A stretch of 64,000 nucleotides of DNA. Origin: Planctomycetota bacterium. GTDB lineage: Bacteria > Planctomycetota > UBA1135. Of this stretch, positions 1 through 64,000 are shown piece after piece. Each line of letters begins with the position of its first letter. The first letter of the stretch is position 1. The notes below the pieces were generated by a model. The model saw nothing but the letters and a program-made list of their open reading frames with translations. It did not search any database and had not been told where the DNA came from. Made by a program: the position numbers and the translations under genes. The stretch covers positions 38,630 through 102,629 of the forward strand of contig JAJFFB010000043.1 of NCBI GenBank assembly GCA_021776925.1, read 5' to 3'.

Positions 1-633
1 GATGCGGATCGGCACTGGATCGGCGCCAGCGGCCGGGTAGTCCGATAGCAGCGGCAAGGGCTGCAAGCGTCGCCCCAGGATTGCTGCGAGTTCGCGCGCG
101 AATCCATAATGCCCCCACAGATCGGGGCGGTGGGTCAGCGACTTGTTGTCGAGTTCCAGCACCGGGTCGAGCAGTCCGAGTTCTTCGGCCAGCGAGCGCC
201 CGACCTCGGCGTCGCAAGCCAGTTCCAGAATCCCGGCCTGGTCATCGGATAACTCGAGTTCGCGCCCGGAGCAGATCATGCCGTGCGAGGCTTCGCCGCG
301 CAGTTTGGCCTTTTTGATCTTGAGTCCCCCCGGCAGCACGCAGCCCACCGGAGCAAAGGCGATTTTCTGTCCCTGGCGCACGTTGGAGGCGCCGCAGACA
401 ACCGGCACGGTCTGCTCGGCGCCGAAATCAACCTGGGTCAACGAGAGCTTGTCGGCGGCGGGATGAGGCGCGCATTCGACGACTTCGCCAACCACCAGCG
501 GACGCAACTCGGCACCGTATTCTTCGACGCCCTCAACCTCGGCGGTATGCATCGACAACAAATCGGCGACCTGTTGCGGCGTGTGATCGGAGAGATCGAC
601 GAAATCGCCCAGCCAGTTCAGCGAGATCTTCAT
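1..633 (-). CDS. pheT: phenylalanine--tRNA ligase beta subunit, N-terminal part (continues past left edge)
   Basis: Open-ended minus frame with ATG at 633-631; absent from the ORF track because it runs off the edge. My translation MKISLNWLGDFVDLSDHTPQQVADLLSMHTAEVEGV... fits the PheT N-terminus and tRNA-binding domain. Starts 5 nt after the pheS stop. Confidence 0.9.
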   Translation of the reverse strand, partial: MKISLNWLGDFVDLSDHTPQQVADLLSMHTAEVEGVEEYGAELRPLVVGEVVECAPHPAADKLSLTQVDFGAEQTVPVVCGASNVRQGQKIAFAPVGCVLPGGLKIKKAKLRGEASHGMICSGRELELSDDQAGILELACDAEVGRSLAEELGLLDPVLELDNKSLTHRPDLWGHYGFARELAAILGRRLQPLPLLSDYPAAGADPVPIRI

Positions 634-638
634 GGGGG

Positions 639-1688
639 TCAGGGGTGGAACTGGCGCAGGAAAGAAAGAGAACCGCTCATCAGCCAGCGGATGTCATCGA
701 TGCCGTAACGCAGCATGACGATGCGCGACAGGCCGAGTCCGAAGGCATAGCCGCTGAATTCCTCTGGGTCGACGTCGCAAGCACGCAGCACGTTGGGGTG
801 GACCAGGCCGCCGGGCATCAACTCGATCCAGGTGCTGTTCTTGCACACTCCGCAGCCGCTCTTGCAGAAAGGGCAGCGCGCATCCAGTTCGAAGCCGGGC
901 TCGACGAATGGGAAGAAGCCGGGCCGCAAGCGCGTTTCCAGCTTGCGCCCCATGACGCCCTCGATCAGGGTGTTCATCGCGTGCAGCATGTGCGGCACGC
1001 CGACTCCGCGATCGACCACCAGGCCTTCCATCTGGTGGAAGGTGTGCTCGTGAGTCGCGTCGAGGCTTTCCTGGCGGTACACACGGCCGGGCGCAACCAC
1101 CCGCAAGGGCGCGCCGAAACGCCGCAAGGCCCGCACCTGCACAGGCGAGGTGTGGGTGCGCAGCACCACTCCCTGTTTCCCTGCACCACGCTGATCCGGT
1201 GGTGTGATCCAGATGGTGTCGTGCGACTCGCGCGCCGGATGGTCGGCGGGAATGTTGAGCGCATCGAAATTGAGCTCTTCAAGCTCGACCTCCGGACCGT
1301 CGGCGATCTGGAAGCCCATCGACTGGAACAGGTCCTCGAGGTCCCGGGAAACCTGATTGACCGGATGCACCCCGCCGCCGGGAAGGGGATCCCCGGGCAG
1401 GGTGGCGTCGAAGCCGTCGGCTTCGAGTTCAGCGGCCATCGCCAAGGCTTGCAGGTCGCTGCGGCGTGCCTGCAGGGCCTCGGCCAGCCCCTGCTTCACC
1501 TCGTTGGCAAGCTGGCCGAGCAGCGGACGCTCGGCCGCGGGCAGCGTGCCAAGACTCTTGAGCACGCTGGTGATTTCGCCTTTGCGCCCGAGCAGGCGCA
1601 CCTCGATCGCGCGCAGACCTTCCTCGGCCTCGGCCTGCTGAATGGCAGCAAGCCCTTGGCTTTGAAGTTCCTCCAGACGGTCACGCAT
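639..1688 (-). CDS. pheS: phenylalanine--tRNA ligase alpha subunit
   Basis: 349-aa ORF with class II aaRS PheS motifs (ADHPARESHDT, FFPFVEPGFELD, GLGLSRIVMLRYGIDDIR). GGAGG lies about 8 nt upstream of the ATG. Canonical position before pheT. Confidence 0.97.
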   Translation of the reverse strand: MRDRLEELQSQGLAAIQQAEAEEGLRAIEVRLLGRKGEITSVLKSLGTLPAAERPLLGQLANEVKQGLAEALQARRSDLQALAMAAELEADGFDATLPGDPLPGGGVHPVNQVSRDLEDLFQSMGFQIADGPEVELEELNFDALNIPADHPARESHDTIWITPPDQRGAGKQGVVLRTHTSPVQVRALRRFGAPLRVVAPGRVYRQESLDATHEHTFHQMEGLVVDRGVGVPHMLHAMNTLIEGVMGRKLETRLRPGFFPFVEPGFELDARCPFCKSGCGVCKNSTWIELMPGGLVHPNVLRACDVDPEEFSGYAFGLGLSRIVMLRYGIDDIRWLMSGSLSFLRQFHP

Positions 1689-1715
1689 GGCGCGTTACCT
1701 CCGGCGGGACCGGGA

Positions 1716-2075
1716 TCAGGCCGCCACCGCGGCTTTGGCCACCTCGGCCACCGCGGAAAAGACTGCAGGATCGTGGAAGGCCAGCTCGGAAAGGGCCTTG
1801 CGGTCGATATCGACGCCGGCCTTTTTGCAGCCGTGGATGAACTTGGAATAGCTCATGCCGTTGGCGCGCGAGGCAGCGTTGATGCGCTGGATCCACAGGC
1901 GGCGGAATTCGCGCTTGCGCACCCGGCGGTCGCGATAAGCGAAATTGCCGGCGCGAAGCAGCGTTTCCTTGACGGTGCGGAGCAGACGGTGACGAGCGCC
2001 CCAAAAGCCTTTGGCGCGCCTCATCAGGCGGCGGCGGCGGCGGACGCGGGGAACGACGTTACGTGCGCGAGTCAT
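1716..2075 (-). CDS. rplT: 50S ribosomal protein L20
   Basis: 119 aa. Basic L20 signature [15 protein letters not shown]...[23 protein letters not shown]. Sits in the infC-rpmI-rplT context. Confidence 0.97.
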
Positions 2076-2124
2076 CTAGCTTTCCTCCTCAGGTTTGCGT
2101 GGTCCGGAACTGGACGGAATCGGA

Positions 2125-2319
2125 CTAGGCCCCCATCAGCCGCCTATAGGTGGCTGCCAACTTGCCTACTACAAGGCCGGAGCGGCGTAATCGCCGACGG
2201 CGCTTGGAGCTCTTGGGGGAAAGGAGGTGACGCGTGGCCTGGTGGCCGCGTTTGACCTTGCCGGTCTTCGTCAACTTGATGCGCTTGGCGATCGATTTTC
2301 TGGTTTTCTGCTTGGGCAC
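2125..2319 (-). CDS. rpmI: 50S ribosomal protein L35
   Basis: The track ORF is 87 aa, but the conserved L35 N-terminus PKQKTRKSIAKRIKLTKTGKVKRG begins at an internal GTG (2319-2317). That gives a normal 64-aa protein. Confidence 0.9.
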   Translation of the reverse strand: MPKQKTRKSIAKRIKLTKTGKVKRGHQATRHLLSPKSSKRRRRLRRSGLVVGKLAATYRRLMGA

Positions 2320-2384
2320 GACTGTCACACGTGGCTTGGGTCCAAGAATGGAAGCGGAAGATTCTACCCGGACGACCGGGCGGG

Positions 2385-3134
2385 TCAAGCCTCGGAGCCT
2401 TCTTCCCGCTTTTCGACGACTTCGGAGGCCTCGGCAGGCTCCTCAGCTTCGTCGGTGGAAAGAACCTCAGGGTCACCCTCGGGGGTGTCGCCCTCGGTCG
2501 GTTCGTCCTCGGGGGGGTGGTCCTCGGCCGTATCCAGCGGCGGAATCCCCAGGCCCACCTCAAGACCGGTGTCCGGATCGAGGTGGTGGTCCTCGGCGCG
2601 GTCTTCGACGACGCGGTCTTCGACCGGCTTGGCCTTGGGCACATAGCCCGGACGGCGGGTCAGCAACAGGTTCATGCGCCGCCCTTCCATGCGCGGATCA
2701 CGGTCGAGGCGGGCGATGTCTTCGAGCAGTTCGACCACCCGCATCAGCACCGCGCGGCCCAGGTTCTGGTAGGCCATCTCGCGGCCACGGAAGAGGCAGG
2801 TGACCTGCACTTTGTGCCCGGCGTCGAGGAACTCGCGCGCCTTGCGCACCTTGATCTCGACGTCGTGGACGTCGATCTTGGGGCGCACGCGGATCTCTTT
2901 GAGAACCGAAGAATGCGACTTGGGCTTGCCGCGGGCCTTTTTCTTCTGCTCGTACTTGAACTTGCCGTAGTCGAGGATGCGGCATACGGGAGGCCGCGCA
3001 TTGGGCGCGACCTCGACCAGGTCAAGGCCGGCGACCTCGGCCATTTTCAAGGCCTTGGCGGTCGGCATCGCGCCGACCTGGTTGCCTTCTGCATCGATCA
3101 GAAAGACTTCACGAATCCGGATCCTTCGGTTGAT
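2385..3134 (-). CDS. infC: translation initiation factor IF-3 with non-canonical start and acidic C-terminal extension
   Basis: IF3 core is present (PPVCRILDYGKFKYEQKKK, VQVTCLFRGREMAYQNLG). The conserved N-terminus YRINRRIRIREVFLIDAEGNQVGA lies in frame upstream of the first ATG (3068). There is no ATG/GTG/TTG back to the in-frame stop at 3258-3260. Coordinates here use ATC 3134-3132; ATA 3188-3186 and ATT 3116-3114 are alternatives. Confidence 0.85.
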   Translation of the reverse strand: MNRRIRIREVFLIDAEGNQVGAMPTAKALKMAEVAGLDLVEVAPNARPPVCRILDYGKFKYEQKKKARGKPKSHSSVLKEIRVRPKIDVHDVEIKVRKAREFLDAGHKVQVTCLFRGREMAYQNLGRAVLMRVVELLEDIARLDRDPRMEGRRMNLLLTRRPGYVPKAKPVEDRVVEDRAEDHHLDPDTGLEVGLGIPPLDTAEDHPPEDEPTEGDTPEGDPEVLSTDEAEEPAEASEVVEKREEGSEA

Positions 3135-3192
3135 CCGGTATTTTTCCCTCTCAGGAGGTCCGAAACGGCGTCTGCGACGAGGTGGTATGGGC

Positions 3193-5037
3193 TTAGCTGG
3201 GTTGGGAGGCCGTTCCGGCCTCGGCTTGGGATGTCGACGGGTCGCTCGGCAGGGCGCTCAGCGCCAGACCGAGTTCTTGCAATTGCTCCTCATCAACCGG
3301 AGCGGGCGCTTCGGTCAAGGGGCAGGAACCCGTCGCGGTCTTGGGGAAGGCAATGACGTCGCGGATCGAATCGGCGCCGAACAACAGGCAGTAGAGCCGG
3401 TCGAGGCCGATGGCGAAGCCGCCGTGCGGAGGCGCGCCGAAACGGAATGCCTCGAGCAGATGGTGGAAGCGCCGCTGGGCCTCTGCGGGGTCGAGGCCGA
3501 TGGCGCTGAACACGCTTTGCTGCAGTTCGCGATCGTGGATCCGGATCGAGCCGGAACCCAGTTCGACGCCGTTCAACACCAGGTCGTAGGCGCGCGAGCG
3601 CACCCCTTCTTTGACGCCCTTTTGCAGCAGGGGGATGTCGGCGCTCACCGGCGCGGTGAAGGGATGGTGGGCGGGTGCCCAGACGCCGTCGTCGAACTCT
3701 TCGAACAGCGGAAACTCGGTGATCCACAACAGGCGGTCGGGGCCCTGCACCAGATCGAGCAGCTCGCCGGCGCGGCGGCGCACCGCGTCGAGGGCGACCA
3801 GAGCGCGCCGCGGGGCGTCGGCGAGGGTCACCAGCAGGTCGCCGACCTGGCCGCCGAGGGCTTCGATGAAGGCTGCTCCGCTCGGTTCTTTGAGGAAGCG
3901 GCTGAGCGGTCCGGTAGGGCCGTCGGCGCCGATCTTGCACCAGGCCGCGCCGCCGGCACCGGCGTCTTTGGCGGCCTGTTCGATCGAATCGATCTGTTTG
4001 CGGCTGAGTTCGGCACCGCCTGGGAGGCGGATACCCCGTACCCAGCCACCCTTGGCGAGGACTGTGTCGAAGACGCCGAAGCCGAGCTGGCCGGCGGGGC
4101 CGGGCTGCTCGGGGGAACCCGCCAGGTCGACGACCTCGAGCGGGTTGCGCAGATCGGGCTTGTCGCTGGCGTAGCGCGCGATCGCCTCGGCGTGTGGCAG
4201 GCGCTCGAAGGGGGTGGGCAGCTCCTCGCCGCGCAGATCGCTGTACAGCGCCACCATGACCCGTTCGACCAGCTGCAGGACCTCGTCTTCTTCGACGAAG
4301 GACATTTCCATGTCGAGCTGGGTGAACTCGGGCTGGCGGTCGGCGCGCAGGTCCTCGTCGCGCAGGCAGCGTGCGATCTGGAAATACTTGTCGAGCCCCC
4401 CCACCATGCACAATTGCTTGAACACCTGCGGCGACTGCGGCAGTGCGTACCAGCTGCCCGGGCGCGAACGGCTGGGCACCAGATAGTCACGCGCGCCCTC
4501 GGGGGTGGAGCGCGTGAGCAGCGGGGTTTCGATCTCGAGGAAATCGTTTTCGATCAGGGTGGAACGGATCGAGTGATTGGCCTGGGTGCGCAATTCGAAC
4601 ATACGACGGACCGGAGGCCGGCGCAGATCGAGGTAGCGGTATTCCAGACGCAAGATCTCGGGGACATCCAGTTCATCCTGGATCTCAAAAGGAAGACGCT
4701 CGGCGCGCGACAGGGTGACCAATTTGTCGACCACGACTTCCACGTCACCGGTCGGCCGCTCAGGATTGCGATTGGCCTCGTCGCGCAGGCGTACCCGCCC
4801 ATACACCTGGATCACGTACTCCGGGTGCAGCTTGCGCAAGGCCTGGTCGATGCCGCCGCTGGCGTCTTCGTCAGCAACCAGCTGGATCAGACCGCGGCGA
4901 TCGCGCAGGTCGACGAAGGCCACCGCGCCGTGGTCACGGCGGTTGGCAACCCAGCCGCACAGCACCACCTCGGCGCCGGCATCGCCGCCTCGAAGCTCAC
5001 CGCAAGCGTGGGTCCGCCAGGAAGCGGACCGACTCAT
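3193..5037 (-). CDS. aspS: aspartate--tRNA ligase
   Basis: 614 aa with bacterial AspRS motifs (FVDLRDRRGLIQLV, QSPQVFKQL, CLRDEDLRADRQPEFTQLD, GGFAIGLDRL). The ATG overlaps the atpC stop (ATGA at 5034-5037). Confidence 0.96.
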   Translation of the reverse strand: MSRSASWRTHACGELRGGDAGAEVVLCGWVANRRDHGAVAFVDLRDRRGLIQLVADEDASGGIDQALRKLHPEYVIQVYGRVRLRDEANRNPERPTGDVEVVVDKLVTLSRAERLPFEIQDELDVPEILRLEYRYLDLRRPPVRRMFELRTQANHSIRSTLIENDFLEIETPLLTRSTPEGARDYLVPSRSRPGSWYALPQSPQVFKQLCMVGGLDKYFQIARCLRDEDLRADRQPEFTQLDMEMSFVEEDEVLQLVERVMVALYSDLRGEELPTPFERLPHAEAIARYASDKPDLRNPLEVVDLAGSPEQPGPAGQLGFGVFDTVLAKGGWVRGIRLPGGAELSRKQIDSIEQAAKDAGAGGAAWCKIGADGPTGPLSRFLKEPSGAAFIEALGGQVGDLLVTLADAPRRALVALDAVRRRAGELLDLVQGPDRLLWITEFPLFEEFDDGVWAPAHHPFTAPVSADIPLLQKGVKEGVRSRAYDLVLNGVELGSGSIRIHDRELQQSVFSAIGLDPAEAQRRFHHLLEAFRFGAPPHGGFAIGLDRLYCLLFGADSIRDVIAFPKTATGSCPLTEAPAPVDEEQLQELGLALSALPSDPSTSQAEAGTASQPS

Positions 5038-5444
5038 CGGCGACGGGCGAGGCGTTCGCGCAAGAGTGCGCGCCGCAGGGCCATCTGGGCCCGGACCAGG
5101 TCGACCTCGGACTTGTGCGCCAGCAGCCGCTCGCGCGCGCGCTCGACCGCGCGTTCGGCACGGTCCAGGTCGATTTCCTCGGGCTTCTCAGCCGACCGCG
5201 TCAGCACCGTCACCTGGTTGTCCTGCACTTGGGCGAAGCCGTCGTGGATCAGGAGTTCGACCTCTTCGCCGGCGCTGTTGCGCGCCCGCAACACGCCGCT
5301 TTCGGTCAGCGCGGTCATCGCAGCGTGCCGCGGCAGGAGGCCATAGAGGCCGTCCTCGCCGGGGAACTGCACGCTGGCAGCCTCGGTCTCGAGCAGCACG
5401 CCTTGCGGCGAAACTACTTTCAGATTCAGGGTGCTGGTGCTCAC
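5034..5444 (-). CDS. atpC: F0F1 ATP synthase subunit epsilon
   Basis: 136 aa. Epsilon-like N-terminal beta sandwich (LNLKVVSPQGVLLETEA...) and helical C-terminus. Lies immediately downstream of atpD. Confidence 0.93.
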   Translation of the reverse strand: MSTSTLNLKVVSPQGVLLETEAASVQFPGEDGLYGLLPRHAAMTALTESGVLRARNSAGEEVELLIHDGFAQVQDNQVTVLTRSAEKPEEIDLDRAERAVERARERLLAHKSEVDLVRAQMALRRALLRERLARRR

Positions 5445-5455
5445 GTGGCCTGATT

Positions 5456-6883
<1,428 letters not shown>

Positions 6884-6902
6884 TCAGACTGGTTGCGGCG
6901 GA

Positions 6903-7784
6903 TCAGAGGGCTTCCGCACCGGAGACGATCTCGGAGATCTCCGAAGTGATCTTGGCTTGACGGGCGCGGTTGTAGACGCGCGTGATTTCCTTCTTCATGT
7001 CGCCGGCGGCGTCGGTCGCGTTCTTCATCGCGAAGCGGCGCGAGGCGTACTCACTGGTAATGGCCTCGAGCATGGCGTGGTAGACGCTGGTCTCGAGGTA
7101 GCGCGGGATCAGTCGACCCAGCACCTGCGGGCCGCTGGGTTCCAGCAGCGCATCGCCGACCCTGGGGCCGTCGCCGGCGGGCGGCGTAATCGGCAGGAAT
7201 GACGCCACCTGCGGGTCGTACTTGACCATCGAGCGGAACTTGGTGAAGGCAATCTCGACGGTGCTGATTTCACCGGCGCGGAACGCCGCTACCAGCATCG
7301 CGGAGACCGACGCGGCCTCCATGAATGTGATGCGCTCGAGATTGAGTTGGTCGAGGTAGGCGGCGACCGGGTGGCCGCTGCGGGTGGCGTGGTCGATCGC
7401 TTTGCGGCCCACCACATAGAGCTTGTAAGCCCGCCCTTCGGCCTTGAGGGCGTCGATGCGTTCGTCCAGGCAGCGCTGGATGTTGCTGTTGTAGGCCCCG
7501 CACAAACCGCGGTCGGAACCGATCGCGAGCAGGGCGGCGGGCGCCTCGGAGCTGCCGGGGGCAAACAGCGGCGCGGCGTCTCCGGCGGCCTCGGGATTCG
7601 ACGCCACCGCCCCGGCCAGTTTGCGCACCATCTCTTCGATGTTGTGCGTGTAGGGCTGGGCGGCGACCGTGTGCCCCTGGAAACGGCGCAGCTTGGTCGT
7701 CGCCACCATTTCCATGGCGCCAGTAATCTTCTGGATATTACTGACGCTGGTGATGCGCTGGCGAAGGTCGCGGATGTTGGCCAC
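6903..7784 (-). CDS. atpG: F0F1 ATP synthase subunit gamma
   Basis: 293 aa. Gamma N-terminus MANIRDLRQRITSVSNIQKITGAMEMVATTKLRR and C-terminus ITSEISEIVSGAEAL. Confidence 0.97.
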   Translation of the reverse strand: MANIRDLRQRITSVSNIQKITGAMEMVATTKLRRFQGHTVAAQPYTHNIEEMVRKLAGAVASNPEAAGDAAPLFAPGSSEAPAALLAIGSDRGLCGAYNSNIQRCLDERIDALKAEGRAYKLYVVGRKAIDHATRSGHPVAAYLDQLNLERITFMEAASVSAMLVAAFRAGEISTVEIAFTKFRSMVKYDPQVASFLPITPPAGDGPRVGDALLEPSGPQVLGRLIPRYLETSVYHAMLEAITSEYASRRFAMKNATDAAGDMKKEITRVYNRARQAKITSEISEIVSGAEAL

Positions 7785-7817
7785 GGGTCTAGCTGCGTTT
7801 CGTTTGGGGAAACCGGA

Positions 7818-9392
7818 TCAACCGGCGTATTGGGACCGGTACTGGTCGGCGGCAGCCTTGACCTGAGCTTCGATCTCCTCGCTCCACTTGGTCTTCCAGC
7901 CGTTGAGTTCGGCGATCAGATCCGGCTGGGTCGAGTTCACGAAATCGACAAATCCCTCGACGAAGTCGGGCACCTGGTCGACCGCGATTTCGTCCATCAT
8001 GCCGGAGGTGCCGGCGTAGATCGAGACGATCTGGTCGGCGTTGACCAGCGGTTTGTACTGCCCCTGCTTGAGCACCTCGACCAGGCGTGCGCCGCGGCTG
8101 AGGGTCTGCTGGGTGGCGGCGTCGAGGTCGGAGCCGAACTGGGCAAAGGCCTCGAGTTCGCGGAACTGCGCCAGGTTGATGCGCAGACCGCCAGCGACCT
8201 TTTTCATCGCCGGGGTCTGGGCCGCACCGCCGACGCGCGACACCGAGATGCCGACGTTCACCGCCGGACGCACGCCGGAGTAGAACAGGTTGGCCTCGAG
8301 GAAGATCTGACCATCGGTGATCGAGATCACGTTGGTCGGAATGTACGCCGAAACGTCGCCTTCCTGGGTTTCAACCACCGGCAGTGAGGTGATCGAACCG
8401 CCACCCTTGCTGTACTTTTCGGGGCTGATGTCGGTGGCGGTCTTGGACACTTTGGCCGAGCGCTCCAGCAACCGGCTGTGCAGGTTGAAGATGTCGCCGG
8501 GGTAGGCTTCGCGGCCGGGCGGGCGGCGCAGCAGCAGCATCACCTGGCGATAGGCGTAGGCCTGCTTGGTGAGGTCGTCGTAGGCGATCAGCACGTGGCG
8601 GCCGGCGTCGCGGAAGCGCTCGGCCATCGCGGTGCCGGAGTACGGCGAGATGAACTGCATCGACGCCTCTTCGGAAGCCGCGGCGTTGACGATGATCGTG
8701 TACGGCATCGCGCCGGATTCCTCCAGGCGGCGCAGCACCTCGACCACGGTCGACTGCTTCTGGCCGGTGGCGACGTAGACGCACAGCACCTGCTCGGGAT
8801 TGTTCGGATCCCCGCCGCCGGTGTTCTTCTGGTTGATGATCGCGTCGAGGATCAGCGCGGTCTTGCCGGTCTGACGGTCGCCGATGATCAGTTCGCGCTG
8901 GCCGCGGCCGACCGGGATCATGGCGTCGATCGCCTTGATGCCGGTGGACATCGGTTCGGACACCGGCTCGCGTTCGACCACCGAGGGCGCGGTCTGTTCG
9001 ATCGGGCGCAGATCGTCGTCGGTGGCGCCGGTCGGGCCCTTGCCGTCGAGCGGCTGGCCGAGGGCGTTGACCACGCGGCCGAGCATGGCGTCGCCGGTCG
9101 GCACCGAGATGATGCGTCCGGTGCTCTTGACCGTGTCGCCTTCCTTGACGGAAGCGGCGTTGCCGAGCAGCACGCAGCCGACGTTGTCCTCTTCCAGGTT
9201 CAGGGCCATGCCCATCACCCCGTCCGGGAATTCGATCAGCTCGGACATCATGCAGTCTTCGAGGCCGTAGACGCGGGCGACGCCGTCGCCGACCTGCAGG
9301 ACCTGGCCGACCTTGGCGGTCGAGGCGGAGGCCTCGAAGCCTTCGATTTCCTGCTTCAGGACCGCAGTGACTTCAGAGGGTTGGAGTTCCAT
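7818..9392 (-). CDS. atpA: F0F1 ATP synthase subunit alpha
   Basis: 524 aa. Walker A GDRQTGKT. Conserved alpha sequence ([30 protein letters not shown]). Confidence 0.99.
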
Positions 9393-9413
9393 GATTCGGT
9401 ATTGGGCGTAGAA

Positions 9414-9971
9414 CTAGCCGATGTCGGCGCTGGCGAGCCGGGTGCGGAGTGCGTCCAGGCGGCCCCGTGCGGAGCCGTCGAAGCGGGTGCCGGAAAGGGT
9501 GACGCGGATCCCCCCCAGCAGTTCTTCCACCACTTGTGGCTGCAGGCTCACCTGGCAGCCGGTACGGGCGGAAAGAGCAGATTCAATCGATTGGAGCTGC
9601 TCGGCAGCCAGCTCCTGGGCACTTTCCACGGTGCCGCGCAGGCGGCCCTCGTGGGTGTCGAGCAGGGCCTCGAAGGCGGCCGGGATTTCGACCAGGACAG
9701 CAAGCCGATTGCGCTTCGCAACCACCTCGAGCAGCGCTTGGATACGCCTGTGCAGGTCGTCGGGAAGCAGTCGGGCGAGCAGCGCGCGCTTGCGCGCAAC
9801 CGGCAGGCGTGGATCGAGCAGGACCTCGCGCACATCGCCGATCCTGACCACCTGGCCGAGGCTGGTGACGCTCTCGCGGACCGCAGCGAGTTCGTCCTGA
9901 TCACGCGCCAGTTCGAACAGCGCGCGGGCGTAACGGCGAGCGGCGGCTCCGGTGTGAAGAGGCTGGCTCAT
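9414..9971 (-). CDS. atpH: F0F1 ATP synthase subunit delta (OSCP)
   Basis: 185 aa. OSCP-like (AARRYARALFELA...) and positioned between atpF and atpA. Confidence 0.9.
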   Translation of the reverse strand: MSQPLHTGAAARRYARALFELARDQDELAAVRESVTSLGQVVRIGDVREVLLDPRLPVARKRALLARLLPDDLHRRIQALLEVVAKRNRLAVLVEIPAAFEALLDTHEGRLRGTVESAQELAAEQLQSIESALSARTGCQVSLQPQVVEELLGGIRVTLSGTRFDGSARGRLDALRTRLASADIG

Positions 9972-9978
9972 GCTGGTC

Positions 9979-10548
9979 TCAGTTGGGCGAGACTTCCCGC
10001 TGGAAGTCAGCGACCAGACGCTGCTGATCGGCCTCGCTGAATTCGCGCGAGATCACCTGTTCGGCGACCTGCACCCCCAGTTCGACCGCCTCGCGGCGCA
10101 GCACCTCGCGGGCCGAAGCCAGCGCGGTTTCGATTTCGGCGCGCGCGCGGGCGCGCTCGCGTTCGGCTTCGGCCTTGGCGGCGCCGAGCAGTTCCTGCTC
10201 GCGCTCACCGGCGCGGGCCTTGGCCGCGGCAACCTGGTGTGCGGCCTCGCGGCGTGCGGCGTCGAGATCCTGCTGGATCTGGGCGCGCATGCGCTCGGTC
10301 TCCTCGCGCGCGGACTCGGCCGCCCGTGCGGAGTTACGCGAGGCCTCTTCGCGCTCTTCCAGGGCCTTGAGGATGGGCCCGAAGACAAACTTCCACATGA
10401 AGGGCAGAGCCAACAGGAAGATGACCAGCGTCCAGATGAAGGCCGACTGGCCAACCTCGAACATGGAGGAGACCCCGTTGTGGCCACCGGTTGCGGAAGT
10501 GATCAGCAGAGAATGCGGAAGCATGGCTGGATGCGTAGGGAAAGACAT
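9979..10548 (-). CDS. atpF: F0F1 ATP synthase subunit b
   Basis: 189-aa ORF with a single N-terminal TM (FIWTLVIFLLALPFMWKFVFGPI) followed by a long charged Ala/Glu/Arg coiled coil. Start uncertain because several in-frame Met codons exist. Confidence 0.88.
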   Translation of the reverse strand: MSFPTHPAMLPHSLLITSATGGHNGVSSMFEVGQSAFIWTLVIFLLALPFMWKFVFGPILKALEEREEASRNSARAAESAREETERMRAQIQQDLDAARREAAHQVAAAKARAGEREQELLGAAKAEAERERARARAEIETALASAREVLRREAVELGVQVAEQVISREFSEADQQRLVADFQREVSPN

Positions 10549-10609
10549 CAGTCCGGGCGCGCAGGCAGGCCGAAACCTGCCCGTGCGTGGCTGTCGACGA
10601 CGGCTGGCC

Positions 10610-10849
10610 CTACTTGAGGGCGAACAGCAGGCCGACCACGATGGCGAAGAAGGTCGCGCCTTCGATCAGGGCGGCGAAGATCAGGGAGCTGCCCCGGATG
10701 TCTCCGGAGGCTTCGGGCTGGCGGGCAATGGCGGAGTTGGCGTCGCCGCCGATCTTGCCGATCCCGATACCGGCGCCGATCACGGCAAGGCCAGCGCCGA
10801 CGGCGGCCATGGCCATAGAGCCACCCTCTTGGATGAGCAGGTTCAACAT
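10610..10849 (-). CDS. atpE: F0F1 ATP synthase subunit c
   Basis: Only the last 79 aa of the 319-aa track ORF are real. From ATG 10849-10847: MLNLLIQEGGSMAMAAVGAGLAVIGAGIGIGKIGGDANSAIARQPEASGDIRGSSLIFAALIEGATFFAIVVGLLFALK. This has the Gly-rich helix 1, the ARQPE loop and a carboxylate in helix 2. Confidence 0.95.
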   Translation of the reverse strand: MLNLLIQEGGSMAMAAVGAGLAVIGAGIGIGKIGGDANSAIARQPEASGDIRGSSLIFAALIEGATFFAIVVGLLFALK

Positions 10850-10878
10850 CGTTCTACAGCTTTTTTTGTTTTTTGGGT

Positions 10879-11715
10879 CTAGTGGTCCGGATGCAGGCAC
10901 TGTCCGACAAAGACAATCGACAACAGTGTGAAGATGTATGCCTGCAGGAGGGCCACAAAGCCCTCGATGATCATGATGAACACGGACATTCCGGTGGTCA
11001 GCGGGGCGACTGCCCAGCCGACCGCGGCGCCGTTCTCGGCGCCGAAATAAAACATCAGGCCCATAAAGGAGAGCAGCACCAGGTGGCCGCCGACCATGTT
11101 GGCCATAAGACGAATGGTCAGGGCGAAGGGCTTGATCAGCAGGCCGGCGACCTCGAGCACGAAGATCAGTGGCAGCAGCCAGCCAGGCACGCCGCTCGGC
11201 ACCAGCGAAACCCAGAACTTGCCCGGGCCCTGCACCACCATGCCGCCCACCACCATGATCAGGAAGGTCAGGATCGCGAGCGCCGCGGTCACGTAGACCG
11301 AAGCGGTAGCGGTGGCGCCCTTGGGCACCAGACCGAACAGGTTCATGAAGGCGATGAAAAAGAAGATCGACAGGAAATAAGGGGCGAAACGGCGGCCGTC
11401 TTTCTCGCCCATGTTGGCGTAGACCATTTCGTCGCGGATCCACGCGACCCAGCCAGCCAGAACTCGCAACATGCGCCCACCGCTGCCTTCGCGGATGGCG
11501 TTGCGGACCGGCAGGAAGAACAGGAAGATCAGCCCCACCGCGGCGAGTTGGAACCACTGGATGTTCCACCAGACCAAACCGAAGACCTCGGTGGAGTGCT
11601 GCGGCACCACGTGCGAGAAGAGCACCTCGAACGGACTCTCGTCCTCGGCATGCTCGGGAGCATGCTGCAGGACGGCCGCGATGGCCGGTACGAAGGAAAG
11701 CACGGAAGCGATCAC
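10879..11715 (-). CDS. atpB: F0F1 ATP synthase subunit a
   Basis: 278 aa, polytopic. Essential-Arg motif FALTIRLMANMVGGH. The GTG start overlaps the upstream stop (GTGA). Confidence 0.96.
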   Translation of the reverse strand: MIASVLSFVPAIAAVLQHAPEHAEDESPFEVLFSHVVPQHSTEVFGLVWWNIQWFQLAAVGLIFLFFLPVRNAIREGSGGRMLRVLAGWVAWIRDEMVYANMGEKDGRRFAPYFLSIFFFIAFMNLFGLVPKGATATASVYVTAALAILTFLIMVVGGMVVQGPGKFWVSLVPSGVPGWLLPLIFVLEVAGLLIKPFALTIRLMANMVGGHLVLLSFMGLMFYFGAENGAAVGWAVAPLTTGMSVFIMIIEGFVALLQAYIFTLLSIVFVGQCLHPDH

Positions 11716-12110
11716 AATTCGAGGGGATCCCGTTGGTCAGCGGGAAGCGCGGGTGGCCCGGAGGCCGAGGCGCGTTGGCGCAGGAGGTTGGGAAGAAGAA
11801 CGGCTTCGCCGATCAGCACCGCACTCAGGAAACTGAGCAGGAAGGGTGCCGGGGCGTAGAGGGCGAGGCTTGAGCCGGTCAGCGCACCGGCAAGGAGCAA
11901 GGCCAGGCGGCCGAGAAAGCCGATGGCCAGGACCGCCGCGAAGGCGGTCTGCGGCACTGCGGGATCCATGACCCATAGGCGCCGCCGATGCAAGGCCCAT
12001 TCCGCTGCCCAGGCAAGGCTCCAGCCCGCAATCGCGCCCCCCTGCCAGGCTGCGGGGAACCACAGCACACCAAGGGCGCCCAGCAGGGCTGCGATCAGCG
12101 CGAGGATCAC
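11712..12110 (-). CDS. small hydrophobic ATP synthase operon protein (AtpI-like)
   Basis: 132-aa polytopic membrane ORF directly upstream of atpB, with 4-nt overlaps at both ends. Position and hydrophobicity fit AtpI-type proteins; there is no diagnostic motif. Confidence 0.6.
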   Translation of the reverse strand: MILALIAALLGALGVLWFPAAWQGGAIAGWSLAWAAEWALHRRRLWVMDPAVPQTAFAAVLAIGFLGRLALLLAGALTGSSLALYAPAPFLLSFLSAVLIGEAVLLPNLLRQRASASGPPALPADQRDPLEL

Positions 12111-12442
12111 GGGGACTTGGTGTCAGATGGGCGGGAATCCTTGGCCGGGTCATCGGGTTCTTCCGAGGAGGGTTTGGAGGAACGCTCCACGGAGCGCACC
12201 AGCAAAGCCATGCGGTAGGTACCGAAGCCTATGCCGAGGAAGAGGCCGAGCAGAAGGAAGGCCGGGAAGGCTTGGTCCAGCCCGAGGGCATGGTCCAGTT
12301 TCCAGCCAAGCCAGCCGAACAGGGCGACGGCGACCAGGTATTCGAAACCGATTCCGGACCAGCGCAACGCCTGGGCGCGCTGCAGGTCCTGAGGTTTGGA
12401 TGAATCCTTGGATTCCGCCGGATCGGACGGGTGATGGTCCAT
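12107..12442 (-). CDS. AtpZ/ATPase_gene1-like small membrane protein
   Basis: Two-TM core RWSGIGFEYLVAVALFGWLGWKLDHALGLDQAFPAFLLLGLFLGIGFGTYRM resembles the AtpZ family found first in atp operons. Start taken at ATG 12442; the track start at 12559 is possible. Confidence 0.6.
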   Translation of the reverse strand: MDHHPSDPAESKDSSKPQDLQRAQALRWSGIGFEYLVAVALFGWLGWKLDHALGLDQAFPAFLLLGLFLGIGFGTYRMALLVRSVERSSKPSSEEPDDPAKDSRPSDTKSP

Positions 12443-12614
12443 TTCTGCCAGGACAGGCAAAGAGCGGTTTCCCGTTCCTTTCGGACTGTGTGTCCTGGGC
12501 CTGGAAGGGGCGCGGTATTTTAATGCCATCAGCCAATCCTTCCAAGGGAATCTGGCCAACTTTGTTGCATTTCCCTATCCTCTCCACTCCTCTGCCGCAC
12601 CGGCCTGCCCAATC

Positions 12615-13067
12615 GTGGAAACAACCCTCATTCTGTTCAAACCCGACGCCCTGCACCGGGGTCTCGTCGGCCGCGTCCTGTCTCGTTTCGAGTCCAAAGG
12701 CCTGCAGATCGTCGCCATGCGCATGTTGCGTATGACCGACGAAATCGCCGCTCGCCACTACGCCGAACACGTCGACAAGCCCTTCTACCCAGGCCTGGTC
12801 GCATTCATGACCTCTTCACCGATCCTGGCGCTGGCACTGCGTGGCCCCGAGGCCATCGCCGTGGCGCGCAAGCTGATGGGCAAGACCTTCGGCCTCGAGG
12901 CCGAAGCCGGCACCATCCGCGGCGATTTCGGCTGCTCCAAGTCCTTCAATCTGGTGCATGGCTCCGATTCGGCCGCCAGCGCCGAGCGGGAACTGGGCAT
13001 CTACTTCCCCGACGGCCTGCAGGACTGGGAAACGATCCAGCATCCGTGGCTGTGGGATGCAGAATAG
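12615..13067 (+). CDS. ndk: nucleoside-diphosphate kinase
   Basis: 150 aa with a GTG start. NDK motifs TLILFKPDA, YAEHVDKPFYPGLVAFMTSSP and active-site NLVHGSDS. Confidence 0.97.
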   Translation: METTLILFKPDALHRGLVGRVLSRFESKGLQIVAMRMLRMTDEIAARHYAEHVDKPFYPGLVAFMTSSPILALALRGPEAIAVARKLMGKTFGLEAEAGTIRGDFGCSKSFNLVHGSDSAASAERELGIYFPDGLQDWETIQHPWLWDAE

Positions 13068-13187
13068 GTCTCCAGGGCCCTCTGCAGCCTTTTTGGCCAT
13101 GAAGGCCTGCGTTACCTCGGTCCCGGCTGGAGTTAGCTGGATGGCTGCGGTTTGACGGTTGCTCCCTCCCCCAGGAAAATCCTCCCG

Positions 13188-14171
13188 ATGCGTTTGATCC
13201 CGTCCCTCCTCTTGCTGACCTGCCTGTCCAGTTGTTCGCTGTCGCAGGGAGAGGTCGATCTGATCGATGACTTTCGATTGCGCGCTGCTCAGTACTACGA
13301 GGTCAACGACCTAGGCCGCGCCCAGCAGCAGGCGGTGCGCGGCTTGCAGATCGATCCAGAAGACGGCGAACTCAACCATATCCTTGGACGCACCCTGCTG
13401 AAGCGCGGCGACCCCGACGCGGTGCAGCTGGCGCGCGGGCCGCTCGAACTGGCCCACGAGCAGCTCGACAGCGCGCGCAGTTCCTATTCGATGGGTGAAT
13501 ACCACCTGCGCCATGGCCAATTGCTGCGCGGTGCCGCCGCGGTCCTGCGGCGCAAGAGCGCCGACATCGACCCTGTGAATCGCCGCCTGGTCGCCGACCA
13601 CCAGGCCGAAATCGAGGACTATGAAAAGCGTGGTGAAGAGCACATTGTGACCTCGTTGACCTTCCTCGAGCGCGCCGTCGATGAACGCCCGGAGTGGATC
13701 GAGGCCTTGCAACACATCGCCTCTGCGCAGACCCACCTGCACCGCGACGAGGAGGCGCTGCTTTCAATTGGTCGCCTGGTCGAAGTCCTGGGCCGCTCGC
13801 GCGATTACAAGAACACTCAGCTCGCCACCAGCGAGACCTCGGTCGCTCAGGAGCGCAGCCTGCGCCAATCCCTGTTGCGCGACATCGCCTGGGAAGTGGA
13901 GAGCCGCGGCCTCGCCGCCACCATTCTGATGAATCGCGAGGATTGGAAGGAAGCCGACGCGCAACTCACCGAAGTCCTGCGCCTGGCCCCCAACCTGGAA
14001 TCTGAGTACTTCAACCGCGGTCTGGCGCGCTACCACATGGGCCGCCTGGCCGAAGCCGCCGGCGACATGCGTGCTTTCCTCGGCCGCACCAGCCTGGACC
14101 AGGAGTCCGAGCAGGTGAAGCGCGCCCTCGATGTACTCAGTGAGTTCGATCAAGGCCGCGGCGGCTCCTGA
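13188..14171 (+). CDS. TPR-repeat lipoprotein
   Basis: Internal ATG 13188 gives MRLIPSLLLLTCLSSC (signal peptide plus lipobox LSSC). The remainder is helical and TPR-like (e.g. YFNRGLARYHMGRLAEAAGDMRAFL). Confidence 0.75.
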   Translation: MRLIPSLLLLTCLSSCSLSQGEVDLIDDFRLRAAQYYEVNDLGRAQQQAVRGLQIDPEDGELNHILGRTLLKRGDPDAVQLARGPLELAHEQLDSARSSYSMGEYHLRHGQLLRGAAAVLRRKSADIDPVNRRLVADHQAEIEDYEKRGEEHIVTSLTFLERAVDERPEWIEALQHIASAQTHLHRDEEALLSIGRLVEVLGRSRDYKNTQLATSETSVAQERSLRQSLLRDIAWEVESRGLAATILMNREDWKEADAQLTEVLRLAPNLESEYFNRGLARYHMGRLAEAAGDMRAFLGRTSLDQESEQVKRALDVLSEFDQGRGGS

Positions 14172-14243
14172 GCAGACAGGCATGACCTTGGCTCAAGGGC
14201 TGTTCAGCGACGGTCTATGCCCGGGAATGGACGCGAGGGCCGC

Positions 14244-15440
14244 TCAGCCGCCGTCTTTGTCCTGGTCCTTGATCGCCGGGACGGCCAGGACTTCAGGAAT
14301 GCGGCCGCCCGCCGCACCTTTTTCGTTTGGGCCAGTTCTCCAGACGATGGTCGATTCGACCACCTTGCCCTCGCGCAGCAGCACCATGACCCCTTGGCGC
14401 GGCACCAGGTCCATGGCGGTCTGCAGGCACTCCAGGCTCTCGACCGGGAAGCCACCGAAGCCAAGAATGTAGTCGCCGACCTGGACCCCGGCTTGGGCCG
14501 CCGGCATTTCGTCGCTGACCTGCAACACTTGGACCAGGGCCTGCGAGGGCAGTCCCAGGCGGCGGCGCAGTTGCGGTTCGATCGCTGTGACCTGCACGCT
14601 GACCCCGAGCAGCGGGCGAGAATTCGGCAGCGCGGGGCGCAGGAATTCAGAGAAGGTGGCCAGCATCTCGTGCACCGGAACGGCGAAGCCGACGCCTTCG
14701 GCGCGGGACATCTCGTGGGCGCGCCCCTGCGGAACGGCGTTGGTCGGAGCCAGTTGGGCAGCTTCGCGCAGGGAAGTCATGGCAATACCTATGAGGAAAC
14801 CACGACGATCCGAGACCAGCCCCCCGCCATCGCCAAGGTTCAGACTGTTGGTCAGCTGCAGGAGTTCCGGAGCACCTCCCAGGCGGCGCCCCTTGCCGGA
14901 CAGGAAGCCGAGGCTGAAGGAGCCATTGAGACCGAAGCCGTTGCCGATGACGAGGGTGAACGAGCCGACCGGCAGGGTCTGGCAGAAGCCGAAAGGCGGC
15001 GGCTCCAGGTGCAAGCCCGAGACTTCGAGCAGGCTGAGGCCGTAGACCGTTTCGGTGGCCAGTTGCTTGGCGGAAAAATGATCACCCTGGAAATCGGTGA
15101 TCTGGATGGTGGCCTGCAGTTCTCCGTGGAAACCGGGGGCCACCACCAGGCAGCCGGCGGCGGTTTCCTGCACCACCACGCCGGAAACGAAATACTCCTT
15201 CTTACCGCCCTCGGCGCTGGCGTCGCCTTTGCTGCCGAGCTGGTAATCCACGCGGACCAGCGCCGGGCGCAGGTGCCGGTAAAGCCTGATGACTTCGGTT
15301 TCGGCGGAGCCGAGCGCGCTGTCCCGGGCGATCATCTCGAGCGGAGACGGAATCAGCACCGGTGGCGGTGAATCGCCCTCGTTGCCAGGACGGTCTACCT
15401 GCAGGGTGAGCAGGAAGAACGGAAGCAGGAATGCCACCAT
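14244..15440 (-). CDS. HtrA/DegS-like trypsin-fold + PDZ protein with degenerate catalytic triad
   Basis: 398 aa. Aligns by eye to HtrA: VSGVVV...FHGE, IGNGFGLNGSFSLGFLSGKGR, then a C-terminal PDZ (LGVSVQ...VQVGDYILGFGG). The GNSGG serine box reads GDGGG and the Asp box reads YGLSLLEV. Starts 9 nt downstream of the anti-sigma gene. Confidence 0.8.
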   Translation of the reverse strand: MVAFLLPFFLLTLQVDRPGNEGDSPPPVLIPSPLEMIARDSALGSAETEVIRLYRHLRPALVRVDYQLGSKGDASAEGGKKEYFVSGVVVQETAAGCLVVAPGFHGELQATIQITDFQGDHFSAKQLATETVYGLSLLEVSGLHLEPPPFGFCQTLPVGSFTLVIGNGFGLNGSFSLGFLSGKGRRLGGAPELLQLTNSLNLGDGGGLVSDRRGFLIGIAMTSLREAAQLAPTNAVPQGRAHEMSRAEGVGFAVPVHEMLATFSEFLRPALPNSRPLLGVSVQVTAIEPQLRRRLGLPSQALVQVLQVSDEMPAAQAGVQVGDYILGFGGFPVESLECLQTAMDLVPRQGVMVLLREGKVVESTIVWRTGPNEKGAAGGRIPEVLAVPAIKDQDKDGG

Positions 15441-15449
15441 CTGGGCAGC

Positions 15450-16013
15450 CTAGAGCTTCTTGAGGTCGGGATTCTCCTGGGCGACCGCGTCGGTCGACAG
15501 CGCTTCCGAATTCAGGCCCGGCGGAAGATCGCTGCTCTGCATCGGCATGAACAGCCGGTAGAAATCTTCTTTGTTGGCAGGGATCAAGCCTTCGGCGACC
15601 CCACCGCGCGTTGCGCCATCGACTTCGGTGCCGTCGCCGTCCAGCGGCAGGTCATCGGAGCCGAGGTTCTGCATGGCAAAAGGCACGGTGAAGGTAAGGA
15701 CCGCGGCCGCGGCGAGCGAGGAGATCCATCCGCTGCGGCGGTACCAGGGCCGTTGGTGGCGCTCCACCGCGTCGACGGCGGCGAGGCGCGCGTCGAGTTC
15801 GGTCCACAGGCTGTCGCCCGGTCCGGCGTTGCCGGCAGCGGCGTCGAGTGTGCGCAATTCGACCAGGGCCTTGCGGGCACTGCGATAGGCGGCCAACTCG
15901 GCAGAGCAGACTCCGCACTGCGCGACGTGGGTTTCGACCTCGGCGGCTTCGGCCAGGGTCAGGTCGCCGCCCGCGTGCAGGGCCAGAAGTTCTTCTGAAT
16001 GGTTGCAGTTCAC
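15450..16013 (-). CDS. anti-sigma factor (zf-HC2 type), single-pass membrane
   Basis: 187 aa. N-terminal H-x3-C-x2-C motif (ETHVAQCGVCSAEL) and a central TM (WISSLAAAAVLTFTVPFA). The GTG start overlaps the sigma gene stop (GTGA). Confidence 0.85.
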   Translation of the reverse strand: MNCNHSEELLALHAGGDLTLAEAAEVETHVAQCGVCSAELAAYRSARKALVELRTLDAAAGNAGPGDSLWTELDARLAAVDAVERHQRPWYRRSGWISSLAAAAVLTFTVPFAMQNLGSDDLPLDGDGTEVDGATRGGVAEGLIPANKEDFYRLFMPMQSSDLPPGLNSEALSTDAVAQENPDLKKL

Positions 16014-16603
16014 AGCAGTTCCGCTCCTTCTTCTTTACCCAGGTTCCGCTCCCAGTGTTCGCGGAACAGTTTGCGTGCGTGATGGAGACGCCAGCGCACG
16101 GTGCCGGCGGTGGCGCCGACGCGCTCGCCGATGTCACCACAGGAAAGCCCTTCCAGATCGCGCAGGGCGAGCACGATGCGAAATTTCTCGGGCAGGTCAG
16201 CCAGAATCTTGCGCACCGCCTGGGCACGCTCGGTGGCCGAGGCCGCATGTGCAGGGCCCTGAGCGCCACCATCCCAGTCGCCGACCAGTTCGACCGCGGC
16301 CCCCGGGGTGCCCGAGGTCTGCCGCCGCGCCCGGTCGACCGCCTGGTTGCGCAGGATGCGATAGAACCAGGTGCTGAACTTGCGCTTCAGGTCGAAGCGC
16401 TGACGATGCGCGTAGACCTTGAGGAAGGCCTCTTGGGCGACCTCGCGGGCGGTTTCGAGGCTGCCGACGATGGCGCGCGCGGTGTGCACGGCCTTGGCTT
16501 CGTAGCGCTCGACCAGGAAACGGAAGGCGTCGCGGTCGCCGTCGATGCACAGAGCGAAAAGCTCTTCATCGGACAGCTGCAGGCGAGGGTCACCCTCGGC
16601 CAT
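16010..16603 (-). CDS. ECF (sigma-70 family) RNA polymerase sigma factor
   Basis: Region 2 (FRFLVERYEAKAVHTARAIVGSLETAREVAQEAFLKVY, FSTWFYRILRNQAVD) and region 4 (LPEKFRIVLALRDLEGLSCGDIGERVGATAGTVRWRLHHARKLF). Start taken at ATG 16603 (197 aa); ATG 16711 is an alternative. The 261-aa track start is probably spurious. Confidence 0.9.
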   Translation of the reverse strand: MAEGDPRLQLSDEELFALCIDGDRDAFRFLVERYEAKAVHTARAIVGSLETAREVAQEAFLKVYAHRQRFDLKRKFSTWFYRILRNQAVDRARRQTSGTPGAAVELVGDWDGGAQGPAHAASATERAQAVRKILADLPEKFRIVLALRDLEGLSCGDIGERVGATAGTVRWRLHHARKLFREHWERNLGKEEGAELL

Positions 16604-16858
16604 CGCGCCGGATTCGGAGTTCAACGATCCCGCAACCGCCGGCGGAGCCAGCGGGGGTCTGGGGTCGTCGTAGGTCGGGGTGCGTACCAGTCTCAAGGCG
16701 GGAAGACTCATGTCTCTGCGGCAACTTACGGCAACTGACAAGTGCCGTTGGGGTCTTCCCACCCAGTCTACCCCTAAACCTGGGGGCACAAGCAAATGCA
16801 GGGGTCCTCAGGCCCCCCCACGGCAGCGATCGGACACCGTCCGGGCCCCGCTCGCCAG

Positions 16859-17941
16859 TCAATCCGCGGGGTGCTCCTCGGGAGCGGTTTCGGCGTCTGG
16901 GTCGTGAACCGAGGCCTCTTGGTCGAGTTCAGCGGCGGCTTGCGCAGCAACCTGGGCGCTGGCTTCGAGATTGGCGATGTCGCGGAACTTGCGGTAGCGC
17001 GCCTCGAGCAATTGATCGACCGGCACCGCACAGAACTGGTCGAGCCACTCTTCGAGCCGGTCGGCGACCCGCTCCATGGCCTCGTGGGGGTGGCGATGAG
17101 CTCCGCCGACCGGCTCGGCGATGACCTCGTCGACCAGGCCGAGGCGGTGCATGTCGCCAGCGGTCAGTTTCAGCGCCGTGGCGGCCTCTTCTTTGCGCTC
17201 GGCGCTGCGCCACAGGATCGAGGCACAGCCCTCGGGCGAAATCACGCTGTACCAGGAATTCTCGAGCATGGCGACGCGGTCGCCGATGGCGATGCCGAGG
17301 GCGCCGCCGGAGCCGCCTTCGCCGATCACCACCACCAGGATCGGAACGCGGATCCGGAACATCTGGAAGATGTTCTCGGCGATCGCCCGGGCCTGGCCGC
17401 GCTCTTCGGCTCCGACTCCGGGATAGGCTCCGGGAGTGTTGATCAGACACACCACCGGCAGTCCCAGGCGCTCGGCCAAATGCATTTTGCGCAGCGCCTT
17501 GCGGTAGCCCTCGGGGTGGGCCGAGCCGAAATGGCACGATAGGCGATCTTTGGTGTCGCGCCCCTTGCGGTGCCCGATCAGCAGCAGGCGGCGCCCGCGC
17601 AGGGTCGCCAGACAGGTGAGAATGGCCTTGTCGTCGCCGAAGTAGCCGTCGCCGTGAAGCTCCACCAGATCGGTGAAGAGATGGCGCATGTAGTCCGAGG
17701 TCAGCGGGCGCTGCGGATGGCGCGCGACCTGGACGCGGTGCCACGGAGTCAGGTCGGCGTAGACCTCGCGCGTCAGGCGTTGCAGGCGATCACGATAGAA
17801 CTCGATCTCTTCGCTCAGGTCGTGGGCGGTCTGTGTGGCGAGGTCTTCGAGTTCGTGCAGGCGCCTGCGCACGTCTTCGATTGGCTGCTCGAAAGGCAGC
17901 ACGTGATGACTCGGCCGCGGAGCGGGTTCGTTCTTCACCAT
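16859..17941 (-). CDS. accA: acetyl-CoA carboxylase carboxyltransferase subunit alpha
   Basis: AccA core (LDFEKP-like LPFEQPIEDV..., INTPGAYPGVGAEERGQARAIAENI, GEGGSGGALGIAIGDRVAMLENSWYSVISPEGCASILW). Start at ATG 17941. Carries an acidic C-terminal tail. Confidence 0.95.
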   Translation of the reverse strand: MVKNEPAPRPSHHVLPFEQPIEDVRRRLHELEDLATQTAHDLSEEIEFYRDRLQRLTREVYADLTPWHRVQVARHPQRPLTSDYMRHLFTDLVELHGDGYFGDDKAILTCLATLRGRRLLLIGHRKGRDTKDRLSCHFGSAHPEGYRKALRKMHLAERLGLPVVCLINTPGAYPGVGAEERGQARAIAENIFQMFRIRVPILVVVIGEGGSGGALGIAIGDRVAMLENSWYSVISPEGCASILWRSAERKEEAATALKLTAGDMHRLGLVDEVIAEPVGGAHRHPHEAMERVADRLEEWLDQFCAVPVDQLLEARYRKFRDIANLEASAQVAAQAAAELDQEASVHDPDAETAPEEHPAD

Positions 17942-18016
17942 GGCGTCGCAGGAGGCGTAGAACCCTGTCTCCCGCGCTCCTAGAATACCCGCCTCCACCA
18001 CACATCCGCGAAGCGA

Positions 18017-20914
18017 ATGCAGTCATCAGCCTGGCGCGTGGAACTGGAACTCGATTCCAGCCGCCCGGACCCGGTCGGAAAAGCCGCCCTCCAGGCGCTC
18101 GCCGATCGTGGTCTTGCCCTTACCAGCCCGGTCCGCAGCGGCCGTGGCTTCCTGCTGCCGGCGAGCCTCAACCGCAGCCAGGTTGAAACCGTGACGCGCC
18201 GCCTGCTGGCCGACCCGGTAACCGAATGCAGCCGCATCGTGGCCCCGGGCGAGGTGCCCGACGGCGGCGCAAGCACCCTGGTGGTACGGCGTCTCGCCGG
18301 GGTCGCCGACCCAGAGGCCGATTCGGCGCGCCGCGCGCTGGCGCTGCTCGATCTCGAGGTCGGCGCCGAGGAAGCCGTGCAGTCCTACCGCACCTATCGC
18401 GTCGACGGGCCGGTGGACAGTGCCGACCTGCTGCGCGTCGGCGGCCGCGCGTTGGCCAATCCGACCATCGAGCGCACCGACCTCGCCAGCGCAGCGGTGC
18501 TGCCGCATCCGGTGCCCGACGACCTGCCCAGCAGCCGCCGCGAAGTGCCCCTGCTCGAGGCCACACCTGAGGTCCTGGAGCAGCTTTCGTCGACCATGGC
18601 GCTGGCTCTGTCGCGCGCCGAAATGGAGGCCATCCAGGAGTTTTTCCGCCAGGCCGGACGCGAACCCACCGACGTCGAGTTGGAAACCCTGGCGCAGACC
18701 TGGTCCGAACACTGCAAACACAAGACCCTGACCGGTCCGGTGCACCTGGTCGAGACCGACGCCGACGGCGAGATCCTGCGCGAGCGCCACTTCAACAACC
18801 TGCTCAAGGAAACGGTGTTCGCCGCCACGCAAAAGATGTCACCGGAATGGTGTTGGAGCGTGTTCAAAGACAACGCCGGGGTGTTCGCCATGACCGACGA
18901 GATCGGCATCGCGGTCAAGGTCGAGACCCACAATCACCCTTCTGCTCTCGATCCCTACGGCGGTGCCGGCACCGGCATCGGCGGCGTCATCCGCGACATC
19001 CTCGGCACCGGCCTGGGCGCGCGCCCCTTCGCGGCTACCGACCTGTTCTGCGTCGGCCCCGAAGACCTGCCGCGCGAGGACCTGCCGCCCGGCACCATGC
19101 ATCCCGACCGCATCCTCGACGGCGTCATCGCCGGGGTGCGCGACTACGGCAACCGCATGGGCATTCCCACCGTTTGCGGTGGCCTGGTGCGCCATCCGGG
19201 CTACGTCGCCAATCCGTTGGTCTTCGCGGGCTGCCTCGGCGAGATTCCGCGCTCCATGGTCGACAAGAAGGTCTCTCCGGGCGACGTGATCGTGGCGCTC
19301 GGCGGCCGCACCGGCCGCGACGGCATTCATGGAGCCACCTTCTCCAGCGAAGCCCTGCACCAGGACTCCGACACCGTCGACGCCGCCGCGGTGCAGATCG
19401 GCGATCCGATCACCGAAAAGAAGGTCCTCGACGTGCTCATCCTGGCGCGCGACCGCGGGCTCTACTCGGCGGTGACCGACTGCGGCGCGGGCGGCTTCAG
19501 TTCCGCCGTCGGCGAGATGGGCGAAGAGTGCGGCGCCGAGGTCGAGCTTTCGGCAGCACCGCTGAAGTACCCGGGCCTGAGCTATTGGGAGATCTGGGTC
19601 AGCGAAGCGCAAGAGCGCATGGTCCTCTCGGTGCCGCCGGAGCACCTCGATGAGCTGCTGGACCTGGCTGCCACCCACGAGGTCGGCGCCACCGTGATCG
19701 GCACCTTCCGCGACCACCGCCGCCTGGTGCTGAAGTGGCACGGCGAATGCGTCGGCGATCTGCCGATGGACTTTCTTCACGGAGCGGTTCCGCAGCCGGT
19801 GCGCCGCGCCGAGAACCAGCGCCTGCGTCTCGGCCCGACGCCCTGGCCGGCCGCCCATGGCGGCGCCGAATTCCTCTACCAGGTCCTCGCCCACCCGGCT
19901 TGTGCCAGCAAGGAATGGGTGGTGCGCCAATATGACCACGAGGTGCAGGGCGGCACGGTGATGAAGCCCTATCAAGGGGTCGACGGCCGCGGTCCCGGCG
20001 ACGGCACCGTGGTCAAGCCGCGCCTCGACCTGCCCCAGGGCGTCGCCATCGGCTGCGGTATCGCCCCTGCCGTGGCCCAGCTCGATGCCTATGCCGGCAC
20101 CGCGTTGGCGATCGACGAGGCCATTCGCAACGTCGTCGCAGCGGGCGGCAACCCACACCGCACCGCGCTGCTCGACAACTTCTGTTGGGGCGACTGCCGC
20201 AAGGCCGACCGTCTCGGCAGCCTCAGCCGCGCCGCCGAAGCCTGCTACGACGCCGCACTCGCCTACGGTGCCCCCTTCATCAGCGGCAAGGATTCCCTCA
20301 ACAACGAATACCGGGTCGGCGACACCGAGGTGGCGATCCCCCCCACCTTGCTGTGTACCGCGGTGGCGCCGGTGGCCGACACCCAGCGCTGTCCCGGCAC
20401 GCCTTTGCGCCGCGCCGGCAACATCCTGATCCAGGTCGGTGCCAGCAGCGCAGCCGGCGGCGCCTCGGTCGCCAGCGAGTTGCTCGACCTGCAGGATTCC
20501 GCAGTGCCCGCGCCGGATTTCGACACCGCGCCCACGCTCTTCGATGCTCTGCACCAGGCGATCGAATCCGGATTGGTGCAATCCTGCCACGACCTTTCCG
20601 AGGGCGGTTTGGGGGTGGCGGCGGCCGAAATGGCCTTCGGCGCCGGCCTCGGCCTGCGCCTGGATCTGGCTCGGGTACCGGTGCGCGGCGAACTCGGCGT
20701 CCGTGCGCGCCTCTACAGCGAAACCCCGACACGCTTCCTGGTTGAAGTCGAGCCTGATCAGGTCGAGGACTTCGGCGCCCTATTCCGCACCCAGCCGTGG
20801 GCCACCTGCGGCGAGGTCCTCGCCGAAGCCACCTTGGTCGTCCTTGATGGCTCCCAGGAGTGCTTCCGCTGCAGCCTGGATTCCCTGCTCCAAGCCAACA
20901 CCTGCGGCCGATGA
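18017..20914 (+). CDS. purL: phosphoribosylformylglycinamidine synthase, PurS-PurS-PurL fusion
   Basis: 965 aa. Residues from ~190 on are FGAM synthase II (AQTWSEHCKHKT, ETHNHPSALDPYGGAGTGIGG). The N-terminal ~170 aa carry two PurS-like units ending LLADPVTE and ALANPTIE. Confidence 0.93.
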   Translation: MQSSAWRVELELDSSRPDPVGKAALQALADRGLALTSPVRSGRGFLLPASLNRSQVETVTRRLLADPVTECSRIVAPGEVPDGGASTLVVRRLAGVADPEADSARRALALLDLEVGAEEAVQSYRTYRVDGPVDSADLLRVGGRALANPTIERTDLASAAVLPHPVPDDLPSSRREVPLLEATPEVLEQLSSTMALALSRAEMEAIQEFFRQAGREPTDVELETLAQTWSEHCKHKTLTGPVHLVETDADGEILRERHFNNLLKETVFAATQKMSPEWCWSVFKDNAGVFAMTDEIGIAVKVETHNHPSALDPYGGAGTGIGGVIRDILGTGLGARPFAATDLFCVGPEDLPREDLPPGTMHPDRILDGVIAGVRDYGNRMGIPTVCGGLVRHPGYVANPLVFAGCLGEIPRSMVDKKVSPGDVIVALGGRTGRDGIHGATFSSEALHQDSDTVDAAAVQIGDPITEKKVLDVLILARDRGLYSAVTDCGAGGFSSAVGEMGEECGAEVELSAAPLKYPGLSYWEIWVSEAQERMVLSVPPEHLDELLDLAATHEVGATVIGTFRDHRRLVLKWHGECVGDLPMDFLHGAVPQPVRRAENQRLRLGPTPWPAAHGGAEFLYQVLAHPACASKEWVVRQYDHEVQGGTVMKPYQGVDGRGPGDGTVVKPRLDLPQGVAIGCGIAPAVAQLDAYAGTALAIDEAIRNVVAAGGNPHRTALLDNFCWGDCRKADRLGSLSRAAEACYDAALAYGAPFISGKDSLNNEYRVGDTEVAIPPTLLCTAVAPVADTQRCPGTPLRRAGNILIQVGASSAAGGASVASELLDLQDSAVPAPDFDTAPTLFDALHQAIESGLVQSCHDLSEGGLGVAAAEMAFGAGLGLRLDLARVPVRGELGVRARLYSETPTRFLVEVEPDQVEDFGALFRTQPWATCGEVLAEATLVVLDGSQECFRCSLDSLLQANTCGR

Positions 20915-21690
20915 AAGCACGCGTCCTGCAACTCTTCGCCGCCGGCATCAACTGCGACCGCGAGCTGCGCCACATGTTTGAAGTGGCCGGCGCCGAAGTC
21001 GAGGAAGCCCACGTGCGCGAGTTGATGAAGCAGCCGCAACGGGTCCTCGATTACGACCTGTTCGCGATTCCCGGCGGCTTCACCTATGGCGACGACCTCG
21101 GTGCCGGCCGCATCCTGGCGCTCGAGGTCGAGTGCTTCCTGCTCGAGCAGTTACAGCAGCTGCACGCCCAAGGCGGCAGCGTCTTCGGCGTGTGCAATGG
21201 TTTCCAGGTGCTGGTCAAGTGTGGTTTGCTGCCGGGCGTGGCTGGCATTCCCTTGTCCCTCACCTGGAACGACACCCACCGCTTCGAATGCCGCTGGAGC
21301 CGGCTCCTGGTCGAACCCACGCTCGGCCACGTCCTGCCGGCAGGATCCTTGCTGCCAGCACCCTCGGCGCACGCCGAAGGCAAGATCGTCCTCGCCCAGG
21401 AAGACGGCTTCGAGCGCCTGCAGCAGGCCGGTTGCGTCGCGCTGCGCTACGCCGACGTTCACGGCACCCCTACGCGCGCCTATCCCGACTGCCCCAACGG
21501 CAGCGAGGGCGCGATCGCCGGCCTGGTCTCGCCGAGCGGCCGCATCCTGGGCCTGATGCCCCATCCCGAACGCAATCTCGGGCTGCAGTCCCTGCCCGAC
21601 CGCGGCGCGGGCGCCTGGGGCACCGGTGAAGAGGGCATCGCCTTTTATCGCGGCCTGCTGGCGCCTTATCAGGCGCCCTGCACCGCCTGA
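20911..21690 (+). CDS. purQ: phosphoribosylformylglycinamidine synthase glutaminase subunit
   Basis: Internal ATG 20911 overlaps the purL stop (ATGA). MKARVLQLFAAGINCDRE..., catalytic Cys in GVCNGFQVL, C-terminal MPHPER. Confidence 0.94.
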   Translation: MKARVLQLFAAGINCDRELRHMFEVAGAEVEEAHVRELMKQPQRVLDYDLFAIPGGFTYGDDLGAGRILALEVECFLLEQLQQLHAQGGSVFGVCNGFQVLVKCGLLPGVAGIPLSLTWNDTHRFECRWSRLLVEPTLGHVLPAGSLLPAPSAHAEGKIVLAQEDGFERLQQAGCVALRYADVHGTPTRAYPDCPNGSEGAIAGLVSPSGRILGLMPHPERNLGLQSLPDRGAGAWGTGEEGIAFYRGLLAPYQAPCTA

Positions 21691-21732
21691 GAGCGACTCA
21701 AGGAGGGTCGCGGCCGCGGCCGATAGCGATGC

Positions 21733-23097
21733 ATGGACCCGTCACCCTTCTGCCGGGAGGTCCACCAGCTCGAGCTGCGGCTACGGGGCTTGTGGGCGGG
21801 GCAGCGTCCGGTCCTGTCCTCCCTGCTGCATAACTATCAATCTGATTGGGAGGAGCAGTTCCAGGCGCCGTCGCAGCCGCGCGAATGGGCCGATTGGGAC
21901 CAGCGGCTGGATCCGGACCAGCCCCTCCTGGTCAGCGACTACCACCCTTTGCGACGCTCGGTCCGCATGCTGCAGAGTCTCCTTGAGGAACGCCTGAGTG
22001 GCAAACCGATCGGCGTGGTCTTCGAACTCCTGGAGCAGTGCGAACCCATGCCGGCCAGCACCGCGCTGAGCAACCCGGAACTATGCCTGCAGGACGGGGT
22101 CCCGCTGCGCGTGGCCTACTCTTCCCTTTTGCACACGCTGGGCCGCGCCGGCGCCTGGATAGCAGGTGCTTGGTGTACTGGCTCTCCGCCGCAACGTGAC
22201 CGCGCGGCGGCGCGCCAGTGGAGCCACTTGCAGCGCAGCATGCCTGGCTACCAGCAGGTTTGGTTTTTTGGCGACTGGCACCTGGCTGATGCCCATCTGC
22301 CCCAGCAGATCCGCGCGCATGGCGGCGACCCGCTGGTCCTGCACCAATCTCCTGAACCCTTGTGGGACCAGTTGACCTCGTGGCCTCCCGCCGAACTGCT
22401 GCAGCTCGGCAACGATCACTGGGCGTGGATGCACACGCCGCCGCTGGCGCAATGGGCCAGCGAACTGCAGACATCGGCTGACCAGGACCCGGCAGAGGCT
22501 GCGGCAACCCTGGCTGAATCCCTGGCCGTGCCGATGAGCGACCTGCTTGAACTCGCGGCGCCCGCCCCCATGGACTGCATGAGCGTCGATCACTGGCATG
22601 GTTTTCGTGCCTTGCTACCCACGGATATGGCCGCCGCCTTCCCTGCAGGACCACCCCGCCACTTGCTGGTCCATCCGCAGCAAGCCTTGGCGTGGCTGCC
22701 CGGTCCACTCTCGCCGAACCAGTTGGTGGAACTCGCCGCCCACTCCCTGACCCTCGACCATCCGGTAGCGGCGAGAACCGATCCGGCGGCGGCGGTGGTG
22801 CGGCGCAGCTTCGCGCTGCTGTGGGCGCTGGCGCTGAACCCCTTCCTGGTGCTGCCGTCGCCGCAGGCCCTGCGCGATCGCTACCGGCCATCCACCGCTC
22901 TGGAGGGCGTGGCTCCAGGTCCGGCACTGGCGCGCTTCTTGTTGCGCGAAGGTCTTGCCAACACCGCGGCGGCTACCCTCTCCCAGGATCCGGAACTGGA
23001 CCCGGCTGGGGTGCGAGAATTATTGGAATCCGGGCCGCAGGCATTTTTTTGGGAACGAGCCAACAGTACAATCCGGGCGTCTTCCAGAAGCGCCTGA
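21733..23097 (+). CDS. hypothetical protein
   Basis: 454-aa ORF with no overlap to recognised genes. It is coupled to the next gene (its TGA shares one nucleotide with the following ATG at 23097). I recognise no family. Confidence 0.55.
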   Translation: MDPSPFCREVHQLELRLRGLWAGQRPVLSSLLHNYQSDWEEQFQAPSQPREWADWDQRLDPDQPLLVSDYHPLRRSVRMLQSLLEERLSGKPIGVVFELLEQCEPMPASTALSNPELCLQDGVPLRVAYSSLLHTLGRAGAWIAGAWCTGSPPQRDRAAARQWSHLQRSMPGYQQVWFFGDWHLADAHLPQQIRAHGGDPLVLHQSPEPLWDQLTSWPPAELLQLGNDHWAWMHTPPLAQWASELQTSADQDPAEAAATLAESLAVPMSDLLELAAPAPMDCMSVDHWHGFRALLPTDMAAAFPAGPPRHLLVHPQQALAWLPGPLSPNQLVELAAHSLTLDHPVAARTDPAAAVVRRSFALLWALALNPFLVLPSPQALRDRYRPSTALEGVAPGPALARFLLREGLANTAAATLSQDPELDPAGVRELLESGPQAFFWERANSTIRASSRSA

Positions 23098-23486
23098 TGA
23101 AGAAGTCCGCGATCCTCACCCTCCTCTTCCTATGCCTGGCCTCCTGTGCGGCAGCGCCGATTGCGGCCGGAGTCGCTCTCGGGGTCTGGAGTTCTGACCA
23201 ATACTCCAGCGCCGGTGGCGCGCTGCCGATCGAAGCCCCGCCAGAACGCGTCTGGGCGGCCGCAAAAGCGGTGGCGCTTGATCGTGCTGCCGGCGAGGAG
23301 CTTGACATCCAGGAAGGAGTCATGCGCATCGAAGGACGCATGAACGAGTGCAAGGTGCTGATCCGGGTTCTGCTCTATCCCACCACCGACAAGATCAGCG
23401 AGATCCGGGTCTCGGCCCGCCAGGGCGTGCGCGGTCGCACCGACGTGGCGCAATCGATCGCCGAAGAGATTACCGCGCGGCTCTAG
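23097..23486 (+). CDS. small lipoprotein
   Basis: ATG 23097 gives MKKSAILTLLFLCLASC (signal peptide plus lipobox LASC), 129 aa. The longer 264-aa track ORF is an upstream read-through artefact. Confidence 0.7.
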   Translation: MKKSAILTLLFLCLASCAAAPIAAGVALGVWSSDQYSSAGGALPIEAPPERVWAAAKAVALDRAAGEELDIQEGVMRIEGRMNECKVLIRVLLYPTTDKISEIRVSARQGVRGRTDVAQSIAEEITARL

Positions 23487-23919
23487 CCGCACGGCAGTTG
23501 GCGCAGTGACCTTCCAGGGTCAGGCTGTGGCTGGAGAGTTCAAAGGCGTGTTCCCGCGCCACCTCTTCCTGCAGCCGTTCGATCGACTCGTTGTGGAACT
23601 CCATGATCAGACCACAATCGAGGCAGATCATGTGGTCGTGGTGCTGGTGGCCAAGGATGTGCTCGTACAAGACCTGGCCGTGCCCACGCTCAAGGGCCGA
23701 CAGGAAATCGCCTTCGACCAGCAAGGAAAGCGTGCGATAAACCGTGGCTCGCGAGGCTCCTGAACCGCGCTCGCGCACCCACCCGTACATCTGTTCGGCG
23801 GTGAAGTGCCCGTGGGTGCTCCAGGCCAGTTCGAGCACCATCAGGCGTTGCCGGGTCACGCGCATCCCGAGGTGGCGCAGATGCGCTTCGAAGCGTCGCC
23901 GGGCTGCGTCTGGATTCAT
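23470..23919 (-). CDS. fur: Fur family transcriptional regulator
   Basis: 149 aa. Winged helix (RATVYRTLSLLVEGDFL), metal sites HHDHMICLDCG and CANC. Start overlaps the purD stop by 4 nt. Confidence 0.92.
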   Translation of the reverse strand: MNPDAARRRFEAHLRHLGMRVTRQRLMVLELAWSTHGHFTAEQMYGWVRERGSGASRATVYRTLSLLVEGDFLSALERGHGQVLYEHILGHQHHDHMICLDCGLIMEFHNESIERLQEEVAREHAFELSSHSLTLEGHCANCRAARAAR

Positions 23920-25211
23920 GTGTAGGCGCGCAGAATCTCGATCGCGGCGGTGCCGATGTCGCGGCGGAAGGTCTTGCCGGCAAATTGGATCTGCTCAATC
24001 ACTTGATAGGCGCGGGTGCGCGCCATTTCCAGGTCATCTCCGAGGCAGGTGACGGCCAGGACCCGGCCACCTGCGGTCACCAGCTGACCCTCGGCATCGC
24101 GCGCGGTCCCGGCGTGGAAGACCTGCACATCGTCGCCGACTTCGACCTCGTCCAGGCCCTCGATCGGCACGCCGGTGGGGTAGCTGCCCGGGTAGCCACC
24201 CGAGACCAGCACCACCGTGATGCACGGGCGCGGATCCCATTCCGGCGCCTCAAGCTGATCCAGGCTGCCCTTGGCGCAGGCTTCGAGGTAGGGAACCAGA
24301 TCTGATTGCAGGCGCATCATCAGAACCTGGCACTCCGGATCACCGAAGCGCACGTTGTATTCCAGCACCTTCGGCCCCGCCGGAGTCAGCATCAGGCCGG
24401 CAAATAGGACGCCTTGGAAACGCCGCCCTTCGTGATTCATGCCGTGAATCGTGGGCAGCAAGATCTGGCGCTCGACTGCATCGCGGTTGCGCGTGCTCAT
24501 CATCGGATTGGGACTGACCGCTCCCATGCCACCCGTATTGGGTCCCGTGCCGCCGTCTTCGAGCTGCTTGTGATCCTGGCAGCTTTCCAGGGGCACGAAG
24601 GTGCGGCTGTCGGTGAGGGCGAAGCAGCTTGCTTCGGGTCCGGTCAGGAACTCCTCGATCAGGATGGTGCTGCCGGCTTTGCCGTGGACCCGCTCCTCGA
24701 GCATCGCCTTGGCAGCTTGACGAGCCTGCGCCAGGGCCTCGCAGATCACCACGCCCTTGCCGGCGGCGAGGCCCGAAGCCTTGACCACCAGTGGGTAGCG
24801 CGCCCCGGACTGCAGATAGGACAGCGCCTGGTTCAGATCCGTGAACACGCGGTAGCCGGCTGTGGGCACGCGGTGGCGCACCAGGACTTCTTTGCAGAAG
24901 GCTTTGGACCCCTCAAGGGCGGCGGCATCCTGGCGCGGTCCGAAGACCGCGATGCCGAGGTCGCCGAGCCGGTCGGAGATGCCGCCGACGAGCGGATCCT
25001 CGGGCCCGACCACCACCAGGTCGACTTGCTCGTCCTTGGCAAAACGGGCCACCCCATCGAGGTCGCTCAAATCGAGCGCCACGTTTTCAGACACCAGGGC
25101 GGTGCCCGGATTGCCCGGGGCGGTCCACAGCTTGGTGACCCGCGGCGAGCGTGAGATTTTCCAGGCCAGGGCGTGTTCCCTGCCACCCGATCCGAGGAGA
25201 AGGACGCGCAT
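23916..25211 (-). CDS. purD: phosphoribosylamine--glycine ligase
   Basis: Internal ATG 25211 gives MRVLLLGSGGREHALAWKISRSPRVTKLWTAPGNPG..., 431 aa, ATP-grasp. The 575-aa track ORF carries a spurious N-terminal extension. Confidence 0.96.
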   Translation of the reverse strand: MRVLLLGSGGREHALAWKISRSPRVTKLWTAPGNPGTALVSENVALDLSDLDGVARFAKDEQVDLVVVGPEDPLVGGISDRLGDLGIAVFGPRQDAAALEGSKAFCKEVLVRHRVPTAGYRVFTDLNQALSYLQSGARYPLVVKASGLAAGKGVVICEALAQARQAAKAMLEERVHGKAGSTILIEEFLTGPEASCFALTDSRTFVPLESCQDHKQLEDGGTGPNTGGMGAVSPNPMMSTRNRDAVERQILLPTIHGMNHEGRRFQGVLFAGLMLTPAGPKVLEYNVRFGDPECQVLMMRLQSDLVPYLEACAKGSLDQLEAPEWDPRPCITVVLVSGGYPGSYPTGVPIEGLDEVEVGDDVQVFHAGTARDAEGQLVTAGGRVLAVTCLGDDLEMARTRAYQVIEQIQFAGKTFRRDIGTAAIEILRAYT

Positions 25212-25241
25212 GATTTGCCGTATGGGCGGAATTCTAGCACC

Positions 25242-26399
25242 ATGCGCACTCAGGACCGGCTTGCCTTCCGGACACAATCTCCCCCGCCAATGGATTCCTT
25301 CACCGATTTCAGCCTGAACGAGAGCGATCCGCTGACCCCGGACCAGTTCGCACAGGTCGTCGATTTGTCGGCGGATGCGCTGTTGTTCATCGATCTGAAC
25401 AATCGCATCCGTGCCTGGAACCGCGGCGCCGAGAAGCTTTTCGGCTATGCGCGGGCCGAAGCGCTGGGCCGCTCCTTCGACCTGCTGGTGCCTGAGGATC
25501 TGCGCCGCTCCGGCGAATTGGACAAGATCTGCTCGGCGACCCGCAAGCACGGTGTTTTGCGCAACTACCAGACACGCCGCCGCACCCGCGACGGGCGCAT
25601 TCTGCAGGTCTCGCTGAACCGCACCGCGATCCGTGATGCCCACGGTGAGGCCGTCGGTTTCGCCGTTTTCCTACGCGACCTCAGCCAAGAGGAGCGGCTC
25701 AAGCGCGAGAGCGACCGCGCCCGCCAGCTGGCACGCATCGGCGAGCTGGCCTCGCAGATCGCCCACGAAGTGCGCAACCCGCTGGCCGGTATCCACGGCG
25801 CTCTGCAGATCCTGCGCCGGCGCCTGCAGCCTGCCCCGGCAGAGGTGGAAGTCTTCGACGACGTGGCCGCCGAAATCGGCCGGCTCGACCAATTGGTCAC
25901 CGATCTGATGCGCTTCGGCAGGCCAGCGGCCTCGACCCTGGCCCGGGTCGAGTTCTCCGACTGGCTGCGCTCCTGGCATCAACGTCTCATGCGCGAAATG
26001 GAAGAGCGCGAGGTGGTTTTTCAACTCGATCTTGAAGGCCTGGCCTGGGTACAGCTGGACCCGATCCTTTTCGACCAGACGCTGCGCAACCTGCTCGAGA
26101 ATTCGATTGAAGCTGCCAACGGACCGGTGCAGGTACAGCTGCAGCTGCGCGTCGCGGACGGCCTGGCCAAGGTGCGTTACCACGACGATGGTCCCGGTAT
26201 CGCGCCCCCAATCCGCGACCGCGTCTTCGACCCCTTCTTCACCACCAAGAGCCGCGGGTCCGGCCTGGGCCTGCCCATCTGCCAACGCCATCTGGAGTCC
26301 CTCGGCGGCGAACTCCGGCTGGGCGACTCCGCCGTTGGCGGAGAATTCCTGCTCAGTCTTCCGCTGGACTCTGGGGAACCTGCGTCTGGTCCGGAGTGA
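25242..26399 (+). CDS. PAS-domain sensor histidine kinase
   Basis: PAS (RIRAWNRGAEKLFGYARAEALGRSFDLLVP), H-box IAHEVRNPL, and N/G boxes NLLENSIEA, DDGPGI, GSGLGL. Start uncertain (ATG 25242 or 25290); the track start 25173 overlaps purD. Confidence 0.9.
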   Translation: MRTQDRLAFRTQSPPPMDSFTDFSLNESDPLTPDQFAQVVDLSADALLFIDLNNRIRAWNRGAEKLFGYARAEALGRSFDLLVPEDLRRSGELDKICSATRKHGVLRNYQTRRRTRDGRILQVSLNRTAIRDAHGEAVGFAVFLRDLSQEERLKRESDRARQLARIGELASQIAHEVRNPLAGIHGALQILRRRLQPAPAEVEVFDDVAAEIGRLDQLVTDLMRFGRPAASTLARVEFSDWLRSWHQRLMREMEEREVVFQLDLEGLAWVQLDPILFDQTLRNLLENSIEAANGPVQVQLQLRVADGLAKVRYHDDGPGIAPPIRDRVFDPFFTTKSRGSGLGLPICQRHLESLGGELRLGDSAVGGEFLLSLPLDSGEPASGPE

Positions 26400-27777
26400 T
26401 GCCGTATTTGTCGATGCGGTAGCGCATCTGATCGCGGTTCATGCCGAGCAGACGTGCAGCGCGGCTGCGATTGCCAGTGCAGCGCATCAACGCCTGTTCG
26501 ACCCAGCGGCGTTCCAGCGCGGCGAGGTTGCAGCCCGAAGCGGGCAGATCGGGCAGTCCGGCCAGGGCGCTGCCGCTACCCACCCCCGCGACCTCGGCCG
26601 GAAGGTCCTCGAGTCCGACCTCATGGCTGCTGCCGAGCAGGGCTGCGCGTTCCACCGCGTTGCGCAGCTCGCGTACGTTTCCCGGCCAGCCATAGGCTTC
26701 GAGGCACAGCATTGCCTCTTCGCGGAAGGCGCCCGGCGCGCCCTGGAACTGGCGTGAGAATTCCGACAGGAAGTGTTCCGCCAGGGGTCGAACGTCTTCG
26801 ATGCGCTCGCGCAGCGGCGGGATCACCACCGGCACCACCTTCAGCCGGTAATAGAGATCGGCGCGGAAGCGTCCGGCCTGGACTTCGCGTTCCAGGTCGC
26901 GGTTGGTCGCGGCAACCACCCGCGCTTCCAGGCGGTGCTGGCGCGTGCCACCGACGCGACGGAACACGCGCTCTTCGAGCAGGGTCAGCATCTTGGCCTG
27001 GGTCGACTGCGGCAAGTCGCCGATCTCATCCAGAAACAGCGTGCCGCCGAAGGCGAGTTCGGCCAGGCCGCGTTTCGACTCGCGTGCGTCGGTGAAGGCA
27101 CCGCGCTCGTGGCCGAAGAGTTCCGATTCGAGCAGCGTTTCGGGGATCGCGGTGCAGGTCACCGAAATGAAGGGCCGGTCGCCCTGTCCGCCGAAGGCGT
27201 GCAGGGTGCGTGCAGCCAGTCCCTTGCCGGTCCCGCTTTCTCCGGTCAGGAGCACCGTCGACGCGCCGCTGCGGCCGATGCGCTGCAACAGCTTGACCAA
27301 CTGCAGGGTGGCCGGGGCGGCGGCGACCGGCCACGCCGCATCGACCGCGTCTTCGCGCCCACGCAACTCAGCCAGGCGTCGCAGGTGACCCTGTTCGAAG
27401 GTGCGTGCGGCCTTGTGCAATAGGTCATCGAGGTCGAAGGGCTTGACAACGTAGTCGTTGGCCCCCAGCCGCATCGCCTGCACCGCGCCTTCGACCGAAC
27501 CGTGGGCGGTGATGACCAGGACCGGAATGTCGAGATCAGTGGTGCGCAGTTCGGCCAGGAATTCAAGGCCGTCGCCATCGGGCAGACGCAGATCAAGGAT
27601 GACCAGGTCCGGCCATTCCTCATCCAGGCGCCGCCGGGCTTCGCCCAGGGAGGCCGCCTCGTCGACGTGGGCGCCGGCATCTTCCAGCGCCGAACGCAGG
27701 GTCCAGCGAATCATGCGCTCGTCATCTACCACCAGGATGTGGGGCGCTGGATCCGGGAATTGAATCGGTTCAGACAA
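26353..27777 (-). CDS. sigma-54-dependent response regulator (NtrC family)
   Basis: 474 aa. REC (DLVILDLRLPDGDG), AAA+ sigma54-interaction domain (GESGTGKG, ESELFGHERGAFTDA) and a C-terminal HTH (NRSRAARLLGMNRDQMRYRIDKYGI). Confidence 0.95.
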   Translation of the reverse strand: MSEPIQFPDPAPHILVVDDERMIRWTLRSALEDAGAHVDEAASLGEARRRLDEEWPDLVILDLRLPDGDGLEFLAELRTTDLDIPVLVITAHGSVEGAVQAMRLGANDYVVKPFDLDDLLHKAARTFEQGHLRRLAELRGREDAVDAAWPVAAAPATLQLVKLLQRIGRSGASTVLLTGESGTGKGLAARTLHAFGGQGDRPFISVTCTAIPETLLESELFGHERGAFTDARESKRGLAELAFGGTLFLDEIGDLPQSTQAKMLTLLEERVFRRVGGTRQHRLEARVVAATNRDLEREVQAGRFRADLYYRLKVVPVVIPPLRERIEDVRPLAEHFLSEFSRQFQGAPGAFREEAMLCLEAYGWPGNVRELRNAVERAALLGSSHEVGLEDLPAEVAGVGSGSALAGLPDLPASGCNLAALERRWVEQALMRCTGNRSRAARLLGMNRDQMRYRIDKYGITPDQTQVPQSPAED

Positions 27778-27779
27778 GT

Positions 27780-28304
27780 TCAGCTCCGGCCGCCGAATCG
27801 TGCCAACACCACGACTACGAACAGGCCCAGGGCCACCAGCCCGAGGACCAGCAAGGAGGATAGACCGGGCGCGGGTGATTCCTGTGCGTCTTCGATTTCG
27901 CCATTGGCCACGCGTCGCGGTTGCCGCGGCGGCGGATCGGGGGTGGCTTGGTCCAATTTGTGCAAGCGCAAGACGGCTTCGTGGACCAGCACGGCGGGAC
28001 CGCTGACAAAAACCGCCTTGGATGTGGAAACAGACTCCAGGTCGAGTTGATTGGGTTTGCTGAAGGTCCGTTCGACCGAGGTGCTGGAACTCACTGGATC
28101 GGCCCGAAGCAATTGCACCAGGACCGTGACCCGCTCCTGCTGCTCCTCGCTGCTACCGACGGCGAGTCGCGCGGCTTCGGTCAATTCCACCAGGCGGGAA
28201 TCGGCTCCGCCTTGTTGCGTCACGGCGGTCGGCGCAGCCAGCGCCGGCAGCGCGGCAGCGGCGAGCACCACGGCGAGGAGGAAAAAGGGCCTGCGCATGG
28301 ACAC
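27780..28304 (-). CDS. secreted protein with C-terminal membrane anchor
   Basis: 174 aa. Signal peptide MSMRRPFFLLAVVLAAAALPALA. C-terminus PAPGLSSLLVLGLVALGLFVVVVLARFGGRS. The stop lies 2 nt before the response-regulator ATG. Confidence 0.65.
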   Translation of the reverse strand: MSMRRPFFLLAVVLAAAALPALAAPTAVTQQGGADSRLVELTEAARLAVGSSEEQQERVTVLVQLLRADPVSSSTSVERTFSKPNQLDLESVSTSKAVFVSGPAVLVHEAVLRLHKLDQATPDPPPRQPRRVANGEIEDAQESPAPGLSSLLVLGLVALGLFVVVVLARFGGRS

Positions 28305-28325
28305 AGCTTAGCGGTTGGCAAGGGC

Positions 28326-30929
28326 CTACTTCAGGCTCTTGCTCACCACCTCGTAGGTGTCCTTCGACAGTTGTGCCTGCTGCAGGCGCTCGAGTTGCGC
28401 GTGCATGCCCTCGCGGTACGGAGCGGCGTAGCGGCGCCAGCGTCCGAGTGGCTGCACCAGGCGTGAGGCAATCTGCGGATTGAGCGCGTCGAGTTCCAGG
28501 ATGCGGTCGGCGAGCAGCTGATAACAGGCGCCGTCAGGGCGGTGGAACCCGGACTGATTGGCGCAGAAGCTGCGCAGCACCGAGCGCACGCGGTTCGGAT
28601 TGCGCAGGTCGAAAGCCGGATGGGCGAGCAGCTTCTCGATCTGTTCGAGCAGGTCCGGTCGGTCGGCCATGGCCTGGATCGCAAACCACTTGTTGAGTAC
28701 CAGCGCCTCGTCCAGCCAACGCTGCTCGAAGGCTGCCAGCGCGCCATCACGGGCGCTCCCCGGGTGATCGACCAGACAGCCGAGCGCGGAGATCGAGTCG
28801 CTCATATTGCTGGCTTGAGCAAATTGGTGCGACGCCAATTCCAGTCCGGCCGCGTTGCCGTCTGCGGTCAGGTAGGCGAGACACAGGTTGCGCATGCGAC
28901 GATGCCCGATGTCCTCGGGTGCCGGACGGTAGGGACCCTCGATCTGGTGGCGTTGGTAACCGTCTTGCCATTCGGCGCGCAGAGCACTGGCCAGTCCGTC
29001 GCGCACCGCGCAGCGTGCCTGGTGCAAGTGCTGTGGTTCGATCGCGCTCATCTCCTCGGCCAAGGTGCTCTCTCCAGGCAAGGTCAATGCGTAGGCCTTC
29101 AAGGAAGGGTCGAGGCTACCGTCGGCGAGAATGGCATGAAATGCCTCGACCAGGTGCGGCGCAAGCTCGACACTCTGCCCCGCCGCCACGGCTGCGGTTG
29201 CCTGCAGCAGCACGCGGGTGGCCAGGTCCTGCCCCGCCTGCCAACGGTTGAAGGCATCGCTGTCGTGGGCGAGGAGGAAGGCGAGCTCGGCGTCGCTGCG
29301 CTCGATCTGCAGGCGCACCGGGGCGGAGAATCCGCGCAGCAGCGAGGGCACCGGTTCGGCATCCAGGGGGTCGAATTCAAACACCTGCTCGGTTTCGCGC
29401 ATTTCCAGCACGCGCGTTCCGATCAGGTCCTGGCCGTCGCCGCCGAGCAGACCGAACGCAACCGGGATGTGGAAGGCCTCTTTGTCGGCCTGGCCAGGAG
29501 TGGCGGGGCAGCTCTGCTTGAGGTGCAAGCGGAATCGCCCCTCCGCGGCCAGCCATTCTCCGCGCGCTTCCAGCAGCGGCGTCCCGGCCTGCAGATACCA
29601 GCGCTCGAACTGATCCAGGTCGATGCCATTGGCGTCGGCCATCGCGGCGCGGAAGTCATCGCAGGTCACCGCCTGGCCATCGTGGCGCTGGAAGTAGAGG
29701 TCCATGCCCTTGCGGAAACCTCCGGCACCGACCAGGGTGTGAATCATGCGGATCACTTCGGCACCTTTTTGGTAAACCGTGGTGGTGTAGAAATTGTCCA
29801 TCGCGATATAAGACTCCGGGCGGATCGGATGCGCCATCGGACCGGCGTCTTCGGCGAACTGCACCGCGCGCAGCTGGCGCACGTCTTCAATGCGCTTGAC
29901 CGCGGCCGAGGTCTGGTCGGCCGAGAACTGCTGGTCTCGGAAGACCGTCAAGCCCTCTTTGAGGGTCAGCTGGAACCAGTCGCGGCAGGTCACCCGGTTG
30001 CCGGTCCAGTTGTGGAAATACTCATGGCCGATCACGCCTAGGATATTCTCGTAATCGGCGTCGGTGGCGGTGTCCGGGCGGGCCAGCACGTAGACCGTGT
30101 TGAAGACGTTGAGACTCTTGTTCTCCATCGCCCCCATATTGAAGTCGTTCACCGCAACGATGTTGTAGATGTCGAGGTCGTATTCCAGTCCAAAGACCTG
30201 CTCGTCCCAGGCCATCGAACGCTGCAGACACTCCATCGCATGATCGAGCTGAGCTGCGTTGTCGTGTTCGCTGTAGACATATAGATCGACCTCGCGCCCG
30301 CTACAGGTGCGGAAGGTCGAATGAATCGACGCCAGGTTGCCAGCCACCAGAGCAAATAGGTACGACGGTTTGGGGAATGGGTCGTGCCACAGGGCAAAAT
30401 GACGCCCGCCTTCGAGCCCCCCCCCATCGACGCGGTTGCCGTTGGAAAGCAGCACCGGGCACGCCTTCTGGTCGGCCTCGATGCGCACCCGGAAAATGGT
30501 CATCACGTCGGGGCGGTCAAAAAACCAGGTGATGCGGCGGAAGCCCTCGGCCTCGCACTGGGTGCAGTAGTTGCCGCTGGTCCGGTAGAGTCCGCTGAGC
30601 TGGGTGTTCTGCTCGGGCTTGAGCCGCACCTCGGTGCGCAGTTCGAAGCGCTCCGGCAGCTGCTCGATGCACAGGTGCTCGGCGCCTACACTGATCCGCT
30701 CCGGCTCGACCTCGGTGCCATCGACCCAGGCGCCAAGGTGCTCCAGACCTTCGCCGTCGAGCCGCAGCGGCGCCAGCGGATCGCTCCCCTCGGCGCGGCG
30801 CAGGTGCATCGTCGCGCGCACCGTGGTGAACTCTGCGCGCAGGTCGAAATCCAGCTCCAGTGAATCGACCTGGAAGTCCGGCGGCTGGTAGTCGCGGCGA
30901 AATTTTTCTACGGGTGTCGGGCTGGACAT
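28326..30929 (-). CDS. pepN: aminopeptidase N
   Basis: M1 family motifs GAMENKSLNVFN and HEYFHNWTGNRVTCRDWFQLTLKEG. Start at ATG 30929 (MSSPTPVEKFRRDYQPPDF), 867 aa. Confidence 0.96.
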   Translation of the reverse strand: MSSPTPVEKFRRDYQPPDFQVDSLELDFDLRAEFTTVRATMHLRRAEGSDPLAPLRLDGEGLEHLGAWVDGTEVEPERISVGAEHLCIEQLPERFELRTEVRLKPEQNTQLSGLYRTSGNYCTQCEAEGFRRITWFFDRPDVMTIFRVRIEADQKACPVLLSNGNRVDGGGLEGGRHFALWHDPFPKPSYLFALVAGNLASIHSTFRTCSGREVDLYVYSEHDNAAQLDHAMECLQRSMAWDEQVFGLEYDLDIYNIVAVNDFNMGAMENKSLNVFNTVYVLARPDTATDADYENILGVIGHEYFHNWTGNRVTCRDWFQLTLKEGLTVFRDQQFSADQTSAAVKRIEDVRQLRAVQFAEDAGPMAHPIRPESYIAMDNFYTTTVYQKGAEVIRMIHTLVGAGGFRKGMDLYFQRHDGQAVTCDDFRAAMADANGIDLDQFERWYLQAGTPLLEARGEWLAAEGRFRLHLKQSCPATPGQADKEAFHIPVAFGLLGGDGQDLIGTRVLEMRETEQVFEFDPLDAEPVPSLLRGFSAPVRLQIERSDAELAFLLAHDSDAFNRWQAGQDLATRVLLQATAAVAAGQSVELAPHLVEAFHAILADGSLDPSLKAYALTLPGESTLAEEMSAIEPQHLHQARCAVRDGLASALRAEWQDGYQRHQIEGPYRPAPEDIGHRRMRNLCLAYLTADGNAAGLELASHQFAQASNMSDSISALGCLVDHPGSARDGALAAFEQRWLDEALVLNKWFAIQAMADRPDLLEQIEKLLAHPAFDLRNPNRVRSVLRSFCANQSGFHRPDGACYQLLADRILELDALNPQIASRLVQPLGRWRRYAAPYREGMHAQLERLQQAQLSKDTYEVVSKSLK

Positions 30930-30987
30930 GATCCCGGGGATTCTAGGTGAGAGCAGACTCCTTGCGACATGGGCCCGGCGGCTGCGT

Positions 30988-32724
30988 ATGGTGGAGGCCA
31001 TGGATGGTCGTAGCAAGCGCGTCCTTTCTCCCCCCGCGGGAACTTTTCAACCCTTCCAGGTAGGCCCGCTGCACTTCCGTGAAGCCGACGGCGAGGCCGA
31101 CATGCGGCGCATCCACCAGCTGCATTTTCGCACTTTCACGCGCGAGCTCGGCCAGTACCAGGACCGCGGACAGGGCTATCACATCGATAAGTTCCACGAC
31201 AAGAACCACTACCTGATCTGCGAAGCCGATGGCGTCCTGGTCGGCATGCTGGCGGCGCACTCGCGGCCGCCGTTCTCCTTCGCCTCCAGGCTGCCGGACG
31301 GCACCCGGGTCGAGGACCTGAGCCACAAGCCGCTCGAAGTGCGCCTGCTCGCCGTCGACGACGGTTACCGCAAGGGGCGCGTGGCCGGCGGACTGATGTA
31401 CGCGATCTATTTATGGGCCGCCACCAAGGGCTTCGGCGAGCTGTTCATCTCGGCGGTCAGCGAGCAGCTGCCGCTGTATCGCGGCATCGGCTTCCGCGAA
31501 CTCGGGCCGCCGGTGCCGCAGGGCGACTGCAGCTTCACGCCCATGATCATGCCGCTCAACGAGGCCTCGCTGCGGCGCAAACGCGCGGTCGAGCGCCTGG
31601 CCAAGGCCGGCCTTCCCGACGCCAGCCTGGATGAACCGGTGTCGCTGTTGCCGGGGCCGCCGCAGATCTCGGCCAAGGTTCTCAACGCCGTAGGCCGCCG
31701 CGCGCGTTATCACCGCTCACGCGCCTTTCTCGACCAGTTCGAAGAAGTGCGCCGCCGCCTTTCCCCGCTGATGGCGGGGCGGCCGGTGGCGCTGCTTGCC
31801 GGCAGCGGCACGCTGGCCAACGACATGGTCGCCGCGCAGCTGAAGGCGCGTTTCGGCGACGCGGACGGGCTGGTGCTGGTGACCGGAGAGTTCGGCCGCC
31901 GCCTGGCGCGCCAGGCCCACAGCGCAGGACTGCGCTTCCATCAACAGGAATGGAGCTGGGGCGGCGCCTGGACCGCGGCCGAGATCGAGGAGCTGCTGCA
32001 CCTGCACCGGCCGGAGTGGTTGTGGGCGGTGCAACTGGAGACCAGCAGTGGCGTGTTGCACGACTGCAAGGCCCTGGCCGAGTTGTGCGCCGCCCATGGG
32101 GTGGCGCTCGCCCTTGACAGCGTCAGCGCGGTCGGTGCGGTTCCCGTGCCTGCGGGAGTCACCCTGGCCAGCGGGGTGGCGGGCAAGTGCCTGGGCGCTC
32201 TCGCCGGAGCCAGCTTCGTTGCTGCCGACCCTGACTTCCTCACCGCGCTCAACGGCGCAGCCGTGCCGTCCAGCTTCGACCTTGCGCGCATGATGCAGAC
32301 CGTGGGTCCGTGCTTTACCTTTCCTTCGGCCCCGGTCCAGGCGCTGGACCGAGCCCTCGATCAATTCGAGGGCGTGCACGCGCGCGCCGAGCGGCAGCGG
32401 GCCATGAGCTTGTGCGCTCAGCGGGTGCGCCAGGGATTGGCGGAGCTAGGCATTCAATCGCTGGCACCCGAGTCGCGCGCCGCCCCGGTGGTCACCACCT
32501 TCAAGCCGCCGCACGGACTGGGCAGCCTCGAGTTCGTCGCCCTGGCGCGCAAATGGGGTTTCCGCGTCGCCGGCGCCAGCAGCTACCTGCAGGAGCGCCG
32601 CTGGGTCCAGGTTGCCAACATGGGCGAGGTCGACGCCAGCCACATCGAGTCCTTCCTCAAGAACCTGGGGGCCTGGCTTGATTCTCATCCATCCAAGCCT
32701 GCATCGCCTCGGCTTGAGCACTGA
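30988..32724 (+). CDS. fusion protein: N-acyltransferase (GNAT-fold, FeeM/autoinducer-synthase-like pattern) + class V aminotransferase
   Basis: The N-terminal ~230 aa carry RIHQLHFRTFTRELGQYQD...IDKFHDKNHYLICEADGVLVGML and YRKGRVAGGLMYAIYLWAATKGF. The C-terminal ~350 aa are fold-type I, class V-like (LLPGPPQISAKVLNA, ETSSGVLHD, LDSVSAVG, putative PLP Lys in SGVAGKCLGA). Start ATG 30988 or 31000. Confidence 0.75.
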   Translation: MVEAMDGRSKRVLSPPAGTFQPFQVGPLHFREADGEADMRRIHQLHFRTFTRELGQYQDRGQGYHIDKFHDKNHYLICEADGVLVGMLAAHSRPPFSFASRLPDGTRVEDLSHKPLEVRLLAVDDGYRKGRVAGGLMYAIYLWAATKGFGELFISAVSEQLPLYRGIGFRELGPPVPQGDCSFTPMIMPLNEASLRRKRAVERLAKAGLPDASLDEPVSLLPGPPQISAKVLNAVGRRARYHRSRAFLDQFEEVRRRLSPLMAGRPVALLAGSGTLANDMVAAQLKARFGDADGLVLVTGEFGRRLARQAHSAGLRFHQQEWSWGGAWTAAEIEELLHLHRPEWLWAVQLETSSGVLHDCKALAELCAAHGVALALDSVSAVGAVPVPAGVTLASGVAGKCLGALAGASFVAADPDFLTALNGAAVPSSFDLARMMQTVGPCFTFPSAPVQALDRALDQFEGVHARAERQRAMSLCAQRVRQGLAELGIQSLAPESRAAPVVTTFKPPHGLGSLEFVALARKWGFRVAGASSYLQERRWVQVANMGEVDASHIESFLKNLGAWLDSHPSKPASPRLEH

Positions 32725-33667
32725 GGGCCGCTGCAGCGGCGGCGGCTTCTTCCTCTTGCTGGCGCCAGCGCCTTTGCAATTCCAGTTCGCGGCGGCGGCG
32801 CGCGCGACGCACAAAGGGAAACAGCAGCAGCGCAAGCAGGAATAGGGTGGTCATCAGGTGCGGATAGAAGTCGCGCAGCAGCTGACGCAGGCTGGTCAGT
32901 TCGGAACGCATCAATTCCTCGTGGGTGACCAGGGCGAGGCCGGTGCTGGCGACCAGGGCCTGGTCCAGAGTGGATCCCTCGCGTACCAGTTGCAGGACGT
33001 CGGGGACCGCCTGCGGCCCGCTGCCACGCACCAGGCGTTCGACGAAGGCATGCGCCAGCGCGTAGCCTTCGGCAGCCTCCACCGGATGCTCGCCAAAACC
33101 CTGATCAAAATCGGATAGCGGCGGCAGCGATCCGCTCGCCGCCCGCCAGCTCAGGCTGATGCCGACCCCGCCGAGGTAGATCTCGCCGCTGTAGTACTCG
33201 GCGCAGCCTTCGTGGAACCACGACGGCAGCGCAGTGAAGGCCTCGGCGCCAAGCGCGCCCATCGCATGATGGACCATTTCGTGGCGCAGAGTGGCGCGCA
33301 GCCGGGCTTCGCCGCCGGCGATGCGTGTGGCGACCACCATGCGTCCCTGCAACGGCAGCGCCACCGCGGCGAACCACTCGGGCACCGGGTGGCCGAGTTC
33401 GGCGGCAATGCCCTCGCGATCGCGCACCCACACCAGCACCCCGCGCCGCGGCGGGCCGAGCCGCAGCTGCCGGTGGATCTCTTCGAGCATGGCGTCGGCC
33501 TCGGCGCTCAGACGCCCGGCCACGTCGGCCATGCCGGCCGGAGCGCTCCATTGGAACCAGCGCGTATTGCCCTGGGCCTGGCCTTCTTGAGCGCGCAGCG
33601 GCGCCAGCAACAACGCGCACAACAGGGCGGTGCAGCCCAGCAGACTTCGGACCCGGCCAGCGCGCAT
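32657..33667 (-). CDS. secreted MA-clan zinc metallopeptidase-like protein with C-terminal TM
   Basis: Start at ATG 33667 gives a signal peptide (MRAGRVRSLLGCTALLCALLLAPLRA). HEMVHH zinc motif, a downstream Glu (WFHEGCAEYY), a C-terminal TM (LMTTLFLLALLLFPFV) and a charged tail. The track ORF's N-terminal 157 aa overlap the divergent gene and are spurious. Confidence 0.75.
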   Translation of the reverse strand: MRAGRVRSLLGCTALLCALLLAPLRAQEGQAQGNTRWFQWSAPAGMADVAGRLSAEADAMLEEIHRQLRLGPPRRGVLVWVRDREGIAAELGHPVPEWFAAVALPLQGRMVVATRIAGGEARLRATLRHEMVHHAMGALGAEAFTALPSWFHEGCAEYYSGEIYLGGVGISLSWRAASGSLPPLSDFDQGFGEHPVEAAEGYALAHAFVERLVRGSGPQAVPDVLQLVREGSTLDQALVASTGLALVTHEELMRSELTSLRQLLRDFYPHLMTTLFLLALLLFPFVRRARRRRELELQRRWRQQEEEAAAAAAALSAQAEAMQAWMDENQARPPGS

Positions 33668-33737
33668 CGCTCGAATTCTACCAGCAGGGCGCTCGCCCTC
33701 GGCGCGGGTTTGGCAAGCACACACCGCGTGGTAGGCT

Positions 33738-34652
33738 TTGCCGCCGATGCTGCAGACCTTCAACCCGAAAAACTCCGATCTCCTGATCAACATCAACGGT
33801 GAGCTGCTGCACCGCGACCAGGCCGGCATCTCGCCTTTTGATTCCGCCGTGCAAGGAGGCGATGCGGTCTGGGAAGGACTGCGCCTGTACCAGGGGCGGA
33901 TCTTTGAACTCGACGCCCACCTCGAGCGGCTGGTCTCTTCGGCCAAGGCTTTGGCCTTCGCTGAGATCCCGAGCAAGAGCAGTATCCAGGAGCAGATCAA
34001 GCGCACCCTCGAGGCCAACGGCATGGTCGACGGCGCGCACATCCGCCTGACGCTGACCCGCGGGGTCAAGATCACCTCGGGCATGGACCCGCGCCTCAAC
34101 CAGGGCGGGCCGACGCTGATCGTGCTCGCCGAGCACAAGGACCCGGTCTATGGTTCGGCCGGGATCACCTTGATCACCTCAAGCCTGCGCCGCTTCCCGC
34201 CCGACTGCATGGACCCCAACGTCCATCACGCCAACCTGATCCAGTCGATCCTGGCCAAGATCGAGGCCAACCACGCCCAGGTCGACGACGCGCTGATGCT
34301 CGACCGTCAGGGCTTCGTCGCCGAAACCAACGCCACCCACGTCTTCCTGGTCGACGGTGGTCGGGTGCTGACCCCGACGACCAAGGCGTGCCCCGAGGGC
34401 ATCACGCGCAAGAACGTGCTCGAGATCTGTCGCCAAGAGGGCATTGCGGTCGAGGTCGGCGACCATTCCCTGACCGCGGTCTACCGCGCCGCAGAAATGT
34501 TCTGCACCGGCACCATGGGCGAACTGGTGCCGGTGTTCGAAGTGGACGGGCGCACCATCGGCGACGGCGAACGCGGGCCGATGACCGCGCGACTGGCGCA
34601 GCTCTACCAACAGCGAACCCAGCAGTCAGGCACGCAGCTGGTCGGCACCTGA
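33738..34652 (+). CDS. class IV (branched-chain / D-amino-acid) aminotransferase
   Basis: 304 aa, fold-type IV pattern (FDSAVQGGDAVWEGLRLYQGRIFELDAHLERL, ETNATHVFLV, PEGITRKNVLE, EMFCTGTMGELVPV). Start may be ATG 33747. Confidence 0.88.
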   Translation: MPPMLQTFNPKNSDLLININGELLHRDQAGISPFDSAVQGGDAVWEGLRLYQGRIFELDAHLERLVSSAKALAFAEIPSKSSIQEQIKRTLEANGMVDGAHIRLTLTRGVKITSGMDPRLNQGGPTLIVLAEHKDPVYGSAGITLITSSLRRFPPDCMDPNVHHANLIQSILAKIEANHAQVDDALMLDRQGFVAETNATHVFLVDGGRVLTPTTKACPEGITRKNVLEICRQEGIAVEVGDHSLTAVYRAAEMFCTGTMGELVPVFEVDGRTIGDGERGPMTARLAQLYQQRTQQSGTQLVGT

Positions 34653-34670
34653 GCCCGGCCTACTCGAAGG

Positions 34671-35927
34671 TCATGGCGTGCACCCAGCTGTCGTGGAGTG
34701 CGCCGCTGGCGTCCTGCGCGCCTCAGCTGGCCCCTGCACTTGGACCATGGCGGGACCCAGCAGGCGGATGGAGTGGTCGCCGCTGCCGGTCCACAGCGTG
34801 CACACGAAGACGTCTTGCTTGCCGTTCAGATCGTCCGCCACCAGGTCGTTGGCGCAAGAGGAAAAGGCGACGAAGCGCCCGTGCTGACAGATGCTCGAGG
34901 CCAGGCTCTTGGCGGAGGCCTGCAGGCCGAGGGCGTCGACGCTGACGCGGCTGGTCACCCCGACCTCCAGATCGCGGAAATACACGTCGCGTACGCCGTT
35001 GACGTCCCAGGGCACCAAGGCGTCTGTGGTTTCAAAGGTCAGGTACGGGCCCAGCGCAGCCAGCGATGCGCCGCGGCTGCCGGTGGCTCCTTCTTGCCCC
35101 AGAGCGTCGACGCTGGCGCGGACCGTGGTGCCCAGCTGACGATCATGAACGAAGACGTCGGTGCTTTGGTTGAGGTCGCCGGGGACCAGATTGTCGGCGG
35201 TTGAAGTGAAGGCAATCCAGCGGCCGCCACCTGTGATCGACGGCTCGGTGCTGGCGCCATTGGCTTGCAACGCAGCGGAATCAACACTCACCCGCTCGGT
35301 GATCCCAGTCTGGCGGTCGTGTACGAATACGTCGGCCACGCCGTTGCTATCGCCGGCAACCAAGTTGGTCGCCGCTGACTCGAAGGCCACGTAGCGGCCA
35401 TCGACCGAGATCGATGGCTGCAGACTATCGCCGAACACCGCCTCGACTCCATTCGAGTCCACGCTCACTCTTTCCGTCACGCCGCTCTGCATGTCATGTA
35501 CGAAGACGTCGACGCGGTTGTTGAAGTCCCCGGCCACCAGATTGTCGGCCAGCGAAGCGAAGGCGATGAACTTTCCGTTCAACGACAAGGACGGATCCTG
35601 CGAGTAGTGATTGCCCTGCACCCCGGCCGAGGTCACGCTGACTCGCGTGGTCAAGCCGCTGACCCAATGGTGCACAAAAACGTCGGGATTGCCATTGCTG
35701 TCTCCCGCCACCAGGTTCTGCGCCTCGGAAAAAAACGCCACGTAACGCCCGTCCAGAGAGATCGAGGGCGCATTGCTCAAGCGGTTGCCCTCGATCCCTG
35801 CCGAATCCACGCTCACCCGCTGGGTTCCTTGAAAGGCCGCAAAGGCCGGCACGGCAGCGGCTTCGAGCGTATTCGGCGCTGCCAGGCTGGCCAGGATCGC
35901 AATGAGAATGGTGGGCTTGTGGTGCAT
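34671..35927 (-). CDS. secreted PD40/TolB-like beta-propeller repeat protein
   Basis: 418 aa with a signal peptide. About 7 repeats of a ~47-aa unit (RVSVDSxGxxxNGxSxxPSISxDGRYVAFxSxAxNLVxGDxNGxxDVFVHD). Confidence 0.8.
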   Translation of the reverse strand: MHHKPTILIAILASLAAPNTLEAAAVPAFAAFQGTQRVSVDSAGIEGNRLSNAPSISLDGRYVAFFSEAQNLVAGDSNGNPDVFVHHWVSGLTTRVSVTSAGVQGNHYSQDPSLSLNGKFIAFASLADNLVAGDFNNRVDVFVHDMQSGVTERVSVDSNGVEAVFGDSLQPSISVDGRYVAFESAATNLVAGDSNGVADVFVHDRQTGITERVSVDSAALQANGASTEPSITGGGRWIAFTSTADNLVPGDLNQSTDVFVHDRQLGTTVRASVDALGQEGATGSRGASLAALGPYLTFETTDALVPWDVNGVRDVYFRDLEVGVTSRVSVDALGLQASAKSLASSICQHGRFVAFSSCANDLVADDLNGKQDVFVCTLWTGSGDHSIRLLGPAMVQVQGPAEARRTPAAHSTTAGCTP

Positions 35928-35944
35928 CCGTTGCCGTTATCTGA

Positions 35945-36095
35945 CCGTGGACAAAGTCATTCCGCCCCACGGCAGCGTCTTTTTCCCCTGGACGGCGTCA
36001 GCAGAACCCGCCCCTATCTAAAGATAGGGGCCGAACCCGCTTCCTTGCCGGAAGACAAAACCACTTGCCATGGAACGAAAGCACTTTATCCACGG
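35945..36095 (+). repeat. ~150-bp structured repeat, copy A (MITE-like: 13-nt terminal inverted repeats + central hairpin)
   Basis: Hand alignment to the reverse complement of 51473-51622 gives about 128 of 151 positions identical. Ends are CCGTGGACAAAGT ... ACTTTATCCACGG. The central hairpin is shortened in this copy (GCCCCTATC-TAAA-GATAGGGGC). Confidence 0.8.
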
Positions 36096-36154
36096 CCAGC
36101 TATGCCGGAATCCATAAAAGCCTGGGACTTCTCAAAAAAGGAAGATGTCTAATA

Positions 36155-36781
36155 TCATCCTCTCAAGCTATTGAGTCTGTTTTCCCCCATGGCAATCTCG
36201 CAATCTCGGCAAGTGGATATCCAGGCGAGAGAGGACTCAGTATTCAAATGATGGTATTCACCAAAGCCAATAGATCCGGCATTTGGAAAGAGGCCGTTTT
36301 TAGAATCCTGCCAAATCTCAGAACCATAGTAGTCCAGCCAGGGTACCGGGACCCAAGTAAGCAGGGCGCCATGCATCCTGCAGACCAGATCAACCAATTG
36401 TCCATTCGGAGCGTCCATGCTCCAATCCTCCTTGAGGTCTAGAGAAACCCCAGTACATGCGGAGCACGCCCAAAACCAGGCGCCCTTCTCATCCTCGCCG
36501 AAGGTGTTGCTTCGATACTCCATGGAGAGGCGTTTCCAAGAATTGGGGGTTGCAGTAGAAAGCGGTTCGCCTCTTCCCCCCCCCCACCTCACAAAAACAC
36601 ACCCCATTTCCAATCCATGAAGCTCACACTTTCCCCATGGGATCTCATCGATAACGCGATTTGCCGAAACCAACCCGGTCCTGTCCTCTTCATGCCCACA
36701 TCCAGGACAGATAACAATAACGAGGACGACACTGGAAAGGAGTGCGGCCAAGAGTGAATCACGGATTTGGACCCGAACCAT
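36155..36781 (-). CDS. Cys/Trp-rich hypothetical protein (three CxxC motifs), low G+C
   Basis: Track ORF 36155..36784 starts at TTG; ATG at 36781-36779 is the likelier start and shares one nucleotide with the upstream stop (TGATG). N-terminal hydrophobic segment LLAALLSSVVLVIVIC. Motifs CPGC, CSAC and CRDC. I recognise no family. Confidence 0.6.
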   Translation of the reverse strand: MVRVQIRDSLLAALLSSVVLVIVICPGCGHEEDRTGLVSANRVIDEIPWGKCELHGLEMGCVFVRWGGGRGEPLSTATPNSWKRLSMEYRSNTFGEDEKGAWFWACSACTGVSLDLKEDWSMDAPNGQLVDLVCRMHGALLTWVPVPWLDYYGSEIWQDSKNGLFPNAGSIGFGEYHHLNTESSLAWISTCRDCEIAMGENRLNSLRG

Positions 36782-37080
36782 CAAGGACCAACACCTGAAT
36801 CTGGAAGAACGCTGGGCACCCAGGCCAGGCGGGCGCGGCCGCGCAGGCGTTTGACGGCGGCTTCGGCGCGGAAGGCGGAACTCTGGTCGGGGAAGGGGCC
36901 GTAATGGGCGGCTAGGGTCCAGGGGCGGCCGGCCTGAGTTGCACGAGCGCCGCCGGGCAGGCAGCCGTTGTGCTGCTCCAGGCGGCGCTCTACGGCCTTG
37001 GTGGCGCCGACGTAGGTGCGGCGCCCGCAGGCGGAAAGCAGGACGTAGACCTGCCAGGGGTCGTCGCCCGAATCAGAAAT
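36781..37080 (-). CDS. GIY-YIG nuclease-family small protein, no canonical start codon
   Basis: Hand translation of an unlisted minus frame: ...DDPWQVYVLLSACGRRTYVGATKAVERRLEQHNGCLPGGARATQAGRPWTLAAHYGPFPDQSSAFRAEAAVKRLRGRARLAW...*. It has the GIY (VYVL) and YIG (YVG) boxes, RRLxQHN and a conserved Glu. No in-frame ATG/GTG/TTG exists; ATT 37080-37078 or CTG 37104-37102 are the only near-cognate options. Confidence 0.6.
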   Translation of the reverse strand: MSDSGDDPWQVYVLLSACGRRTYVGATKAVERRLEQHNGCLPGGARATQAGRPWTLAAHYGPFPDQSSAFRAEAAVKRLRGRARLAWVPSVLPDSGVGP

Positions 37081-37837
37081 CTGATTCCTCGGTTTCGTCC
37101 GCAGAGCTGGAGTCGCTGCGGAAGGTGTTCTGGATCGTAATCGAGGTTCCGGATCCCTTGAATTCGATCACCGCTTCGGCTCCGTATTTCTCGCGCGCCT
37201 CGGCGATCATGGCGGCACGCTCTTCCTCGGGAGTGTCGCCGGGATAGCGGACGTGGACGCTGCGCTCAGCGCCCTCTTGAGGGAACATGTCGAAAGGCCA
37301 GTTTCGCCCCAAGCCACTCCAATCTTCGCCCCAGGCCGGGAAATCCATCGGAAGGAATTCGAACGGCGGGAATTCCACCCGGGGAAATTCCACCCAAGGG
37401 AATTCGATCGATGGGAACGGGTGATCGGGCCACAAGCGGTCGATTTCGGGCTTCTGCAGCCAGTCGAGGCTCGGGCTCCCTTCGGGCAGGCGGTCGAGCG
37501 GGAAATCCAGGTCCGCTCCTGGACGGCGCCCGAGGATCATTTCCTTGATCAGAACCTGGTCGCCGCGGACCAGCTTCAGGGTGACGAAATCTCCGGCGAG
37601 CAGTCCACTCAGGACCTCGACCAGCCGCGGCGAAGAGGAGATCTCGATGTCGTTGACGGCGAGCACGCGGTCGCCGGCCTGGAGTCCGGCCAGTGCCGCA
37701 GCGGTCTTGTCCTGCACCACGGCGATGGCGGCGCCATTTTGATCATTTTCCGGGTCGAGTTCGACCCCGAGGAAGCCCCCCTGCGCACTCAGGCTAGGGG
37801 CCAGGAGGAGAACAATGGGAATCAACAGTGACTTCAT
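37073..37837 (-). CDS. secreted PDZ-domain protein with EFP-type peptide repeats
   Basis: 254 aa. Signal peptide MKSLLIPIVLLLAPSLSA. PDZ (GFLGVELD...LQAGDRVLAVNDIEI...VTLKLVRG). Repeat SIEFPWVEFPRVEFPPFEFLPMDFP. Confidence 0.8.
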   Translation of the reverse strand: MKSLLIPIVLLLAPSLSAQGGFLGVELDPENDQNGAAIAVVQDKTAAALAGLQAGDRVLAVNDIEISSSPRLVEVLSGLLAGDFVTLKLVRGDQVLIKEMILGRRPGADLDFPLDRLPEGSPSLDWLQKPEIDRLWPDHPFPSIEFPWVEFPRVEFPPFEFLPMDFPAWGEDWSGLGRNWPFDMFPQEGAERSVHVRYPGDTPEEERAAMIAEAREKYGAEAVIEFKGSGTSITIQNTFRSDSSSADETEESDF

Positions 37838-37858
37838 GGTTTTGTCAGGTGGTTAATC

Positions 37859-39238
37859 TTACTGGACCACGAGGGCCAAGGGATTGGACAAGCCGCCTTC
37901 CCCATAGGCCTCTTGCAGAGCCTGCATCCAGATGGAGCGCCCCGCAAGAGCAACCGGTACCCGGAAGGTATCCAGGACCCGGCCCTGCTCATCAGGGAAA
38001 TAGCTGTCCAGGTGAAGGATCGGTAGCGACAGGAACAGGTCGCCGAAAGGAGTACTCATCGGGCCGGCGCCGGTTAGCGAATAATATACCGAAACCGCCG
38101 CGCTGGGCAGGTCGGCACGGGTGATCTCGACCTCGGCCACCCCGCCGGCAACCAGGTTGCGCACCTCGAGCTGCATGGCACTGACGAAGTCGCTGAAGCG
38201 GATGTCGTCGAGGGCGATGCCTTCGTTCTGGTCGTAACTGAAATTGTCCGCCTGGGCGAAGGCCAGGTAGTAACGCGCGTTGACCGGCAGCACCTGGGTC
38301 GACAGCGGCAGGCGCACGTTGACCCAGTCGCGGCTGTAGTTGGTGATCAGCGCCCAGTCGCGGACCAGCGGCGTCCACACCAATCCGTCGGGGCTGAGAA
38401 AAACGCCGTCGTCGGGGTCGCTCTCTTCACCGAGGTTTTTGACCGAAAAATGCAGGGTCATGGCGTCGAAGCCGCGCCCATCTACGCCGACGACCAGCGC
38501 GTTGGCGACAAAGTGGGGCGCGAGGATGCTCGGCGCACCCCCCATCTCGATGGCATAGGAGCCGCTGTTGGCGTAGGTCGGCAAGCCGTATTGGCCGTAG
38601 TTGACCCAGGCCTCGGCGTCGGCGAGCCGGGTCTCTTCGTCGAGTTCGTTGATCGCCATCCAGGCGTCGAGCATGCCGCCTTCGAAATCGGCGGTCAGGC
38701 GCTGCACCGGCCGGAACAGCGCCGGCAGATTGGGCCAATGCTGCGGCGGCACGTACGGTTGGTCGTCAACCCGTACCCGGTCGAGGCCCCATTCGTTGGC
38801 GCCGTCGCCAGCGTAGTGGAAGTTGAGGCGCACTCCGCTGTGACCGGCAAGACTGCCGAGATCGAGGTCGGTACGCAGTCCGTCGCCGCTGAGCGGCCCG
38901 GTGATGTCCTCCAACAGACGGAAGGTCAGGCCCCCGTCCAGGGTCGCCTCGACCCGGTTGTGATGGCGGAAAACCGAATAGCGCTGGCTGTGCAGCAGAT
39001 GCAGATGAATCGCGCTACTGGAGCTGAAATCCAGCGGCGGGGTCAGCAGGGAGCTGTCGGCGAAGCCGGGCAGGTCATCGTGGAAGGCGGCCGAAAAGCC
39101 GTCGTGCTGCCAGTTCGAACCGGCACCGCTGTGCACCACGTTCCAGCCGGTGGGCGGGAAGACCTGGCTGTCAAAGTCTTCGTCCAAGGCCACCCACTGC
39201 GGGCTGGCGGCGAACATCAGGGTGAGGAGCACGCTCAT
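37859..39238 (-). CDS. secreted tandem beta-sandwich (MAM / choice-of-anchor-J-like) protein with family C-terminal module, paralog P1
   Basis: Start ATG 39238 overlaps the P2 stop (ATGA). Short hydrophobic N-terminus MSVLLTLMFAASPQ. Family motifs LDEDFDSQVFPPTGW, VDDQPYVPPQHWPNLP, GEESDPDDGVFLSPDG, LDDIRF, YSLTGAGPMSTPFG, C-terminus SNPLALVVQ. Confidence 0.8.
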   Translation of the reverse strand: MSVLLTLMFAASPQWVALDEDFDSQVFPPTGWNVVHSGAGSNWQHDGFSAAFHDDLPGFADSSLLTPPLDFSSSSAIHLHLLHSQRYSVFRHHNRVEATLDGGLTFRLLEDITGPLSGDGLRTDLDLGSLAGHSGVRLNFHYAGDGANEWGLDRVRVDDQPYVPPQHWPNLPALFRPVQRLTADFEGGMLDAWMAINELDEETRLADAEAWVNYGQYGLPTYANSGSYAIEMGGAPSILAPHFVANALVVGVDGRGFDAMTLHFSVKNLGEESDPDDGVFLSPDGLVWTPLVRDWALITNYSRDWVNVRLPLSTQVLPVNARYYLAFAQADNFSYDQNEGIALDDIRFSDFVSAMQLEVRNLVAGGVAEVEITRADLPSAAVSVYYSLTGAGPMSTPFGDLFLSLPILHLDSYFPDEQGRVLDTFRVPVALAGRSIWMQALQEAYGEGGLSNPLALVVQ

Positions 39239-40272
39239 TGCACCACCTCCGCGATGGCGTTGGATCGGGTTCCGCCGCCACCGGCCTGAAGTTCGATCGC
39301 CTGCACCCACAGCAGGCGCCCGGTCAGCGCGAAGGGAATCGGGAAATCGGTGGTCAGCACGCCAAAGCCGTTGGAGGTCATCGGCGGCAGCTGGGTGACC
39401 GGCGGCGACAGCGCCAGATCGCCGTAGGGCGAACCGCTCGGGCCCGCTCCGCTGAGCGAATAGGCCAGTTGCACGGTGGCTCCCGGAAGCAGCGTTTCAA
39501 CGCGCAGGGTGGCGTCGGTGCCGCCAACCAGTGAACTCATGCTGAATAGCGGCCGCAAGGAGGGCGTCCACATCGAGACCTGGTCAAATTCGTAGCCGAA
39601 GGTCGAGCCCGATCCGGAAATGAACTTCAATTCGTTGAAGTGAATGTCGGGCATGGTCTCGTCGATCCCGGGATTGGTCTCGGGAAAGGCCTCGAGCGGA
39701 TCGGCCCACACGCGCACGCGGTCGTCGCCGACCTTGAAGTCGATGCGCGTGACCAGCGTGCTGGCAAAGTCGACGTTGGTTCCGGGGATGAACACCGGGT
39801 CGGTGACCCACGGTTTCTCGATGCCGAGTTCGTCACTGCCGAAGGGGCTGCCGATGAACAGGGCCTCTTCCTGGAACTGCCAGTTCAGGACCATACCGCC
39901 GTAGGCCTCGTCGCCGCCAGGAATGCGCCGCAGCGAAAAACGGAACCACAACGTGGTGCCGTCCTTGCCCAAGGTCCAATTGTCGGCGATCTCGAGCATC
40001 GAAGCCATGTCGAGCAGGTGATAGCTGGCGGCGTGGTCGCCCTTGCCACGCAGCATGCCGCCGATGCGGTCGTGTCCGGGGTACTCAACCGCGCCCCAGT
40101 CACCGTTGTCCCCTGACCACCAGGTACCGGTGAAGCCCTTGCCGCCCTCGACGCCGCCGATGAAGCCGGGCTCGTACTCGAAGCTGTCGTGCAGCAAGCG
40201 CACGTTCTGCGCCGTTCCGGAGGCGCTCAGCAGCGCCCCGGTGGCAAGAGTGAGGAGCAGGAGTCTGCGCAT
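39235..40272 (-). CDS. secreted LamG/ConA-like-pattern protein carrying the same C-terminal module, paralog P2
   Basis: Start ATG 40272 lies 2 nt after the GH13 stop. Signal peptide MRRLLLLTLATGALLSASGTA. The N-terminal domain differs from P1 (LLHDSFEYEPGFIGG...GFTGTWW...TLWFRFSL...RVWADP). The C-terminal 100 aa align with P1/P3/P4/P5 (YSLSGAGPSGSPYGDLALSPP...LWVQAIEL...SNAIAEVVQ). Confidence 0.78.
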   Translation of the reverse strand: MRRLLLLTLATGALLSASGTAQNVRLLHDSFEYEPGFIGGVEGGKGFTGTWWSGDNGDWGAVEYPGHDRIGGMLRGKGDHAASYHLLDMASMLEIADNWTLGKDGTTLWFRFSLRRIPGGDEAYGGMVLNWQFQEEALFIGSPFGSDELGIEKPWVTDPVFIPGTNVDFASTLVTRIDFKVGDDRVRVWADPLEAFPETNPGIDETMPDIHFNELKFISGSGSTFGYEFDQVSMWTPSLRPLFSMSSLVGGTDATLRVETLLPGATVQLAYSLSGAGPSGSPYGDLALSPPVTQLPPMTSNGFGVLTTDFPIPFALTGRLLWVQAIELQAGGGGTRSNAIAEVVQ

Positions 40273-40274
40273 GT

Positions 40275-42458
40275 TCAGTCCTGTGAGTAGACCAGGGCGG
40301 TGTAGGGCCCGACCGGAATCACCGCGCTGTAAGGCATACCATCCCATGGGGTGGCGGTTGCCTGAACGTCGGTCGAGGCGAAGTTGCCGAAGAAGGCGTC
40401 GTAGCCCGACCAGTCGCTATTGAAGCGCAGACGCCAGGTGCCCGCTTGCGGCAGGCCGATGCGGTAGTTGCTCCAGCCGCGGTCGGCGAAATTGGCCACC
40501 ACCACGACGTCGTCGCCGGGTCCGCCCTGGTCCCAACGATGGAAGGCGATCATCTTGTCGCCGTTGTTGACGTGGTGGACGTTGGTACCGTGGCCGCGCA
40601 GGCCACGGGTACTGTTAGACCAGTTGCGGCGCAGCCTGATCAGGTCGCGGTACATCGCGCGGATGCCGCTGAAGGTGACGCGCCGGCCCCAGTCCAGGGG
40701 CTGGTCGTCGTCGAAGTAGCCGTCTTCGAGGAATTCCTGCCCCTGGAACAGCATCGGAATGCCGGGCGAGGTCAGCATCAGCGCCGCGCCCAGTGTCGAG
40801 CGTTTCTTCGAGTACCAGGAGTCGGCGTTGCCCGGCCAGATCTCCTCGGGCACGCGCGCGCCACCGTTGGCGTTTTCATCGTGGGACTCGGTGTAGATGA
40901 CGCGCTGGAACGCGTCGCCGTTGTAGTTGTGGGCGATGGCGTCGCGCACCGCGTACATGTCGCGGTCGGAATCGTTGGGGGCGATCAGCGCGGCGCGCAG
41001 CGGATGCACGAACTCGGCGTCCCACTGGCTGTCAAAGCCGGCCCCGCCAGCACCGCTGTCCTGGGTGATCCAGGGGTTGTTCCACATGTCCTCGGCGATC
41101 GAGATCTTCCAGCCCTGGAACCAGTCGATCTCGTTGTTGACCCACTGCAGCAAGGTCCAGGCCTCGGGGATGTCGCCGCTATTGCCATTGCGCATGAAGG
41201 AGGTCGAATCCCAACGCAAACCGTCGAGGCGGTACTCCTGCAGCCAGAACATCGCGTTGTCGCGGATGTACTGGCGGACTTCCCCGCGACCATAGTCGGG
41301 GCGCGTGTCGCCCCACGGAGTCACGGCGCGGTCGTCGTTGTAGAAATACACCCCCCCCCACGGCCCCTGGGCCCAGCCGTCGAAGCGCCACATGTCGAGG
41401 TCGTTGGGACCCCAGTGATTGTTGACCACGTCGAGGATCACGGCGATGCCGCGCAGGTGCGCCTGCTTGACGAACTCGCGCAACGCTGCAGGCCCGCCGT
41501 AGGCGCTCTCCACGGCAAAAGGTTGGCTGTAGTTGTAGCCCCAGCTCCGATCGCCGGGGAATTCGGCCACCGGCATCAGCTCGATGACGTTGATGCCGAG
41601 GTCGGCGAGGTCGTCCAGTTTCTGCAGCGCGTGCCACAGCGTGCCCGGACCGCTGCCGTTGTTGTCGTTGAAGGTACCGACGTGCATCTCGTAGAGCACC
41701 ATGTCGTCCCAGCTCGGCGTGCTCCATGACTGCCCGCCCCAGTCGAAACGCGAGGCGTCGACGACCACCGAATCGCCGACCGAGTTGGTCATCTCTTCGG
41801 CGCGCGGATCGTTGCGCCACAAGGTGCTGCCGTTGCGCAGCACGTATTGATAATGCGCCCCGTGGCCGAGATTGCGCACGTCGAGCGACCAGTGGCCGTT
41901 GCCTTCGGAAACCATCGGACTGCGCGTCGCCGACCAGCCGTTGAACAGGCCGGCGAGCCACACCTTGCTGGCGTTGGGAGCCCACACGCGGAAGGCGGTT
42001 CCGCTCTCGCCGGTGACGCCGTCGAGGTAGGGGGAAGCGCCCATGCCGCCCCGGATCGAGGCCTTTTCCCGGGTGCGGTAATCAATGCCATAACTGGTAC
42101 CGGTCGAATGGCGGACGCCGATCCACCAGCGCCCACTGCGCAGCGACGGATCGGTGCGCGGGCCGACGACCAGGCTCTCGTTGCTGGTGCCCGGCGTGGC
42201 CGCAGCCATGTCCCAATTGTGCAGATCGGGCTTGGAGCCGAAGCGCAGATAGAGGTCGGCGTCGTTGCCCAGCTGTTGGGTCAAATCGACCTCGAGGCTG
42301 GCCTGCCAATCCTCGACCCAGATCGAATAATAATCGAAGCGGATGGCCACCGGGGCGGCCTGTCCGCCCGCGGGCGGAGGCACTTGCACCTGTCCGGCCC
42401 AGGCCGAAGCGGCAAAAAGGCCCGTGAAGAACGGAAGGGCGAGGGAGTAAGGCAACAT
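40275..42458 (-). CDS. secreted GH13 alpha-amylase-family enzyme (branching-enzyme-like, with N-terminal PPC-like and CBM48-like modules)
   Basis: 727 aa with a signal peptide. All four GH13 regions are present: LDVVNNH, GLRWDSTSF, SIAEDMW, YTESHDE. Upstream are FRVWAPNASKVWLAGLFNGW (E-set/CBM48-like) and DADLYLRFGSKPD (pre-peptidase C-terminal-like). Confidence 0.9.
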   Translation of the reverse strand: MLPYSLALPFFTGLFAASAWAGQVQVPPPAGGQAAPVAIRFDYYSIWVEDWQASLEVDLTQQLGNDADLYLRFGSKPDLHNWDMAAATPGTSNESLVVGPRTDPSLRSGRWWIGVRHSTGTSYGIDYRTREKASIRGGMGASPYLDGVTGESGTAFRVWAPNASKVWLAGLFNGWSATRSPMVSEGNGHWSLDVRNLGHGAHYQYVLRNGSTLWRNDPRAEEMTNSVGDSVVVDASRFDWGGQSWSTPSWDDMVLYEMHVGTFNDNNGSGPGTLWHALQKLDDLADLGINVIELMPVAEFPGDRSWGYNYSQPFAVESAYGGPAALREFVKQAHLRGIAVILDVVNNHWGPNDLDMWRFDGWAQGPWGGVYFYNDDRAVTPWGDTRPDYGRGEVRQYIRDNAMFWLQEYRLDGLRWDSTSFMRNGNSGDIPEAWTLLQWVNNEIDWFQGWKISIAEDMWNNPWITQDSGAGGAGFDSQWDAEFVHPLRAALIAPNDSDRDMYAVRDAIAHNYNGDAFQRVIYTESHDENANGGARVPEEIWPGNADSWYSKKRSTLGAALMLTSPGIPMLFQGQEFLEDGYFDDDQPLDWGRRVTFSGIRAMYRDLIRLRRNWSNSTRGLRGHGTNVHHVNNGDKMIAFHRWDQGGPGDDVVVVANFADRGWSNYRIGLPQAGTWRLRFNSDWSGYDAFFGNFASTDVQATATPWDGMPYSAVIPVGPYTALVYSQD

Positions 42459-42534
42459 CAGGGAAAACCCGCTGCAGACGGATCTGCATCCAATTCTACC
42501 ACCAGAAGGCGGCGCTAGGATGTCCCGCCGTGCG

Positions 42535-42611
42535 GCGCCCGTAGCTCAACAGGATAGAGCACCGGACTTCTAATCCGACGGTTCCAGGTTCGAGTCCTGG
42601 CGGGCGCGCCA
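42535..42611 (+). tRNA. tRNA-Arg (anticodon TCT)
   Basis: Hand-folded cloverleaf. Acceptor GCGCCCG/CGGGCGC, D arm GCTC..GAGC, anticodon arm CCGGA-CTTCTAA-TCCGA (one C-A mismatch at the top of the stem), T arm CCAGG-TTCGAGT-CCTGG, encoded CCA. Confidence 0.9.
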
Positions 42612-42621
42612 GGCGGCTGGA

Positions 42622-43998
42622 TCAGGGCAGAACGAAGGTGTTGGGGGTGGAAATCACCACCACGCCGTTAAAAAGCTCTACCGCCTGGCTCCACGCGGTC
42701 AGGCCCGAGGTCCACGGGGGCGCTTCGCCGGTGATGCGCACCTGGCCGGCAGCGTCGGCGAAGGAAACCGCCAGGATCTCGATCGGGCGGCTCAGATCCA
42801 GCGCCCCCCACGGGGTGAAGGTGGGTCCCGGTCCGACCTTGGAAAAATAGAAGGTGACGCGGGCGGCGGGCTGGGCGCGGAGGACCTCCAGGTTGACCTT
42901 GTTGTTGAGGCCGCTCCAGACGTCGAGTTCAGGCTGGTAGAAAAAGCGCAGATCATCGACCACCACGCCGTCGAGGTCGGCGAATGGCCGGTTGTCGGCC
43001 TGGGCGATGGCGAAGTAGAAATCGATGCTGGTGTCGACGTCGGCCGAATCCAGCGGAACGCGCACCGACTGCCAGGTACCAAGGTTGCCGGGCCCGCCGG
43101 TGGCGGTTTCCCAGTCATTGCCCAGCGCGAACCAGGTGGTGCCGTCCTGGCTCAGGAACACGCCGTCGTCGGGGTCGACTTCTTCGCCAAAATTGAGCGC
43201 ATTGAACTGACACAGGAGGCGTCCGCCGCCCCCGCCGTTGAGGCCAACGATCAAGGCGTTGGACATGATCGGGCCGGGACCGCTGCCCGGGCGCCGCCCC
43301 ATTTCCAGAGCACACTCGCCGAAGGCGGTAGTGCACGGACCGAGCTGACCGTAATTGCACCAGGCATCGGCGCTGTCCAAACGACTGGCAGCGTCAAGGG
43401 CGTTGACGCGCAGGTACATCGGAAAGAGCCCGTCCAGCCCCTCGAAATCCTGGAAGAAACCATCGGCCATAGTGATGCGTTGCGGCAGGTGCGGCCAGCG
43501 CGGCGGCGGCGCATAGGGTTGGTCGTCGACGCGCACCGATTCCAGCCACCACTGATTGGAGAAATCTCCCTGGTAGTGAAAGGCCAGCTGCACGGTCGGC
43601 AGCCCGGCCCAGGCGCTGAGATCCAGTTCCAGCATCTGGCCGCCGCCGTCGGCGATCGCCGACACGTAGACGTCGCTGAAAGTAAGGCCGCCATCGAGGG
43701 AGACCTGCATCGCGTTGCGATCCCGGAAGGGACTGTCCAAGGAACCCTCGACCGCGTGCAGCCACACAGAACCGAAGGACTGCAGGTCCATGACCGGGGT
43801 CAGCAGGCGGCTGTCCTGAGCACCGAGGAAGGCGTCGTGCAGTGCACTGCCGCTGGACTCTTCCCAGCCCGGCCCCACGCCCAGGAAGGTCTCGCTCCAG
43901 GCCGGTGGCGGAAACACGCCGCCGTCGAAACTCTCGTCCAAAGCCACCTGCTGGGACGGCGCGGTGAAGAGCAGCAGCAACGCGGCAACCGCAACCAT
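42622..43998 (-). CDS. secreted tandem beta-sandwich protein with family C-terminal module, paralog P3
   Basis: Start ATG 43998-43996 shares one nucleotide with the P4 stop (TGATG). N-terminus MVAVAALLLLFTAPSQ. Motifs LDESFDGGVFPPPAW, VDDQPYAPPPRWPHLP, GEEVDPDDGVFLSQDG, VDDLRF, FSKVGPGPTFTPWG. Confidence 0.8.
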   Translation of the reverse strand: MVAVAALLLLFTAPSQQVALDESFDGGVFPPPAWSETFLGVGPGWEESSGSALHDAFLGAQDSRLLTPVMDLQSFGSVWLHAVEGSLDSPFRDRNAMQVSLDGGLTFSDVYVSAIADGGGQMLELDLSAWAGLPTVQLAFHYQGDFSNQWWLESVRVDDQPYAPPPRWPHLPQRITMADGFFQDFEGLDGLFPMYLRVNALDAASRLDSADAWCNYGQLGPCTTAFGECALEMGRRPGSGPGPIMSNALIVGLNGGGGGRLLCQFNALNFGEEVDPDDGVFLSQDGTTWFALGNDWETATGGPGNLGTWQSVRVPLDSADVDTSIDFYFAIAQADNRPFADLDGVVVDDLRFFYQPELDVWSGLNNKVNLEVLRAQPAARVTFYFSKVGPGPTFTPWGALDLSRPIEILAVSFADAAGQVRITGEAPPWTSGLTAWSQAVELFNGVVVISTPNTFVLP

Positions 43999-45410
43999 CA
44001 CTGGACCTCCAGCGTCAGCGGGTTGGAAAACCGACCGTCCACGCCGAGGAATTCGATCGCTTGCGCCCACACCGCGCGGCCAATAGCTGCGACCGGAACC
44101 GCCACCTGCAAACGCACCATTCCGTTGAGGTCCGGATCGCGGGTCACCAGGGTGACGGTCGGAGCGCTGACCTGAGCCAGGCCATAAGGCGTCAGCGTCG
44201 GCCCAGCGCCGTCGAAGGAATAAAGAATGGTGACCACGCGTGCAGGATCGGCGCCCTCGACCAGGACCTCGGCGGTCTGACCGCCAATGAGATTGCTGAC
44301 GGTGACCTGCAGAGGCTGGACGCTGCTGCCGATGCGCACGTCATCGATGGCAACGCCGTCGTTGCTGCCGTAGGGGAAGTCGTCGGCCTGGGCAAAGGCG
44401 AGGAAAAAATTACCATCCAGGGATACCGGAGTGGTGTCCATGAAGAAGGACAGCTTGCGCCAGCTTTCGGCGTAAGCGGTGCCGCCGGTCTGCAACACCC
44501 AGTCGGTGCGCAGCGGGTGCCAGGTGATGCCGTCCTGGCTGAGGAAGACGCCATCGTCGGCGTTCCATTCTTCGTTGAGCTGGTATACCTGAAATTCAAG
44601 CGCCGGCTGCACCAGGCTGCTGCCGTTGAGGCCGATGACCAAAGCGTTGGACACGTCATGAAAGGTCGCGGCATGAGGATGCAAGCCGAGTTCCAGACAG
44701 GTGCTTCCCGAGTAGGCAAAAAGACTCGGGGCGAGTTGGCCGACGTTGCACCAACCCTCCAGGTCGGGCTTGCGGCTGAACTCATCGACGCTGTTGATGC
44801 CCATCGACGCGGGCACGACTCCCAGCAATTCGTCGAAGCGCATGCGGTAGCCTTCGGCCTCGTCGAACTGGGTCGGCAACTCCGGCCAATAGGGCGGAAT
44901 CAACGGCGGCAGGTTGTCGATAGTGACGCGGTCCAGGGTCCATTCATTGGCGAAATCGCCCTGGTAGTGAAACATCACCTGAAAACCGGCGATGCCGGCG
45001 TAGGCGCTGAGATCGAGTTCAAGCGGAAAATTAGGTCCGTCCTGCGGCTGGCTGACCTGGTGCACCAGATTCGAGCTGATGCCGCCATCGAGCGTCACCC
45101 GCACCTCATTGATTTCGCGATAGGTGCTGAACAACTGCCCGTGGATCGCGTGCAGGCTCAGCTGCGAAAAGCCGGTGGAATCCAGCAGCGGGGTGACCAG
45201 ATCAGCATCGCTGAGCCCGAACCAGTCGAGATGGCGCGCACGCCCCGAGGGCTCCCAATCCCAGCCGGGGGTCGAGCCCTGGTTCCAGTGCTCCCAGCCG
45301 CTGGGCGGAAAGAGGGCGCTGTCGAATTCCTCGTGCAGAAGAACCGATTGGCTGGAGAGAGGCGCCGCAAGGGCGCTCAAACAGGTCAGAGTGACGATCA
45401 GGACCTTCAT
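43998..45410 (-). CDS. secreted tandem beta-sandwich protein with family C-terminal module, paralog P4
   Basis: Start ATG 45410 (MKVLIVTLTCLSALAAPLSS). Motifs LHEEFDSALFPPSGW, IDNLPPLIPPYWPELP, NEEWNADDGVFLSQDG, IDDVRI, YSFDGAGPTLTPYG, C-terminus SNPLTLEVQ. The 583-aa track ORF has a spurious N-terminal extension. Confidence 0.8.
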   Translation of the reverse strand: MKVLIVTLTCLSALAAPLSSQSVLLHEEFDSALFPPSGWEHWNQGSTPGWDWEPSGRARHLDWFGLSDADLVTPLLDSTGFSQLSLHAIHGQLFSTYREINEVRVTLDGGISSNLVHQVSQPQDGPNFPLELDLSAYAGIAGFQVMFHYQGDFANEWTLDRVTIDNLPPLIPPYWPELPTQFDEAEGYRMRFDELLGVVPASMGINSVDEFSRKPDLEGWCNVGQLAPSLFAYSGSTCLELGLHPHAATFHDVSNALVIGLNGSSLVQPALEFQVYQLNEEWNADDGVFLSQDGITWHPLRTDWVLQTGGTAYAESWRKLSFFMDTTPVSLDGNFFLAFAQADDFPYGSNDGVAIDDVRIGSSVQPLQVTVSNLIGGQTAEVLVEGADPARVVTILYSFDGAGPTLTPYGLAQVSAPTVTLVTRDPDLNGMVRLQVAVPVAAIGRAVWAQAIEFLGVDGRFSNPLTLEVQ

Positions 45411-45466
45411 GCCATCGCAGCAAAGGATCCAGGGGGAATTCCTAGGATACGCGATGGGGTCGCGGA

Positions 45467-46921
45467 TCAGGCAAGGATTTGCCGGACAACCTTGCCGTGC
45501 ACGTCGGTCAGACGGAAATCGCGCCCCTGGTGGCGGAAGGTCAGCCGCTGGTGGTCGATGCCAAGGCAGTGCAGGATGGTGGCGTTGACGTCGTGCAGAT
45601 GCACCGGATCCTGGACGATGTTGTAGCTGAAATCGTCGGTCTGCCCGAGTTGGACGCCGCCCTTGATGCCTCCGCCCGCGAACCAGAAGGTGAAACAGCG
45701 CGGATGATGGTCGCGGCCATAGTCCTCGCGCGTCAGCTTGCCCTGGCAATAGACGGTGCGCCCGAACTCACCGCCCCACACCACCAGGGTGTCGTCGAGC
45801 ATGCCACGCTGCTTCAGGTCCTGCAGCAGGCCAGCGCTCGGCTGGTCGACGTCGCGACAGCTGCGCCGGATGGTCCCGGGCAGATTGAAATGGTGGTCCC
45901 AGCCGCGGATGAAAATCTGGACGCAGCGCACGTCGCGTTCGAACATGCGCCGCGTTAACAGGCAGCTGTGGGCGAAGGTGCCCGGGGTGGTCACGTCAGG
46001 GCCGTAGAGGTCGAGCACGTGCTCGGGCTCGCCGCTGACGTCGACCAGGTCGGGCACCGAAGCCTGCATGCGGAAGGCCATTTCATATTGGGCGATGCGC
46101 GTGGCGATCTCGGGATCCGGATCCTGCTGCAGACGCTGCTGGTTGAGGCTCTGCAGGGTGTCGAGCATGGCGCGGCGCGAAGCGCGGTCGATACCGTCCG
46201 GATCAGACAGGTACAGGATCGGATCGCCGTTGGCGCGCAGGGCCACGCCCTGATGCCGGCTGGGCAGGAAACCGGTTCCCCACATGCGCGAGAACAGCGC
46301 TTGTGCTTCCTTGCGCCCGGTCCAGGTCGGCGTCATGACGACGAAACTGGGCAGGTTCTGGTTGGCGCTGCCGAGGCCGTAGGACAACCACGCCCCCATG
46401 CTCGGCCGCCCAGGAAGCTGGTGGCCGCTGAGGATGAAGGTCATCGCCGGGTCGTGGTTGATCGCCTCGGTGTGGATGCTGCGCACGATGGCGAGGTCGT
46501 CGACCATCGCCGCGGTGTGCGGCAGAAGTTCACTGACCCAGGCGCCGCTGGCTCCATGCTGCTTGAACTCGAACAGGGATGGCGCGATCGGCAGGCGCTC
46601 CTGTCCCGAAGTCATCGTTGTGATGCGCTGTCCCTGGCGGATCGAATCGGGCAGGTCCTGGTCGAAGCGCTCACCGAGACCTGCTTTGTAGTCGAAGGTG
46701 TCGAGTTGCGAGACTCCGCCGGACATGAACAGGTAAACCACGCGCTTGGCGGTCGGCGCGTGGTGGAAGACGGGCATGACTCCGCCCAGGCCGGGTTCCT
46801 GGGCCAGCAGCCGACCAGGCAGCAAGGAGGCAAGCGAAGCGCTGCCGAGTGCAGCACAGCTGCGGCCGAGGAATTGGCGCCGGCTGAGTGCCGCAAGGTC
46901 GAGGTGCTCAGAGGGGTTCAT
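45467..46921 (-). CDS. DUF1501-family (sulfatase-fold) protein with Tat signal
   Basis: Start ATG 46921. Twin-arginine motif [26 protein letters not shown]1501-type C-terminus ([10 protein letters not shown]...[22 protein letters not shown]). Starts 5 nt after the upstream stop. Confidence 0.88.
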
Positions 46922-46926
46922 CGGCC

Positions 46927-49900
46927 TCACAGGCGGGTCACGGTCTCGTCGAGGTTGAGCAGGACGCTGGCAACCGCGGTCCAGGCGGCCAGCTCGGCGG
47001 CATCGCTGTGCATCGCCGGGGCCGAATCCCCCACCGCGACCAGAGCGGCGGCAGCCGTTGGATCCTGGGCATAGACGCGCCGCTGGCGTACTAGAAGTGC
47101 GTTTAGCAGGCGCACCTCCTCGGCAGTGGGCAGGCGCGCGGTGCAGCGGCGGAAGCCCTGGATCAGTCCGACCAGATCCTCTGATCCCACCAGGGTTTCG
47201 GCGAGGACGCGCGCGGCCTCGAGGAACTGCACGTCGTTCATCAGTGCCAGTGCCTGCAGCGGTGTATTGGTGCGCTCGCGGCGCACCACGCAGGACTCGC
47301 GCGTCGGCGCGTCGAACAACGACATCATGGGGGGTGGAGCGGTGCGCTTCCAGAAGGTATAGAGGCTGCGCCGGTACAGCGCGGCACCCTCGTCGGCCTG
47401 GAACACCGCGGTGTTGCTGGAGGTATAGGCGACCGCTTTCCATAATCCCGCAGGCTGATACGGCTTGACGCTTGGACCGCCGATCTGGCGTTGCAGCAGT
47501 TCGGAAATACTCAGCGCCGCATCGCGGATGACCTCGGCGTCGAGGCGGAATCGCGGCCCGCGCGCCAGCAGCCGGTTGTCGGGGTCGCGCGCCGACTTGG
47601 CGGCATCGAAGGCCGAGTTCTGGCGGTAAGCCGAAGACAGCACGATCAGGCGGATCACGTGGCGTACGTCCCAGCCGCTGTCGGCGAACTCGCGCGCCAG
47701 CCAGTCGAGCAGACGCGGATGACTCGGCCACTCTCCTTGGGAACCGAAGTCTTCGGCGGTGCGCACCAGGCCGACGCCAAAGAACTGCTGCCACAGACGG
47801 TTGACCTGCACGCGCGCGGTCAACGGATGCTGCGGATCAACCAGCCATTGCGCCAGATCCAGCCGCGTAGCGCGCCCGTCGCTGGACAACGGCGGCAAGG
47901 CGGCCGGCACCCCAGGCTGAACCTGCTGCGCAGGCTGGTCATACTGCCCGCGGGTGAGCAGGAAGGCGGGGCGGATCTCGGCGCGTTCGCGCGTGATCAA
48001 GGAGGTCGGCACCTGTGCCGTCAATGCGCTGAGCTGGGCTTCGACGGCTTCCGCCTGTGCCGCCAGTTCGGCCCATTCGGGCGAATGACGGCGGCGGTAG
48101 AAACTGCGCAGCAGGTCCTTTTGCGCCAGGCTGCGCTCGGGGTCGGCCTGTTCCAGCGCCAACGCAAGATCGGGTGCCAGCCCACCCACCTCGGCGGACC
48201 GCACTTCGAAAGCATAACCGAAACCACCGCCGTAATTGACGATCTTGATCAGCAGTTGATTGCTTCCTGCGCTCAAGGGCAGTTCGACCTGATCCTGGCC
48301 CAGGGCCAAAGCGCGACGTACCTCGCGCTCCAGCACCGCCTCGCCGTTCAACCACACGCGCAGGGCGTCGTCGCTGCCGAGCATCACGGTCAGGGAACGC
48401 GCGTTGGGGCTGTGGATCTCGCGAAAGAGGTAGCGGCTGCCGACCTCTCCCTCGAGCAGATGCAGGACTCCGTCCTGGTCCTCCGCCCGCGCCTGCCAAA
48501 GAATTTCGTCTTCGACCCCGCGCCCGCCTTCGGCTCCGGGCAGGCGACCTTGTTCCGGTGGATAGACGGTAGCGTAGGCTTCGCTGCCGCTGGCGGCGGC
48601 CAGAAAACGGGTCTGCCACCATGGATCCATGCGCACCGGCGACAGCGCCGGGTCGGCGGTGCTGGACACTTGGAAACGCGCCAAGACGTGCTGGCGATGG
48701 ACCGACTCGAAGCGCAGGCGCAACACAAGTTGCCCATCACGGCCCGGCGCCAGCGGCGTAACGAAGGGGAACCAGGCGCTGTGTTCCTGCTTCACCTCGG
48801 GCAGCAACGCCCAGCCGCTGCTGTTGCTACCATCCAGCGCGTTGGCGACCGGAAAAGCGTCCTGGGCGTGATCGGCCAGCGCGGAGCCAAGCTCAAGCGC
48901 CACCGCGTCGCCCCCGGCGGCGGGTTGGAAGAAAGCTTCCACAGCGGTGAGGACGACGTTGCCATTGGCCGAGCGGCCCACCGCCGCCGCCGGCGTGGCA
49001 GGATCGGCGGCCACATCAAGGCGCAGGGCGGTCAGCCCGGCAGCCGGCAGGGGTGCGCGCAACTCAAACACCTCGACGTCGGGGTTGGCGCCGGTCGCGT
49101 GCACCGACAGGTCGGGCAGCTGGGTCAGGGTGGAGCCATGAAACGCGTTCAGCGAGTCGAAGCTGAGCGGCTGCCAACGCTCATGCGCTGCCTGGTAGGC
49201 GGCGTTCTGCCACTCTAGCTGCGCTCGGTCGACCGCGGGCAGCGGTGCGTCGAGGCGCGCCTGGGCCTGCGCCAGGCTGGTGCCAAGCGCGTCCTGTTCG
49301 GCCGCCTGCGCCGGGGTCGGCGCCTGCACCACCGGAGCGGGGGCGGGACCGTTGCCGTCGCTGGCTTCTTCGGCGATGTTGTTGAAGAAGGCGTAAAGGC
49401 GGTAGTACTCCTCTTGCGTGATCGGGTCGAACTTGTGATCGTGGCATTGCGCGCAGCCGACACTGAGGCCGAGCAGCACGGTGCCGAAGGTGTCGACCCG
49501 GTCCATCGCATACTTGGCCAGGAACTCCTCAGCGATCATGCCGCCCTCGGCGGAGGTCGGATTACAGCGGTTGAAACCGGTGGCCAGCAATTGGTCCAGA
49601 TCGGGTTCTGGCAGCAGATCGCCAGCGAGCTGATCGACGACAAACTGGTCGTAGCGGCGGTTTTCAGCGTAGGCCTCGATCACCCAGTCGCGATAGCGGT
49701 GGATCGAACGGAAGTTATCCAGGTGCAGACCGTGGGTGTCGCCATAACGCGCCGCGTCGAGCCAGAAGCGCGCCATGTGCTCGGCGTGGGCGGGGTTGGC
49801 GAGCAAGCGTTCGACCACGCGCGCATAGGCCCCAGGGCGCGAGTCAGCGAGGAACTCGTCGATCTCGGCCAGCGTCGGCGGCAGGCCGGTGAGATCGAAG

Positions 49901-50433
49901 GTGACGCGCCGCAACCAGCGCTCAGCGTCGGCCTCAGGAGCGGGCAGCATGTCCTCGCGCTCGAGCCGCTCCAATAAGAAATGATCGATCGGGTTGCGCG
50001 GCCAGCCACTCTCGTGCACCACCGGCAACGCCGCCTTTTCCGGTGCTACGAAGGACCAGTGGGCGGCGTAACCAGCCCCTTGCTCGATCCAGCGGCGCAG
50101 GGTTCGGATCTGCTCCGGGCTCAGAGTCTTGCCGCTCTTGCGTGGCGGCATGCGGTCGCTGACGTCGTCGTTACTGATGCGAAACCACAATTCGCTGTCG
50201 TCAAGGTCGCCTGGAACCACTGCCGAATAGCCGTCGAGGTCAGCGGTGGCACCGGCGAAGGAATCCAGGCGCAGGCCTGCCTCGCGCGTGCCGGCGTCGG
50301 GACCATGGCAGAGAAAGCAGTTCTCCGACAGGATCGGACGCACGTCGCGATTGAAGTCGACCAATCCGCCCTCCGGGGCGGCAGGCGTCTGGACGGCGGT
50401 CAAGAGGAGCAGGGCGATCATGGTGGAGACCAC
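46927..50433 (-). CDS. PSCyt1 / DUF1549 / DUF1553 family protein
   Basis: 1168 aa. N-terminal cytochrome-like [23 protein letters not shown]1549-like [12 protein letters not shown]...[16 protein letters not shown], a central beta-rich insert, and a DUF1553-like C-terminus ending [14 protein letters not shown] 50433 or ATG 50421 start. Confidence 0.88.
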
Positions 50434-50440
50434 TCCCAGT

Positions 50441-51454
50441 TCAGCGTAAGCGCTGCAGACGGGTCACGCGACCGTGCGCGTTCCAGTCCTGGACCAGCAG
50501 GCTGCCGTCGCGGTCCCAGGCAGCGCCGTGAGGAGCCAGGAAAACGCCTTCTTGCCACAGGGCTGGAGCGACCCCGTTGTTGGCGCGCAAGGCCGGATCG
50601 GGTTGGTCACCGAGATGGAAGCGCAGCTCGCCGTCGACTCCGACCACACTGATGCGGCCAGCGAGGTCGGCCACCAGCAACAGGCCACCCTGCTCATCGA
50701 TCGAACACGGACGCCGCAGGAAACCGGAGATCTGGCGCTCGTAACTGCCGTCAGGACGGAAGAACTGCAGCCGGTGGTTCTCGCGGTCGGCGACCACCAG
50801 CCGTGCGGCGTCGCCTTGTCCCAGCCACAACAGTCCGTGGGGGGTGCGGAACTGCCCATCGCCATCGCCAGGGCCGCCGATCGACTCCAGGTAGTGGCGC
50901 TGGGCGTCGTAGTGATGCACCCAACCGAGGCCGTAGCCATCCGCGATCCACAGGCTGCCATCGTCGGCGACGGCCACCGCGGTCGGCTTGTAGCGCCCCG
51001 CATCCTGATACTTGCCTGATTCGGTGGGCACGCCGAGTTCCCACACCTTGCGGCCGTCGAGGCTGTACTTGTAGACCTTGCCGTGGGCGTGGTGCGCCAG
51101 GTAGAGGAACTCCTGGTCGCCTTCCTGGTTCAGGCAGATGCTGTGCACCCCACCCGCCAGTTCTTCTCCCCAGCTGTCGACCAGCCCGCCGGACGCATCC
51201 AGGACGATGATCGCGTGGGCGCTGTCGGTGCTGAAATAGATGCGTCCGGCGCGATCCAAAGCGAAACCGCCGTGGGTGTTGCCGAGGGTCATTTCTTCCG
51301 GCAAGTCAAGCCAGGCCCCGTCCCAGGCGTAGAGCAGATCGCCGACGCCGAGTTTGACTCGGCCGTCGTCGGCCCAGGGGGGGGGCTGCTGACAGCGCGC
51401 GAACAACACGCCGAGCAAAACGGCCGCAGCACACACAAGGAGGCGGGTGGACAT
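50441..51454 (-). CDS. NHL-repeat six-bladed beta-propeller protein (peptidyl-alpha-hydroxyglycine lyase-like pattern)
   Basis: Start ATG 51454, preceded by GGAGG, with signal peptide MSTRLLVCAAAVLLGVLFA. NHL-type repeat GDGDGQFRTPHGLLW...LVVADRENHRLQFFRPDG. The stop lies 7 nt before the next gene. Confidence 0.82.
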   Translation of the reverse strand: MSTRLLVCAAAVLLGVLFARCQQPPPWADDGRVKLGVGDLLYAWDGAWLDLPEEMTLGNTHGGFALDRAGRIYFSTDSAHAIIVLDASGGLVDSWGEELAGGVHSICLNQEGDQEFLYLAHHAHGKVYKYSLDGRKVWELGVPTESGKYQDAGRYKPTAVAVADDGSLWIADGYGLGWVHHYDAQRHYLESIGGPGDGDGQFRTPHGLLWLGQGDAARLVVADRENHRLQFFRPDGSYERQISGFLRRPCSIDEQGGLLLVADLAGRISVVGVDGELRFHLGDQPDPALRANNGVAPALWQEGVFLAPHGAAWDRDGSLLVQDWNAHGRVTRLQRLR

Positions 51455-51472
51455 CGCCTCCACCCTAGCAAG

Positions 51473-51622
51473 CCGTGGATAAAGTGCTTTCGTGCCATTG
51501 CGAGTGGGTTTGTTCCCTGACAAGGAAGCGGGTTCGGCCCCCTATCCGTGGATAGGGGCCGAACCTGCTGACGCCGGCCAGGGGAGAAAGACGCCGCCGT
51601 GGGGAGGAATGACTTTGTCCGG
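51473..51622 (-). repeat. ~150-bp structured repeat, copy B (inverted relative to copy A)
   Basis: The reverse complement aligns to 35945-36095. Intact central hairpin GGTTCGGCCCCCTATC-CGTG-GATAGGGGCCGAACC (one bulged C). Occupies the gap between the MFS stop (51658) and the NHL ATG (51454). Confidence 0.8.
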
Positions 51623-51657
51623 AGCTAGCTAGCGCCGGTTCCCGGCGACGACATCCA

Positions 51658-53013
51658 CTAAGGGAGCGGTGCTGCACCCTGCGCTGGATCGGCATTGGAG
51701 CGGGTGCGGCGCGCAAACCAGACCCAGGCGCAACCGGAAAGCGCGACCAATGCACTGGTCCACCACAGGATCAGGTCAAGACGACCACTGGCATCGAAGG
51801 CAAGGCCGCCGATCAGTCCGGCGATGGCAAAGGAGCCGGTCATGCCGGCAAACTCTGCGGCGAAGATGCGGCCGCGATAGGCCTCCTCGACATCGCTTTG
51901 CCACAGCGTGGTCGATCCGACCCAGATCGCCGAACCGCCGATGTGCGCGATCATGACCAGAAACAGTGCGAGCCATAAGTCTTCGGTCCAGGGCACCAGC
52001 GCATAGGCAGAGGCCGCCACCATGAAACCCCCGGCGATCTGACGCCGCAGAACCCGCGGCGAGGAACCCCAGAAGCGCCGCACCAGTACCGGACCGAGGC
52101 CGGTACCGATGCCACGGGCGGCGTAGAACAGACCCGTCGCCGAAGCGAAGCCGGCCATGGCGAGGCCGTCCTCGTCGCCGTCTCCGGAACGGTATCGCGC
52201 CGCCAGCAACGGCAGCAGCGCCAGGTAGACCCCCGCCGGCCCCCAGAAGGTCTTGGCTGCCACCGCCGCGCTGGCGCCGCGCCGGTGGGCATGGCGCAGG
52301 CCGCGACCGAGGTCTTTCAGAAACAGCACCTCGCCCCAGCGAAAGGCCTCGCGGGCGCGCTCACCGCGGCCGACGCGCAGTCCGGTGACCAACCACGCGC
52401 TGACCAGATAGGTGGCCGCATCGCAGAGAAAGACCGCGCGCAAGCCGGCCCAGTCGGCGAGCAGCCCGCCGGCCAGTGCGCCCACCGTCAGCATCACGCT
52501 CCAGGTAGCGGCGCCGAGGGTCAGCGCGGCGTGCAGGTCGCCGGGACGCACCGTCGACGGCAACATCGCCGAGCGTGCCGCCTGGAAAAAAATTGCCGCT
52601 GTCATCTGCAGCACCATCAACGCGTAGAGCAAGGGCAGATCGGAGCGCTCGTCGACGAGCAGATAACCGAGCACCACTACCGCGCGCAGCAGGTCGGTCA
52701 GGATCAGGATCGCCTTGCGCGAAAGACGGTCGGCGAGCGCTCCGGCGAGTCCGCCGAAAACCACCGTCGGCGACAGACGCAAGGCCAGTTCGATGCCGAA
52801 CAAGGTGCCGACTCCGGCCATGGCAGCCGGTCCCGACAAACTCCCGATCAGCGCCAGAATGGCTACCCGGTTCAGCCAATCGCCCAGTAAGCTGACCACC
52901 TGGGCCAACCACAGACGGCGAAAAACCGGATTCTGCCGGAGGACGTCGAACATCGAAGCAGGCAGCATAGGAAGACCCGGCTGTCGACGACGCCCGGCGT
53001 GGCTCGTCGACAA
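51658..53013 (-). CDS. MFS transporter
   Basis: 451 aa with about 12 predicted TM segments. N-terminal MFS pattern FRRLWLAQVVSLLGDWLNRVAILALI. Confidence 0.88.
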   Translation of the reverse strand: MSTSHAGRRRQPGLPMLPASMFDVLRQNPVFRRLWLAQVVSLLGDWLNRVAILALIGSLSGPAAMAGVGTLFGIELALRLSPTVVFGGLAGALADRLSRKAILILTDLLRAVVVLGYLLVDERSDLPLLYALMVLQMTAAIFFQAARSAMLPSTVRPGDLHAALTLGAATWSVMLTVGALAGGLLADWAGLRAVFLCDAATYLVSAWLVTGLRVGRGERAREAFRWGEVLFLKDLGRGLRHAHRRGASAAVAAKTFWGPAGVYLALLPLLAARYRSGDGDEDGLAMAGFASATGLFYAARGIGTGLGPVLVRRFWGSSPRVLRRQIAGGFMVAASAYALVPWTEDLWLALFLVMIAHIGGSAIWVGSTTLWQSDVEEAYRGRIFAAEFAGMTGSFAIAGLIGGLAFDASGRLDLILWWTSALVALSGCAWVWFARRTRSNADPAQGAAPLP

Positions 53014-53071
53014 CAGGGGTTGGCGCGGCCCGCTGCCGACGCTAGACTTTCCGTCCCCTCTGGGGCAGGGT

Positions 53072-53149
53072 GGTGGGTGTAGCTCAGTTGGTTAGAGCAC
53101 CAGATTGTGGTTCTGGGGGTCGGGGGTTCGAGTCCCCTTACCCACCCCA
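53072..53149 (+). tRNA. tRNA-His (anticodon GTG)
   Basis: Extra 5' G(-1). Acceptor GTGGGTG/TACCCAC, anticodon arm CCAGA-TTGTGGT-TCTGG, T arm GGGGG-TTCGAGT-CCCCT, encoded CCA. Confidence 0.92.
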
Positions 53150-53176
53150 ATCCCCCAGTCGGCAAGCCGCTTCCTT

Positions 53177-53260
<84 letters not shown>

Positions 53261-53280
53261 CTGCTGGGCAGGCCTTTGCC

Positions 53281-54309
53281 ATGGATCCACGCGCCACCCG
53301 CTACGCACGCCAGAGCCGTCTGCCGGAAATCGGCGCGGCCGGCCAACAACGCCTGGCCGGCGCCTGCGCTGCCGTGGTGGGCCTGGGGGCCCTGGGTTCG
53401 GTCGGTGCCGACCTGTTGGCACGCGCTGGCGTTGGCCGCCTGATCCTGATCGACCGCGATGTGGTCGAGACCAGCAACCTGCAGCGCCAGACCCTGTACG
53501 ACGAAACCGACGCCGACGCGGCGCGCCCCAAGGCCCACGCCGCCGCCGCGCGCCTCGGCGCGGTCAACCGCGACATCCGTATCGATTGTCACGCCAGCGA
53601 CCTCACCGCCGACAATCTCACCGCCTTGCTGCAGGGAGCCGACCTGCTTCTCGACGGCACCGACAACTTTTCTACCCGTTACCTGCTCAATGATTTTGCG
53701 GTCGAGCATCAGCTGCCCTACGTCTACGCCGGAGTGGTCGGAACCTACGGCATGATCGGCGCGATCTTGCCACCTGACGGACCCTGCCTGCGCTGCACCT
53801 ATCCGGAAGCACCCGATGCGGCTCACACCCCGACCTGCCGCAGCGCTGGCGTGCTCGGGCCGGCGGTGGCAGTGGTCGCCGGCTGGGCGGCCGCCGAAGC
53901 ACTGAAGATTCTCGCCGGCCACGCTGACCAGGCCTTGCGCGGTTTTTTGTTCCTCGACTGTTGGCACCATGAGTGGCGACGCCTGCTCGCCGAGCGCGAC
54001 CCCGAATGCCCCTGCTGCGGCGCCGGCGAACGCCCGTGGCTGCAAGGGCAGCGCGGCAGCCGCGGCGCAGTGGCGATGTGCGGAGGCGACGCGGTGCAGG
54101 TCCCGGCCAGCGGCCGGGCACCCGATCTAGACCTGCTGCAGCGCAAACTCGACGGCACCGTCGACAGCCTGCAGGGCGGTGTCGGCTTCCTGCGCTTCGC
54201 CAGCCAGGGACTCGACGTGGTGGTCTTTGCCGACGGACGCGCGCTGGTGCGCGGCACCGAAGATCCGGCCCGCGCACGCGCGCTACTGGCCGAAACCGTG
54301 GGCGCCTGA
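53281..54309 (+). CDS. ThiF/MoeB-family E1-like adenylyltransferase (Bacillus-type MoeB architecture)
   Basis: Start ATG 53281; the track start at 53107 reads through the two tRNAs. RYARQSRLPEIGAAGQQRL, GLGALGSVGADLLARAGVG, DRDVVETSNLQRQ, CxxC pairs (CLRC, CPCC). C-terminal domain ends VVVFADGRALVRGTEDPARARALL. Confidence 0.85.
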   Translation: MDPRATRYARQSRLPEIGAAGQQRLAGACAAVVGLGALGSVGADLLARAGVGRLILIDRDVVETSNLQRQTLYDETDADAARPKAHAAAARLGAVNRDIRIDCHASDLTADNLTALLQGADLLLDGTDNFSTRYLLNDFAVEHQLPYVYAGVVGTYGMIGAILPPDGPCLRCTYPEAPDAAHTPTCRSAGVLGPAVAVVAGWAAAEALKILAGHADQALRGFLFLDCWHHEWRRLLAERDPECPCCGAGERPWLQGQRGSRGAVAMCGGDAVQVPASGRAPDLDLLQRKLDGTVDSLQGGVGFLRFASQGLDVVVFADGRALVRGTEDPARARALLAETVGA

Positions 54310-54438
54310 ATCCGCTGCCCGCCGAAACCGGGGGCGCTTGAATCCGCTTCGAGGCGTGTTCGGTTGCGCAGGCAGGCTCAAGCAGGCTGGCCACGCCGCA
54401 GCGGTGACGAAGTGCGCGCGGGCGTAGCATGAAGGGTC

Positions 54439-55575
54439 ATGAGTGCGTTGCTCAACTGGAACCGTGCGGCTACCTGCGCAGACCCTGCGCCAGGGGTCCA
54501 GGAAGCCATGATCGAAGGACTGCACGCGGTCGACGGCACCCGCAGTGCGCAGCCCAGCAACGACGACCGTGTCTTCGCGGTGCGCCAGCAGGCCGCACAG
54601 ATGTTCGCATTCCCCTGGCCCGACCGCGTCATCCTGACCTCGGGCGCCACCTACGCACTCAATCAGGCGGTCGCCGCGATCGAAGCCGACGCGCGCGTGC
54701 TGACCACCGACCTGGAACACAACTCCTTATTGCGCTGCCTGCACCATGCCGCTCCGCGGCGTGGCTTCCAGCTCGATCTGCTGCCCTTCGACAACGCCGG
54801 CTTCCTCGATCTTGGCGCGCTCGAAACCGCTCTGCAGGCGCAGGCCGTGGACTGGCTCGCCCTCGGCACCGCCAGCAATCTGCTCGGCACCTTGCAACCC
54901 TACGCCGAAGCCTGCGCGCTGGCTCACCGCCACGGCGCGCGCGTCATCCTCGACGCCAGCCAGGGTGCCGGTCAGGTGCCGATCGACCTCGGTGCGGTGG
55001 GCGCCAGCTATGCGGCGATGCCGGCGCACAAGGGCCTGCACGGCCCGCGCGGCATCGGCCTGCTTTTTGTAGGTCCCGACGAAGATCCCACGCCCTTGGT
55101 CCAAGGAGGCACCGGCACCCAGGGCGAACAAATGCAAATGCCCACCCAGCTGCCGACCGGCCTGGAAGCGGGCACCAGCAACTTTCCTGGTATCTTCGGC
55201 CTCGGCGCCGCGCTGGCGTGGCGCGCCCGGCACCCAGAAGACCTGTCTTTGGTGCGCGCCGGACTGGCCGATCTGGAACTCCACCTACGCGGCCTGCCCG
55301 ACCTCGACGTCTACCCGACCGCTCCCGCGCCCTGGGAACGGCGCCTCGGCATCCTCGCCTTCCGCTCGCGCAGCGTGCCTGCCTCCACCCTGGCTACGCT
55401 GCTCTCCGCGCAGGGTTTGCTGGTGCGCTCCGGACTGATGTGCGCAGCGCGCGTCGCCCCGCAACTCGGCTCGCCCGAGGGCGTGGTGCGCCTCAGCCCG
55501 CCCGCCGCAACGACGTCGGCCGAATTCGCTCGCGGGCGCGCGTTGCTTAACTCAGCCCTGGCCGCCCTGGCCTGA
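54439..55575 (+). CDS. class V aminotransferase-fold enzyme, cysteine desulfurase-like
   Basis: 378 aa. PLP Lys in AMPAHKGLHGPRGIGLL. Candidate active-site Cys in LLVRSGLMCAARV. TTDLEHNS. Confidence 0.8.
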   Translation: MSALLNWNRAATCADPAPGVQEAMIEGLHAVDGTRSAQPSNDDRVFAVRQQAAQMFAFPWPDRVILTSGATYALNQAVAAIEADARVLTTDLEHNSLLRCLHHAAPRRGFQLDLLPFDNAGFLDLGALETALQAQAVDWLALGTASNLLGTLQPYAEACALAHRHGARVILDASQGAGQVPIDLGAVGASYAAMPAHKGLHGPRGIGLLFVGPDEDPTPLVQGGTGTQGEQMQMPTQLPTGLEAGTSNFPGIFGLGAALAWRARHPEDLSLVRAGLADLELHLRGLPDLDVYPTAPAPWERRLGILAFRSRSVPASTLATLLSAQGLLVRSGLMCAARVAPQLGSPEGVVRLSPPAATTSAEFARGRALLNSALAALA

Positions 55576-55580
55576 GCAGG

Positions 55581-56195
55581 ATGCGCAGCGATCGTGTCAC
55601 CGCGGTGATCCTCGGCGCCGGACTCGGTCGTCGCCTGGGTTATCCCAAGGCAGCGCTGCGCCTGGCCGATCGCTGGGTTCTTCCCGACCTGGTGCGCAAT
55701 CTGCGCCTCGGGGGTGCGTCCCGCGTGGTGCTGGTCCTGAGCCCCCCCGCCCTCGATGCGATCGCCGATCTCGGCCACCCGGGCGCCGACCTCGAGGTCT
55801 CCAATCCTGACCCAGACGCCGGCCGCAGCGTTTCTTTGCAACTCGGTCTCGCAGCCGCTGACGCAGGCGCAGCGCTGCTGGTCCACCCTTGCGACGTGCC
55901 CATGCTGTGCGCCAGCACCGTTCATCACCTGATCCACAGTTGGCGCTGCAGCCATCCTGCTGCGCTGCTGGCCCGTCCGGTAACCGCCGGCGGCCGCGGC
56001 GGCCACCCGTTGCTGATTGCGCCTGAACTGCGCGACGAGGTCGCCGCTCTCGGCGCCGACGAACCGCTGCGCGCCTTGCTGCAACGCCACCCGGAGCGCT
56101 TGCTCAACGTTGTTTGCGCCGACGACCCCGGCCCTTTTCTCAACGTCAATACCTTGGACCAGCTGCGACTGGTCGAATCCCTGCTGGCACCATGA
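55581..56195 (+). CDS. MobA/MocA-like nucleotidyltransferase (molybdenum cofactor cytidylyl/guanylyl-transferase family)
   Basis: 204 aa. N-terminal AVILGAGLGRRLGYPKA nucleotide-binding loop and LLVHPCDVPML. Confidence 0.78.
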   Translation: MRSDRVTAVILGAGLGRRLGYPKAALRLADRWVLPDLVRNLRLGGASRVVLVLSPPALDAIADLGHPGADLEVSNPDPDAGRSVSLQLGLAAADAGAALLVHPCDVPMLCASTVHHLIHSWRCSHPAALLARPVTAGGRGGHPLLIAPELRDEVAALGADEPLRALLQRHPERLLNVVCADDPGPFLNVNTLDQLRLVESLLAP

Positions 56196-59047
56196 TTGCT
56201 TCGCTCTTGTTGTTCTTGCTCCAAGGCGCCGCTCTTCCCAACGAAGCGGAAGTGCGGGCGCAGGCCTGGCTGCTCCATCAGACGCCGCCCAGCGCAGAGG
56301 CCTTGCGCGCGCAATGGCACCGCGCCGCCGATCCCGCAGCCCGCGCACTCCTGGCGAAGTCCATCGCCCGCGGTCTGCCCGCCGCGCCGGTGTTGAGCGA
56401 AATCACCCTGGACCTCGCGCAACGGGTACTCGCCGAGACTGCCTCAAATCCCCAACCGGCGGCGCCGGGCGAGGGTGCCGACCAGGCAGCCTTCGGCGAA
56501 GGCGCCGAGCAGGCGGCCCTGCGCGAGTGCCTGGCAGTGGTCACCGCCACCCCCCCCCTGGTCGACATCACGCGTCTGCTGCTCGCCCGTGCATGGTCGG
56601 AGGAGAGCTGCATCGACAGTCTGGTGCGCTGGCAGGTCCTGCCCGAAAGCGCCGACGATCCGCTGGCAACAGCCCTGGCCAGCGCCTTGCAGAGGGGCTG
56701 GCTGCCGGCCCCCGACCAGCCCGATTTGTTTCTTGGATTGTTACGCGGCCACGCCGAGCTACGGGTGCGCTTGCTCGAAGCCCAACTGGGCACCCCGCTC
56801 GACCCTGGGCTGCAAAGCGCGGTGGCGGAGCTTGATTTTGGCGACTGGACGCCGTTCGCCCAGCGCGCGCTGGAAGCCGTGCAACTGGATTCGGACTGGA
56901 GTCTCCCTGGCGCCGTGCGTCGCCTGTGGCGCGACCTGGTCCTGGTCGATTTCGCGCCCGGCCGCGCGCAACTGCTGCAGGAGGTGTTCCTGCGCCACTA
57001 TCCGTGGCTGCCGCCGCAAGAGGTCGACGCCATCTGGCCGCAAGCCGATCCCGCCGGACAGCGGCGGGCCATGGTCCTGCTGTCGCAGATGGCCCCCGCC
57101 TGGGGCTACGACCATCTGTTGCGCTACGCCCTCGACCCGCAGACCGCGGTCGAAACCCGTGCCGCCCTGATTGGCGCCCTGCTGCGCGGGGGCGGTCCGG
57201 AAGCACCTCAGGATCTGCGCCACCTGCTGGCTCCCTCCTCGCCACGCGCCTTGTTGCGCGCTTTGCTCAACGGCTTGCGCTGGAACCTGCCGGCTGACCT
57301 TGAAGACGACCTGGTTGCCTTGCTGCCGCGCCTGCGCACCGAGGAAGCAGTGATCGCGGTGGAATTGCTGGTCCGCATCTGCAGCAAAGAAACCCGCCTT
57401 CAGTGGCTGAGCAAACTGGCTCCGCTGCCGGCCGCCGCTCGCCGCCAGATTCTGCTGACCGCCTGGTACAGCCACCAGGAAGAAGAACAGGTCGCACTCT
57501 TTGAACAATTGGCGCTTTCGGCGCGGCCGCAGGACCGCGAACTGGGGCGCATCGGTCTGCAGGCCGCGTGGGACCAGGAACGCGTGGCTGAGTTTTTTGC
57601 CGCACAGCTCGAACTTGCCGAAGAACGCGCCCAGGTCGTACAGCTTGAGCAGTTGCGCGAACTGCGCAGCGACGCCGCGCTGGATGTCCTGCTCCGTTGG
57701 CTGGGCAGTGAAGCCGGATGGCAACATCCGCAGGCGTCGTCTTATGCCTCCTTGCTGGTGGAAGAGGAGTCCGCCGAGGCCACATTCCTGCGTTGGTGGG
57801 GTCTTGGCGACAGCCTGCCACTGGCGCAGCGTGATTGGGCCGCAAGTAATTTGGCGCCCACCCACGCCAGCGCCCGCGCCCATTTGCTGGCCCGCTTCCC
57901 CGAAGTCAGCAGCCGCACCCAAGGCATGTTTCTGAGCCGCATGGAAGCAGGCTCTGGGCCGGCCGATTACCCCTTCTGGCTCGAGGTCTTGCGCAACCCC
58001 GACCTCGACGACTACGTGCGCCGCCTGGCCGCGCACCTGCTACACCGCAACCTGCCGCACACCGGCGCCGAATGCCTCGAGGCGCTGCAGTCCTTGCGCC
58101 AGCGCAGCCAGGATGCCGGCGCCGCTGCCGAAACCATGGTGATCTGGTCGGTGCTGCTGCGCGGTCTCGCGGTCCACGCCCACGGCGAAATCCTGCAGGC
58201 CGCGCAGGAGCTGGTCGACGCCCGTCCGCAGGAAGATGCCTGGCAGCTGCGCCGCACCTGGATGGTCGGTCTGCTTGAGCGTGAACCGCAGGACCAGCTG
58301 CATGACGCGCTGGCCGAAGTTCGCAGTGCCCTCACCGACCCACAGTTGGGCGAGCTGGATCCCTTGTCCCGACCACAGCCCCAAGAGCAGACCGCCCACG
58401 CTGGCGCAAGCGCGCTGTGGATGCAACTGCTCAACCGTGCCGAATGGAGCGAGGCGCAGGATCGCGAATTCGCCGCCTGGTTGCACGCCGGCGGCGCCGC
58501 GCACCATCCCGACCTCCTGCACCTCTTGCACGCGGCGCTGCCGCCCAGTGCTGCGCTGACCCGGGCAGGCGCCGAAGACATCCTGCGCGCGACTGAAGCT
58601 CCCTCTTCATTCCGCCGGCCACGCGAGCTGCCGTCGCACCCCGCCCGTCCCTTGCATCTGCAGACGCGCAGCGCCGACTTCTTCCTGGAAGTGCGCGCGC
58701 GGTTTGACCGCGGTGAGCTGGATGCTCTCGGAGCAGCCTTGGCCGCGGCGCGCAAACGCTGGCCCGGTGACCGCCGCAGCCATCTGTGGAGTGGTTGGGC
58801 CGCTCTCGCCGAACAGCACTGGGCCGAAGCCACCCTGGCCTTCGCCAACGCGCGCCATTTGTCCGGTGTGCAGCCTTATCCGACCCTTGAGCCACGCCTC
58901 GGCCAGCACTGCGTGGCCGCGCTGGAAAGCGGGGATCTGACCTCGCTTCAGGAGTTCCTGGAGCACGAGGCGCAGGCTGCGGCGCTGCTGCGCGGTCGCA
59001 CCGTCAACGGACTGTTCGCGCAGTTGGCCGCGCTGGTCAAGGAGTGA
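56192..59047 (+). CDS. large Leu/Ala-rich helical-repeat (HEAT/ARM-like) protein with N-terminal hydrophobic segment
   Basis: Start ATG 56192 overlaps the mocA-like stop (ATGA). 951 aa, N-terminus MIASLLLFLLQGAALP. Repetitive helical composition with no catalytic motif recognised. Confidence 0.7.
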   Translation: MIASLLLFLLQGAALPNEAEVRAQAWLLHQTPPSAEALRAQWHRAADPAARALLAKSIARGLPAAPVLSEITLDLAQRVLAETASNPQPAAPGEGADQAAFGEGAEQAALRECLAVVTATPPLVDITRLLLARAWSEESCIDSLVRWQVLPESADDPLATALASALQRGWLPAPDQPDLFLGLLRGHAELRVRLLEAQLGTPLDPGLQSAVAELDFGDWTPFAQRALEAVQLDSDWSLPGAVRRLWRDLVLVDFAPGRAQLLQEVFLRHYPWLPPQEVDAIWPQADPAGQRRAMVLLSQMAPAWGYDHLLRYALDPQTAVETRAALIGALLRGGGPEAPQDLRHLLAPSSPRALLRALLNGLRWNLPADLEDDLVALLPRLRTEEAVIAVELLVRICSKETRLQWLSKLAPLPAAARRQILLTAWYSHQEEEQVALFEQLALSARPQDRELGRIGLQAAWDQERVAEFFAAQLELAEERAQVVQLEQLRELRSDAALDVLLRWLGSEAGWQHPQASSYASLLVEEESAEATFLRWWGLGDSLPLAQRDWAASNLAPTHASARAHLLARFPEVSSRTQGMFLSRMEAGSGPADYPFWLEVLRNPDLDDYVRRLAAHLLHRNLPHTGAECLEALQSLRQRSQDAGAAAETMVIWSVLLRGLAVHAHGEILQAAQELVDARPQEDAWQLRRTWMVGLLEREPQDQLHDALAEVRSALTDPQLGELDPLSRPQPQEQTAHAGASALWMQLLNRAEWSEAQDREFAAWLHAGGAAHHPDLLHLLHAALPPSAALTRAGAEDILRATEAPSSFRRPRELPSHPARPLHLQTRSADFFLEVRARFDRGELDALGAALAAARKRWPGDRRSHLWSGWAALAEQHWAEATLAFANARHLSGVQPYPTLEPRLGQHCVAALESGDLTSLQEFLEHEAQAAALLRGRTVNGLFAQLAALVKE

Positions 59048-59064
59048 GGCGTGGTCCGCTGGGG

Positions 59065-60450
59065 TCACTGAATGATTTCCATGACCGCGTTGGAGAAGAA
59101 CCCCTTGTTCCTCTGTACCTCCAGCACCTGCACCCATACAGGTGAGCCAGACATCCATGCAGGCACGTGCAACAGCGCCTGCACCTCCCCGTTGGCGTCG
59201 GCAAGCAGATTGACCTTTCGATAGGGCGACCCGACCTGGGCGTCGCCGTAGGGCGTGCTGGTCGGCCCCGGACCGACCAGGGAAAAGGCCAGCGTAATCG
59301 CCGCATCGGCCTCGGCACCGTACACGCGGACGGTGGTATCGGCGCCCGCGATCAGCGGATCAACCTGCAAACCGAGCTTGGTCAGCGAGAGATCGTCGAT
59401 TCCAATGCCGTCATTGTCAAGGTAGGGATAGTTGTCGGTCTGCGCCAAGGCCAAAAAGAAGGGTCGATTCAAATTTAAACCACTGCTCGACAGATCGAGC
59501 AGAACCTCGTTCCACACCAGGATCTCGGCCCCGCCGTGCAGGCTGCTCCAATTGCCGCCGAGGGCCTGCCAGTTGACGCCGTCCGGACTCAGGTAGACCC
59601 CGTCCCACCCAGGACCGTCTTCCTCTCCGCCGTCCATCACCTGGAAGGCGAGCCAGCGGGTGCCGCCGCCACTGCCGTCGAGGCCCAGGATCAGCGCATT
59701 GGAAACGTTGTGGTAGGCAAGGCTGCCAGGGCGCAGGCCCATCTCCAGGTTGAAGGAACCCGAATAGGGCAGCAGGCAGGTCCCGGATTGCCCGATGTTG
59801 CACCACGCTTCGGCGTCGTCCAGTCGGCTGAGATGATCCAGGGCGTTCACCGCCATGTGCGACGGCACGCTGCCGGCGATGGAGTCAAAGGATTCGAAGT
59901 AGCCCAGCGCTGGAGTAAAGGTGGAGGGCAGGTGTGGGAAAGGGGCCGCAGAAGGCGGCGCCTGGTCGTCGACCACCACCCGGTCCAGCCCCCATTCGTT
60001 GGCGAAGTCCCCGCTGTAGTGGAAGGCCACACTGACGCCGTCGAAGGCCAGCCAGGCGGCCAGGTCCAGGTCGACGTGGCTGGCGCCGTCGCCGCCGCCT
60101 TCGATGTAGACCGGGGTGTAGCTGAGTCCGCCATCGAGGCTGAGCTCGACCGCGTTGAGGTCGCGGTAGTAGGACCAGTATTGGTCCTGGTCGAAATGCA
60201 GCCACACCTCGGAGACTGCCTGTGCAGCGATATCCAGGTCGGGACTGCGCAGATAGGCATCGCTGAATCCGGCAAAATCATCGTGAACCGCACGGCCGCC
60301 GACAGCGTCAGGTTCCCAGCCAATGGTAGCGCCAAGGTTGTCTTCAGCCCAACCGCTCGGCGGCACCACGCCAGTGTCGAAACCTTCGTCGAGCAGGACC
60401 GTCTGGCTCAGCAGCGGCGCCAGGGCGAGGAGCAAGGGGGCGGAAAGCAA
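59065..60450 (-). CDS. secreted tandem beta-sandwich protein with family C-terminal module, paralog P5
   Basis: 461 aa. TTG start sits immediately after an in-frame stop. N-terminus MLSAPLLLALAPLLSQ. Motifs LDEGFDTGVVPPSGW, VDDQAPPSAAPFPHLP, GEEDGPGWDGVYLSPDG, IDDLSL, FSLVGPGPTSTPYG, C-terminus SNAVMEIIQ. Confidence 0.8.
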   Translation of the reverse strand: MLSAPLLLALAPLLSQTVLLDEGFDTGVVPPSGWAEDNLGATIGWEPDAVGGRAVHDDFAGFSDAYLRSPDLDIAAQAVSEVWLHFDQDQYWSYYRDLNAVELSLDGGLSYTPVYIEGGGDGASHVDLDLAAWLAFDGVSVAFHYSGDFANEWGLDRVVVDDQAPPSAAPFPHLPSTFTPALGYFESFDSIAGSVPSHMAVNALDHLSRLDDAEAWCNIGQSGTCLLPYSGSFNLEMGLRPGSLAYHNVSNALILGLDGSGGGTRWLAFQVMDGGEEDGPGWDGVYLSPDGVNWQALGGNWSSLHGGAEILVWNEVLLDLSSSGLNLNRPFFLALAQTDNYPYLDNDGIGIDDLSLTKLGLQVDPLIAGADTTVRVYGAEADAAITLAFSLVGPGPTSTPYGDAQVGSPYRKVNLLADANGEVQALLHVPAWMSGSPVWVQVLEVQRNKGFFSNAVMEIIQ

Positions 60451-60504
60451 ACCTGTTCAGGATCACCAACGGAGATCCAGGGGGAGGTCTTCCAGCCTAG
60501 CAGA

Positions 60505-62610
60505 TCAATCCGGAACCCGAAGCTCCAACGCCTTGCCGCCGGCCACCGCGTCGACCGCTAGCGACAGAACTTCGGCGCCGTTGGCGTAGACCTTGACGAC
60601 AAAAGGACCGGGCTCAAGGCCGGTAACGCGGAAAGCGCCGTCGCCGCTCAACGGCAAGGAGGCCTGAGTGACCCCGTTGCGGTCGAGGACCACCACCAGG
60701 CTGCCGAATAGTCCGCCTTGGGGCGCGGGCAGGTTTTGCACCACGCCCTCGAGCACCGCCGCCGGCTGCAGGTGCACCTCGCCCAGTTCCAGATGGCTGG
60801 CACTGGAAGCGAAGTTGAGCTGCTCAGACTCCCACTCGGCGAAACGCTCGCCGCTGACGCGCAGGTAGTAGTTGCCCTTGCCCAGGCCGGAGACCAGTAA
60901 GGAACCGTCGTCTTCGCTGATCCCCACTTCACGCCAGTCGCTGTCCTTCATCCGCCGCATCGACAGCTCGACCGAAGAGGCTCCGTGGTCGCCCAGGAGC
61001 AGGCGTCCGCGCAGGCTCCCGCTGGGCAGACTCAGGGTCCGTTCGGGATATCCGGCCGACATTTCGTAGTTGCGGAAGGCCGGGAACTCGTTTGGACCAC
61101 CCTGGACCTCGAGGATGTACTCCCCCATCCACGTCGCGGGGAAGCGCAGATCGCCCTGTATGTCGCTCAGGTCCAAGGCTTCGTGGGTCTTGCGCCGTGG
61201 CCCGCTGCCACGGTGCAGGAAGCCGCGCGCACCCACCACCGGCTCACCGTCGCGCACCACGTGCACGGTCAACACCAGGTGCCGGACCAGGACCAGGTCG
61301 AATTCGGCTTCGCGACCTTCCTCGACCTGGACCAGCTGGGAAAAGGCCAGGGTGCCCTTGCCACGCTGCCCGGGTTCGGCGGATTCGAAGAGAATGTGGA
61401 CGCGCGGTCCTGGAATCTGCTCAGGACTGAGGATGTAGCGGCCTGGGGGCACCTGCGGAAACACGGCCACGCCCTCGGAGTCGGCGTGCACGCGGTCCGG
61501 TTGCAGGCCGCGCTTCAGCAAGGGCGTCTCGGCGAGCAGATTGACTTCGGTGCCGGCCAGCGCATGTCCAGCCGCATCGCTGACGCGCACCCGCACGCTG
61601 CTGTTGCGCACCATCGACCACTGCATTTCCAGGGTCTCGGCGCCGACGCCGAAATCGACCGCCAGGTCGGCAAAGCCCTCCTTGCTGAGGAAGCCGGTCC
61701 AGTCGCCCGCGCCGAGACCGAAGGCTTTGAGGCTGCCGTCGGCGTGGCTGGCGACGCTCAGACCCTGGCCGCGTTCGCCAAAGCGCTGCACCTGCAGCAA
61801 AGCGCCGGCAACCGGCCGTCCGCCGCGGTCCGTGACCTGGGCTTTGAGCGCCAGCCGCCCGTTCAGCTGCAGGACCAGGGCTGGCGGATCGCGCGAAACT
61901 TCAATGCCGCTACGCTCCAATTCGATGCCGGCGGCGGAACGCACGCGCACCGAATACTGTCCTGGGCCCGGCAGTGCGGCGGAAAAGGTGCCATCGGCGC
62001 GGACCACCGCATCGACCGGAAGTCCGTCGGTGGTGCCGCGCGGATCAAAGAAGCGCAGCGTGCCGCCCGCCGCCGGCCCGCCCTCGGGGTCGAGAACCTG
62101 ACCTCGTTGTTCGACCAAGGGCTGCAGGCGGAACACCACCCGTTGTCCGACGGTCAGGCCGGTCTTGCGCAGCGGGGCATATCCAGGCGCGGCGGCAACG
62201 TAGGTGCCCCCGCCACCAGCGAGGTGGATGCGGAAGCTGCCGTTGGGGGAAACCGGCTCGCCGACCAATTGGACCGATTGCCAGGTCATGCCGAATTGTT
62301 CGCCGCCGAGTTGGCGCCGGGTGCTGGCCACGCGGGCGAACTCCAGGCCATTGCCCTTTTCATCGACCACCAGACCTACCAGGGCCATGGGGTCGAGGGC
62401 GATTTCTTCCACCGGCGGGGCGGCCACGCGGCCTGGTGGATTTCCGGCCCGCACCGGGTCCCCTTGCACCTCTTCGGCTTCCGGCTCATCGCCATTGCCA
62501 CCCACCACCGGGTCGACCTGGATTTCCGGATCCTTGCTGAACAGCACCATGGCGACGGCCACGACTGCCAACAGCAGGGCGCCACCAGCCAGCGCGACAA
62601 CTCGGTTCAT
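60505..62610 (-). CDS. N-terminally anchored protein with multiple carboxypeptidase-regulatory-like beta-sandwich repeats
   Basis: Start ATG 62610 overlaps the upstream stop (ATGA). 701 aa. TM VVALAGGALLLAVVAVAMVLF followed by a Pro/Glu linker. Repeated ~80-100-aa units have the pattern G.V.D..G.P.AGA.V.........ADG.F....L..G.Y. Confidence 0.75.
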   Translation of the reverse strand: MNRVVALAGGALLLAVVAVAMVLFSKDPEIQVDPVVGGNGDEPEAEEVQGDPVRAGNPPGRVAAPPVEEIALDPMALVGLVVDEKGNGLEFARVASTRRQLGGEQFGMTWQSVQLVGEPVSPNGSFRIHLAGGGGTYVAAAPGYAPLRKTGLTVGQRVVFRLQPLVEQRGQVLDPEGGPAAGGTLRFFDPRGTTDGLPVDAVVRADGTFSAALPGPGQYSVRVRSAAGIELERSGIEVSRDPPALVLQLNGRLALKAQVTDRGGRPVAGALLQVQRFGERGQGLSVASHADGSLKAFGLGAGDWTGFLSKEGFADLAVDFGVGAETLEMQWSMVRNSSVRVRVSDAAGHALAGTEVNLLAETPLLKRGLQPDRVHADSEGVAVFPQVPPGRYILSPEQIPGPRVHILFESAEPGQRGKGTLAFSQLVQVEEGREAEFDLVLVRHLVLTVHVVRDGEPVVGARGFLHRGSGPRRKTHEALDLSDIQGDLRFPATWMGEYILEVQGGPNEFPAFRNYEMSAGYPERTLSLPSGSLRGRLLLGDHGASSVELSMRRMKDSDWREVGISEDDGSLLVSGLGKGNYYLRVSGERFAEWESEQLNFASSASHLELGEVHLQPAAVLEGVVQNLPAPQGGLFGSLVVVLDRNGVTQASLPLSGDGAFRVTGLEPGPFVVKVYANGAEVLSLAVDAVAGGKALELRVPD

Positions 62611-63638
62611 GAAGAGGAATGGGGGCTGCAGTCCAGCAGGGCCCGGCGGCACAGAACCCGGGCCATCTTGCGCCGGTAGGACGGCGACATCGAGGTGTTC
62701 TTCATCGGTTGGACCAGGCTCTCGAGTAAAGCCCCGGCACGATCGGCCAGATCCTGATCGAGAAGCTGGCCTTGCAGCAGCTCGACAACTTCGGGATGAA
62801 GCAGCGGTACCGAGGCGTAGGCGGTGGTGGCGATGCGTGCCGCGGCGATCACCCCTGGATTTCCGGATTCCCACTGCAAGCCCACGGCAACCCCTCCTTC
62901 GGGGAAGTCGAAGGTTTGGCGAAGCCTGAGTTTGCGGTAGTTCACCCGCCAGTCCTCGGCGTCTGCCGGCATTTCCACCGCGACCATCAATTCGGCGCGG
63001 CGTCGCTCGGCGAAGCGGCGGATCCCGTCGCCGGCAAAATACTCCGCCAAGGGCACGCGGCGCTCGCCGTCGGGGCCGTGCAAACGCGCCACTGCGCCAT
63101 AGGCGATCAGGACCGGAGCGAGGTCGCCGCAATAAGCAGCCACACAGACGTCTCCGGGATCGGGCAGGACTCTGCACTGATCCGCCTCGGCCTTGAGACA
63201 GGAGCGGTGCGCAGCGCGCCATTCGGCGGTCTGGTTGAAATGCCAGCAACGCGTGTCCAGATGCAGGTTGCCGCCCAGAGTGGCGCTGCGCCGGATCAAC
63301 GGCGACGCCACCAGCGCAGCGGTGCTGGCCAGCGCCGGATAGCGCCGCTGGATCTCGGCGTCGTTTTCGAGCTGCCACAGAGTGCGCCCGGCGGCCAGCG
63401 AACCCGCCACATCGGACTGCAGCTCGGCCACCCCGCGCAGCGCGATCACCACCGGCCGCTGGTTGATGCGCCACTTGTAGTTGCACAGCAGGTCGGTGCC
63501 CCCGCCAAGCCAGTCGTAGCCCTGTTCCGGTGCTGACGGCGCATGGCTGCCGTCTGGCGGCCGCGACGCTTCTTGAGCAGCGGTGATCGCTTCCTGCAGC
63601 GTGGCAGGCTGGCGCAGAATGAAATCAGGAACCTGCAC
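62607..63638 (-). CDS. xanthine dehydrogenase-family FAD-binding subunit (CoxM/XdhB-like)
   Basis: 343 aa. FAD-binding PCMH pattern (WLGGGTDLL, ASPLIRRSATLGGNL, AAYCGDLAPVLIAYGA). Overlaps the large-subunit stop by 14 nt. Confidence 0.85.
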   Translation of the reverse strand: MQVPDFILRQPATLQEAITAAQEASRPPDGSHAPSAPEQGYDWLGGGTDLLCNYKWRINQRPVVIALRGVAELQSDVAGSLAAGRTLWQLENDAEIQRRYPALASTAALVASPLIRRSATLGGNLHLDTRCWHFNQTAEWRAAHRSCLKAEADQCRVLPDPGDVCVAAYCGDLAPVLIAYGAVARLHGPDGERRVPLAEYFAGDGIRRFAERRRAELMVAVEMPADAEDWRVNYRKLRLRQTFDFPEGGVAVGLQWESGNPGVIAAARIATTAYASVPLLHPEVVELLQGQLLDQDLADRAGALLESLVQPMKNTSMSPSYRRKMARVLCRRALLDCSPHSSS

Positions 63639-64000
63639 GAAGCTTCTCCTCGGCGCGACGTTTCTTTTCCAGCGCCTTGAAGACGCGCTCGGGGGTCATC
63701 GGCACCTCGTGCATGCGCACGCCGACGGCGTCATGGATGGCGTTGGCGACCGCGGGAATGATCGGCGCCAGCGCGCCTTCGCCGCACTCCTTGGCACCGA
63801 GCGGACCTTCGGGATCATTGGATTCAACGACGATGGCTTCGATCTCGGGCGTGTCCGGCGGCGCCGGGATCTTGTAGTCGAGCAAGGAGCCGTTTTGCAA
63901 TTGCCCGTTGTTGAGGAACACCAGCTGTTCGCTGAGCGCCTGGCCCAGCCCCATGTGCACCGAACCTTCGATCTGTCCCTCGACCGCCAGCCGGTTCAAT
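63625..64000 (-). CDS. xanthine dehydrogenase-family molybdopterin-binding subunit, C-terminal part (continues past right edge)
   Basis: The C-terminal 124 aa match Mo-hydroxylase large subunits (GQIEGSVHMGLGQAL, LDYKIP, PLGAKECGEGALAPIIPAVANAI). The frame is open to the window edge. Confidence 0.88.
   Translation of the reverse strand, partial: LNRLAVEGQIEGSVHMGLGQALSEQLVFLNNGQLQNGSLLDYKIPAPPDTPEIEAIVVESNDPEGPLGAKECGEGALAPIIPAVANAIHDAVGVRMHEVPMTPERVFKALEKKRRAEEKLRAGS

Follow-up and report, generated by a model that had tools for sequence, protein, structure and literature searches.

MITEs derived from IS5-group IS are small non-coding elements whose terminal inverted repeats are identical to those of autonomous elements encoding a DUF772/DDE transposase; they are intergenic, are flanked by 4-bp duplications and are predicted to yield a stable stem-loop transcript (PMC5493358; PMC10969869). 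The target duplication of IS5 has the form Py-T-A-Pu, with CTAG the commonest (PMC5493358). ERIC sequences in enterobacteria and Correia (NEMIS) elements in Neisseria are whole-length imperfect palindromes of 100-170 bp that lie between co-transcribed genes, form long RNA hairpins and exert an orientation-dependent effect on the mRNA involving RNase III or RNase E cleavage (PMC10969869). REP/BIME sequences and other extragenic palindromes are also intergenic, palindromic and repeated, and the REPs are 20-40 bp long, lack target-site duplications and are tied to RAYT (IS200/IS605-like) transposases (PMC3733652).

In the present work, we describe two copies (A and B) of a repeat in a 64-kb stretch of DNA from a planctomycete-like bacterium (hereafter the window, i.e. 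the whole stretch that was analysed). The repeat shares the above features of the IS5-group MITEs, and differs from them in that the matching IS scores best with the IS1182 NCBIfam model, below its cut-off, in that the host genome is high in G+C rather than AT-rich, and in that the partner IS was found in other genomes and not in the same genome. A whole-length imperfect palindrome of such a size, predicted to form a long RNA hairpin, is also found here, and the strand-specific stability predicted for the present element may be the same kind of property; however, there is no sequence similarity to them, and two copies per genome were seen here vs. tens to hundreds. From the REPs the element is distinguished by its 160-bp length, its 4-bp duplications and its DDE-type IS termini. 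Our analyses indicate that A and B are old, decayed MITE copies, each inserted separately into a short intergenic gap. Very probably they are separate insertions of a non-autonomous counterpart of a clade of IS5/IS1182-superfamily IS, and neither delimit nor invert the segment between them.

Position and architecture of the two copies

Copy A occupies positions 35941-36099 (159 bp, minus strand, which is the strand that folds as a single long hairpin) and copy B positions 51469-51628 (160 bp, plus strand, again the strong folder), the boundaries having been refined by comparison with homologues and with IS termini. They are the sole copies in the window and are inverted relative to each other. 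Copy A lies between a 209-aa low-G+C ORF (36155-36784, minus strand) and a PD40 gene, whose start codon (35927) is 13 nt downstream of the end of the element. Copy B lies between the stop codon of an MFS transporter gene (51658) and the start of an NHL gene (51454), and its strong-folding strand is antisense to both of these genes; between its duplicated CTAG and the ATG of the NHL gene 10 nt are left, GGAGG included. The ORFs that overlap the elements (158-160 bp) are spurious read-through, and the elements have no coding sequence of their own.

The original prediction, made from the sequence alone, of an inverted pair of about 150 bp that matched by hand at 128 of 151 positions was about right. 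The two copies are 85.9% identical over 149 nt by BLASTN, 82.5% identical (132/160) over the full element, and show a mean column identity of 88% in a MAFFT alignment that includes short flanks; a repeat finder reports them as two adjoining inverted pairs, viz. 35949-36030/51539-51620 (87%) and 36027-36109/51459-51541 (83%). The longest exact run that they have in common is 22 bp. Within the window a covariance model matches these two copies alone, with scores of 162-171 bits, and their similarity is far above chance. The imperfect terminal inverted repeats described in the prediction were confirmed, with exact matches to CCGTGGAYAAAGT at 35945, 36083 and 51473 only, the fourth end (the other end of B) being degenerate (CTCCGGACAAAGT); in A, and in the two homologues L008 and L025 described below, the CWGRCCGTGGAYAAAGT ends pair with one another. 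The proposed central palindrome is found in every copy, and the proposed recurrence of the motif CCGTGGATA at both the terminus and the hairpin centre holds for B, whose apex it forms, and not for A (CTATCTTTAGATAG) or for the homologues (CTATTCGTAGATAG). Rfam, a scan of which had been suggested, gave no family match at the gathering threshold for the whole window, and around copy A a search at E<=10 returned only a chance match (E = 1.2). The MITE also had no match in a plasmid collection.

Related insertion sequences, target sites and an empty site

A 20-mer from the terminus was used to scan a genome collection, which did not include the genome of the source organism. Full-length homologues (L008 and L025) were found on separate contigs of the Planctomycetota MAG NORP40 and are 74-79% identical to A and B (BLASTN); two metagenome scans gave no further MITE copies, and the copy numbers seen are two in the window and two in NORP40. 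The 20-mer also matched a 1.5-kb Longimicrobiales IS, with five copies in one MAG and a sixth in another, as well as a Kuenenia-type IS, and in every one of these IS copies it lies exactly at the element terminus. The four bases beyond the search pattern (CAGC) are also the same in the NORP40 MITEs and the Longimicrobiales IS. The Longimicrobiales and Kuenenia-type IS have 20-24 nt of terminus in common with the MITE, together with the same flanking tetranucleotide, and the terminal inverted repeats of the clade are roughly 17-24 bp long, with the form CAG(G/C)CCGTGGA(C/T)AAAGT.... These closest IS copies belong to other lineages, and their likeness to the MITE is confined to the terminal ~24 bp; neither the window nor NORP40 contains an autonomous IS with these termini.

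One of the IS copies (L003) has CTAG on both of its sides; its terminal repeats are perfect over 15 bp and, together with the duplicated CTAG, lie within a perfect inverted repeat of 20 nt. It encodes a 460-aa transposase in which the Pfam domains DUF772 and DDE_Tnp_1 both pass. Its best NCBIfam score is with IS1182 (201.9 bits, cut-off 270), followed by IS5_4 (89.3 bits, cut-off 140), and the parent IS is assignable to the IS5/IS1182 superfamily only, the curated family scores not being reached. The Kuenenia-type transposase is 49% identical to that of L003, and a plasmid homologue annotated as "IS5 family transposase", whose element has termini CAGGCCGTTGACGAAGT adjoining CTAA, has an identity of only about 47% to the matching IS transposases. 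CTAA or CTAG stands beside the Kuenenia-type and pLB1 copies.

The target sites of the MITE are of the same type. Copy B is flanked by a direct repeat of CTAG (51465-51468 and 51629-51632), L008 by CTAG on both sides and L025 by TTAA on both sides; CTAG occurs 29 times in the window, or about 4.5e-4 per position. Copy A is flanked by TTAT on the left (35937-35940) and, in the sequence outside the copy on the right, by CTAT (36100-36103). They agree at only 3 of the 4 positions and depart from canonical Py-T-A-Pu, and probably represent a 4-bp target-site duplication that has decayed. The homologous copy L025 has a preserved empty site: in close relatives, ten contigs whose adjacent alcohol dehydrogenase is 96-97% identical at the amino-acid level read ...TTTTCTGATG CTAA ACTTGCG..., with one CTAA and no element, where NORP40 reads ...TTTTCTGATG TTAA [158 bp] TTAA ACTTGCG.... 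Same-species contigs for A and B all carry the elements, and the syntenic loci of relatives (L041-L044) have no MITE copy. The termini, the Py-T-A-Pu duplications and this exact empty site support the suggestion that A and B are non-autonomous, MITE-like mobile elements.

Judging from the shared termini, the MITE would be mobilised in trans in this lineage, by a transposase of this IS clade that is supplied from elsewhere in the genome and recognises the MITE ends; insertion would occur at a Py-T-A-Pu tetranucleotide, these 4 bp being duplicated. In a genome of 66% G+C such stop-codon-containing tetranucleotides are expected to be rare and to lie mostly in short intergenic gaps, which would explain why every copy is a few nt from a stop or start codon. 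Between two strains, copy B has 3 differences in 160 positions and its flanks have 2 in about 2118, a contrast consistent with relaxed constraint on B.

Gene order across the insertion points

In the relatives the gene order is MFS, two paralogs, tRNA-Arg, GH13, two paralogs, PDZ, GIY-YIG and Peptidase_MA_2 onward, and in three of their loci (L044, L042 and L041) this conserved order spans both insertion points. The window differs from them only in the position of NHL and in PSCyt/PSD1 with DUF1501, the low-G+C ORF, PD40 and an aminotransferase. The original prediction had taken everything between the copies to be accessory and the copies to be possible island borders, which this synteny does not support. 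Pairs of MITEs can move the DNA between them, as in MITE-flanked integrons (PMC10969869), and the segment does hold lineage-specific material (viz. PSCyt/PSD1 with DUF1501, and the low-G+C ORF); nevertheless, it is highly improbable that A and B bound a composite transposon or a genomic island with horizontally acquired cargo. The outer flanks are unlike (TTAT to the left of A and CTAG to the right of B), there being no common outer target duplication, and B has a perfect duplication of its own, which argues that A and B are separate insertions. Most of the supposed cargo, viz. the 471/457-like paralogs, tRNA-Arg, GH13, the 346-like and 462-like genes, PDZ and GIY-YIG, is collinear with the relatives, and the collinearity goes on outside the copies, both on the MFS side and on the other side through Peptidase_MA_2, M1 peptidase, sigma-54 activator, histidine kinase, GARS and FUR. 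Between the copies, 500-bp stretches mostly have 61-69% G+C, close to the window mean of 66%, the exception being 36.0-36.5 kb. Because most of the intervening DNA is in conserved order in relatives, the copies mark neither a mobile nor an invertible island.

The prediction had also offered the copies as recombination substrates by which the 15.4-kb segment could invert, as a polymorphism or a switch. The copies are indeed inverted and 82-86% identical, and both stand at points of local gene-order difference from the relatives. However, their 22-bp longest identical run is short in comparison with the minimal pairing lengths for homologous recombination, and the protein-coding genes of the segment are all co-directional with its flanks, as they are in L044 and L042, where inversion would set every segment gene against them. 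A second same-species sample shows the MFS-B-NHL junction (L040) in the window's arrangement only, and the preserved part of the A-PD40 junction (L045) in the window's orientation. A single exchange between differently duplicated elements would moreover have mixed the flanks of B, which read CTAG/CTAG, and in the scanned ORFs, those of 32.6-54.3 kb, neither an invertase nor a recombinase was apparent. An invertible segment is on this evidence very improbable. The chance that the copies are conserved 5' regions carried along with duplicated downstream genes, the scenario that the prediction had named as its own refutation, is close to nil: the PD40 and NHL genes directly downstream both encode secreted beta-propeller-type proteins, but these have no detectable similarity (best E = 1.7), A and B are oppositely oriented relative to them, and the genes that follow the NORP40 copies are unrelated, an alcohol dehydrogenase among them.

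Strand-specific folding and significance

For each of five sequences, the predicted fold of one strand is a single 160-nt hairpin, which contains 8-13 G·U pairs and has a folding energy of -90 to -109 kcal/mol, the opposite strand giving -61 to -75 kcal/mol. This predicted asymmetry suggests that one strand is under constraint. A purely DNA-level transposon model does not require so marked an asymmetry. Were the element co-transcribed with its flanking genes, a long hairpin would form in the mRNA and, depending on its orientation, could affect how the mRNA is processed, how stable it is or how it is translated, as in Correia and ERIC.

The element might be primarily a structured RNA (a cis-regulatory leader hairpin or a small RNA gene) with a secondary likeness to a transposon, or a MITE that has been co-opted. 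An unbiased self-alignment of the palindrome is in keeping with this, as it contains 9-12 G·T vs. 0-3 A·C mismatches; nine pairs are changed on both sides (4.8 ± 1.3 in shuffles, 0-2 in slid controls), two U·G pairs are invariant, a start codon lies roughly 13-40 nt beyond the end of each of the 4 insertion sites, and in 3 of the 4 the strong-folding strand is the sense strand. Nonetheless, B is antisense to its neighbours, so that orientation is inconsistent, and in the window it carries strain-specific changes that break pairs; scans of 35700-36400 and 51250-51850 gave no sigma-70-like promoter or intrinsic terminator inside the elements, Rfam offers no match, and the orthologous NHL gene of relatives has no such element upstream. 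In addition, the five sequences represent two lineages only, most of the asymmetry being inherited from one ancestor, and the maintenance of DNA palindromy alone would also give compensatory change. We therefore regard a primary or co-opted RNA function as unlikely, and retain the reading of A and B as MITE insertions. A bolder proposal, likewise of low probability, is that this MITE family is itself under single-strand selection, most plausibly as RNA. The element, or its master copy, might then serve as a mobile leader hairpin whose action depends on orientation (an RNase III or translation-control module). This reading is suggested by the uninterrupted 160-nt hairpin of one strand, which G·U pairs and compensatory changes maintain in two distant lineages, and by a start codon within 13-40 nt of every copy.

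Our results thus resolve a suspected island border or invertible segment into two ordinary, independent MITE insertions, and the 15 kb that they enclose is mostly conserved core synteny, which guards against its mis-annotation as a mobile island. The elements constitute a previously unrecorded MITE family of uncultured Planctomycetota (158-160 bp, termini CAGSCCGTGGAYAAAGT, Py-T-A-Pu duplication), which is linked to a clade of IS5/IS1182-superfamily elements. Post-transcriptional regulation has been little studied in Planctomycetota, and the strand-specific hairpin provides a small, testable lead on MITE-derived RNA structure in this phylum. If the element does act as a leader hairpin, it would rewire the expression of whichever gene lies downstream of its insertion in these planctomycete-like bacteria.

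Two MITE copies and their relatives

Our analyses identify the inverted repeats A and B as a genuine pair of MITE copies, which represent a previously known kind of element. The repeat finder, MAFFT and BLASTN all recover the two repeats as the original prediction described them. The first of these aligns the inverted pairs 35949-36030/51539-51620 (87%) and, adjoining, 36027-36109/51459-51541 (83%), which far exceed all other inverted repeats of the window in length, and the other two give a core identity of 86-88%. Comparison with homologues and with the termini of insertion sequences (IS) places copy A at 35941-36099 and copy B at 51469-51628, with 132/160 identical positions over the full element. 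The predicted terminal repeats and central palindrome are both present, the terminus of the MITE family being CAGSCCGTGGAYAAAGT, and the predicted recurrence of CCGTGGATA at the hairpin apex is found in B and not elsewhere, so that it is a B-specific feature.

When one genome for each species was scanned for the degenerate terminal 20-mer CCGTGGAYAAAGTSMTTYCG, 26 stretches were returned versus roughly 17 expected by chance, most of them (three groups excepted) single chance matches within genes. Two full-length MITE homologues are located on different contigs of the Planctomycetota MAG NORP40, viz. L008 (2732-2888, flanked by CTAG/CTAG) and L025 (2608-2765, flanked by TTAA/TTAA). They are 94% identical to each other; against A and B they reach 74-79% in BLASTN and 70-77% when aligned over the full length. 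In the 3' arm of the apical stem (51555-51570), GGGGYGGGTTC is common to A and the two NORP40 copies, whereas copy B has GGGGCCGAACC. The change, confined to B, closes an internal loop into a perfect stem and looks as though template switching or conversion within the hairpin had copied one arm from its partner.

A covariance model (R1) built on five family members scores A at 171 bits and B at 162 bits and detects no further copy, even a weaker one, in the window or in the syntenic loci of relatives. Rfam returned nothing relevant, whether for the full 64 kb at the gathering threshold or in the surroundings of A at E<=10, and BLASTN against a plasmid collection gave no match to the element. 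Metagenome scans yielded 0 matches with the interior motif GGAAGCGGGTTCRGCCCC..TAT and 13 with the terminal motif, none of them a MITE and one of them the end of a Kuenenia-type IS.

The 20-mer also forms the extreme end of a 1.5-kb IS, always with CTAG adjoining, which is present in five copies in the Longimicrobiales MAG CBDBCF01 (L002, L003, L012, L013, and L024) and in one copy in another (L006). At least five near-identical copies are found on one 2.9-Mb contig of CBDBCF01. The copy at L003 encodes a 460-aa transposase, is bounded by CTAG at both ends and has terminal repeats that are perfect over 15 bp (CAGCCCGTGGATAAA). The Longimicrobiales transposase contains Pfam DUF772 and DDE_Tnp_1. 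Among NCBIfam models it scores best with IS1182 (201.9 bits; cut-off 270), then with IS5_4, and remains under the curated thresholds of the IS1182 and IS5 models alike; the IS is an element of the IS5/IS1182 superfamily. The Kuenenia-type IS, whose transposase is 49% identical to that from Longimicrobiales, ends in CAGGCCGTGGACAAAGTG adjoining CTAA or CTAG, and a homologue on plasmid pLB1, annotated "IS5 family transposase", has the termini CAGGCCGTTGACGAAGT adjoining CTAA. The terminus, which all three elements carry, is therefore the hallmark of an entire clade within the IS5/IS1182 superfamily. Four bases lying beyond the search pattern, CAGC, are identical in the NORP40 MITEs and the Longimicrobiales IS, and this agreement is independent of the way in which the matches were found. 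A tblastn search of the window with the IS transposases revealed no transposase remnant and no encoded transposase of the matching family.

Target-site duplications and an empty site

Insertion of IS5 elements duplicates Py-T-A-Pu, most often CTAG (PMC5493358). Copy B has CTAG on either side, and this tetranucleotide is so rare in the 64-kb window (only 29 occurrences) that the probability of a flanking pair by chance is negligible. The flanks of A (TTAT/CTAT) match at 3/4 positions, which is consistent with an old insertion; direct repeats decay over time (PMC10969869).

The decisive test of mobility is provided by L025. The gene 3' of its MITE encodes a class III alcohol dehydrogenase, for which 96-97% identical orthologues are present in ten other contigs. 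All ten are element-free and read ...TTTTCTGATG CTAA ACTTGCG...ATG, where L025 reads ...TTTTCTGATG TTAA (158 bp) TTAA ACTTGCG...ATG. The orthologue contigs thus represent the site in its exact empty state, with Py-T-A-Pu present once, from which it follows that the MITE family is or was mobile and duplicates 4 bp upon insertion.

Gene order between and around the copies

The nearest relatives with long contigs (NHL protein identity 55-58%) served as the reference for gene order. Their genes follow the order MFS, 471-aa paralog, 457-aa paralog, tRNA-Arg(TCT), GH13, 346-aa protein, 462-aa protein, PDZ, GIY-YIG, NHL, Peptidase_MA_2, M1 peptidase, sigma-54 activator, histidine kinase, GARS, and FUR. 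All of these were found by tblastn in the window on the minus strand in the same order, running from 52.7 to 23.2 kb, and the DNA between A and B is therefore mostly conserved core synteny that extends past both copies. Four paralogous genes without Pfam domains, arranged in two pairs (37859-39310 and 39235-40347; 42622-44070 and 43998-45749), and a fifth copy at about 59068-60405 correspond to the direct-repeat families D3-D7 of the repeat finder, and the relatives have the same set at the same positions. The tRNA-Arg(TCT) gene (42535-42611) shares its syntenic slot, between the 457-like paralog and GH13, with that of the relative's locus L044 (3884-3960); it is co-directional with its flanking genes in L044 and on the opposite strand in the window, and has been flipped on its own in one lineage.

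Both copies coincide with local synteny breakpoints. In the relatives' loci L044, L042, and L041, NHL lies between GIY-YIG and Peptidase_MA_2; in the window it is located (50441-51454) directly after MFS and MITE B, 15 kb from this ancestral slot, and is followed by the PSCyt/PSD1 and DUF1501 pair (45467-50433). The slot itself (34671-36784) is occupied by a low-G+C 209-aa ORF, MITE A, the PD40 gene and an aminotransferase. The cysteine-rich ORF (36155-36784, minus strand), with a signal- or lipoprotein-like N-terminus, lies within a stretch of 51% G+C (vs. 66%) that adjoins MITE A; Pfam gives no match to it, and relatives lack a counterpart at that position. No record exactly matching the PD40 protein was found. 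None of the rearrangement models considered, in which NHL was relocated via the two MITEs (by excision and re-integration, or by successive inversions), is reconcilable with the inverted orientation and the one copy per junction. The simpler reading of the MITEs at breakpoints is that new, non-operonic junctions tolerate insertions.

The original prediction was right in calling the repeats MITE-like, in view of their IS-type termini, the 4-bp duplications and the empty site at L025. Its proposal that they mark island borders is not supported, the DNA between them being mostly syntenic and the outer flanks different. Nor is the alternative proposal, that they could invert the intervening segment: the longest exact run common to A and B is 22 bp, and in contigs of the same species from a second sample (99.8-99.9% identity) MFS-B-NHL is ordered as in the window and, where the 3' part of A runs into PD40, its orientation is likewise unchanged. 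Inverting the segment would also not approach the relatives' gene order, since by synteny it would then oppose both flanks. The lack of any relationship between PD40 and NHL excludes that the copies are conserved 5' regions of duplicated genes. A and B are separate insertions, since the sequences bordering the pair on the outside differ and B has a duplication of its own. One second-sample contig (L045, Logan SRR15505519; 1-41 vs. window 35863-36010) begins within A, from which it passes at a short microhomology (AAG.CGCTGCCGTG) straight to the PD40 gene. The missing stretch of about 120 bp comprises the 3' end of the MITE together with the start codon and signal peptide, and reflects either a deletion variant of that population or an artefact of assembly where the contig ends.

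Strand asymmetry of the hairpin

The minus strand of A and the plus strand of B are predicted to fold into one uninterrupted hairpin (-100.3 and -89.8 kcal/mol; z-scores -9.7 and -6.7), compared with only -61 and -66 kcal/mol for the opposite strand, and the two NORP40 copies and the strain variant show this asymmetry too. In unbiased self-alignments of the individual palindromes, the strongly folding strand has 9-12 G·T vs. 0-3 A·C mismatches. Among the five sequences, 93.8% of cells pair, both-sided pair changes number nine (vs. 4.8 ± 1.3 in shuffles and 0-2 in slid controls), and two U·G pairs are invariant. These results point to constraint on one strand, most simply at the RNA level, and parallel the ERIC and Correia elements, whose RNA effects depend on orientation (PMC10969869). 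However, the five sequences represent two lineages, so that much of the asymmetry was inherited once; B is antisense to its neighbours; and the window's B carries strain-specific, pair-breaking changes, with 3 strain differences in 160 bp vs. 2 in about 2118 flanking bp. Scanning for promoters and terminators detected neither a sigma-70-like promoter nor a terminator inside the two copies. All four insertions (4/4) end about 13-40 nt 5' of a start codon; a preference for inserting at tetranucleotides that resemble stop codons, within narrow gaps between genes, can account for these positions. What interest remains attaches to the strand-specific hairpin and to the fact that both copies fall at local breaks in synteny.

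What the first reader, a model, noticed from the sequence alone, without database searches (positions are those of the whole stretch)
39235..40272. Shared ~100-aa C-terminal module grafted onto an unrelated N-terminal domain: candidate novel sorting or anchoring domain
P2 has a different N-terminal domain, with a LamG/ConA-like pattern (LLHDSFEY...GFTGTWW...TLWFRFSL...RVWADP). Its last ~100 aa nevertheless align with the C-termini of P1, P3, P4 and P5.

Consensus by eye: L.V..L..G..a...V.ga.P.a.V.l.YSL.GAGP..TPyGdl.LS.P......d..G......vP....G...W.QA.E......SN.....vQ-stop.

The module always sits at the extreme C-terminus, and four of the five copies end in SNxxxxxxQ. That placement is what C-terminal sorting domains show (T9SS CTD, PEP-CTERM and similar). 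Choice-of-anchor-type N-terminal domains are known for being paired with alternative C-terminal sorting signals.

No TM segment or basic tail follows, so it is not PEP-CTERM or LPXTG-like.
Basis: inference. Interest (0 to 1): 0.62.

Follow-up and report, generated by a model that had tools for sequence, protein, structure and literature searches.

The report
New terminal tag domain, marine Planctomycetota
The last ~105 residues of this secreted protein are a real, undescribed beta-sandwich domain that marine Planctomycetota attach, nearly always at the very C-terminus, to dozens of unrelated exported proteins, so it behaves like a sorting or surface-anchoring tag, but that function is inferred and untested.

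Summary
Five minus-strand genes in the window end in the same ~105-aa module. P2 (39235-40272) shares only that module with the other four.

The module folds as a confident all-beta sandwich (pLDDT 97). It has no Pfam, NCBIfam or PDB sequence match, and defines a family of about 1,150 clusters at 50% identity. Every member that carries a taxon name comes from an uncultured Planctomycetota MAG.

It behaves like a tag:
- one copy per protein
- C-terminal in 144 of 149 top hits and in all 45 module ORFs of the metagenome loci
- at least 34 unrelated extracellular-type passengers
- signal peptides at the N-terminus
- several paralogues per locus

P2 orthologues keep their GH13 neighbour but carry three unrelated C-terminal modules in different lineages. 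In one assembly, modules on unrelated passengers stay 69-92% identical while synonymous sites have largely diverged.

Evidence against a strict C-terminal signal: four hits carry the module N-terminally, just after the signal peptide. No processing or secretion gene was found nearby.

Verdict: most likely a new envelope-targeting or anchoring domain, analogous but not homologous to the T9SS CTD. The function is inferred only.

The parts
39235..40272 (-). P2 CDS (345 aa plus stop): signal peptide, ConA-like N-domain and C-terminal module
   Evidence: ORF list. Identical 345-aa protein P0001. Gene call on a Logan contig.
40207..40272 (-). P2 signal peptide (MRRLLLLTLATGALLSASGTAQ; probable cleavage GTA|Q)
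   Evidence: Read directly from the sequence. A21 and Q22 are invariant in 11 homologues. The cleavage site is inferred.
39556..40206 (-). P2 N-terminal beta jelly-roll-like passenger domain, unrelated to P1/P3/P4/P5
   Evidence: No BLAST match to the other four proteins. Weak Foldseek matches to ConA-like lectins and glucanases. Conserved next to GH13 in 13 MAG loci.
39238..39555 (-). P2 C-terminal module (residues 240-345), the feature in question
   Evidence: Alignment A1. HMM hit. AF2 model at pLDDT 97.2.
37859..39238 (-). P1 CDS (459 aa); module at 37862-38179. Its start overlaps the end of P2 by 4 nt.
42622..44001 (-). P3 CDS (459 aa); module at 42625-42936. The N-domain hits choice_anch_J weakly.
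43998..45410 (-). P4 CDS (470 aa); module at 44001-44318. Overlaps the start of P3 by 4 nt.
59065..60450 (-). P5 CDS (461 aa); module at 59068-59376
40275..42458 (-). Secreted GH13 alpha-glucan enzyme (PPC, CBM48, Alpha-amylase, Alpha-amylase_C) immediately upstream of P2. It is P2's conserved partner and carries no module itself.
   Evidence: Pfam. Synteny in L003 and L005-L015, with a GH13 C-terminal fragment upstream in L002 and L004.
37073..37837 (-). Small secreted PDZ-domain protein downstream of P1. The neighbourhood is conserved in close relatives, and a role in the module's function is not shown.
   Evidence: Pfam. Synteny in L002, L005 and L006.

Best explanation
The ~105-aa C-terminus of P2, and of P1, P3, P4 and P5, is an independently folding beta-sandwich domain. 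It belongs to an undescribed family that, wherever a taxon name is available, occurs in uncultured marine Planctomycetota.

It acts as a portable terminal tag on Sec-exported proteins. After export across the inner membrane, the tag is recognised by a partner shared by all carriers in a cell. That partner fixes the cargo's final location, either by delivering it to the cell surface or by retaining it there.

In layout it parallels the T9SS C-terminal domain of Bacteroidota: a signal peptide with Gln at +1, a variable passenger, then a ~100-aa Ig-like domain with a conserved beta3-beta4 loop and last strand. It is not homologous to that domain.

Shown here: the domain is real, what fold class it has, where it sits, how promiscuous it is, that it is swapped between orthologues, and that it is under purifying selection independent of the passenger.

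Inferred: that it is recognised by a partner, and that this determines localisation.

Unresolved: whether the tag is cleaved after outer-membrane translocation (signal mode) or kept as a non-covalent anchor (docking mode). I lean slightly to docking. The N-terminal occurrences and the dockerin-like conservation within one assembly favour it.
For: - Family size and novelty. A profile of the five window copies finds 1,152 cluster representatives at E<=1e-3 and 380 at E<=1e-10. Pfam, NCBIfam and PDB sequence searches find nothing for the module.
- Fold. The AF2 model has pLDDT 97.2 and is all-beta.
- Position. 144 of 149 top hits have the module within 5 residues of the C-terminus. All 31 module ORFs scanned in the window, L001 and the Planctomycetota MAG loci have a tail of 0-1 residues. 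All 45 in the metagenome loci are C-terminal; the full-length matches have a tail of 0-2 residues, and two weak partial matches 5 and 8.
- Copy number. One copy per protein.
- Passengers. 34 unrelated N-terminal clusters among 112 proteins. The Pfam types are all extracellular: FG-GAP, C-type lectin, Chlamydia PMP repeats, beta-helix, reprolysin, subtilase, GH16, metallophosphoesterase.
- Signal peptides. The five window proteins have them, as do most family members.
- Swapping. GH13-linked P2 orthologues carry this module in L002-L010. They carry a Cys-rich module in L011-L012 and a third module in L013-L015. hhalign detects no homology between the three. The other two types are also C-terminal on several passengers, and one co-occurs with this module on a single contig.
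- Selection. In contigs of one assembly (FLOH01), modules on unrelated passengers are 69-92% identical. The identical-codon fraction at conserved residues is 0.43-0.54, against 0.32 expected at saturation.
- Taxonomy. Named members are Planctomycetota MAG proteins annotated as hypothetical.
Against: - Four of 149 top hits (P0090, P0127 and P0155 with FGE-sulfatase, and P0092) have the module N-terminally, right after the signal peptide. A free C-terminus is therefore not obligatory.
- No recurrent neighbouring gene that could be a sortase, translocon or receptor was found across about 50 loci or in the window.
- The family-wide invariant residues are mostly Gly and Pro at turns. That is what a purely structural domain would also show.
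- The five copies in the window are only 29-39% identical to each other, so the strong within-assembly conservation is not universal.
- The junction to the passenger is only about 5-8 residues and has no conserved cleavage motif.
- There is no experimental evidence on localisation or processing.
- Taxonomy beyond the named members is unknown.
Confidence: 0.55

Rival explanations
1. Ligand-binding accessory module (CBM- or lectin-like). The sandwich binds a common external ligand, such as a marine polysaccharide, particle surface or prey surface. It brings diverse enzymes and adhesins to that ligand and plays no part in sorting.
For: - Terminal, single-copy beta-sandwiches on secreted enzymes are typical of CBMs.
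- P2 sits in a conserved operon with a secreted GH13 that has CBM48 and PPC domains.
- Occurrence at the N-terminus is tolerated.
- Three semi-conserved aromatic positions exist: YS, TP[FYW]G and VW.QA.
- Strong conservation within one assembly would also fit a shared ligand.
Against: - The passengers are mostly not carbohydrate-active. They include FG-GAP, PMP repeats, proteases, phosphoesterases and FGE-like domains.
- CBMs are frequently internal or in tandem, whereas this module is neither.
- No CBM family matches by sequence, and none stands out by fold.
- No aromatic or charged residue is invariant across the family.
Confidence: 0.17
2. Strict T9SS-like secretion signal. The module is recognised by an outer-membrane translocon and then cleaved off, exactly as type A CTDs are, by a so far unrecognised system in these Planctomycetota. 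This is the narrower signal-mode version of the best explanation.
For: - The module is near-exclusively C-terminal, and its last strand ends at the stop codon.
- It is a ~105-aa Ig-like sandwich with a conserved beta3-beta4 loop and C-terminal motif. That matches the layout described for T9SS CTDs (PMC11285876).
- The cargo repertoire resembles that of T9SS.
- Signal peptides follow a Q-rule-like pattern. In Bacteroidota that pattern coincides phylogenetically with T9SS (PMC5837995).
- Several CTD types coexist, as type A and type B CTDs do.
Against: - There is no HMM match to Por_Secre_tail/TIGR04183 or any other CTD model.
- The solved CTDs 5AG8, 5M11, 6ZA2 and 5Y1A are not among the top 50 Foldseek hits.
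- T9SS is reported only in Bacteroidota and the FCB group (PMC10515386, PMC5837995).
- N-terminal copies exist.
- Identity within one assembly is 69-92%, against 0-30% among P. gingivalis CTDs (PMC11285876).
- No machinery genes were seen.
Confidence: 0.22
3. Passive structural domain. This would be a generic Ig-like stalk, stabiliser or oligomerisation domain that happens to be C-terminal, with no targeting role.
For: - Foldseek gives only generic Ig, FN3 and adhesin-repeat matches.
- The invariant residues are Gly and Pro at turns.
- The junction to the passenger is short and tight.
- No partner gene was found.
Against: - Structural Ig or FN3 domains are usually internal or in tandem, whereas this one is single and terminal in about 97-100% of cases.
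- It is swapped between orthologues for unrelated terminal modules.
- 69-92% identity across unrelated passengers, with diverged synonymous sites, is hard to explain without a shared interaction.
Confidence: 0.08

Closest known systems
T9SS C-terminal domain, type A (TIGR04183 / PF18962 Por_Secre_tail) of Bacteroidota
   Same: - A folded Ig-like beta-sandwich of about 70-108 aa at the extreme C-terminus of Sec-exported proteins.
- Many paralogues per genome, with very diverse cargo (proteases, glycosidases, adhesins).
- The conserved elements are the beta3-beta4 loop and the last strand.
- The cargo signal peptides expose Gln at +1.
   Different: - No sequence homology, and no close structural match among the top PDB hits.
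- The hosts are Planctomycetota, where T9SS is not known.
- About 10 DSSP strands rather than 7.
- A few N-terminal copies exist.
- Identity within one assembly can be much higher.
Dockerin modules (PF00404) of cellulosomal and other secreted proteins
   Same: A single terminal module, mostly C-terminal and occasionally N-terminal, on many unrelated secreted enzymes. It is highly conserved within a species because all copies bind one partner. It is portable between passengers.
   Different: A dockerin is a small Ca-binding helical duplicated repeat, not a beta-sandwich. No cohesin-like partner has been identified here. The linkers here are very short.
Choice-of-anchor domain families (e.g. NF038128 choice_anch_J) and their alternative C-terminal signals (PEP-CTERM, LPXTG, T9SS CTD)
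   Same: Homologous passengers are paired with alternative C-terminal modules in different genomes. The N-domains of P1 and P3-P5 resemble choice-of-anchor J.
   Different: Only P3 hits NF038128, and below the cut-off. The C-terminal modules here are folded ~105-140-aa domains, not motif + TM + basic-tail signals. None of them is in NCBIfam.
PPC, bacterial pre-peptidase C-terminal domain (PF04151)
   Same: A beta-sandwich appended to secreted hydrolases, often removed after secretion. One is present in the neighbouring GH13.
   Different: No sequence match to the module. PPC is not confined to the terminus and is mainly found on peptidases.

Membership tests
T9SS type A CTD (TIGR04183 / PF18962) | Significant match to the family HMM | tested here: not met
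   No Pfam hit at E<=10 for isolated modules. No Pfam or NCBIfam hit on the full proteins or a consensus-like module.
T9SS type A CTD (TIGR04183 / PF18962) | Extreme C-terminal position on proteins with a Sec signal peptide | tested here: met
   144 of 149 top hits are C-terminal, as are 31 of 31 module ORFs in the window, L001 and the MAG loci and 45 of 45 in the metagenome loci. Signal peptides are present. There are four N-terminal exceptions.
T9SS type A CTD (TIGR04183 / PF18962) | Seven-stranded 3+4 Ig-like sandwich superposable on solved CTDs (5AG8, 5M11, 6ZA2, 5Y1A) | tested here: inconclusive
T9SS type A CTD (TIGR04183 / PF18962) | Host encodes T9SS machinery (SprA/Sov, PorV, GldKLMN, PorU) | not testable with these tools
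   Only loci of up to 20 kb and the 64-kb window were available, and none shows such genes. Whole MAGs could not be scanned.
PEP-CTERM, LPXTG and other tripartite sorting signals | Short motif followed by a TM helix and a basic tail at the C-terminus | tested here: not met
   All five proteins end in the last beta-strand (..VVQ..EVQ..IIQ..VLP) directly before the stop codon.
Choice-of-anchor J (NF038128), for the N-domains of P1 and P3-P5 | Score above the curated cut-off of 30 bits | tested here: not met
   P3 scores 23.6 bits (E 5e-5). P1, P4 and P5 have no hit.
Dockerin (PF00404) | Duplicated Ca-binding helical repeat; HMM match | tested here: not met
   No Pfam hit. The model is all-beta apart from one 3-residue helical turn.
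FN3 / Ig-like structural domains | Fold similarity plus the typical internal or tandem arrangement | tested here: inconclusive
   Fold-level matches only (best E 1.8e-3). The arrangement is single-copy and terminal, unlike typical FN3 or Big repeats.
ConA-like lectin/glucanase (LamG-like), for the P2 N-domain | HMM or clear structural match to a ConA-like jelly roll | tested here: inconclusive
   No Pfam hit. Foldseek gives E 6e-4 to 1e-2 and TM 0.2-0.45 to GH131, legume lectins, PL7 and CBM66, using a model with pLDDT 73.

The most novel reading that the evidence does not exclude
These marine Planctomycetota run a previously unrecognised cargo-sorting pathway that is analogous to type IX secretion but not homologous to it. 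Sec substrates with Gln at +1 of the signal-peptide cleavage site carry one of at least three interchangeable folded C-terminal beta-rich tags. This module is one of them. A dedicated envelope machinery reads the tags and takes the cargo across or onto the outer membrane. That would be a new secretion or surface-display system in the PVC superphylum, and it would extend the 'Bacteroidetes-only' Q-rule.
Probability: 0.22. Interest if true: 0.8.

Novelty: new variant of a known kind. Interest (0 to 1): 0.6.

Why it matters
How Planctomycetota move their large repertoire of degradative enzymes and adhesins to the cell surface is poorly understood. A portable terminal domain shared by dozens of unrelated exported proteins would help in three ways.
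- It gives a sequence handle, in the form of an HMM, for predicting the surface or secreted proteome of abundant uncultured marine lineages.
- It can be used as bait to find the machinery or receptor that recognises it.
- It is a possible display tag for engineering.

It also shows that the cargo architecture considered typical of Bacteroidota T9SS has at least an analogue outside the FCB group: a signal peptide with Gln at +1, a passenger, and an Ig-like C-terminal domain.

Tried and rejected
- The search for homologous proteins returned nothing with the five-module alignment and one protein with a family consensus. The word index does not reach this family, so I relied on the exhaustive profile search.
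I used the P2 alignment A2 for genomes and a closer subset, A7, for metagenomes.
- hhalign of this module against the two alternative C-terminal modules gave probabilities of 5.5% and 0.3%. I therefore dropped the idea that all three are detectably one superfamily, although a shared fold is not excluded.
- I searched for a recurrent neighbouring gene as a candidate sortase, translocon or receptor across all loci and found none. The P1-PDZ-Peptidase_MA_2 synteny occurs only among close relatives, so I do not treat it as functional evidence.
- Recent gene conversion as the reason for 69-92% module identity in FLOH01 was rejected for most pairs. Synonymous sites are largely diverged; the L030/L026 pair is the exception.
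- Three literature searches for a description of the module or of the FLOH01 assembly found nothing.
- The weak 19-stretch hit to a 2,554-aa HYR-repeat protein (P0030) was not reproduced per domain. I treat it as cumulative Ig-like noise.
Full report
**1.
The region 39235-40272 on the minus strand is a 345-aa CDS, called P2 here. An identical protein is on record, and the same gene is called on a Logan contig between a GH13 gene and P1.

Four other minus-strand genes are full-length paralogues of one another at 40-43% identity: P1 (37859-39238), P3 (42622-44001), P4 (43998-45410) and P5 (59065-60450). P2 aligns to them only over its last ~77-125 residues, at 32-40% identity and E 8e-6 to 2e-16.

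An HMM built from four of the modules finds the fifth at E 6e-25. The next best of all six-frame ORFs in the window scores E 0.79.

All five modules run to the stop codon. Four end in SNxxxxxxQ. All five proteins begin with signal-peptide-like sequences.

P4/P3 and P2/P1 overlap by 4 nt, and GH13 ends 2 nt before P2 begins. The genes therefore look like operons.

**2. What the module is.**
Pfam (2025) and NCBIfam (2026) have no model that matches it, even at permissive thresholds. A profile search of PDB sequences finds nothing.

With a 51-sequence alignment, AlphaFold gives a very confident all-beta model with pLDDT 97.2, pTM 0.86 and about ten DSSP strands.

The most conserved segments are the loop YSLxGxGPTxTPxG after the third strand, VWxQA, and SNxLAxxVQ at the end.

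**3. Size and spread of the family.**
A profile of the five window copies, searched exhaustively against 1.84 billion cluster representatives, finds 1,152 proteins at E<=1e-3 and 380 at E<=1e-10.

Loci encoding P2 orthologues come almost entirely from uncultured marine Planctomycetota MAGs. The few other family members that carry NCBI names are 'hypothetical protein [Planctomycetota bacterium]'.

The window itself carries the Planctomycete-typical PSCyt1/PSCyt2/PSD1 and DUF1501 gene pair.

Metagenome loci that carry the module range from 43% to 72% GC. The family is therefore broad, but taxonomy beyond the named members was not testable.

**4. It behaves like a tag.**
- *Position, top hits.* Of the best 149 hits, 144 have the module within five residues of the C-terminus. 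Four have it N-terminally, directly after the signal peptide. One has a junk tail that suggests a frameshift.
- *Position, loci.* All 31 module ORFs scanned in the window, L001 and the Planctomycetota MAG loci are C-terminal, as are all 45 in the metagenome loci.
- *Copy number.* It is present once per protein.
- *Passengers.* The regions N-terminal to it fall into 34 unrelated clusters among 112 proteins. The Pfam domains are all of extracellular type: FG-GAP, C-type lectin, Chlamydia PMP repeats, beta-helix, reprolysin-like and subtilisin proteases, GH16, metallophosphoesterase and LamG.
- *Density.* There are five copies in this 64-kb window, up to six in a 21-kb MAG locus, and at least ten strong copies on seven contigs of one assembly, FLOH01.

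**5. Orthologues swap the module.**
The GH13 -> P2 gene pair is conserved in 13 MAG loci. P2 orthologues end in this module in L002-L010. They end in a Cys-rich ~140-aa module in L011-L012, and in a third ~130-aa module in L013-L015 and in P0010/P0011.

Profile-profile comparison detects no homology among the three. None of them is in Pfam or NCBIfam.

The other two types are also strictly C-terminal on several different passengers. One of them occurs on the same contig as this module.

An orthologous passenger in a conserved context with interchangeable terminal modules is the choice-of-anchor pattern.

**6. Selection acts on the module independently of the passenger.**
In the FLOH01 contigs, proteins whose N-terminal parts show no similarity carry modules that are 69-92% identical. 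In contrast, paralogous passengers that are 53-67% identical carry modules that are only 48-75% identical.

At conserved residues only 43-54% of codons are identical, against 32% expected at saturation. One pair reaches 72%. Most of this similarity is therefore maintained by purifying selection rather than by recent gene conversion.

The simplest reading is that all copies must fit one shared partner. Two caveats apply. That the contigs come from a single organism is inferred from the assembly prefix and their GC content. And the window's own five copies are only 29-39% identical.

**7. What argues for caution.**
They show that a free C-terminus is not essential.
- No candidate sortase, translocon or receptor recurs next to carriers or lies in the window.
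- The P1-PDZ-Peptidase_MA_2 neighbourhood is shared only by close relatives.
- Family-wide invariant residues are mostly Gly and Pro at turns.
- The junction to the passenger is short and has no conserved cleavage motif.

**8. Interpretation.**
The best-supported explanation is a terminal envelope-targeting or anchoring domain, read by a shared partner after Sec export (confidence 0.55).

It works like a T9SS CTD or a dockerin, but it is a member of neither family. The HMM tests fail, the host phylum is wrong for T9SS, and the fold is wrong for a dockerin. By the description in PMC11285876, T9SS CTDs are 67-108-aa seven-stranded Ig-like sandwiches with a conserved beta3-beta4 loop and C-terminal motif, and they are 0-30% identical within P. 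gingivalis. The layout here is parallel, but the conservation within one assembly is much higher.

The rivals are:
- a ligand-binding CBM-like module (0.17);
- a purely structural Ig-like domain (0.08);
- the narrow, strictly T9SS-like cleaved-signal version of the main idea (0.22), which is a subset of the best explanation rather than additional to it.

**9. P2 itself.**
Its N-domain gives only weak ConA-like, lectin or glucanase fold matches, from a model with pLDDT 73. Its strict linkage to a secreted GH13 with PPC and CBM48 domains suggests a role in extracellular alpha-glucan handling. This is inference.

**10. A by-product.**
The signal peptides of module-bearing proteins almost always end in small-x-small followed by Gln:
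- 68 of 84 top hits;
- 36 of 41 module ORFs in the loci;
- 14 of 14 AXA-compatible cases in the MAG loci.

So do 21 of 28 non-module signal-peptide ORFs in the same MAG loci. This resembles the 'Q-rule', which is described as exclusive to Bacteroidetes and as coinciding there with T9SS (PMC5837995, PMC10653852). Those studies did not analyse Planctomycetes.

**11. Verdict.**
This is a real, statistically solid and previously undescribed domain family with strong comparative signatures of a sorting or anchoring tag. Its function is unproven. I rate it a new variant of a known kind, with interest 0.6.

Noticed in passing
window 40207-40272 (P2), 37760-37837 (PDZ), N-termini of P1, P3, P4 and P5; loci L002-L051: Q-rule-like signal peptides. 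The signal peptide ends in small-x-small followed by Gln in 14 of 14 module proteins and 21 of 28 non-module secreted-looking ORFs of the Planctomycetota MAG loci. The Q-rule (Gln at +1, cyclised to pyroglutamate) is published as exclusive to Bacteroidetes, and Planctomycetes were not analysed in those papers.
   Followed up: partly
window 40275-42458 with 39235-40272; loci L002-L015: The gene pair of a secreted GH13 (PPC, CBM48, alpha-amylase) followed by a P2-type protein is conserved in 13 Planctomycetota MAG loci, even where the P2 orthologue has a different C-terminal module. This suggests a functional unit for extracellular alpha-glucan handling.
   Followed up: partly
L011:9956-11236, L011:11388-13337, L016-L024 (about 10001-11200); L013-L015, L049:5078-6973: There are two further uncharacterised C-terminal modules of about 130-140 aa. 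One is Cys-rich (..PGGSQGNLCL.G.IGRY..W.F..WYRD..SNF..V.F). The other reads GS.SGT.PG..LPLN.D.Y..LD..G.A..HA..V. Both are absent from Pfam and NCBIfam, and both are C-terminal on several different passengers.
   Followed up: partly
P0090, P0127, P0155 (representative proteins, not in the window): Proteins with the architecture signal peptide, module, then FGE-sulfatase (SUMF1-like) domain. These are the only recurrent architecture with the module at the N-terminus.
   Followed up: partly
L026, L027, L028, L030, L031, L033, L034 (contigs FLOH01000xxx): One assembly with contigs of 100-555 kb carries at least ten strong module copies that are 69-92% identical on unrelated passengers. The organism is unidentified, and no paper mentions the accession prefix.
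   Followed up: partly
window 37073-37837 and 32657-33715; L002, L005, L006: A small secreted PDZ protein and a membrane-anchored Peptidase_MA_2 protein follow the P1-type gene in close relatives. PDZ domains bind C-termini, so a link to the module is conceivable. However, the synteny is seen only among close relatives.
   Followed up: partly
window 34671-35927 (-): A secreted protein made of about seven PD40/TolB-like repeats (..VSVDS.G..GN..S..PS.S.DGR.VAF.S.A.NLV.GD.N...DVFVHD..). Its homologue in L011 carries the Cys-rich C-terminal module, while the window copy has none.
   Followed up: no
window 45467-46870 and 46927-50433 (-): A DUF1501 gene and a PSCyt1/PSCyt2/PSD1 gene form the typical Planctomycete gene pair, immediately upstream of P4. 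This supports the taxonomic assignment.
   Followed up: yes
window 56114-59047 (+) and 36155-36784 (-): A 977-aa ORF and a 209-aa Cys-rich, lipoprotein-like ORF have no Pfam match.
   Followed up: no
P0030 (2,554-aa HYR-repeat protein from the representative library): It scored 87 bits against the module profile through 19 weak partial stretches (profile positions 50-101). This was not reproduced per domain and is probably cumulative Ig-like similarity.
   Followed up: partly
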